Source: Podarcis melisellensis (Eukaryota). From it: a stretch of DNA of 64,000 nucleotides. The position numbers and the translations under genes were made by a program. This document shows, in pieces, positions 1 to 64,000 of this stretch. Position 1 is the stretch's first letter. Every line of letters starts with the position of its first letter. A model generated the notes under the pieces. The model did no database searches. It was given only the letters and a program-made list of their open reading frames with translations, and was not told where the DNA came from. The DNA is taken from NCBI GenBank assembly GCA_964234715.1, contig OZ174282.1. One strand, written 5' to 3'.

Positions 1-1961
1 GACCACTCGCAACCAAGTGAAGATGCCCTGATGCTAGGATGGCGCCTGGCATACCCACCATCTGGAGATGTATGCCTGGGGATCATTGGCTCTTGGCTGT
101 TTTCACACATTGATACCACACCTTGTAGAATTCTATGAGTTATATTTTATCTGCACAATCAGAATGAATTTCTGGAACCAAAATGCTTTTTCTGTGCAGC
201 CTGAGCAGGAGCAACGTTACTTAATTATTGTAGTTTGTCTTCACTTACCCCACCCCACTGACCTTGTCACAGTTGTGAAGAACATTCCTATGTTCTGAAT
301 GGTCAGTGTCACCATTCAGAAAAAGACGTAGGAATAGGCCAATATTTATGTGGACTGTCCCTGCATCAAGTGACTTTTCTTCTTTAAGTTCTCAAAGTTC
401 TTAACCTAGTTCAAGGTAGTCATCTGAATTAGCCAGGTGTTTCACTGATAATCACAATTAGTCTGCCATTTGAAAAATAAGACTTTAGAGCCATCTTACC
501 TTCAAATGGCAACTAGATATTCCGTTTTGGTGACTGTAACTTGGTTTAAGGAACCCTTTGGCACCTAACTTACATATCATGGTTTCTAACACGGCTGTGA
601 GCTTATTCTGGATGTTTTTGTATTGGTAGTACACTTTCTTTCCAGCAGTATGGTTGCACTGTCACTGTTTTTGTTAACAATGTATGGCTGTTAATTCAGG
701 CTGTACCTGCATTGAGGTGGTGAATTGCGTTCTGTGTCTCTCCTCCCAAACATAGTTAATAAGCTTTACTTTGTGTGTTGGCTTGCATGTTGACCATCTT
801 ATGGCATAGTTGGATTTTAGGAGTAGTTGCAAGTGTTTTTGAACCAAAGACCTGTTTTTTATTGTTTCCTCAGGTTGGGCATCTTCTGAGAGTTTTTTTG
901 GGACCTGCAGTCAGAAACTGTTTGTAATCTGAACAGTGCTGTCTTGAGACCTCTTGCTGCCTGAGGTAGATCTCAAATTTCTGTTCTGTAGGGCTAACCC
1001 TGTACCATTCAAACAGCAGTACAGCCTCCCTCTAGCTTTGGCCACCCCCATTATGCTGCCTGAAGTGCGCTGCTTCATCCTGCTATGTATTCAGGGCCCA
1101 CCCTCATTGTGAAAGTTCCGTTAAGAGTGTTGCTACTTTGAAAGAGTTCTTATATTTGGTTTATCTTGTGACTCATACCTTGGAGTACCTGAAGAGAGGT
1201 GGGGTCAACTTTAGTATTGCAAGATGAGCTTTAGGACAGCCTTGCATGTAACAACTCACCTGGTAGTCATAGGCAACCAGAAATTCCATCCTGGTGAGTG
1301 AATGCCATATTAGACAGATAGCTATCAGAGCATTTCTTACTAAACATCTGTTTACCAGAGATTATTTTTAAAATGCCATCGACTTAATAAAGGCACTTGT
1401 GGTATGTTGGCTACTCTGGAAGGTTGTGATTAACTAAGAAGCTCTTCCAAAGCGTAGAAGTTGGATCATGAGTACTTCTGGATCCTAGAAGCAGCATGAG
1501 AGCCTCCTTCTTAACTGCGAGTGGGTTTGTTCATTTAGCAGAGCTTTGGATGGAAACTCAAGCTGGCTCATGAAACATGGAAGGAGCTGGCTCACTGTGG
1601 GTCTGATCCACTGGCTCACTGTGCTTGCTCTGATCCACCAGGATCCTCCTGTGTAATTATGTAATTATGGCAACAGCTTCCTTTCCTAAGGAATCCACAC
1701 AGATTTGGCAGTAAGTGGGTTGGAAGGCACGAGATGGAACAAGACTCTCTAGCAGGTATGGGTCTACCCTGGTTAGCACTTGGGAAAAGGGAAATAATTC
1801 TGCTTCTCTGTTGCCAGAAGATCAGACCTGGAAGTCTAGTCAGTCTCCATTATCCTGCAACACCTGCAGCTTGTGCTGTGGTTTATTTTCCATAAACCAC
1901 CTTGGATACTCTGTGGAGGGACATAAATCATCTAATAACATTCATGAATGAATAATGGCAT

Positions 1962-2153
1962 GGGGAAGGAATTCGGCTCAGTAGTGGAGCACCAGCTTTG
2001 CAAGTAGAAGGTCCCAGGGTCAATCTCCAGGTAGGGCTGGGAGAGACCCCCTACCTGAAAGCCTGGAGAACAACTGCTAGTCAGTGTGGACCGTTCTGAG
2101 CTTGATGAACCAGTGGTCTGACACAACAGAAGGCAACTTACTATGTCCCTATG
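1962..2153 (+). mobile_element. tRNA-derived SINE (Squam3-like)
   Basis: gctcagtagtggagc A box, aaggtcccaggg B-box region, ctccaggtagggctgggagagac core and ...ctatgtccctatg tail. The same family recurs near 32270/33110, 40290-40430 (-) and 43021. Confidence 0.8.
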
Positions 2154-4483
2154 TTAGTGGCAAATGTAAATTGTGGAATGAAAGAATATATAACCGTAAA
2201 TATTCCCTTAATGAGAAGCCTCCAGTTTGGAGACTGGTGGCTATAGAGAGCTCTGATGAGATCTCTCTGCCTGAACAGAGTCCTCTGCTTTCAGCCAGCA
2301 CATGGACCATCTCTGAAGGGAGGCTGCAGACTTCTTGTCGACTTCATATTGTGTTGCGGGGGCAGTGCTAGAGGAGTGTCTTGGGAAGCATGTTTGTTCT
2401 CAGTAGCAGAAAGGGAGGCTTTTGAAGAAGGGGAATTGTTTTTGCATGTTGATTTGGAAGCAAAGTCCAGAAATATAGTTAACAGAATGAGGTTGGTTGG
2501 ATAAATGTAAAATCACCCAGTACTGTATACAGGACCGGGATAGGGGAACTATTTCTGCTAGCAGGAATGAAAGCAGCCATTTGATCCCAAGAATGGGTTT
2601 AAGAGCATATTACTGTATTAGAGTTCAAGAAAACTTGACCTAGAGTCAGTCCCTGCCTGGATAGTTTGGAACTCCATGGAATCAGCTCCTTTGTAGGTGA
2701 CTGCCTGCTTGCTGCAGATGCTGCTGAAGGGAAGCCCTGCTCTGGGCCCCACCTATGGCACGTGGACATATGCGGTTAGGCTTTCTTGGTGATGGTGGAG
2801 GCTCCTTGGTTATGAGACTCTTCTCCATGGACTCAGCCGATGGCCTCCTTTTTCTCTTCAGGCAACAGGTCAGAACAGTATGGCTTGAGCCATGCATTTT
2901 TCAGATGTTTTTCCTCTGTGTGCGCCTTGGATTTTTATATTGCTGCTGCATTAGAGTGAGTTGTGCTGTTTTATTGGTATTAGGATTTATGATGGTGGTT
3001 CAGTGGTTTGAACATTGTGTTTTGGGATGGAAAAGTGGGAAATCAATGTTAAAGGAAAAAAATTAATGCTGAAGTTTTCAAATAATAATAATAATGCCCC
3101 ACCCATCCGGTTGGGTTTTCAGCGCATATAAAAACATAAGATGTCAAGCATAAAAAACTTCCTGATACAGGGCTGTCTTCATAAGTGAAAGGTTCATCAG
3201 AGACCATGTCTTTCACCCACCTGCTGACTACAGTCTTCTTGACAGGTAGGACTGTTTAGCCTACCAAAGAGATGCAGTTCAGAATACCTTGGAAGATGGT
3301 GGCCATCCAGCTTCTGTTTTAAAACCTTCTGGGGCTGGTGTGTGTAGTAATAGGTGTCCTCCATCCATCTGTAAGAGGTTGTACTAGGATGATTTGTGAG
3401 GTCCTCTTCCAGCTCTGTAGCTATCAGCAGCAGCATGACCTGAAAGGCATGTGTCCTTCTTTTGTTTCTCCTACTTGACAGCCACCTTCTTTTGAAGGTG
3501 GATGTGAGGAGGCCCTTACAAATTCAGCTTGGGAAACCAATGGGCTGGCACAAGTGGATTTCACAAGCAATAAGAGAGAACTTGCAGTGGTTTCTGTAGC
3601 TTGTTGAACATCTAACCACATTTTGTAGTTTTTATGAAATGCATCAGTCAAAAATGTAGGCATCTACAGATGCTGAGTGCTCAGTCTAGAGCTGCGTAGT
3701 TTAGAATTTCTGTCCGTTATTTATTGCACAACCCTTAACAAGTGTAATCTCTGAATGGATTGGTGTAGTCACAGTTTGAATGCTCAACTAAAAGAAAGCC
3801 ACACCCCACTGTAATGTGACTTGTACTGATGAAGCACCTTTAAAAGAGGCCTTGAGTTGGGCTACCTAGCATGGTTTTAAATAATAGCATAGACTTTTCC
3901 TGGGTTTCATCGTTTGGGCTCAGTGGCTACCTGTTGGGCCTGCAAGTGCATTTGGAATCAGCTCTGGGTTCGGTCACATGTGAGAAGCAGCAGCAGTGCT
4001 GGTGTCCATTGAGTGCTGGGCTCAGTTTTTAGTCACCCACTGGGCTGGGAGTATACTGGAAGTAGTCTGCTTAAGGCTGTACTGGGAAAGTGGGGGAGGG
4101 GATGTCCCACCCTTCTGGAACTGTCCCACTCAGGCTCTGCTGTCCTTGCTTTGAAAAGGCCTGAGAAACAGCCATAATAAAGAGCCTGAAAGGGGCAGAG
4201 CTGTCTGCACGAAAAGGACTTGAATGAAACCCTGATTGTCTCCATCAGGTACTCAGGAGTAAGAGGTCACATCGGCATGAAAAATGTCTTCACAATGTTA
4301 ATGACGCTTTCTTGCTCATGTTTAGCTGTGCTAATTGAAACTAAGGTTTGCGTGTTTGACTGGTCTAAAAATGTGTCCACTCTGTAAGTATTATTACATC
4401 ATGGTAACAGTAAACTTGGATATGATTGACTGTGTATGAGATGTATTTACAGAAACATGCATTTTAAATTCCAAAGAACAATA

Positions 4484-4719
4484 CAGTCGTACCTTGGTTC
4501 TCGAACAGAATCCGTTCCGGAAGTCCATTTGACTTTCAAAAACTGAGGCACGGCTTCTGATTGGCTGCAGCAGCTTCCTGCACTCAATTGGAAGCCGTGT
4601 AAGCCGCATTGGATGTTTGGCTTCCAAAAAAGTTTGTAAATTGGAACACTTCTGTATTTGCGGCGTTCGGGAGCCAAAACGTTTGAGTCACAGAGCATTT
4701 GAGAACCAAGGTACAACTG
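4484..4719. mobile_element. Tc1/mariner-type MITE
   Basis: TIRs cagtcgtaccttggttctc / gagaaccaaggtacaactg flanked by TA on both sides. Confidence 0.85.
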
Positions 4720-5642
4720 TACAATATCAGAATGACCATTCTCATTCGTAAAAGTAATGTACATATTAGTATTATGCAGTAGTGTATGCTGGGCCTTGAA
4801 AATAATACTTTTTCCTCCTGACTTGTGGATAATTTATTTCAGTTTGTTTGGCAGATAAACAGACCAGGGTAGCAGAGAGTGACCCAAGCATTGGGGCCAA
4901 AGGCTGCTTTGAAATATAATGGGAGTTTCCTTTAGTTGAAAAGCAAATCCAGAGTGAAGCAGAATATTTGGGTTTGAGCCAGAGGTGTTCCTGTGGTTTG
5001 CTAGATCCTGTAAATAAGCCTTCACCTTGGGGCCGGCAGATTCAGATGCTTCTATGGCTGCATAATTTGGTTTGCTTCAATCTCAGGTTTGTTTTCACAA
5101 GCAGGCTTAATCCAAGGCTCAGGAAGGTTGTGCAGGGTCACTGATTAATCTAGGACTTTTGCCTTATTTGGGGATGGCAGAAGGAGGGAGGAGGCTCCTA
5201 TCTGTGCTGGTATGCAAATTTAGGCAGAAATTCCTGGTGATTAGGGACCAGCCACAGGAAGAAAGAAACAGGTTCTTGTGTTTGCCATGAGAGGTGAGCT
5301 GTGTGTGTTGTAAAGAGCACATGCAGTCAGTTCATCACCAGCCTTGGTCTGCCACCCATTCCGCCATGCAGTAGTGGAGACAGCTGCAGTAAATACATCA
5401 TTACATACCTTGGCAACAGAGCCATATCTCTTTCCTTACTACAGATATCTTAAGCCACTTGGCAGAGAAGACAGACTTTTTGAGGCTGAAGTATTCTGGA
5501 GTCCCAGCTGTGGCAGAGATGGCTGAATTGGGATAAACACCGTGGATTGAACCATAGAGAGTTCTGTCAGTATAACCAATGCCAGCTAGGAGACCCTACC
5601 AGCCTCTACAGTTTCTCATGGGGTACTGTTTGAAAGACTTAA

Positions 5643-21097
<15,455 letters not shown>

Positions 21098-22058
21098 GCT
21101 CTGGCCCCACCCTCCTCACCCCACCTGGTTGGCCGAAGGAACGCTGGGCAGAGCGCTGTGACTCCAGAAATCCCCCCACTTGCACCATGGCCAGGGGAGC
21201 TGACGAGAGCAGCGGCTGCTGCAGAGCAGGAGGACTGGCCTTGCTCACCTTGATGAAGCATATCTCTTAAGACACTTGCTGGCTCGCTCTCTCTTCTCTC
21301 CTCTCCTGGCTGCTGAGCCACACTTGCCACAGAAGCCACGTTCCCCTTGTTTTGGAAGGGGGGGAGGGGAGGTGCACTGTGGCATGTGCGACTGTTTCTC
21401 CCCGCCTGCCATCTTCTCTCCTCCGGTGGGCGTGGGCGAGTGAGTGAAGCGAGTTTTGTTTCGGCTCCTTGCTAGCCGGGTTACCACCTTCAGGCACTTT
21501 TCATCCAGAGTTCATGTTGGAAATGTATTCCAAGGATGCTGGTGACCCTTTCTCCTTGGAGTTCCCTGAAGTGGGGGGCCTTTTCTACGCTTGACTGCAC
21601 ACCCCAAGGGCAGTGGCTTGAGTCTGAGAAGGGGATGGATAGGTGGACCTGCTGTTCTGGACAGAAGCTCTGCTTTGGAGGATTCAGTGGTGGAGGCAGC
21701 AACGTCAAGCCCTCTTTGGCCAGTGCCTCCCTCTCAGAAAGCATCATGATGGACGAGACTGGCTGCTCCTTCCAGCAAGTCGCTCTTCAGCGTGCCCCCA
21801 CCCCAAATCTTGGAACTCCTCTTGTCTGATCCTTGGCTGTCAGCTGTGGTAGGTGGGTAGAAAGGAAATGTGTGTTGCTTAAAGATGGAAAGGGGGGGCA
21901 CCATTTGCCTGCAGAAAGACTCATCTCAAGACTCCACTGCAAAGCTGCTTTCCCCCCTCAGCCCTTTTCATTTCCTGAGTCTGTCAGAGTCCTGGATTCC
22001 ATTTGAATTCGTTCTCCTCCTGGGACGTTTGTGTTGTATCTGTAATATTGGCACTGAA

Positions 22059-22064
22059 AATAAA
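22059..22064 (+). terminator. Probable AP1G1 polyadenylation signal
   Basis: AATAAA about 960 nt after the stop codon, preceded by U-rich sequence containing TGTA motifs. Confidence 0.6.
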
Positions 22065-22549
22065 GACCATGCGGTTTAATGAGACCTTTCCTGCTTTTAG
22101 TAGCTGGTTTTGCAGCTCCTTGCATAGATGTTGAGCAGAGGACATTCCTGATTTTGAAGGCCAAGATTCCAAAGTATGACAACTCCCTAAGAGAGATGTT
22201 TTCAGGGCAGAAGTCAGTTGGTTAGGGGGGCATGTGTAGGATTCCAGGAGAAGGGGAAACACTTTAGAGTTCCCATCTATGATTGGCTAAAGTTCCTAAA
22301 GCTCATTGCCAGCCTGTTTGCCTTACAGAAACAGAAGGTGTGTCTGCACCCACTGTTGGGTTGCGTGACGGGAGAGGGGGAGCCAGGCAGAAGCACTTCA
22401 AGAGCCACAGAAAGTCCTCTAGACATACACTATCCTAGCAAATGATTCGCTGCTGAGGTCCTGTTGACTGGAGCTGTGGTCAGCTGCCTCTCTCATCTAC
22501 CCCCCAGTGAGACTTGATGTGTGTCCAGCTGGCAGTGCTGCTTTCATGA

Positions 22550-22634
22550 AGGACAGGATGAAATTGAGGCAGTGGGGAATGGGGCTTTGTGCTCTCACAG
22601 AGGACAGGATGAAATTAGGGCAGTGGGGAATGGG
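22550..22634 (+). repeat. Tandem duplication, 51-bp period
   Basis: aggacaggatgaaatt(ga/ag)ggcagtggggaatggg at 22550 and 22601. Confidence 0.85.
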
Positions 22635-23205
22635 ATTCCTGTGATTCTCCAGCCAACAATTATTATGCAAAGCTCACCAGCTGGATTGTTGGAGGTGGAG
22701 CTTGTGGAGCCCAAACAAGATTCCGAAGAAGTCTGCTCTTCATCAGCACAGCCAAAAGAGCCTTGGGGATCCCCGAAGACTAAGAAATGTATTTGGTTTG
22801 ACCTTCCTCTTCCTCATAGGATGAGCAGAGTTGGGAGTATGGCAAGACACAGATGGCAGCACCGAGGACTCTTTTCCTGTTGCAATCTGAACCTGTAAGA
22901 TGATGGCTTCTGTCCCCCCCCTTACCCCCTCCCCCACAACTAATGATGGCAGGTCAGACAGCTGGGAGTTAGGGGTTGGCAATTCCTTTCGTCTTGCACA
23001 AACAATTATCCCTTCAGGGGACACAGAGTTGAAGTAAGGTCACCTTTCCTGCAAGGAGCTCAAAGTAGTACTGGAGGGTATCATCCCCCCCCCAATGTCC
23101 TCAGAGCAACTATGAAGGAAAGGATAAGACTTTGGAGTAACTGTCCAAAGTTAAGTCATGGTTGTAGTGGAGATTTCAGCCCAGATTCTAGTCCAACCCT
23201 TTAAC

Positions 23206-23694
23206 CTGTAGGTTTTCAATCTTTTTGGGTCCATGGCTCCTTTGACCAACTACATTCTTTCTGTGGCACCCCTGTAGGGCTAAGAAGCCCAATTATGTCA
23301 CCCCTTGCCTGCAGAGCTGGCAGCCTCTCACCCTTTTTTGAATACCCTCCCTTGTGGAGTGCTCCCTCAGCCTCCTCTCTTCTCCCCTCTCCTTGGGAGT
23401 CCTCTGGCAGCTGCAGCTACCACCTCTGGTCTCTGAGCTGCCCCCCCCATAAGTGCTGCCTCACCCTGCCCCACAAGGGCCTGGGAAGTATGTCCTAGCT
23501 AGCCCCAGAGGCAGCATTCACCTGGGGAGCTGCTGCAACAAACAGCTGTGCAAGGCTTTGGGAGGCAAAAACGCAAGAGGGCATCAGAGGAGGGAGGGAA
23601 GGAAAGAGGGAATGGGGCCATTGTTGCCCACGGCACCCCTTACCATCATTCAAGGCACCCCATGGTGCCACAGCACACTGGTTGAAAACCACTG
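23206..23694. mobile_element. hAT-type non-autonomous element
   Basis: Imperfect TIRs (...ggttttcaa / ttgaaaaccactg) flanked by a ctttaac duplication. Confidence 0.6.
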
Positions 23695-24853
23695 CTTTAA
23701 CTACTCCACCATCTCCTTCCCTTGTAAGAGGCAGCCAGGAGCTCTGATGACTGTGCTGGAAATGAGATATGGCCCACCTGTGAACTCTACAGCTGCCTTT
23801 ATCATGGGCTACGCTGTCTGAAGCAATTGAACCTGTGGCCATCTAGGTGTTGAGGATGATGGGAGCTGGGAGTTGAGCATCCCCGCCCCTCAACTGAAGG
23901 ATCTTTTTACACAGTGGTCCATCTTCCTCTCCCTCCATTTCCCACACTGTAAGAAGGTCCAGACTTATTGTGAAGGGAGAGCCTATGTGGAATAACTTAA
24001 CTATGTTGCTCTTTTGTTAACACAGGCTGGTACCTAAACTCCAGTCTAATTTGAGGTGTTGCACGTTGAGTATAGGATACCTCTATGCCTGCAGGAGGCA
24101 GGGTACAAATAGGTTGAAAAACACAATTCCTACAATAATTGTGCTTTCTGGCCCTTAAAGTAGGTATAGCAGAGGGTGGCAGTCCTACTGGGTTGGGTAT
24201 TGCTCAAAAAATTGTCACATTAAAGCAATGGCCTTCCAGATGTTGCTGTACTAGAATCATCATCCTTGACCATTTAGCATGTTGCCTGGGGCTGATGGGC
24301 AAACTACATGTGGAGGGCCCGTTTCCCAGCTCTTTCTTCAAAGGTTTCTCAAATCTCGCCTTCCTTTCTGAGGGGTGGGCGTGGGACTAAGCTACAGAAA
24401 AAGTTTTATTGGACAAATGTTTTTGGATATGCAATATTGTCCTTTGGGGACCATAGTAACTGCCAGACTTTGGGAGACAGCCTTCTATGAGCTGTTGAGA
24501 GAATGTTGGTGTAATGTGTCAAAAAAGCTCTAGAGTTTCAAGGAAGAGAGTACTAAATGCTCAGTTAAATAGGACCTCAGGGAACGTAGATGTTCCAAGG
24601 TGTTGCAGTTCTTCTGTGTGTATTGCTGGAAATGCAGTTAAATGCACCCCTTGGAAATGAGCTGGCTTTTGCTTGGAGAATGAGTTCCCTCTTCACCTCA
24701 TCACTGCACATCACTGTCAGGTGTTTTGTGGGGGGGGGGAGAGATGTTTCTCTACATTGAGGCGGTAAAATGCAGCAAACCCAAAGCAAGGAAGTCCAAG
24801 ATCTCTAGTGTCTTTTGACATATGCATTTAAAGTGAATTACCAAGGTAGCGAT

Positions 24854-24859
24854 TTTATT
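24854..24859 (-). terminator. Probable MARVELD3 polyadenylation signal
   Basis: tttatt on + (AATAAA on -), about 590 nt past the MARVELD3 stop, in an AU-rich UTR-like stretch. Confidence 0.5.
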
Positions 24860-25445
24860 GTTGTACAAAAGTACTATATATTCCATAATGAAAACAATTT
24901 GAAACAAGACTGTACAGAACATCAAGTAGAAGCATTTGCCTTCAAGGCAAATGTGTAACTTCCTCATCAAGAAAGCAGCTCAATGAGGTGAATGGAAGAA
25001 GGAATGAAAAACGTTTTCTCTGGCATTGTAAGAAGGGAACTGGAGTTTTTTCTGGGGGTACCAACAAGATGGCACTTTGCCCCAAGGCATATATTGAAAG
25101 TCTCTGGTCAGCGGCCTCAATCTAAAGGCATGATCTGAAAGGAAAAAGGAATGCGGAGGGAAGAAAGCAAGTGCTGGTTGGTGAAGGGACCAAGTTGGTC
25201 TTCTTGCCATTACAGGTGACGTTCTATATTAAAGAGGAGCAGGGAGTAGTCTTGTTAGACTTTGCATCAGTATGTATGATGGGAAAGAAATGGGAGCTTG
25301 GAGAATGTTTACAAAACACTGAAGGTAGGGTTTAGACAGAAAGTGATCACTGCCACCACTGTACATGGTTCAAAGGCACTGTTTAGCTTGGCTTAATAGG
25401 CTGCTCCATCCTTCTCTCCCTTCAACTCAGGCAGCAGAGGCCAAG

Positions 25446-27342
25446 CTAGGGCTCATAGCTGTGTGATGATGGTTTTCCTTGGAGGGTCCGGACAATCTTG
25501 AACCCACGGACAGCCAACACAACGGCAACAGCGAAGGCCACAATGGCTGCCGCAGCAAAGAAGCCCACAGCGATCTCTGCTCCATGCAAACTGCAGCCAA
25601 AGCCCCTGTAGCCTTTGCTCTGGTAGAGGTTCTCTCGCTCTTTGCACAGGGAGGAGGCATAGATCTCATGAAGGCGATGGTAGTAGAAGTACAAAGCTGG
25701 CACAAGACCAATTGCAATGGTCACATCCAGAATGGCCTCCGCTATCAGCCACGCTGGGCAACGCCAGGGCACTCGGAAGAGACTAGCCACAATTTGGAAG
25801 CAGGCAAAGGCCATCAGCGCCCCTCCAACTGCCATGGCCACCTGGGCCGGTGGCACCTTGAGTTGGTGGAACTGGGCATCCAACTGCTGTGCCTTCTCCC
25901 CGTCAGCTCCACTGAGGCCGCTGTAGGCCCCGCCGTATTGGTAGTAGTAAATGCTTCCCAGACTGAAAAGACCAGTGTAGCCACCTGTCGAATTGTAGGA
26001 GACTGAGCTGCAGATGACAATCAGCATGCAGAGGAGGAGCTGGAGCTGTTGGCAGCAGGCTAAGAAGAAGCAAGGGCAGAGGGGTGCTGTTAGTGCCATT
26101 TCTCTAGTGCTGTGGGGCCCTCAGCCTGTGTGGAAAATGGAGAAATGGGGAAGGCACTTGGCCCCTCCAGGTCCACTCATAGAGGTCAGCTTTGTGGGTA
26201 GATTGGATCCCAAAACTTACTGGGGTTAAGGGAGCATATCTGAGCAGGCAGCGACTATCCTTCCTTCCCTGTTTCTACCAGGGCATCTTCTGCCCCAATG
26301 CCACATTGAAAGACTTTTCATTCCTGGGGTAGTGACCTCAGGATAGGGAACCCCAGGCATCAAATATTGTTTCCTGGGTTCCTCTACATGGCTTTTGGGA
26401 CTTCCCCAGGCCATGCCCCATGCAAGCCTCACCTCACGCCCCTGCAGTGTTTTACCTGCTGCAAGAATGCCCCCTTGAATTCTGATAATTTGTCTTGCTC
26501 CCCTGGTGGAGACACAGGGAGAAAGGGATGTGTGAATAAATTAACATTTGTTGCCCCACCCACACTGGCCATATGGCCCCTGTAAAGTTGACTAGAATGG
26601 AATATGGCCTTTGGGCTGAAAAAGTTTATTCACCCCTCTTTTCTGCCGGGAGGAAACTGGGGTGACCTGGCAGCCTCGTGGGTGCCACCCCACTCCCTGG
26701 AGGGAGCTTGTGCTGACCACAGAGGCCTGAGGATTGACGGCTGAGCAGCACTCACTCACTGCACCCCTTGCCAGCAAGCTGTGGGGCCACAGGCCTCCCC
26801 TCGCGACTTTTGGGCAGCCTGCGAAGAGGGGGTGGCAGCGTCTGGCTGGCAAGAACCCCGTCCCCGCGAGGCAACAGCCCTTTTGCCCGCCCTATCTGGG
26901 GAAGCTGCCAGTGGCTTCACCCACACCGAGCTTGCCAGCGGGCAGCGGCAGTGGAGGAGGAGGAGCTACAAACGCAACCCCCCCCCCATCGCAGCCCGAG
27001 CGCCTCATTCCACGAGGGGAAGGGGGCGTGTCGTCGACATCGTACCGCCCTGACCCACCCCATCTTGGGCCAGTAGGGACATCTAACCCGGCCCGGGCCC
27101 TCACCTCTGGCCGTGCACAGGGCGCGACATAGCGGTTTGTCCAGAAGGCCGCCTCCGCCTCGGGCCTCGGCAGGGGCGTCCAAAGAGGCCAGTGTGGTGC
27201 CTCGGGAGGGAGGGGGGCGGTGCTGCTGCTGGTGCTGCTGCTGCTGTCGCCACGGCCACGGCTGCTCTCCTACCGCCACCACCGCCGGCCGGTCGTGACG
27301 CCAGTCCCGCGGCTTCCCGGGTCTCCTCCCGGCGTCCGCCAT
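25446..27342 (-). CDS. MARVELD3: MARVEL domain-containing protein 3 (tight junction), 283 aa
   Basis: Exon 27342-27105 (gccATGg; MADAGRRP...[15 protein letters not shown]; donor gtga) splices in phase 1 to exon 26059-25446 (ACCQ...[13 protein letters not shown]...[11 protein letters not shown]...[11 protein letters not shown]...[13 protein letters not shown]...). The second exon encodes the four-TM MARVEL domain of the MARVELD3 'ACCQ' isoform. Confidence 0.93.
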
Positions 27343-27800
27343 GGCTCATAGCCCTGGCGCGCAGGGAGGTCTGGGTGTGGCGTCCCAGGTGAGCGCGGTG
27401 GCGCCGCCTCCTGGGCGGAGATTGGCCGGGGCTGGTGTAGGTGGGAGGCAGGTGTCCATCTCGCCTAGGAGCCGCCGCCCGACAGAGGGGGCTGGTCGCT
27501 GCCGGCGCTTGCCGAGGGGCGCTTCTCCAGCAGCCGTCGAGGAAGTCAGGGCGGGTCTGGAAAGGGCCAAGGCAGTCCCTGGACAAACCGCTATTGCTGC
27601 CCGTCCAGGCCCAATGTTCGGTGGTCCTGGTGGCCGTTGGCCTTCCTGGTCCCAACACAAGATGGCTTTTTTAAGGATGTAGCGGGAAAAGATGTCCAAG
27701 GGCGCCAGGGCTTCTCCGCCATAGGTGCGCCCCTCCCTCCCCCGCCCGACTCGGCTGCTCGCCCATTTCCCCAACCAAGCACTGCCCCACGAAGCAGCGG
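26800..27800. promoter_or_regulatory. CpG island / MARVELD3 promoter with CCAAT box, GC box and E2-boxes
   Basis: Most CpG-dense segment of the window. ATTGG at 27421-27425, GGGCGG near 27413, CAGGTG at 27386-27391 and 27449-27454. Confidence 0.75.
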
Positions 27801-28281
27801 TCTCTTGGCCATACCTGACTCTGGTAACAATCCAGGATTAGAGGGAAAGGAGAGAACTGGAGATCCTTCTCAGCACCCTGATGGTGGCACTGCCCTTTGC
27901 AGCCTTGGATGGTCTCCCTCACTGGCTTTGTGTTGATTCTGAGCATCAGGGGTGCAGAACTTCCTCATTCTTGTGGGACTGCACAGAAACCACAGGACAG
28001 GAAGGAATAGAACCACTGCCACTCAGTGCTTGTCCATCCATGGCTCGCCCTCTGCACATCCAGTTGAGCAGGACTACAAAAAGAACCTAAGCCCATGGGA
28101 AGGGCGTGGCTGCTGCCAGCTAAAGCAGAGGCTAGATGGTTCTCTGTTCTGACGGTATTCATTCATTCATTCATTCATTCACCTGTTCAGCTAAATGCAG
28201 GAGGCAGGGATGAGGAACCTACAGCCCACTACAAAATCCCTGTCACCATCAGGCATGCTGGCCAGAGAAGGCTGATAGGAA

Positions 28282-28491
28282 CAGTGGCGTAGCGTGGGTT
28301 GTCAGCACCCGGGGCAAGGCAAGTAATTTGCACCCCCTAACCCGTGGATTTGCGCCCCCTAACTCATGGATTTGCGCCCCCTAACTCATGGATTTGCGCA
28401 CCCTAACTCATGGATTTGCGCACCCTAACCCTAACCCCCATAGGTTGCGCCCGGTGCGGCCCCCCCCCACACCCCCCACGCTACGCCACTG
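28282..28491 (+). mobile_element. hAT MITE with internal 22-bp CCCTAA-containing repeats
   Basis: TIRs cagtggcgtagcgtggg / cccacgctacgccactg; 8-bp TSD gataggaa/gatatgaa. Confidence 0.85.
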
Positions 28492-31400
28492 GATATGAAC
28501 TGGAGTCCATCTTGACACCAGAGAAGCCCAGCAGATGGATCAGGCTAAGGTGAGCCCTCTAGCCCAGCATCTTGTTTCCAACAATGACCAGTCAGACACC
28601 ACTGAGAGTCCCACAAGCAGGATCAGGATGTTGCCCACCCACAGCAGCTCAGATTTGGCCTCTGGACATGGAGGCTTAATTCAGTGCTCATGGGTATTTG
28701 CAGTTGCTAGACTTCTTCTCCTCCATGACTTCATTTTATGATCCTGTTTAAGCTGTCTGTCTGCAAAAAAAATGCAGTTACTTTTGGTACCTTCATTATT
28801 TTGAGCGTGGAACAATTACTCATTTGCTCTACCCAAAAGTAACAAAGGGAAGGGATTTACTTTCTCTCTGTCTTCTCTTACACAAACAAAACCCGCTAAT
28901 CTGGGCAATATAACTGTGTCCCATGATTTCAGAAGCTGATTTCAGAAAAAAGTTACAGTCTTTGTATCCCAGGGGTTCTCACCAAATGCAGCTGGAAAGC
29001 AACCTAGAAAGCAACTGAAGCCCATCCAAGGAGGAGACCTTTTCTGCGTTCTCTCCTCCACCTGGCTGCCACCTTCACCACCTTCCTCCTCTGCTTTCCA
29101 GCTGGAATTTCAACCAGAGGCTCTCCCGAGAGATTCTCATCCCCAGGTACCATTATCTTGGCTGAAGGCACCTTGTATCTCAAGGGTAGGCAAGAGCAGA
29201 GAGCATTGTGCCACTATGGCTTGATGGGAGGAACCTTTCACTTACTGTCTTCTTTATATTTCAAGTGGATGCCATGCCAAAGGCCTGCCTCCTCTCCGTG
29301 GCCTGAAGTTCCATGATGCCTTCATGGTGAGGGTGAGGCAAGCATGGGCTCAGGTGTGTGTGAGTTGGCCATTGGTATCTGGGTTCTGAGGGCTTTGGGG
29401 AAATGCTAACCTAGTGGCCAGCCAGTGCTGCCGCCTCCCCCCCCCACTGTGGCATTTTTCTAGCCAGATGGTGTCACTCAGGTGAAGCTGGTGAGGTTTG
29501 GCTCTGATACATTTCTCCCTTAGCTCTGAACCCTTCATTGAATGATTTTGATGAGGGAGGAAGAGGGGTTCTTTTGCATTTGGGTACTAGATTTTGGGTA
29601 CTAGCATTTTGTGGAGGCCTCCTCCATAGCACTTTGTGGTCACTGATTCAGCATCTTAAGAAATGCTCTTTGTATTTCTGCTCAGGGGCATTTTGTCCAT
29701 CTAGGTATCTCTTGGAGACTTGTGGGACCGAAGTACTTTAAGCAGCATTTCTAGAGGCAGAACTTCTGCTTTGCACAATGAGAAGGTCCAAGTGGAATGG
29801 TGGAGGCTGCTCCATTAGGGTGAATGGAGTGCAACCCTACCAACCTCACTCTGCCCTCAGCCAGCCCCACCTGGACTTGTGGGTGGGTGGTGAATATGGG
29901 GCTTTAACCGTTTTGTCCCCTGTATAGACTTGATTAAGATGGTGTATTTGCATACACACATGCTTAAGCCAGCAGTCTGCATGCCTGTGTTTGGGTAGGG
30001 GAACTTCCAAGGCCCAAATCCAAATTGGAACCATAGCAGGGAGCAGACAGATAAAGTTGCTCTACCCTGACACCATGGTCATGTTTTGGATTGTGGCCCC
30101 CAGCCTGGCAACGTGTAGAAAAAAAAAACTCCTTCATTTAAGAGCACAGATTCTGTGATAAAATAATTACTGGTATCCTGTTGGAACACCATCACCATCA
30201 CCTGTTGGAACACCATCACTGCTAGCTGGCAGTGGTGTACTGATTACCATCTAGGTTGCAAAATGTACTCTGACTACTATAAAATTAAGAGCCAGGGAAA
30301 AAAGGAGGGGGCTGTGTGTGAATGGGATGTGCTTTTGCTCTATTATGTTTGAAGTGTATAGGCACAAGTTTATATGGAGGGTCCATGTCCCCTTTGTTTC
30401 TAAGAGAAGTTGTACTTAAGCATAAGGGTTTTTTTTAATGCAATACTGTATGTTAAGAAACCTGCGTTTTCACATGTATTCTATATTACCATTTTTGTAT
30501 TGAATTGTGGTGGCCTATGGCTTTGAACAAGAAAGTGATACTTTAGTCGGACCCTCAGGGCAGCCTGGAGCCAAAGTTATGAATCACATGCTCTGGACAA
30601 ACAAAGCTGTGTTGTCCCTCCCTCTGGGCCTTGCTAGGGATTGCTGCTGGGATTTTCCATGAAACTGTAAGAGGGAAGGTGGAAACCGGTAAAACCAAAG
30701 CACAGTGTATTTTGCAGTTATCTGGATCCAAAAAGACAAAGCCAGAAGGAACTTGTGTTCTGCATAGATGGCATCCTTGCATCTGATTTTAGGCAGTGGG
30801 AGGAGGCTGGGCAGTAGTGCCACGTGGCAAGGATGTTAGGACATATTTGTAGCAATGTCATTGTGGGAAGCTCCCTGCAAGATTTGCTGTTCCAAACTTG
30901 AATGATACTGAACCATAAAAACAAACATGATTTGTGAAACTCCTCCTCAGACTGAACTCTCTGGGAAGCGTTGTCTGCCCTTGGTCTCCATTCTCAGCTG
31001 GTGCCCCCCACACTCATTCCTCCAGGCTGCCACTTAACAGACACATTCCCATTTCCTATCATTGCATCTTCCATAACTCTTTATGAAATAAAATATTCTC
31101 TTGCATTCAAATAAGCCCCTTCCCATCTCTGCCAAGGTTGTCACAAAATGTCATTAGTGCATTGTGCATGGGAATGGGGGTGTCTAGTATTTTATCTGAA
31201 ACTGCTCGACTTCAGTGTTTGATTACACAACCTCTGGAGATACTTTTGTTCATTCTGTGGGTTCTTAAGATACAGTACATTAGTTCTCGCTGGTTGTAAC
31301 AAGCAGCATTTTCAGCCACTGTGAATGGGATGTTTTGCTTTAACATTACTTCCTGTAGGCTGAGCAAAATCATTAAAACATCAGCAAACATGTTTATAGC

Positions 31401-32312
31401 AGAATGCTCTCCTAATTAGTCATGGTTCCTTTCACTTCAGTGTCCTTTCATGTGAATTTGGCGACTCTTTCAGTAGCAAGCAGGTGAAGGGAGGGCAGCA
31501 GTCAGCCTGTTTAAAGGGCATCTTCTTAGATTTCCATGACCTGCCCTAGTGTGAGGTGGGGTCAGTAAGGTGCATGTCCATGAAAGGGGCAGTAAGCCTG
31601 CCAATCTTACCATGGAACTGGGGTGGAGAGAGAGAGACTTAATTTATCTCTACAGACACTATAAACCTAATGGGGGAACAAGAGCTCTTGGGAGTGTTTA
31701 TGCTTAGAGTCCTTCTGCCTTATGCTCTGCCTGCACATACATACAAATAAACAAATTGTGTATCCCAAAGACACCACAAGCCTTCACACAGCAGCCTTCA
31801 TTCCAAAGAAACCAAACCCATGGTATGTGTTGGGACCCCTGAAACTTTACCGCTTGGAGATTGGGTTGCATATAACAACACTTCCTAGAATCTGCAGAAC
31901 TTTCTGAAATTCCACAAGTTTTGATTTTGAGGTAGGCAATTGGCACAATGTTGTTGTAACAACATCAGCTTCCTTTGAGTCCATCAGCTTCTATCATATT
32001 TTCCCATCTTTTTAATGTATTCATTTATTGGTATTGGTATTGGTATTATAAGGTTGCAGGGCAAGTAAGGAAGGCACAAAAATAATGGTTGGTATTTGAT
32101 GCTAGTTCCACTCTGAGCAGACCCACTGAAGCTAATGGTCATAACTAACTTAAATTCATTCAAGGTGATGGAAGGTCATGTGAGGAAGACCTGCTTGGTG
32201 GTGGCTATCAAGTTCAGGAACACACTTCCTGGGAATTCAGCTACCACCAACATCACCCCAACTTCTTTCATCTGCTTTGCATGTAGAATGTCCCAGGTTC
32301 AATTCCTTATAG

Positions 32313-32448
32313 CAGGCTTCCTCAACCTTGGCCCTCCAGATGTTCTGAGAATATAATTCGCATCATCTCTGACCACTGGTCCTGCTAGCTAGGGATCATG
32401 GGAGTTGTAGGCCAAAAACATCTGGAGGGCCGAGATTGAGGAAGCCTG
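32313..32448. mobile_element. hAT MITE inserted in a Squam3-like SINE
   Basis: TIRs caggcttcctcaa / ttgaggaagcctg; 8-bp TSD ccttatag/ccttacag. Confidence 0.85.
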
Positions 32449-32460
32449 CCTTACAGCATC

Positions 32461-33086
32461 GACTCAGGAGAGTATACATGCAGAACTGCAAAAAATGCTA
32501 AATATCTCTTTCAATAAAAAACCAGAGGCCTACCTCCTGGGAATAACAGATTTGGATATTCCACAAAAGAGGAAGGGTATCTTTTTATATGCGACGACGG
32601 CAGCAAGAGTTTTGATCGCAGCAAAATGGAAGAGTAATGAAATCCCCTCTATACAAGATTGGATCCAAAAGCTGACAGAATATGCCGAATTAGATGGTTT
32701 ATCAGAAAAAATAAAGAATAAATCAAAACAGGAATTTGTTTCAAAATGGGAGGTTTTCAAAGAAAATCTGAAAAATAAATATAGTAGTTTAAATTCTGTT
32801 GCAGCATTCGAGGAACTTCAGTAATAGTTGCAAGGTAGATATAAGAAATTAGATTTATTGAGAATGTTTAATTATGATAAAGGTGTGTATTGGCAATAAG
32901 TAATATGAATTTGAAATATGGAATACACGGGAAGTTGTGTCTTTAGTGTTAAGACCAATAGATGTTTTATTGTTTGCTAAGAAAATTATGTGTCTATGGT
33001 TATTTTTGTAATTTGTGTGTAATTTGATATTTGTGTTTTTTTTCTTTTTTCTTGTTGTATAAATAAAAAACTTTATTAAAAAAAAG
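32461..33086 (+). mobile_element. 5'-truncated L1/Tx1-clade LINE (ORF2 C-terminus plus 3' UTR)
   Basis: Open frame ...FLYATTAARVLIAAKWKSNEIPSIQDW..., AT-rich UTR, AATAAA with an A-rich tail, and a perfect 21-bp TSD ggaagcctgccttacagcatc (32440-32460, 33087-33107). Confidence 0.9.
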
Positions 33087-36000
33087 GGAAGCCTGCCTTA
33101 CAGCATCACCAGGTAGGAGTAGGAGAGAACCTCCCTTCCTGAAACTTGGTGAGCCGTTGCTGCCAGTAGCTGCAGGCAGTATTGAGCTAGGTAGACCAAT
33201 GGTCTGACTCTCAGGCAGCTTCCCATGTTCCAATGACGAGTGATAATATTTCTCTTTCATTGGGTACTTGCTTAGAACACCTGTTTCGTTTTGTTCTCCT
33301 TTCTGTGATTTTTGCTGGTGTTTATACTGCTAGCATTAGGTATTCCTTTTTGTGTGTGTATTTGTTTGCTCCCCCAGACTTACCATTTTTGGTGCTGAAA
33401 TAGCAGCGGATGCTTCTTCTAATACCCAAATGTTTGACTGCAGTCCTGTAAGATGGTTGCTGGTGCTTGGGAAGGGGAGCAGGTACAAAAGACAAGGCTT
33501 TCAGCTGCAGCAATACAGAAGGATCCCAGTTGCTGGTTCTTTCAAATCATGGCACTTTGCTTTTTCTAGCAGCCCCTTGAACTGCCTGAATGTTCCTTTG
33601 CAGTTTGGCATCCAGTGGAATGCAGCGTCATGAGCCAATAACTCTTTCTGTGCTGTTGTGATTGCTGTTGTCATGTCTGTAATAAACTTTGCTAGATCCT
33701 GGCCATTCCTAGAAATCTTTGTACATCAACCTTATTCTTTGGACCAGGCATTCCAATGCTGGCTTTGATTTCAGTTGCATCAGGTATTAGGCCATCTTTG
33801 GTTAACCTATGTCCTCAGGATTTAATTTCTGACATGACAAATCTGCACTTTTCATTCTGTTTCAGGTTCCTCTCCCAATCCCTGTCTGGAATTGGCTTCA
33901 GGCATTCTTACTGATGTTTACCTACTATGATGTTGTCAGTTCAACATATGACGCCATCATACAGGGGGCCATCATACAGGGGGCCTCTTCAGTCATTACC
34001 ATTAAGTGGCTCTTGAAAACATCTCTTGTTTTGTTTGGCCTTTTATTGACTTTCTATGTGAGTTAGTAATGTAGTTGCTGCTGCTTTACTGTATTTAGTG
34101 GTGACTGGTTTAAACGAAATGCTCCTTTTAAAATATTTTATTGTTTGCTAGCTTTTGTAATGTTAATGTGTAAATGTATTAAAGTAAATAAAATGGCAAC
34201 TGGATCAGCCTTTGGTACCTATATGGAGCTGAAGCGATACCAAATGGTAATTAAGAGAAAATTAATCGCTAATGATCCAAATGTCCTAAATGGGAAGCAT
34301 GTGAGGCAGATCCTGCAAGAAGGAAGTTTCTGATTAGTAGCCTTGAAGAGCTGCAATGACACTTGGCTGTTCTGCAATCAACAGCATGAGCCTGTGAGTT
34401 TCTGAGGAAAGTACACATCCCTCAATCTGAAATCTCTGTTGTGACATGGGAAATTTGTGTTTTCAAAATTATACACACAGTGTGCCTAATTCAAGGAATG
34501 TGTTTAGCTGCACCCAAGCAACCGGCTGTGCGGTTTTATCCCTGACTATGTGGAATACAATTGTTTTTGCTATACTATGTGGAGCCGGAGGAGTGGCTGG
34601 GAACCTGAGGTGGTTGGTGCCTGCCCTGTTCCTGGCAATTGCGTAAGAATGACACCTGAAAAAGTGGGTGACATATGTGAAAAGACGCCCCTTGAAGTCA
34701 TCCGAGAGCCTTCCTGTTGTTTGCTTGGCACCTGGCTGCTCCAAGGCCATGGAGGTGAAGAGGGCAGAGGCCGCTACACAACAGGCCATGCAAGAGGATG
34801 AGAATGTGAAGTCACTAACCAAACATTGGTGATGAAATTAGCCAATATTGACTTGGCTTCAAAGGAGGGGGAGGGCGGGAGGGGGGGTGAAAGCTCTCCA
34901 CAAATGGGAGAAAGTGGTTCCTGCTGCCTTCCTTTCCCCTCCCTTCCCATTGCACAACGGCTTGCTGTGGAGAGTCTCATAACACAAGTCATGGTAACCT
35001 TCCCCACCCATCAAGGCATGGAGTTCATTGTCCTCCATGGGGGGCCCTGTGCAGATCTTTGGTGCTGGATAGAAATAAGGTCTCTTACTGGTGCAGCTTG
35101 ACGGCAGATAGAGGAGGGAGTTAAATCCAGCTAAAAGAGAGTGAAACCCAAGCACTGCAAAGGGGAGAGAGGAATGGGGGACCACCACCCCGCGCCCTAG
35201 TCTATGAAGTGGCATCTCTTGATAAACAAAAGGCTGGAGAGGCTGCTGTTGGATCTGCGAGCAGGAACCTCCCTAGAGCCAGTCCTCATGTTTGGGGAGG
35301 AAGGAGGCAATGGAGGCAAACCCCCAGAAAGTGAACGAAACAGCCAGAGGATGCTGTGGTGGCTGAAAGCCTGATGGGGAGGGGGGAATTCCCCAAGGTA
35401 GGCCTTGCAAAGAGCCTCTTAGACTGCAGCCCATTTGCCCCTTCAAGAGCAGAGAGGCAGCACGAGCCACACCCACTTGCCCAACTTCTGCTTCCTGCAG
35501 CAGCATCACCAGGGCCCCTGCCAAGCTGTAGGTGCCTTCCTGGTAGGCAGAAGGGGAAGGGGAGAGTTTGTGGATGCTGCCGGCTGTGCTGTGCGTAAAA
35601 AAAACCTCCAAGGATGGAGGAGACTGGATGGAGGATGGAGCCTGGGTAGGAAGGTGCCAGAGAGTCTGCTGCTGGCTTTGCACTTCTGGGGCCGAAGGAA
35701 AGGGGAGCATCTGGGATGGGTTACTGGAAGAGCTGCTGATGCATTCTGTGTGCATTGCGGGGAATCTTTCTCCCACGGTGCTAAATAGACCCCTCACCAT
35801 TCTCTGTGCTCTGTCTAGGGATTCCTCCCCACAAAAGAGGTTTCAGGTGGTGTTGCCCCCATAGCATGCCTGTCGCCCAGCCTTTCTGAGGGGAGCACTT
35901 TCTGGAGGCTTCTTGGGCAGCACCTGTGAGGTCCCAAATGTTTAGCAGTCCTCCCTCCCGCCTGCAGACTGCCAGCCTTACGTAACTCAGGCTATCAGTT

Positions 36001-37140
36001 GATGCAAAGTTGAACCAAAGGGCTCCTGTCGACTGAACCTTGCAAGGTGACATGCAGAGTCATTGCTTGCATCAACTGGGAGGGAGGGAGGGAGGGTGCC
36101 TTGCCAGGCACATTATGGTGGGGGAGAAATGTCTCAAGGCCAGCCTCGCTCTGCTGCAGCTACAGCCTGCAGAACTGGGCAGATCTTGGCACCAGCAACG
36201 CTTCAGGGCAGGCAATGGGGAAAGGAGTCACAGAGCCTGATGCTTGAGGGTGAGCCTGATGGGGCCCAAGAATTGGCCTTGAGGGACAGATGTTGACCTG
36301 GCACTGCCAGTCATCCTGTTCTCTGTCCTCAATGTTGTTCTGGCTGTGGAAGAGACCTTGTGCCACTTGCAAAGCTGGGAGGGGGGCTCCTTGGCACAGA
36401 AACACTATTGGTGCCAGCTAGAGAAGGCAAAGCCTGTAATTAAGGGTGCCTTGCAATGCCAGCAACTATACCTTGACCAGCTATACTGACTGGTGGGCAT
36501 TGTTTGCTTATGGGTGTTTTCTGAGCCAGGCTGTTCAGAAGCTACCAATTTCTTTCTGTCCCTCTAGGCCCGAGGTAGATACACATCCATTAGCTGCTTA
36601 AGCTAGCTCTCCACCACTTCTCCAGCAATGAGATCTGCCTCTTTGCTGGAGATTAATGGGGTCCTCGCCAGGCAGGTACCCTTTGATCTTCAGCTGCTGG
36701 GGGTGTGGTGGGGCTGGCTGCCTGTGGTTGGAGGAGGGCGGTAGGACTGTTGTTGCTATCGGGACACCTCCTCTTCGCTTGCTTGCGTGCGTAGATGTGG
36801 GTGGGGGGGAACATTTGGGACTCATTAGTGCTTTGCAACGTGGAGCTGGAGATGATGGGATGAATGCAGCTGATTGCATCAGGCCAAGACTGCCAGGCTA
36901 AGCCTTGGACCACTGAGGCACTGAGGAAATTAACACACCCCTCTCCACTGTGGGCACCCAGCCTCTGCAGGCCCAATATTCTCCAGCAATGAGGGTTGCA
37001 ATCTGGCTGCCCCTGGTACTGGAGGGGTGGCATACTCACCTGACCTGCCAAGGCCAGACTGGGAGGGCCCCTACCCCAATTTTGTGCTCGCACTTCACAA
37101 ACGGGATCAGTGAGCTGTGGGGGTGTGGATGGCAGTCGAA

Positions 37141-37475
37141 GGGTTAACATTCAGGCAGTGTTTGCTCCAGATGTTTGGAGCTAGACTATTCCTGAGTTGG
37201 TGTGTCTGTGTGTCCTGATGGGAGGGGGGGAGTGCAGCCCTCCCTATCAGCCAATCATTAAAGGACTCCAAGCTGACACCCAGTTCTTGGCTGGGAATCT
37301 GCAATGGGGCCCTGTTGTGCTCCTGCCCGCCTATCCCACATAAAAGGGCCCAGGGAAGGCTCTGATCTCCCCATTCAGCAGCTCCAGAGCAGGCAGAGCG
37401 GCCTGCCAGGTTCATCAGAGGTGCCTCGTTCGCCCACCTTTGCCACCACATAAAGCTGCAGCTGCTGCCACATAG
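37141..37475 (+). promoter_or_regulatory. TAT: Probable TAT promoter and non-coding exon 1
   Basis: HNF1-like ggttaacattca near 37142, FOXA-like tgtttgct at 37159-37166, CCAAT at 37251-37255, TATA-like CATAAAA at 37339-37345, Inr-like ccattca about 30 nt later, and a strong donor TAG|gtaaga after 37475. The ATG exon begins at an acceptor (39501), so an upstream exon is required. Confidence 0.65.
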
Positions 37476-38444
37476 GTAAGAGGCTCCTTGAGGTGCCACC
37501 TGTAAGCCTGACGGGGTCTGAGCTGGTGTCCCCGGTCCCCGGGATGGAACAAGCACCGCATGAAAGGCTGCAACAAAGTGGCTGAGGCAGAACTCGGGTG
37601 CTTTTCCTGGGACACCCCTGACCCAGCATGTACACCCTCCGGAGACCAGGAGTGACCTCAGCAGACACAACAGAGAACCTGGAGGTGGACAATTGCAAAA
37701 GGGCTGGCTTGGCCTCTTGGGCCAGCAGAGGCTCTGGAACAAGAAACCGAGGAATTCTGGTGTCGGCGGAGAGTGGTTTTGACGTCTGTGTAGCTTGTTC
37801 CAAGAGGAGCCAGGACTTGAGGTGGCTCGGGGTGGGGGGTGCAGGCTGGCTTTATCTTGGGAGCCAGGTGGCACCACACCTGCAATCAAATTTACTGCCA
37901 TTATGATTATTGTTTCATTCTGGGAGTACAGAGAGGAAATGACTTTTCAGCCAGTGTGAAGAGGTTCTTTGGCCTTTTGCGGCTGGCACCGGAGACTTCT
38001 TAGTTGTGCCCCAGGCTCTCGTGTGCCCTTCTTGCCCAGGGAGCCACCAGCTGCCTCTCACTCACCTTGCTGCTTCCTTTGCCACATCCCACCAGCTTTG
38101 CCTTCTCAGCTCTCTCCAGCTGTGCCAGATTCTTTGGAGCAAGACAGGGGGACGGAGGGAGGGAAGGGGGCAATGCAAGTCATATTTCTCGCAAGGCAAG
38201 AGCAGGGCCCCTTCCCATCTTTCTCTCCTGGTCCAATGTTTGTTGGGTTTCCCCTCAGTGTTTTACAAGGACAGTGGCTGGCTCAGCCCTTGGATCTTGC
38301 CCATAAGATCCCTTGGTGGTTATTCTCAGGTTCCGGTGACACTGTTTGGGCTTCTCAAATTGCATTTGAAATTCCTGACAAATTATTCCCCTTTGTTCTT
38401 AAATCTGTTTCTAAAATTAATCAGTTTGACTTAAAAAATAAATA

Positions 38445-38686
38445 CAGTTGTACCTTGGGTTACATACGCTTCAGGTTACATACGCTTCAGGTTACAGACT
38501 CCGCTCACGTAGAAATAGTGCTTCAGGTTAAGAACTTTGCTTCAGGATGAGAACAGAAATCGTGCTCCAGTGGTGCGGTGGCAGCGGGAGGCCCCATTAG
38601 CTATAGTGGTGCTTCAGGTTAAGATCAGTTTCAGGTTAAGTACGGACCTCTGGAACGAATTAAGTACTTAACCCGAGGTACCACTG
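38445..38686. mobile_element. Tc1/mariner-type MITE in TAT intron 1
   Basis: TIRs cagttgtaccttgggtta / taacccgaggtaccactg, TA flanks, internal cttcaggtta repeats. Confidence 0.85.
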
Positions 38687-39260
38687 TAAATCATGGCTTA
38701 AAGACAAGCAGCCTAAAACACTTTACAAGATTTTTCATAGTAGACCAAAATTCATTTATACACCCCTTTTTTGAGTTCCAACACTGCTTCAACAATACTC
38801 TCCCACTCATCTTAACAGCAACCCTGAAAGGTAGGTTGGGAGAGAATGGCTTCCCTGAGGTCACCCAGTGAGTTTATACTGGAGATGAACTCCAAAGTGA
38901 AGAATGGGGGTGTCCTCCCACCTCCAGCACTTAGGCACAACTAGACAAGTATGTTTTGAAAGAGAACTCAGTCAAAGCCTGCCCAACACACACACACACA
39001 GTGGTGTCTTGTCATTCACATGCCAAGTACATGCTGTCCCTACCACTGTGGGAAGGAGGGCATAGAGGGAAAACACATTTTCCTCATCCAAGTTGGCCTC
39101 TGGCCCAACTGCAGTTCTTGCCCCACTCCCCGCACATCTCCACCCCCTTTTACCGACTTCCCTGCTGTGAGGCTTGATCAGGGTCCTGCTAGGGGGGTGT
39201 GGCAGCTGACTTGGCTCCTCCTGAACTAAGAGCTGCCTGCTCAGGACTGGTGCTTCCACC

Positions 39261-39391
39261 CATGGACGTAGCTTGGATTTTTGTTGGGGAGGGGCAGAAT
39301 CGACATGATTGGTCAGTTCAGAATTTCTATTGTTTTACTTGACCTGGGGGGGGGCAGCTCCCCCCACCGCCGCCCCTTAGCTATGCCCATG
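39261..39391. mobile_element. Short hAT-like MITE
   Basis: catggacgtagct / agctatgcccatg termini; near-TSD cttccacc/tctccacc. Confidence 0.55.
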
Positions 39392-39502
39392 TCTCCACCC
39401 AACTCTGCCATGGCAGTGGCCTTGAGCAGATAGCAGCCTTGAAGAGAGGATTGTGTAATCAGGGATGCGGGCCCACCTGCTCTTTGCACTTCCTTTCCAG
39501 AG

Positions 39503-41289
39503 ATGGAATCCTACCTGATCCATGTGAATGGCAAGACGTCCCCGCCCTCCATCCTCGATGTCCACGTCAGCCTCAATGGCGGGAAGGGCCCTTCTCCGGG
39601 CAAGGGGAAAAACCGCAAGGCCCACTGGGCCGTCAGGGCTTCCGAAATGTCCAAGAGGACCTTCAACCCCATCCGAGCCATTGTGGACAGCATGAAGGTG
39701 GAGCCCAACCACCAGAAGCCCCTGATCTCTCTGTCCATAGGTAAGCAGGTGGGCTATGGAGGGACCATGAGGTGGGGGCTCCTGCCAATGCCCCACCCTC
39801 AAGTGACATGGATTCCCCTCATGTTTCCCCACAGGGGACCCAACTGTGTTTGGGAACCTCCCAACAGATGATGAGGTCATCCAAGCGATGAAGGAGTCCC
39901 TGGATTCTGGGCAGTATAATGGCTATGCCCCCTCAGTAGGTAAGTCCTGGGAGACGCTTTCAATGTATGCAGCCCCTATTTTGCTTTTGCTGCAAAAGTC
40001 TAACATGCCAACTCTTCTGGGATTCCTCTACACAGGTTACTTGTCTTGCCGGGAGGTGGTCGCAGGCTACTACACCTGCCCAGAAGCCCCCTTGGAAGCC
40101 CAGGTAACTGACTGCTGCATGCATTGCCATCTGACCTTGATGCTTGATGGGGATGTTGCGAAAATTAGCTTTTGCAAACCCTGGCCAGCACCTCTGCAAC
40201 TCACTGTACTGGAACTGGAGCTTGCCCAGAAAGGATCCTGGGCCTGGAATTTTTATTAGGAGCCCAGGAAGCTGCTTTATACTGAGTCAGACAACTGGTC
40301 CACCTAGCTTGGTATTGTCCACACTGACAGGCAACATCGTCTCTCCAGGGCTTCAGGCAGGGAGTCTCTCCCAGCCTAAGTTGATGCCACTGGGGATTCA
40401 ACCTGGGACCTTCTGTATGCTAGCAGGGACCCCCCTTCATTCCAGGCTCCTGGCCAGGAACCTTTCCCTCCCCTTCTGTGCTGCTTCTGGGCTAGTCTTT
40501 CCTGGTGGTTGCTACCCGCCAGGCTCACGGCTGCCTGCTCTGTTTCCTCTTCCTTTGCAGGACGTGATCCTGACAAGCGGCTGCAGTCAGGCCATTGAGC
40601 TGGCCCTGGCTGTGTTGGCCAACCCTGGGCAGAACATCCTGGTGCCACGGCCTGGTTTCTCTCTCTACAAAACCCTGGCTCAGTCCCTGGGCATCGAGGT
40701 CAAATTCTACAACCTCTTGGTAAGCTGGGGCAGGAGGTGGTGCAGCATACCCTCCCCACTGCCTGCAGAGAGGCATGGCACAAGGAGGAAGACAAGCAGG
40801 AGCTCCCTTGCAGGGCTCTGCCTGCCTCTCCACAGAGCTCAGCTATAAGAAGGGCTGCCTGTGGACCCGGGTTCAAGGCCTGGGGACCTGTTCTCCATCT
40901 CCCCTTCTTTGGACTGGGCCCAAACCCAGGCTGGGAGGAGTTGCAGGGCTCTTGGAAGAGAAAAGGGAGGTCAGTATCCTGACCAGTTGACAGTTGCTCC
41001 AGCCGCCATCCCTTTTCACCTGCCCAGGACCTCTGGCCCACCCTGACCCCAGCAGGAAGCCTGGTTCATGGGCACCAGGCTGAGGTCCTGAAGTGGGGGC
41101 ATTCCTCACCTCTTCCTCCCTTTTCTTCTCCCTGCAGCCAGAGAAATCGTGGGAAATTGACCTGAAGCAAATGGAGTCACTGGTGGATGACAAGACAGCT
41201 TGCTTGATTGTGAACAACCCATCTAACCCCTGTGGCTCTGTTTTCAGCAAAAGCCACCTCCAGAAGATCCTGGCAGGTGAGGATCCCCC

Positions 41290-41322
<33 letters not shown>

Positions 41323-44300
41323 TGTTGTTGTTTTTTTCCCTATCCCAGGCCTTGCTTTGGGGAAGAAAGAAGGAAACAGAGTCTGGGGGCTGACTAGATT
41401 TCTTTCTGTCTGTCTGTCTTTTCCTGCTCAGTTGCCTCCAGGCAGTGTGTCCCCATCTTGGCTGATGAGATCTACGCTGACATGGTGAGTGAGGCAGAAG
41501 CACCCCTGGTCCCTCGGAAGGCCAAGCACAGCAGCTGGAACCCTTCTTCCCAGGAGAAGCCCCCTCCCACCTTCTGACACATGGCTGGGAAAGCAGGGGG
41601 TGGGGTGGGTCTGCCTGAGGTGGCTTGGTCTTCTTCCCAATCACAGCCAGCTGCACTAGCATCCCCCTTACCTGCTTTACACGCCCATTAGGTGTTTCCA
41701 TCACTACTTACTCTGGTATTCCTCCTTCTGCACTCCCCCCCCCACTAGGTGTTTGAAGACTGCAAATACGAGTCCCTTGCAAAGCTCAGCACCAACGTGC
41801 CTATCCTCTCCTGTGGAGGCCTCGCCAAGCGGTGGCTGGTGCCTGGCTGGAGAATGGGCTGGATTCTCATACATGATCGCAGGGAGATCTTTGGGAAGGA
41901 GGTAAGTTGGCAGAACTCGGTGCTGCCCTGACTTTCTGCACCCGGTCCAGGAGCTGGTGTGATGGAAGAAAAGAGTTCATGCCCCTCACCACTTCACAGC
42001 CACCCTCTGAGCCTGATTCATGTAGCCTTTGTGCCCCAATGCCCACTGTCTGTGCTAGGATGTCAATGAGGCAGTGTCCCCTGCCTCCTGGGTCTGGTCA
42101 GTGAAAGGCTGCCCAAGATGCCCCCTACTCCAAATGAGCTCTGAACAGGAACAAGTTGGTTTGAGTAGCAGCTGCTTCTTGGGAGGGCCAGGAGATCCCT
42201 CCCCCACTTCCTGTGCCCTCTACACTGGTGCGAGTTCTGCACAGGTTCCCTCCATTGTACCCATGGTAGGATGCAGACTCTCTTTCTCACCTTCCCAGCT
42301 CTGCCTTTGGTTTGGGGGCACACTGAGCCACAAGAGGGCTCTTGCTGTGACTGCGGAATTTCACTCTCTTAGATCAACTTGGGGATCAGGTAGTGTCCCT
42401 CCCTACTGAGCTTTCTCTCCTCTGTGCATCTTTCAGATCAGAGACGGCCTCCTGAGGCTGAGCCAGAGGATCCTGGGCCCCTGCACAGTTGTCCAGGGAG
42501 CTCTCAGCCGCATCCTTCGCCAGACGTCCCCGGAATTCTACCACAACACCCTCAGCTTTCTCAAGGTACATCCCTTCTCTTTGAAAGGAAAGGGAGAAAA
42601 GAAATAGGAACAACAAACACATAAGCAAAACCAGGACTAGACCAAAAGAGCTATTAAAAACAGAGTGGGTGGGGAGCACCAGGGAGGGCTCATGCCTCAC
42701 AAAGCCCCTCTTGCTTATCTCTCCCAACTCCTTGGAGGGCAACAGGGATGCTCCCCAGCCCATAAACACCGCTTGGGTGGTGGGAGTGGACAATGTGGCT
42801 CCTCTCACCCTGGGAAGCTGCACTGGCCTGGAGGGGGCAAGGAGGTGCTCAGCACAGCCCCCACAGCCCCTCCCTGTTTTGCCCTTTGGAAATGATTGGC
42901 TCATTTAATAATCCAGCTTAGCATGAATTGGTCAGTGAAACTGTTACAGTTAAATGAATGTGCATATTAATGAAATCTCTGCATAGATTCCCTTTTGAGA
43001 TTCCATTGATATGCTAGTTCAGAAGGATGCACCTCAGCTCAATGGTAGAGCAATCTGCTTTGCATGCAGAAAGTCTGAGGTTCTACACCTCCAGGCAGAG
43101 CTTGGTGAGACTCTCTGTCTAAAACCCTGCAGGGCTGCTGCCTGTCAGTGCAGTCAATACTGAGCTGGATGGGCCAATGGTATAAGGCAGTTTCCTATGC
43201 TCTTGTGAATGTTAAGCGTCCCTATTTTATTTTCATCCAATGTAGTAATATATACTCTGAACTATTCCCCACCACATAGCACATCAGAGCCAAACACTGT
43301 GTCAAAAGCTTTGCTCTTTTCAGCACTGGGAAGACCCAATATTCATGGCAGTGAGCATGGAAAGAAATGACAGCTGTGGGATGGGGGGGCGCTCTGGAAT
43401 GCACACACCAGTGCAAGTGTGGGCACGGCTGGCAAACAGGTCACTTTTCTGTGGTCCCATCAGTTCCCAGGGTGGGCAGGTTTTAATTCATCAACAATGT
43501 GCCCTTTTAAGCCTTTATCCATGGTGAACGTGTTGGGTGGTCCCAGTGGGGACCCTGGGATGCTTGTGCCTGCAATCTGACCTGACTCCTCCTCCTTCCA
43601 TTTGCAGTCCAATGCTGACCTCTGCTATGATGCCCTTTCCACTGTCTGCGGCTTGCAGCCTGTCCGGCCGTCGGGGGCCATGTACCTCATGGTGAGTGGC
43701 TCCCTGTCACTTGCAGAGCTTTGACCCTGCAATGGGCAAATGCCAGGCAGATCATCCCTAACTCTGTGTTTCCTCCTCTTCCTTGCTGCAGGTGGGCATT
43801 CAGATGGAACACTTTCCAGAGTTTGAGAATGATGTGGAGTTCACAGAGAGGCTCATTGCTGAGCAGTCCGTCTTCTGTCTGCCGGCCACGGTGAGCATCT
43901 TTATTCGCAAGAGAGTTATGGGAGGCCCTGGGAGTTACTGGAGCCGCGGGAGCTGTACTTGGCAGAGAAGAGGTATTCAGCTCGGCTCCACTTTCCTTGG
44001 GCCTCTGCTGCTCAGCTGGCCCCCACCTGCCTTTCCTCTCCTTTAGCTAGTCTTTCTTCTAGATGCTTGCGATTCGCAAGGCACTCCCACCATGCATGGC
44101 ATGAAGGGGCATTGCTTGCATTTCACAATCTCACTGCCAGCTGGCTCAGCGCCCACACCCCTGGCTGCTGAACAATGGCACCTTGTGAGGTGCCGTGAGG
44201 CTCCCTTCCCCAGATCCCCAGCCGCCTGCTCCCTCCTGCTACATGGGCCTTGGAGAATGGCCATTGCACTTGCCGGCAGCACCATTCCTTGAGACAAGCC

Positions 44301-44943
44301 TGTTGGATCAGGCCAATTGCCCATCTGGTCTTGCATCCTGTTCTCACAGTGGCTGACCAGAAGTCTGTGAGAAACTGACAAGCTCAGCACTCCTTGTGTG
44401 GAACAACAAGCAAGGCAGAGACCCTCCACAGGTGCTGTCACCACGTTGCTTGCCCTTGGTCGACTCTACACTGACTAGCAGCAGCTCTCCCAAATCTCGC
44501 TTGGAGAGAGTGTCCCCTTGCCCAGACTGTTCCATTGGGAAAGGCAGGGAGATCAGCCAGGAATATTCTGCATGCAAAGCAGGAGGTGTTGACCCTCCCC
44601 TTAACATGCCCACCCCAAACTCCTTCACATTTATCCTACCCGGTCTTGGTGTCAGAGTCTGGTGTGTGCAGGATTTCCAAGGCACCAGAGATGGTCCTTC
44701 GAGGCTCTCGCGCCACTCCTTAGGGAGTCAGCCTTGTAAAGGATCCACATGGTGGCCCCTGATGCCATCTCAATGGTCCTCTTCTGCTTCTTCTGACAGT
44801 GTTTTGAGTACCCCAACTTCTTCCGTGTGGTGATCACAGTGCCTGAGGAGATGATGGCGGAGGCCTGTCGGCGCATTCAGCAATTCTGTGAGAGGCACTA
44901 CGAAGGCGGCGAAGGATCCCAGGACCTGGAATGTGACAAGTAG
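39503..44943 (+). CDS. TAT: Tyrosine aminotransferase, 456 aa
   Basis: Coding exons 39503-39740, 39835-39939, 40036-40103, 40561-40719, 41138-41276, 41432-41484, 41749-41901, 42437-42565, 43608-43691, 43792-43890, 44800-44943, all GT-AG and in phase. Motifs [25 protein letters not shown], the PLP-lysine motif [15 protein letters not shown], and C-terminal ECDK*. Confidence 0.98.
41294..41330. repeat. (TG)n(TTG)n microsatellite in a TAT intron
   Basis: Directly visible. Confidence 0.9.
43021..43203 (+). mobile_element. Squam3-like SINE in a TAT intron
   Basis: agctcaatggtagagc...ctgctttgcatgcagaa...aatactgagctggatgggccaatgg...aaggcagtttcctatg. Confidence 0.8.
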
Positions 44944-45421
44944 CTGAGGGTCCCTGCCTGCCCGCCTGCCCTCCTGCCTGCCTGCCTCCACTCCTCCTGC
45001 AGGGAGTTGGGCTCACAGGGCCTGTGCCTCGCCAGCCCCTGTCCACTGGCTCAACACCACTTCTGTGTGCCACAGCCTCTGAAGCCCCCGCACAACCATG
45101 ACACTTGCCTGGAAGTAGATCCCCACAGAGACACTCCTCCCCTGCAGGCCCCCTCCTGCCTGTGCCCAGGGCAGCCAAAGAACTCCAGCAGGCGCTGCTG
45201 GCACTGGGTGCTCCTGGCAGCCTCTGCAGTGGTGTGCTGTTGCTGGAGCCTCCCAGATGCCCTTGAGAAAGACCTGCCAGCCCTCCCAACCTGTCCTTCT
45301 GCAGAGACCGTGCTGAGTCCTGGGCTGGCACAGGCCACCGTGGGCACCCGTCTCCCCCTTTCTCCCACCCATGTCCTCCTGTGCCTGTTTGACGTTCATA
45401 AGTTATTATACCTTTTGTATG

Positions 45422-45427
45422 AATAAA
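45422..45427 (+). terminator. TAT polyadenylation signal
   Basis: AATAAA about 480 nt after the stop, with TGTA upstream and GU/U-rich sequence downstream. Confidence 0.7.
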
Positions 45428-45802
45428 TGCATGAAAAATACCTGGCCTTGTGACAAGATCTGGCTTTCTTTCCTCTGTGTGTCAAACTCTCTTCCAGCAG
45501 CAGCAGCCACAAATCAAAGGCCAGGGGAAGACTCAGGGAGGCCTGGGCACTGCAGGAGTTCTTGGGACTCCTGACCTGATATGGAGTCCCAGCAGGAGTG
45601 ACACCTGCTTTTCGCTTTTCCATTTCGGCCAAGGGCAGTGTGGAAGGAAGAAGGGAGGAAGTCCCAGAGACATACCCATCTCCTCTTCTGAGTGTCCTTC
45701 ACACCTTCAGACCTATAATCTGCAATGTGGTTTAATAATAATTTCCTCTTCCCAGAAAACTCTGAGAACTGTGGCTCTGTGAAGGGAATAGGTGTCATCT
45801 AG

Positions 45803-46190
45803 CCAGGGGTGGAAGGAGGGGGGCGGTGCGCCCCGGGTGTCACCACTGGGGGGGGGGCGTGACAAAATGCCAGGCAGCACTCACCGCAGGGCCTGCAGTG
45901 CGCCCGAGCCATGCGTCTCTCCTGAGAAAATGCCCCAAATGGTCCGCCAGCTGCCTCCCCCTCAGCTGTAGGGCAGCTGAGTGGGAGGAGGCAGGCAGAC
46001 TCCTCGGAGGCCCCGCAAAGCATCCTGCCCCAGCTGCCCTGCTCCGCGGGTGGCTGGCCCTGCCCCTGGGCGCAGGGCACGCGCGCCGCCCCAGGCGCCT
46101 GATCGGCTTGCTTCGCCGTTGTACCTAACAAGTCTCAATACCCTTAACAAACTAGATTGTTTCCTGGAAGCCACGACTGTTTAAATTGGC
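45803..46190. mobile_element. GC-rich hAT-like element fragment
   Basis: The left end (ccccgggtgtcacc...gtgacaaaatgc) is the reverse-complement relative of the terminus at about 62048-62120. The right boundary is uncertain. Confidence 0.45.
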
Positions 46191-46481
46191 ATGATACTAC
46201 TTTTAATGTATAGGAGCAGATGAGAAGTATAGTGTACAACAAGATATACCAGCACTGAGCAGTTAAAATAAACAAAGGTAGTGCCAGAAAGGCAAATAAA
46301 AAGTCATTCACCAGGTGTCAAGAGTTTCCTGAGGGAGAGCAGTCCCATTTCAGGGGTCCAAACATCCTGAAAGGTCCTTTCCTGGCCATCTGTACTTCAC
46401 TCCAAAATGAGGAGGTGCTTTGGGGCAGCACAGTTGTTGGTAGCCCTTTACTGCAGTAGTATTAGCCCTGCAGTAGTATTA

Positions 46482-46819
46482 GCCCTGTGGGTTAAACCAC
46501 AGAGCCTAGGACTTGCCGATCAGAAGGTCGGCAGTTTGAATCCCCACAATGGGGTGAGCTCCCGTTTCTCAGTCCCTGCTCCTGCCCACCTAACAGTTCG
46601 AAAGCACGTCAAAGTGCAAGTAGATAAACAGGTACCGCTCCAGCAGGAAGGTAAACGGTGTTTCCGTGTGCTGCTCTGGTTCGCCAGAAGCGGCTTAGTC
46701 ATGCTGGCCCCATGCCTCGGGAGCTGTACGCCAGCTCCCTCGGCCAATAAAGTGAGATGAGCACCTCAGCCCCAGAGTCAGTCACAACTGGACCTAATGG
46801 TCAGGGGTCCCTTTACCTT
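46482..46819 (+). mobile_element. Sauria SINE (slightly 5'-truncated)
   Basis: ctgtgggttaaaccacagagcctagg...gtgcaagtagataaa...ggtcaggggtccctttaccttt tail; flanked by tattagccctg. Confidence 0.9.
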
Positions 46820-47100
46820 TATTAGCCCTGCAACCTAGCATGGGCAAGTTCGCCTCTCTGGAGATGGGGATATTATTATATTTAATCAATTATTATGGGA
46901 AAGTTAATCTAAAGCAGAATGCAAACTGGTCTAGTGTACCGGTAATTGTTTTCTCAGTGAACTGGGCCTGCAATGGCAAAAAAAGGTGGTTGGGTGGAAT
47001 CTCTTGTGTTGACTGAGCACCCATTTCCAGCAGTGAACAGCCAAATTGAGCAGGACTTAATCTCCACTCACCAGCTGATTCAGGAAATGGTTTGCACTGC

Positions 47101-47320
47101 AACCTCCTGCTAAAACAGAGGCCTCCCCCCTGCCCTGTTTTAGCAGAAGTTTCTATGCAAACTTGCATAGGATCCCCTGCTAAAACTATGGCAACCCTCT
47201 CTTTTTTAGCAGGGAGTTCCGAGACACACCCATTCCTGAATCAGGAAAGTGTGTGCATCAGAATCTCGTACTGAAACGGATAGATTTTTAAGCCATCATT
47301 TTAGCGGGGGATCTATAGTT
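47101..47320. repeat. Cluster of inverted repeats (ctgctaaaa / ttttagcag), probably a palindromic MITE remnant
   Basis: Hairpins at 47101-47150 and 47171-47220; a related arm at about 47298-47318. Confidence 0.5.
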
Positions 47321-47872
47321 ACACCTGATAGGATGAGAAAAGAAACCATCTCTTTTGGAAGCACTTTGACACCCTGATTTTGGGACTTACAAGTACCTTG
47401 CACATGACTTTGTTGTGCCATCATGTGATTGACAAGTTGGTGCTCCCACCCCACCAAATTTGGCCTGTGAGGCTGATCTGGATAAGGATCTAGCCCATGG
47501 AGTCACAAAGGTTCCCCTTCCTCCTGCTAATAAAAAGGCTAAGGGGTCTTTGCATTTTCCCCTCTCTGCATTTGTTTCACAGTGACATAGGAAGCTGCCC
47601 TGTACACAGTGTCTAGCTCAGTTGCCTACACTGACTGAGTGTGGCTCTCCAGGGTTTCAAAAAGAGGACATTCCCGGCCATACCTGGCGATGCTGCTGGG
47701 GAAGGTGTTGTGTTTGAATGTGGCACAGCTTCTGCATGCCAAGCAGCCGCTCTGCCACCGAGCTACAGTCTTTCCTCCTAACTTCCTGTTTAAAAGAAGA
47801 CAATATTCTTACAAAAGGTCATATTTTACTGATAGCTGTAAACACTGAGTCAGTTTATAACTCTTTATGTGC

Positions 47873-48900
47873 TTTTTTTATATGTTGACGTATTTTATTC
47901 AGGGGCTCTGGTGGCACTCCCTGGCAAATAACATATAACTCGGCTCCATCAAACATTAGCAGGAATCTCTCTTAAGCCCTGGCACAGGGTCTTCCCACCG
48001 GCTTGGCACAGAGGCTGCTCTTCTCCTGCTTCTTCCAGCACTGCAAAGCAGCCCAGTCCAATCGCACTGCGTTCCTCTCCATTCCGGCATTTCTGGCTCT
48101 CTAGAGTCACTTCTGGGCTGTTCTTCTGCCTCTCCTGGCCCTTTGATGGCAAGATAAAATTTCTGGGTAAACAGCCAAGGGCCCTTGCATATCCTGTCTG
48201 GTGCTGGGTGAGATGAGGGCTGATTTGGGCCTGAGGGAAGAGCCCAGCCCTGGTAGGCAACCTCCTTGGGATGCAGCAGTGGCGTACCACATGTTGCCAG
48301 CACTTGGGGCAAGGCAAGAATGACTCCTCCTAACCTCATTGTGGGCATCACACTGGAGGCAACAAGTGGACTTCATTTGCTGCACCCCTATGGCGCCCGC
48401 TCCTTGCAGAGGTCATTGGATGGTCACCATGTTTGCCCTCTCAGCTCAGTGAGGTCCCGCTTGGTGGCATCCCAGCAGTGCTGGAGCCACAGCTGCAGCA
48501 GGTCTAGGAGCAGGGTGAAGGAGAGCAGACTGAGGTGCCAAGCGCAGGCCTTCTTCAGCCGCCGCCTCTTGGTCATGCAGCGTGAGGACGAGCACCAGCG
48601 GGTTCCAGGCGAACGGGTGGCTCTCCTCTCTGCATTCCCACTGCAGGGTACATGCCTCTTCCAAAAGTACATGCTGGGAGGAAGACCCCGGGGAAGGACA
48701 GGTGCAGACTGGAAAAAGTCTGAGCTCCCTCTGGTGGGAGGGGGTTGGTGACCCTTTGCCAGCTGCAAGGAGATGGAGGCCTGGGCGTGGCTCGCCTCCT
48801 CACAGGTCTGGAAGGTGGCAGCCATACAGCCTTGGCAAGGAAGCCTGTTGTAGGGGAGCTGGGCTGCTCCCCCTCAGACTTCTGCGCCCGGGGCCATGGC
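47873..48900 (-). pseudogene. Retrocopy-like intronless unit, parent unidentified
   Basis: gccATGg at 48897 is in frame with the 133-aa ORF 48825-48424 except for one TGA at codon 8. Locally GC/CpG-rich. AATAAA (47899-47894) is followed 14 nt later by A7 (47879-47873). Confidence 0.4.
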
Positions 48901-48995
48901 CACCGTTGCCCCCCACATGATGCCACTGGGATGCAGTGAGATTCTGGTTTCACTTGAGGGCATCAAGAAGGGGAGCACTGTGGAAGCTTTTCCAT

Positions 48996-49371
48996 TGTTA
49001 TGTACTGAGTGAATCCTAGAACAATAGGATCCAGAATACAGCAGTCTGCTTGGTCCACAGGAGCCACCCAATCCAGCTCCAGGTGGAAGTGAATCAGCAA
49101 CCTGATTGGCCTGCAGGAGCAGCCAATCAGGCTCCTGGATGAAGTGAATCAGCAACCTGATTGACCTGCAGCAGCAGCCAATCAGGCTTCTGGAGGAGGT
49201 GAATCCGCAACCTGATTGGCCTACAGGAGCAGCCTGGAATCAGCCAATCACGCAGGGCCCATTGTGTAAATAATGTATATATAGCTAGACATTTTGGGGA
49301 ATGTTTCATTCATTGCTACTATGAGCTGAATAAAGAGCATGAAATTCACACTTGACTCCAAGTGTATTTCA
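48996..49371 (+). mobile_element. Solo LTR
   Basis: TG...CA termini, 5-bp TSD tccat/tccac, three 55-bp repeats carrying CCAAT boxes, TATATATA at 49276-49283, AATAAA at 49329-49334. Confidence 0.8.
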
Positions 49372-49985
49372 TCCACCATCCATGAACTTGCCCAGAGAAG
49401 CTTACCCTTATGGATAGCTCTCCCCCAAGCAGCAGCCGTTGAAGATTTCATTCATTCTCCTCCCACCAATTTGCTTGTATTTGGGTCCCTAGCTTTGTGC
49501 TAATCTCTTTTTCTGTCATTTGATCCAAGAAGTTAATCTTCCTGTACTTTGTGTTCACAAAGCCAGTAATGTCAGATAATCCGTTTCGCAAATATCACAG
49601 TTAGAGGAGGAATTTTGTCAAGCGTAAGGACTGGAAGAAAACCATTGGGTCATTTTGTTCAACGCCCCACCATGAACTCACCCCACTGTGAGCTCGTCCA
49701 CACTTCTGCTTGCTCCACCGCTTACCCCCAGGGAAACCTGTTCTTTACCACTGAATCATAGCAAATGGCAACTGGGTTTTCTTCAGGTTGATGTTTACTC
49801 CGATTCAGCTCTGAAACTGGGTTTTCTCAGGGAAAGCAGCAGGCCAAATAGAAAAAATACTCAGACCTCTGCCTAGAAAGCATGGGCCTAGTGGAAAACC
49901 TAGGCCAAGGGTGGGAAGTGTATACAAAAGCATGGGAGATCTTGGATACCTCTGTTCTTCCAGACTTCTCTTTTTGGGAACATAG

Positions 49986-50340
49986 GTAAAGGTAAAGGTA
50001 CCCCTGCCCGTACGGCCCAGTCGTGTCCGACTCTAGGGTTGTGCGCCCATCTCACTTAAGAGGCCAGGGGCCAGTGCTGTCCGAGGACACTTCCGGGTCA
50101 CGTGGCCAGCATGACAAGCTGCATCTGGCGAACCAGCGCAGCACACGGAAACACTGTTTACCTTCCCGCTAGTAAGCAGTCCCTCTTTATCTACTTACAC
50201 CCGGGGGTGCTTTCGAACTGCTAGGTTGGCAGTCGCTGGGACCGAGCAGCGGGAGCACACCCCACCGCGGGGATTCGAACCGCCGACCTGACGATTGGCA
50301 AGTCCTAGGCGCTGACGTTTTACCCACAGCGCCACCCGTG
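49986..50340 (-). mobile_element. Sauria SINE, full length
   Basis: (ACCTTT)n tail, B box ggttcgaatccc on the minus strand, perfect 13-bp TSD tttgggaacatag (49973-49985, 50341-50353). Confidence 0.92.
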
Positions 50341-50368
50341 TTTGGGAACATAGATCCCAGTAATTAAT

Positions 50369-53331
50369 TTGGCTGGTCTGCGACTCACCAAGCTGACCAC
50401 CACCAGGGCCCTGATGTGGCTCAATTGGCTAACTGATTGGGAAGGCTCTGGGAATTTTACCTATATTTCCCTGCAGGGAAATAGTATGGTGGACTATATT
50501 CTGATACCCACTAATTTGATGCCCTACGTGGCTGAGTTTTACATAGGTGATCCTATGCTCAGTGACTATCTCCCTCTACATCACAAACTTGTCTTTCCAT
50601 CGAGGAAGTCAGAACAGTTAATTAATCCATCCCCCCAGGAACTGAGTCTCCAGCACGAAAGGATACAAGTTAACGAGCCTACACTATCTCTTTTCCAAAG
50701 CTTGGTGAATTTTGACCATGTGATTCATTTGTTTTCGGTAGAGAAAGGTGAACTTTCCTCTGTTGTTGGAGTCACTCGGTTTGAGGAATTTATTGACACT
50801 TTAAGAACTGTCTCATTTACACTTGCAGAGGCCACCTAAGAAGAGGGGGATTGACGATTGGACTGACAAATAAATAATAGCAATTAAAACTGAGGTCAGG
50901 AGAACCTATAGAGAGTTCAGAGAGACAGGCAGCTCTCGATTGCCTGACATTTACTTCTCCAGATCTTGACAACTTAGGGAAACGATCCAGCTCAGCCGGA
51001 TAAGATATAGTCAGGCATGTTTTGGGATATCCTACTCTCAACCATCCTAAAGAAAGATCATAAGAAATTTTGGAAGGCTGTAGCAGACTCCCCACAGACA
51101 CAGGATGATTCGCTGATGTTGATTCCATCATTGTCATGGGTAGAGCATTTTAAGGCGGTTTTCTTCAATGACTGTATTCCACCTGATAGTCAGGACCATG
51201 CCAATTTTACTTTCGTGGATGAGTGGGCCCCTGTCTCCATCACCAAAGTTATAACTTTAATTGACCAGATGAAAGCAGGAAAGGCTGCCGGCCCTGATGC
51301 TATTCCATCTCAATTGATCAAAGCCAAGCCAGAGTGGTGGGCTCCGATACTAGCGGAACTATTCACTATGATAGATCTGGTATCATACCAAACTCATGGC
51401 AGCAATCTATAATTATCCCAATCTTTAAAAAGGGTGACAAAAAGCTGCCATCTAATTATCGACCAACAAGTCTACTGTCAAACATTGGGAAATTGTATGC
51501 TAAACATCAGTTAAATAAACTAACTACCTGGCTTGATGAGAATAACATCATAGGTCCAGAGCAGGCAGGGTTCAGGCCGGGGAAATCTACTTTACGCAAC
51601 TGTTTGGTGTTATTTCATTTAGCCGCTAAGTACAAGCGACATTCTTTATGAAGTCGCTTGTACTTAGCAGCTAAATAAAGCGACTTCATAAAGAATGTCT
51701 CTATGTGGCCTTCCTGGATATCAAGGCTGCTTTTGACACTGTCAACAGGGGGCTGTTATGGTCCAAACTGGAGACAATGGGCCTAGAACCTAGATTACTT
51801 TACTTGATCAAAAAGCTTTACACAAAGAACACCTGTCGCATAAGAACAACACCAGGGAATGTAATGACAGATCCTGTCATTATAAACAGAGGTATAAAGG
51901 GCTGTGTACTCTCTCTCTCTCTTTTTAATCTTTTTCTTAAGGAAGGACCTCGCTTCTTTACTAAAACAGGTGGATGCCCACTGCCCAAAACTCAAAGCAT
52001 CAAGCATTCCCATCCTTCTATACACAGATGATATGATTTTGCTTTCACAGACAAGAATTGGGCTAAAATGCTTGTAAAATTACTGTATTGACTATCTGTC
52101 CAGAATGAAATTATGCATGAACTTTGATTAAAGCAAAATAATGGTTTGGGGGAATTCATGCAAAAGCTATAGCTGGGTATTTGGTGGAAAACACATCCAG
52201 CAGGTGTTCGAATTCAACTACCTGGGAATCACATTCCATAATGGGCTGCTATGGTCCTCGCAGCGTGCAACGGCAGTGAATGCCAGTAAGATGTCTATGC
52301 AGGCCATAATGCGTTTCTTTATAACAAGAGGTAATTCACATATCCCCTCTGCCCTCAAGGTCTTCAGCGCCAAAGTTATAGCTCAATTGCTCTACGGCAT
52401 TCCAGTCTGGCTGCCAGGGTAGAACGAGTGCAGGCAGCTTTCCTTTTTAAGAATTTTGCCGTCCCACATTGTGTAGCCTTTGCAGCCTTGTGTCTAGAGG
52501 GAGTTCAACACAAGATAGAGACCATAGCTGGGTGAGATTTCTTACATGCTGGTTAAACATCTGCCTCACAATAGATAAAGATCCTCTCCTTAGTGAAGTT
52601 TTGCTAGATCCCTTTCTTTCCCCAGGGCTACAACGGTTTAACATAAAGGTACAGCAACTTGGGCTGTCAGTGGAATCTTTGCAATCAATGTCTCCACCAT
52701 CTGCCAAGGCTATAATAAAAACTAGGTTGTGTGTGGGACATTCAACGCCAGGAACTAATAGCAGCAGCAGCAGAGAAAACATGCTCCCCTCTTAACTTTC
52801 AACTTTCTTGGGCACATGAAGTTAACCACAATTATCTTGAATTTTTGCTTAATCCTCAAGAAAGAAGAGCTTTTTTGCTGGCCAGGTTTAATTCAAATCC
52901 TTCAAACCTCCTATGAGGAAGGTTCTCGAGAATGGTGGAAGGAGAAAGAATTTGCCCATGTGAAGACCATCAGGTGGAAACTCTTAAATGTAATGGTTCT
53001 TAAATGTAAACTATATGTTGGTCTCCGCCAGCAGTTCCTAGATCAACTCTGCATCCCCAAATGGAAACCAGAGTTAGAGGTCATATATTTTCTATTTTTG
53101 GGGAATAATCAGGAGCTCACCAAGTCAGTGGCTAAATATCTTTATCTGGTTTTTGTTGTCGAAACACATCGCAGACGTCTGATCTCCCTGGAGACCTAGA
53201 CATGTAATGTTAGACTGCTCTGCCTCTTTCATCTGACAAATGTTTTGTGTCACTGGGAAGGCGGTAATTCTGTACTAATTTGCTATAGATGTTTGTATGT
53301 GATGCCAATAAAAGGTTTGATGATGATGATG
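50369..53331 (+). mobile_element. Decayed non-LTR retrotransposon (APE end plus RT), clade uncertain
   Basis: Frameshifted ORF pieces: FTY...SMVDYILI...SDYLPL (endonuclease end), KAAGPDAI, IIPIFKKG..NYRPTSLL, EQAGFRPGKST, AFLDIKAAFDTV, LLYTDD, FNYLGI. Ends in AATAAA at 53307-53312 and a (TGA)n tail. Confidence 0.92.
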
Positions 53332-53989
53332 GAAACCTATTGGACACACCTTTTAGGCACAGGACAAACAAAGTGTGGGCAAATCCTTAGGCAATGCGGA
53401 TGCCTGTCCTACATCAGTAGCCACCAGCCGGATGGCTGAACAAGAACAAAAGCCCAAGTGCGGGGAGGAAGCCTCAGCCTCTGTGCTTGGCAGTAGAAGG
53501 AGCCCGGCCCTTCCTGCCCATCCATCACTGCCCATTCAGCCACCCCTGGGCTCTCAGCCTTCTGGAGCAGGCCTGGCTGCTTTCCAGTCTCCCAGCAGAA
53601 GGTTACCATTGGACGGAGACTGATGTCTTAGCAGGAAGGGTTTGGTTTACAGGGTGTGCCAGATCCCCGCAGAGTCAGATTTAATCTTCCTATAGAAGCT
53701 TCTGGCTGATGCCAAGTTCAGGGGCTGCTCACTTTTCCTGCCCCTTCCCTTGCCCATCCTTCTCCCTCCAAGGCCAAGCCTTCTCCTGCCTTATGCAGAC
53801 TCTGCTAGATCAAAAGGCGTGGCATGCCCAGATAAAAGAGATCACAAGAGTCAAAGAGGGGAGGGGGACAAGGAAAGCTTCTTAGCATCTATGTTTCCTA
53901 GCATTTTGGACTACAGTACCAAGTTACCCAACCAGTGAGCACTTGCCTATGTAGTGCCCCCCCTTTCTGCATTTCTCTGCCCATGCACA

Positions 53990-54149
53990 CAGTGGCATAG
54001 CGTGGGGGGTGCAGGGGGGGCCGGCCACACCATCTGGGGGTTAGGGTTAGGGGGCGCAAATCCACGGGTTAGGGGGCGCAAATCCATGGGTTAGGGGATG
54101 CAAATTACTTGCCTTGCCCTGGGTGCTGACAACCCACGCTATGCCACTG
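53990..54149 (-). mobile_element. hAT MITE, same family as 28282-28491
   Basis: TIRs cagtggcatagcgtggg / cccacgctatgccactg; perfect 8-bp TSD catgcaca; internal TTAGGG-containing repeats. Confidence 0.88.
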
Positions 54150-57100
54150 CATGCACAGACCCACAGGCAAATGCCCAGCAGCAAGGTTACCTCTCCAGGG
54201 AACAAGAGGCACGGCCTTTCCCTGGATCTCACTGTAGCAGCCCTTGCAGCTTGCCCGGCTCCCACCCTGCTGGGAGGCACCTGGGCAGAGGGCATCAGTA
54301 GGGCAGCGCCCTCTGGAGCTGCTCTTTTGGAAGTCTGTGCCCCAGAGAGAAGGAGCACCAAGGGTTGCCAGAGAGGGTGTGGACATTGGCCATGAAGGTG
54401 GTCTTGCAGCTCTGTCACATCTCTTTTGCCAGGTGGCTCTGGGTCTCTGGTGGTGTCAGTCAAGAGGGGAGCCTGCCATGCCTTGGATGCTGCACCAGGC
54501 TGCAGTGAAGCTTTGGGCTGGCATGGGTGGGCAGCAGCACCTCAGGGCATTGTGTCACACTGCCCTGGGATTGGGATACAAACCCTCTTTCCTGCAGGCA
54601 TCTTTTGTTTCCTCCACACAGAAGAGCTGTGCTGGCCGAATAGCTCCTTCCCACCCCGCCCTCTCAGCACACACCTCCATAGGTTGGAGCAGGTGCCTCT
54701 CCTGGGAGTTCCCTCCTTTCCTCCTGACAGCAGCCTTCACACCACACAGCACCCAGCAGTGCAGGACTGGGCTGATCTGCTGCCAGGGCACAACCAGCTC
54801 TTCCTGTTGCTTGTGGCTCCTCAAGGAAGCTGGGCTTGCGACCCCAGGAGGCCCCTGGATCAACGGGAGGTGAGTGAGACGGGAGGCTCTGTGGGAGAAA
54901 AGTGTGCGCCTGCCAGTGGGAGAGCATGTGTCTGTTTCCGCCATGCTGCTTGGATGCCCAGGATCAAAGAGGGAGACACTGACCTGCATTAACAAGTGAT
55001 CCCTATCGGATGAAAACTCTGCCAGGGATCTGGCATAAGGAACAGCAGAGGTAAGGGCCTAGGGGTGCGTTGCAGGGTATTTTACTGCCTGCTTAACTAG
55101 TGAAATAAAACCCCACCCTTCTTCCCACAAGATGGAAGGCGTTGCCCCAACGGCCCCTGGAAGATGAGAGGCAAAGAGGGCAGCTGCTTCCTTCACTGCA
55201 GAGAAGCTATACGCTGGCCACCAGATGTGCAGCCCTGGGCTGTCCTCTGCTTAAGCAGCTGGTGAATGCAGTGGTCACAGAAGGAGAAGTCCAAGGGAGG
55301 GTAACGGGGTGGGAGCCCAGTGGAAGATGCAGCAGGGAGGGAACTGTTCCCAGTCACACAAAAATATTGTGGGTGCATTCATATAGACCTTCCTAAAACT
55401 CCCAGGTGTCAGATCCGGACTGCTGAGAGCCCGTTGGGCAGAATATGCTCTTGCAGCTTGTCCTGACACAGCTGCCCCTCTTGGAATTAACCCGGCAGTG
55501 TGTGAAACTGACTTGTGTGTGGAAAGGGGAGGGAGCACCTTGCATGGTTCGTCTGTTCAAGAGGCTCTGTTTCTGCTCCCGTGTTGAGGCTGCCAACAAC
55601 CTGGGGTTTTGCTTTCTTGACATCGGATGTTTTCATCTGTGCAGAAGAGGCATTGCTAGCTAGCTAGCTTGCCTTCCCAGATGTCTTTGGTATTACCGTA
55701 ATTTGCCCTGGCTGCATGAGACTGGCTTCTGAGATTGAAGGGCTGAGATAGGAGGTCTATTGCTTCTCTGGAGGCAGCTCAGAAGCCTTTAGTGATTCAG
55801 GAGCCTCTGGTGAGGTTTTTTGGATGTAGTGTGTGTGCGTGTGCGTGCACACATGCTTTATTTGCAGTTGGGGGTGTTTAGGTGCTTGCCTATTGTTGAT
55901 TCTGAGGCTCACCAGTTTTTATTATTTGGCACTGATATTTTGCGATGCTCATAAGAGATTCTTAGATTCCCAAAAGTGCCTCTTGCACCTGTTCTGTGCT
56001 ATATTGCTTAATAATTTTATCTTTGATAATGCTTCCCACCCGTTTACACAGAACCAACATTATGCTAACCAGCTTGTAATTCCCCCCCTTGCATTCCCAT
56101 TTTTAAAAGGTCAGGTGGCATCTATAATGCAAGCAACACGGTGGGATTGGCACTGCATGCCACAATGCAGCCCCCTCCCCACCCCACAGGGAAGGAATTC
56201 CCAGAAGGATGTCTATTTTAAAAGCATAAGGGCATTGATTTCCCTTTGGGGATGGCAGCATTAGTGGCTATAGGCATTTGCTCCCCTCGTCTCTGAGGCA
56301 GCTCCCACCAAAAACCTCAGAGACTGCCAAGCTCTGACTCCTCCCCTGCCAACTCCTCACTCAGTTCAGGAACTAGTGGTATGTATGTTTCTTCAAAACC
56401 AGTTGCCCATGAATAATTTCTGAGCAATTCAAAGAGTTTAAGAGTAATAATTTGGAGTACTCCCTGCTAAGGATAGCAATGATATAAATGTGGGAGAAGG
56501 TCTTTCCCAAAGTCTCATCTTGTGTTCTCCCTCCCATATATGCTGTGAAGAGAAACCACGTGTCAACAAAATGGTCGCCCTGCACCGCTCTGCATAGAAT
56601 TCTGTGTTCTTGCATCTTTACTGCTTCTGTGTTACTTTTATGATAGTGCAATTTGCCATACTTCATCCAACCTGAGACTGCCACTGATGAGCAATTTCCA
56701 GACGGGTAAGATCCAGGAGAAATACCATGAGATAGCTATGACAAAATAGGGTAGTAAAGGACTACAGTGGGATCAGGATCTATTGGCTGCTTCATAATTC
56801 CTGCAATTTCAGCAAGAATCCCTGCCCAGAGCACACAGATCCAGAGGCAATGCCACCATGTGTAGCAGAATGTCCTCATTTTGCTGCCGCCCCTCCAGCA
56901 TTGTGGAGAAAGGTTTTTGCTGATGTGCCATAATGGGTTAATCAGGATGCTTGGGATGCAGTACCATCAATATGCTGTTTTGAGCACATCTTTATGAAAT
57001 GGGGCTCTCAGGAGCTGCCTAGACCCATATCCCCTGCCATTTTGTCTTCTGCCCAGACCCAATTCCCAGGTTGCCATCAGGTCAGTTGTTTCTCTACAAT

Positions 57101-57453
57101 TCCTATTTAACCTTTCTTTATATGACTGACAACACACCCTTTCAAAGTGACAGCTGAATATGCACATGTATATTTAGAAAACATCATGGACCTAAGAACA
57201 TTATCTGTTCTGGCCAACTTATTTGCAAAAGCCAGAATTTGTCCGAGTTGTCCAAGCTGATCAAAACCAATGGATTTGATCAGCCTTACTTAGCCTGTCT
57301 ACAAGTGCTTTTCCAGTTAGCACTCAAACAGCTCTCCAGTTCTGAATACAGGATGGGTGTTGAAAGGTCTTGGCCCTAGGAGCATAGTGGTTCAATTCTC
57401 TGAAATGTGTTCTCTTTCTCTCTCTTTACCCACCCTCAAGACTTTGGGCTGCC

Positions 57454-58650
57454 ATGCTGAAGCTGACCAGGTTAATAGTTCTTGTGATCTTGGCGATACA
57501 GGTCATTGCCCTCACCTTCTGGTTTCAGCTTCATGGCAGGAAATGTCCCCTGGCGCAGGAGCCATCCCAGGTGCACATTCTCATCCTCTCCTCCTGGAGG
57601 TCAGGGTCTTCTTTCGTCGGGCAGATCTTCAGCCAACACCCTGATGCCTTCTACATGATGGAGCCAGCCTGGCACATCTGGGCAACCATGTACCAAAACA
57701 GCGCCAAGGTCCTGCACATGGCAGTGCGGGACCTCATCCGGTCAGTCTTCAAGTGCGACATGTCAGTCTTCGATGCCTACCTTCCACAGAAGAGAAATGT
57801 GTCAGAACTCTTCCAGTGGGAGGTCAGCCGGGCCCTGTGTTCCCCACCAGTGTGCAACTCCTTCCAGCGCAGTGACTTCATCTCCAAGCATGCCTGCAAG
57901 ATGCTCTGTAGGAAATCCCCCTTCAGCAAAGTCGAAGAGGCCTGCAGGTCTTACAGCCATGTTGTCCTGAAGGTGGTCCGGATCTTTGACCTCAAGGTGC
58001 TCTATCCTCTCCTTAATGACCCCTCCCTGAACCTCAAAATCATCCACCTGGTCCGTGACCCCAGAGCCGTTTTCCACTCTCGCAAGAACACAGAAGGTAG
58101 CCTGGCCCGGGACACGAGGATTGTGCTGAGACACAAGAGGAATGCAATGGATACCGAGCCCTACGCTGCCATGCGGGAGATTTGCAAAAGTCATGTTGAG
58201 ATTTACACTGAAGGCAGGCAGGCCCTTCCCAGCACCTTCCAAGATCGCTACCTCTTGGTGCGGTATGAAGATATTGCCAGCAATCCCTTGGCTAAAGCTG
58301 CTCAGCTCTACAGTTTTGCAGGACTGCCCTTCTCTCCTAACCTTCAGTCCTGGGTGCACAACATCACCCATGGGCAGGGCCTTGGCAAGCAGGCCTTTGA
58401 TGTTGACTCCAGGGATGCAGTGAATGTGTCACAGGCTTGGAGGAAGGCCCTTCCTTATCTCCAAATAGCAAAGCTGCAAGAGGTCTGTAAGGATGCCTTG
58501 AAGCTACTGGGCTATCCGCTAGTTAGGTCTGAGGAAGAGCAGAAGAATATGGCCTCAGACCTCTTTTATGCCCAAACGCCTCTTGTCAATGAGGAAAGCA
58601 AAAGGAGCCTGGAAGCATCACCTGCAATTTATTGGACTTGGACTAGATGA
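57454..58650 (+). CDS. CHST4: Carbohydrate sulfotransferase 4 (GlcNAc-6-O-sulfotransferase 2), 398 aa
   Basis: Single coding exon with an acceptor at 57440 and gccATG. Type II TM anchor, 5'-PSB motif SSWRSGSSFVGQ, 3'-PB motif VRDPRAVFHSR, plus VRYED and WVHNIT. CHST4/5/6 family; adjacency to TAT favours CHST4. Confidence 0.9.
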   Translation: MLKLTRLIVLVILAIQVIALTFWFQLHGRKCPLAQEPSQVHILILSSWRSGSSFVGQIFSQHPDAFYMMEPAWHIWATMYQNSAKVLHMAVRDLIRSVFKCDMSVFDAYLPQKRNVSELFQWEVSRALCSPPVCNSFQRSDFISKHACKMLCRKSPFSKVEEACRSYSHVVLKVVRIFDLKVLYPLLNDPSLNLKIIHLVRDPRAVFHSRKNTEGSLARDTRIVLRHKRNAMDTEPYAAMREICKSHVEIYTEGRQALPSTFQDRYLLVRYEDIASNPLAKAAQLYSFAGLPFSPNLQSWVHNITHGQGLGKQAFDVDSRDAVNVSQAWRKALPYLQIAKLQEVCKDALKLLGYPLVRSEEEQKNMASDLFYAQTPLVNEESKRSLEASPAIYWTWTR

Positions 58651-60437
58651 GACATCAGAAGCTTCCTAACACTATTGGTCCATTCGGCTCACTATTTTTC
58701 ACACTGACTGGCAGTGGCTCTGCCAGCAAGATGGCAGCTTGACTTGAACTGTTCCTGAAATACAGCAGTCATGCAAAAAAGAAAAAAATAAGAAAAAAAT
58801 GCAACAGCCCACAAGGGAGAAGTTTGCCCAGCTCGTCACAGAATCTTGTCACTTCCATTTCTGCAAGTTTGCAGCCTGTTACAGCTGAAATTACGCCCAG
58901 GGACAGGGATCTGGACACAGCAATGGAATCACCTCTTCCCTTTCTGTTTGAAAAGCTGGGGGGACAGATGGGTTTGGCTTACATTCAGGCCCTGAATCCA
59001 ACAAGCACCCTTTCATAATATGGTCTCTTAATGGTAATATGGTCTGTTTTGCAGACTAGCACACTTATTAAGGCATAGGCTGTGTTAATTGGATTACCAA
59101 TGCCAGAATGTTTGTGTGGTAACTAGGTTTTGTGGGAACGGCCAGTGTAAATGACATAAAAATCAATTTCTGTACTTTTCTGCATTTTCTTCCCTTCTGA
59201 CTTAACTGTTGACAATTCCTACTCCTGAGCTGTGTATGTTTGCACCTGTAACTCAGGATAACACCTTGTGCATCTGATGAAGCCAACTGGAGTTCACAAA
59301 AGCTTATGCCAAAATAAATTTCTAAGTTGTTAAGGTGCCAGAAGACTCTTTGTTGGTTCTGCTATAAGAGACTAATAAAACTAATCCTAAACCCTCTGTG
59401 GGAAATAAGCTCAATAACTGTCAATCTGGCTAACTGGCAGACATCTCATACAAACCTGAGCATAGAGGCACCCAGAGACTTCCCCAGATCCTACAAAGGC
59501 AGAGTCAAGGGTCGTTTCTGTGCAGGGGCCAGTGCAGAAATGTAGCCCCCACAATGCCTTCAACTCATGAGAGTAACTGAGGAAGATTGGGAGGGGGGGC
59601 TACAAATGAGAGGATTTCTGTGGTTCTTCGTCTCATCCAATCTAGCAGTCCAGTGTCTGCAACTTTCAAACTCACCCGGAGCATCCTTACAAGCCACAAC
59701 GGAGAGCTATTGCTAACTCCCAAAAAATCAAGCCTTCTTAAAAGTGCATATCTACTGAAAGAGTTCCTACAGAAAGCCTTGGTATATTTCTCACAATGCA
59801 ATGACCAGGAGAAGGTTAGAGAAGCAGGGTATAAAATGTTGGCCCAAAGTACAAGCACCAAGTCAAGAGTGTCTTCCATGATGTTGAGAGTCCTTGGCCA
59901 TGCTGGGTGATGGCAAAATGAGGTTTGGTTCAATGGCTTGTATGTGTGAAAGAGCATGAAGTCTGTGGTTGGATGAAAGGAAATGCCAAAGGGCATTGAT
60001 CCCCTTGGCTGGGGAATCAGCTGTCAAGAGATAGTTGACCTCTTGTGTGAGGAAAATAAGCCTTTATTGTAGATCTTGAAGCACCTCCCAGTGAAGCAAA
60101 AAGAGGCCTCAGATTTCCCAAAGCTGTAAAGTCCCTGACACAATGGGGGCCCTTAACAGCTCATGAGCAAAGCAAAATGAGGTCCTCATTCTTATAGCAA
60201 AATGCATATATTTTAAAGTAACAGTACTAGTAAAAACTAATTAAGACCAATAGTCAGCGCTTACAAAAACTCATTCCTTTTTCTAACCAAATATCCCACA
60301 GTCCAAACCACTCCTTTCTTGACAGTAAACACTAAGTGCCAGCCCAAAACAAAATATTTCTTTTGTGCAGTTTTTCTCCAACTGCCACCCCTCCCATAGT
60401 CCTCTTTTCATTATCCATAGAATGCTCTCATCCTGAG

Positions 60438-60858
60438 CAGTGGCATAGCAACGTCAGATGGTACCCAGTGTGGAAAATTTCTTGTCACCCCCCCCCACAT
60501 TGAAATTCTTAAAACAAGGGAAAATAAGTGTTATTTTCTGGCTTATTTACTTAACATTGTGAGCATAAGCACTTAAAATCTTTTTTTTCTAACTTTGTTC
60601 TCTGCAAATTTTGAAATCACATCATTAAAATCAATTCTTTGCTACTTTGTTTTCAGTTGACAAGATGGCTAAGCCAGAGAGCTTTGCTGATCCCTGTGGG
60701 AATGTTCAGGGAGGCAGGAGAGGATATATTGTTTAATCATATCCTTCCCAACCTGTGTTAACAAGTTCTATGATTTAGCAGAGTAACATTCCCCTTTTAA
60801 ACTTACACAGTGGATAGATTTGCCAGGCTTGAATAAGCCTCTAAAATAAGTTTCCTGG

Positions 60859-60910
<52 letters not shown>

Positions 60911-62120
60911 TTATTATTTGTACACCGCCAATCTGGCTGGGCTTCCCCAGGCTCTCTGGGCGGCTTCCAACATAGATGAAAGATACACTAAAATGTCACA
61001 TATTAAAAACTTCCCTGAACAGGGCTGCCTTCAGATGTCTTCTGAATGTCAGGTAGATGTTTATCGCTTTGACAACTGATGGGAGGGCGTTCCACAGGGC
61101 GGGCGCCACTACCGAGAAGGCCCTCTGCCTGGTTACCTGTAACTTGGCCTCTCGCAGTGAGGGAACCGCCAGAAGGCCCTCGGAGCTGGACCTCAGTGTC
61201 CGGGCAGAACGGAGCTGGACCGCAGTGTCCGGGCAGTGTCCGGGTAATTCCCCTTTAATCCCCTTTAAAAGAATAGACATGACACAGTCTTGTATAAAAG
61301 TATATAAAATAGTTTACTCACATGGCTTATACAGGAAATGTTGTACAGAGGCTCATGTTTCCTCATGCTATGATTATGAGAATGGAAAAGGCTGCTGTGA
61401 TGGGGATTTTGTGGAAGGACCAGGAAACAGGAGCCTGTCTGGCCCTATGCATGTTACTGTATGCATGTTCACTGGTGTGATTTTTACAGAGTTCAACTGG
61501 GGCTTACTCCCATTTGCGCTCTGTTGGAGGGTATGCATGATGTCGCTGCATAAACACCAGAAACAAATTTAAGGAAGTTGGCTTTAGCGCATGTGAGAGG
61601 AGAACAAGTCCATTTTCTGGGCTGTTTTTCCTCCCCACTAAGATTTGCAGTTAACAGAGCTGCTTGAGAGAAGACGCCCACCTGCCCGCCACCCCCTGAA
61701 TCTCCCTGGGTGGGGGAAAGGAGAAGGCAGGCGGGGGGAGGGGTGTGGGAAATAGAACAGCGTGCTCCTGCGCACATTGCTCCTGCCTCTGCCTGATCCC
61801 AAACCGGAGGCGCATTCCCAGTCCAAGGCGACGCATGTGCAGCCATGCCATCATGTGGCCTCCCTGAGGAGGGGTGCTGGTGTCCTGGGGATTCAGGCTT
61901 GCACTGACCTCTCCCCACCCTCAGCCTCCACCCCCACCACGCTCTACTTCTTTGCCACAGAGCAACCAGCAGTGGCGGCAGAAGGAGCATGGCAGCGTTG
62001 TTTGCCCGAAGTCACTTTCTTTCGGGGGCCGGGAGTGGGCGCATTGAGCATTCTGTCACCCCCCTCACGGTGACACCAGGGGCGACCTGCCCCCACTGCC
62101 ACCCACTTCCTACACCACTA
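60438..62120. mobile_element. About 1.7-kb non-autonomous hAT element with a nested L2 fragment
   Basis: Termini cagtggcatag / ctacaccacta; perfect 8-bp TSD atcctgag (60430-60437, 62121-62128). Confidence 0.8.
60862..61215 (-). mobile_element. L2-type LINE 3' fragment with (ATT)n tail
   Basis: Minus frame RTLRSS..LLAVP..RAFSVVAPALWNALP..FRRHLK; (AAT)n at 60862-60910. Shorter copies of the same end lie at about 3081-3180 and 17290-17390. Confidence 0.85.
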
Positions 62121-64000
62121 ATCCTGAGACCTCTGCAAAGGAGCTGAGGTGTAATTTAGTCTTGAAGAATTCATGGTTAGCTTCTGTGTGAAAAGCCCTC
62201 TAATGTAGTTCACACATCTGATCTGTTTCAACAACAAAGTTCACATCAAGCCTGGTTCCAATCAATGTGGTTGCTGTTCTACTTGCTTCAGCGAGGTAGG
62301 GCTGGATACAAGATGACCAAATTAGCCATTTCCTTTCAGGGTTTATGACGATCCACATGTGCTCTTATTTATATAATATTTTTACAGTCCAAATTAATTT
62401 TGCAGTGGAGACTTGCATCAGTCCTAACAGTGCTCCCTTTTTCTGTTTTCCACTACCATCACAGACCATTTTTGTCATGGTTTCCTGCCATCTCCTTCCA
62501 TCTCTGCTGATGTTTTCTACCATTTACAGCAGTTTTCCACCTGCCTCATAGACACAATACTGAATGTCAACACCCTGGTTGCTCCCATATTTTCTTTGAG
62601 AAGTTAGAATGTTCATGAAGATTCCACAACATCACCATCATACAGGGGCAGGGATGGCCAAAAGTGATGATCAGATAGAATGTATTCATTTCATAGCATA
62701 ACCTTTTGAGGCTGGCGAGTGCCACATCTATTCCTAGTAGGAGCCTTTGATAATGCCTTAAGGGCCAGTTCATGGATGAGTGATCAAGCTTAAGAGCATG
62801 TGAAAACGTATATACTTTGGCAGTGGCCAGTGTGGCTCTAGTCAGCTGTGTAAACCTCCTTAATCTGGCTGATTGATCTTTTAGAGCTCCTGAATGTTTG
62901 TATTTCACAAAACTCTTGAAAAACCTGTCAAAGAGATAAGTTACTGTTGGCACCTATAACACTTTTTTGCCGCATGATTTGGGCAGAACATTCAGAGGAT
63001 GTGGCATTTAATGAGGAAGGGAGCATAGACAGATTCTGTTCACTCATTTGTTCCATACCTGGCTGTTCGGCTATTTCTCTTTCCTTACCAACTCAAGGAA
63101 GCCAGTGCCACACACAGAGACCTGAATACATACCTATATTTACTGTACCTCCATCCAAGGTGCATTTGCCATGATGTGGCAGAAATTTATCACATACTCC
63201 AATACCATCATACAAGTTGTTTGCCCTTCTCTACATCTATTTTTAAAAAATTAAGTCTGCAGCCTCTGTGTCATCGGCTACCTTATTTTAACCAGATAAA
63301 CTACCCTTAAAAATTAGGTAGAGTTTTTGTTGTTGTTGCTGCTGTTATTGATTTTCAATTTTTGTATCTTTATTTTTAGATCTTACAATGATTTGTGTGG
63401 GAATTGTTCAATTATGGATGTGTTTTATTTATTGTTTATGACTAGTTTTGTTATGTTTTGATTATGTAAATATTTTCATGTTCATGTACGAAAGGCGGCG
63501 TACAAATTAGATGATGATGATGATTAAATGTTCTTCTACAAGAAATCCCAGGCTGGTGTCTGAATAGCCAAGATGATGAGCAATACTATGCATTTGCTAC
63601 AGAACATGTAGGTGCTCCCCCTCAGCACTCTTGTTAGCCTAAATGATGGGGGTGGGGTGTATGTGTATCTATCTAAGTAGGTGTGTTCTGGCTCCAGAAA
63701 TCATTCCAGTGACTAAGTGCATCAGTGCTACTGAATATTCTTGACTGGGTGGAAGCACTTCTGGAGAGAGGGATGGGGGGGGGATGACCCCACAGGAAGA
63801 CCCAAGCAATGCTCCAACCTTAGGGGATTGGCTAAAGTCGAGCCAAAAATGTGTGGCTGTCTGTTGCCAAGTACCTCAGAATCAGCCACTGCCACACCTA
63901 AGTTCCAACTTATGGCAAACTGGCGAAGGGAGAATAAAGAGGCTGATTGTACCAGGTCCACAGAAATCTCCTGTGAAGTAAATAAAGGCTTTATGTACAA

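Follow-up and report, generated by a model that had tools for sequence, protein, structure and literature searches.

An old segmental deletion at the place where the 3' ends of AP1G1 and MARVELD3 face each other appears to have removed the whole PHLPP2 gene, an explanation to which we assign a probability of roughly 0.9. The sequence analyzed is a 64-kb stretch of DNA from the lacertid Podarcis melisellensis, here called the window. No PHLPP2 exon survives in the gap between the two flanking genes or elsewhere in the window. The same slot is empty in four other squamates, and it is occupied in chicken, crocodile and the turtle Emys orbicularis.

That squamates have lost PHLPP2 is already known. 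Husremovic et al. (PNAS 2025, PMC12002173) examined the PHLPP paralogues across gnathostomes and reported that PHLPP2 was lost in Squamata, being absent from snakes and lizards, and that it was further lost twice in turtles, and also in caecilians, with AKT and PKC retained (Fig. 7E of that report). Their conclusion was reached by phylogenomic profiling, and synteny is not mentioned in the main text. Our observations agree with theirs in the gene that is lost and the clade that has lost it. The difference, and the new part of this work, is support at the level of the locus: the ancestral slot itself is empty and free of relics in five squamate families, and the corresponding controls are occupied.

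Genes that flank the gap

AP1G1 lies on the plus strand at positions 5706 to 22080 of the window, measured from its first coding exon to its probable poly(A) site. Exons of AP1G1 and MARVELD3 were searched singly, as separate pieces. The coding start exon of AP1G1, which begins at 5706, matches the Pfam family Adaptin_N, and the last coding exon, which is closed by the stop codon at 21095-21097, matches Alpha_adaptinC2, the gamma-adaptin ear. The gene also carries the snoRNA SNORD71 in an intron (15572-15657, plus strand; Rfam RF00576, 64.3 bits with the gathering score at 34). Thus, all three features by which AP1G1 is recognized are present, namely Adaptin_N at the start, the ear at the end and the intronic snoRNA. 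The human AP1G1 gene also hosts SNORD71, and the pairing of this snoRNA with its host appears to be conserved in lizards. The 3' UTR of AP1G1 extends from 21098 to 22080 on the plus strand, as defined by the stop codon and an AATAAA signal at 22059-22064. It shares 74-84% nucleotide identity with the corresponding DNA of Rhineura, Elgaria, Tiliqua and Phrynocephalus, and this conservation ends at about 22079-22196.

MARVELD3 lies on the opposite strand. Its first coding exon (27103-27342, minus strand) was located by a tblastn search with residues 1-80 of the Podarcis muralis protein, to which it is 97.5% identical. The last coding exon, which encodes the MARVEL domain, occupies 25446-26021 on the minus strand, with coding sequence from 26021 to 25449 followed by the stop codon at 25446-25448. 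This exon is 97% identical to its Podarcis muralis counterpart; when scored alone, it matches the Pfam MARVEL model at E = 3.3e-07 and 30.9 bits, slightly below the cut-off of 32.8. Overall, identity across the MARVELD3 exons is 97-98% with Podarcis muralis and 91-94% with Zootoca vivipara. Among the best 120 homologues listed, the first of which has an E-value of 1.6e-127, were MARVELD3 proteins of lizards, turtles, crocodilians, birds and mammals. No other MARVEL exon was found in positions 21100-40000.

The 3' UTR of MARVELD3 is assigned to 24854-25445 on the minus strand, on the basis of the complement of AATAAA at 24854-24859. A further complement of a poly(A) signal lies beyond it, at 24405-24410. 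The region of this 3' UTR resembles intergenic DNA of Rhineura at 24534-25033 and at 25193-25398. Because the first of these conserved stretches runs from 25033 past 24854 down to 24534, the transcript may instead end at the 24405-24410 signal, in which case the 3' UTR would be about 450 nucleotides longer than first assumed.

A first-pass annotation of the window had proposed that AP1G1 and MARVELD3 end tail to tail, separated by about 2.8 kb between their poly(A) signals. This geometry is borne out: the signals are 2.79 kb apart, and the stop codons are separated by 4.35 kb. The intergenic gap, which corresponds to the empty PHLPP2 slot, comprises positions 22081-24853. It has a GC content of 0.49 and a CpG observed/expected ratio of 0.11. 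The DNA of the gap is unique, in that no repeat is common to it and the rest of the window, and no notable tandem repeat was found within it. The sole repeat inside the gap is a 45-nucleotide direct repeat in two copies at 22539-22634, which are 51 nucleotides apart and 87% identical. Alignment of the gap with its Rhineura counterpart gives colinear patches, and one short block is also conserved with Elgaria.

Beyond MARVELD3, the next conserved neighbor is TAT (tyrosine aminotransferase), whose exons span 39503-44046 on the plus strand and were recognized by TAT_ubiq and Aminotran_1_2 matches in ORF pieces. This span also includes a borderline match to the tRNA model (43028-43098, plus strand; 30.1 bits, with the gathering score at 29), perhaps a pseudogene or a SINE derived from a tRNA. 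Farther along is an intact single-exon ORF of 398 amino acids that encodes a CHST4/5/6-like carbohydrate sulfotransferase (57454-58650, plus strand; Sulfotransfer_1 and Sulfotransfer_3). Between MARVELD3 and TAT, the region 34400-38600 is GC rich (0.50-0.56) and contains long ORFs on both strands, for example at 37107-37901 (minus strand, 264 amino acids) and 35273-35800 (minus strand, 175 amino acids); these ORFs have no Pfam match. By eye, a run of ORFs at 50369-52422 and 32495-32824 (both plus strand) resembles fragments of the reverse transcriptase/ORF2 of non-LTR retrotransposons.

Searches for PHLPP2 in the window

The statement in the first-pass annotation that the gap holds no PH, LRR or PP2C exon was evaluated with domain models and with homology searches. 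For the former, positions 21900-25100 were translated in all six frames, and the 89 resulting stop-free pieces of at least 24 amino acids were compared with Pfam at E<=1. PH, LRR, PP2C and MARVEL were all absent from the results for this interval, which consisted of only five families at chance level. The statement therefore stands.

Homology searches with protein queries led to the same outcome. The 3' exons of chicken and crocodile PHLPP2, which encode the PP2C and C-terminal portions, were defined by their mutual conservation and used in tblastn searches. No meaningful match was obtained in the window or in the intergenic regions of four squamates, and the best score of any PHLPP query in the intergenic stretch (E = 0.031) was no better than chance. 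In the local BLAST databases, the window was represented without positions 20991-21099. When a full-length teleost PHLPP2 protein (from Caranx) and three PHLPP1 proteins were compared with the window by tblastn, only two matches appeared, both at chance level (E = 0.065 and 0.62). As a positive control, the same full-length queries were compared with the chicken and crocodile loci, where each recovers five to seven exons, with E-values down to 1e-110. At the nucleotide level, a sensitive blastn comparison of the gap with the chicken, crocodile and turtle loci revealed no similarity.

One candidate was considered and rejected. A crocodile query piece produced a match with an E-value of 4.5e-06, which probably reflects a repeat; this piece matches Heteronotia too and lacks conservation in chicken.

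The interval in other squamates and in outgroups

Comparison loci were obtained as the genomic surroundings of MARVELD3 proteins found in the homologue search. In addition to the lacertid window, the squamate loci were from Rhineura, Tiliqua, Elgaria and Phrynocephalus, so that five families are represented by independent assemblies. In all four of these additional squamates the interval is empty. The distance between the AP1G1 and MARVELD3 stop codons is 6.2 kb in Rhineura floridana, 3.2 kb in Tiliqua scincoides, 4.5 kb in Elgaria multicarinata and 3.6 kb in Phrynocephalus forsythii. In each, the gene opposite MARVELD3 encodes an adaptin of 815-821 amino acids with Adaptin_N and Alpha_adaptinC2 domains, and tblastn searches with exon pieces from the window confirmed AP1G1 exons in all four loci. 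A "MARVELD3-like" gene of the gecko Heteronotia binoei (10001-11773 of the fetched locus) lies within other large genes and has neither AP1G1 nor TAT in its vicinity; it is perhaps a duplicate copy, not the syntenic MARVELD3.

In human 16q22, the gene order is AP1G1-PHLPP2-MARVELD3-TAT. The expectation that PHLPP2 should lie between AP1G1 and MARVELD3 was made explicit in the first-pass annotation, and the position is indeed occupied in all three of the informative outgroups. In Gallus gallus, MARVELD3 is flanked on one side by TAT and on the other by an opposite-strand gene that encodes a 1445-amino-acid protein with RA_3, LRR and PP2C domains; the end of this gene is 5.5 kb from the MARVELD3 stop codon. 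An equivalent gene for a 1312-amino-acid protein ends 4.1 kb from MARVELD3 in Crocodylus porosus, and a gene for a 1300-amino-acid protein with RA_3, LRR and PP2C domains ends about 9.9 kb from it in Emys orbicularis. The gene that stands tail to tail with MARVELD3 in these three species is PHLPP2. AP1G1 exon pieces from the window had no tblastn match in the fetched chicken, crocodile and Dermochelys loci.

In Dermochelys coriacea, the 10 kb downstream of MARVELD3 (positions 15771-25770 of the fetched locus) is free of called genes and of exons of PHLPP2 or AP1G1. Because PHLPP2 of Emys is itself 9.9 kb away from MARVELD3, this stretch neither shows nor excludes one of the turtle losses described in PMC12002173.

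Apart from the missing gene, the window resembles the ancestral amniote arrangement AP1G1-PHLPP2-MARVELD3-TAT. The order of AP1G1 (with its SNORD71), MARVELD3, TAT and the CHST4-like gene is kept, and the relative orientation of MARVELD3 and TAT is the same as in the outgroups; TAT is also the neighbor of MARVELD3 in chicken, crocodile, Tiliqua and Elgaria. The window differs in that it lacks PHLPP2, and the tail-to-tail partner of MARVELD3 is consequently AP1G1 rather than PHLPP2.

Deletion, its alternatives and its meaning

The flanking genes are conserved and adjacent, no relic of PHLPP2 lies between them, the gene is present in outgroups, and the same empty slot recurs in independent squamate assemblies. 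This combination of features is expected of a segmental deletion, as is the lack of a copy elsewhere in the genome, for which we rely on PMC12002173. Because all five assemblies share the empty slot, the deletion is older than the split among lacertoids, skinks, anguids and agamids. It would have occurred in an ancestor common to at least the lacertids, amphisbaenians, skinks, anguids and agamids, and would have left approximately 3-6 kb of noncoding DNA between the stop codons, with both neighbors and their 3' UTRs intact. Other segmental deletions in squamates have been described (BMC Biol 2026, PMC13005343), and the present case is similar to them in that a whole gene has been removed and its flanking genes are left adjacent. 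It differs in that PHLPP2 does not appear in the main text of that report.

The event can be pictured more specifically as one clean excision that spared both 3' UTRs, in a slot that was possibly emptied independently in the turtles and caecilians that lack PHLPP2. We regard this extended version as unlikely. If it is true, deletions would have recurred in the AP1G1-MARVELD3 interval, and the squamate excision, as a rare genomic change, could be dated by comparison with tuatara and geckos.

The first-pass annotation left open whether PHLPP2 had been deleted or relocated. Deletion is supported by the empty slot and the absence of relics, and relocation is disfavored by the published squamate-wide absence of the gene. 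If PHLPP2 had moved, an intact or fast-evolving copy would lie elsewhere in the genome, unannotated or mislabeled. Our own searches for PHLPP2 exons covered the 64-kb window, which leaves room for such a copy, and we rely on PMC12002173 for its absence from the remainder of the genome. In a homologue search with reedfish PHLPP1 as the query, the squamate proteins among the best 120 matches listed belong to the PHLPP1 clade; the listing would also leave room for an unlisted PHLPP2, and it establishes that PHLPP1 is kept in the geckos Eublepharis and Heteronotia, the python Liasis and the cordylid Hemicordylus. A search of representative proteins with the last exon of crocodile PHLPP2 yielded full-length proteins of PHLPP1 type and, as the sole PHLPP2 cluster, one from teleosts (Caranx), with no full-length tetrapod-like PHLPP2 cluster beyond the known groups. 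Among the papers that we searched, none describes a squamate PHLPP2. Deletion is favored over relocation, because PMC12002173 reports that PHLPP2 is absent from Squamata as a whole, and we judge a moved copy to be improbable.

It is slightly more doubtful still that some functional remnant of PHLPP2, for instance a regulatory element or a noncoding transcript, persists in the gap. The short blocks that the gap shares with Rhineura, and in one case with Elgaria, could be read in this way, but blocks of this kind are expected anyway from a close relative. Moreover, the sensitive blastn comparison showed no similarity to the chicken, crocodile and turtle loci, an Rfam search yielded no match in the gap, and the low CpG ratio speaks against a promoter.

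Finally, a collapsed or mis-joined interval that conceals a PHLPP2 gene is very unlikely, to the point of being negligible, because the same collapse would not recur in five assemblies made by separate projects, and because the window contains zero N and no scaffold gap and its intergenic DNA is colinear with that of Rhineura. Of the 31-mers from positions 20600-26500, the likely source sample contains a fraction of 0.94, a sample that a different study took from the same species contains 0.63, and samples of related species contain 0.5-0.6, which agrees with genuine sequence and is not proof of contiguity. With deletion thus retained as the preferred explanation, synteny that is free of relics across five squamate families rules out an annotation or assembly error as the source of the reported absence.

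PHLPP2 has long been described as an Akt/PKC phosphatase and tumor suppressor, and the first-pass annotation accordingly presented its disappearance as the notable loss of an Akt regulator. The loss is real, but it was already published, and the premise that PHLPP2 regulates Akt is contested. Both PMC12002173 and an essay published in 2026 (PMC13358185) contend that no activity of PHLPP2 on Akt can be detected and that the protein is a pseudophosphatase. According to the same two sources, mice that lack the two PHLPP paralogues are viable, and no jawed vertebrate has lost every PHLPP gene. In squamates, the PHLPP1 paralogue would plausibly cover whatever function is common to both PHLPPs. A whole vertebrate order without PHLPP2 supports the view, already in print, that this protein is a dispensable pseudophosphatase for which PHLPP1 serves as a backup.
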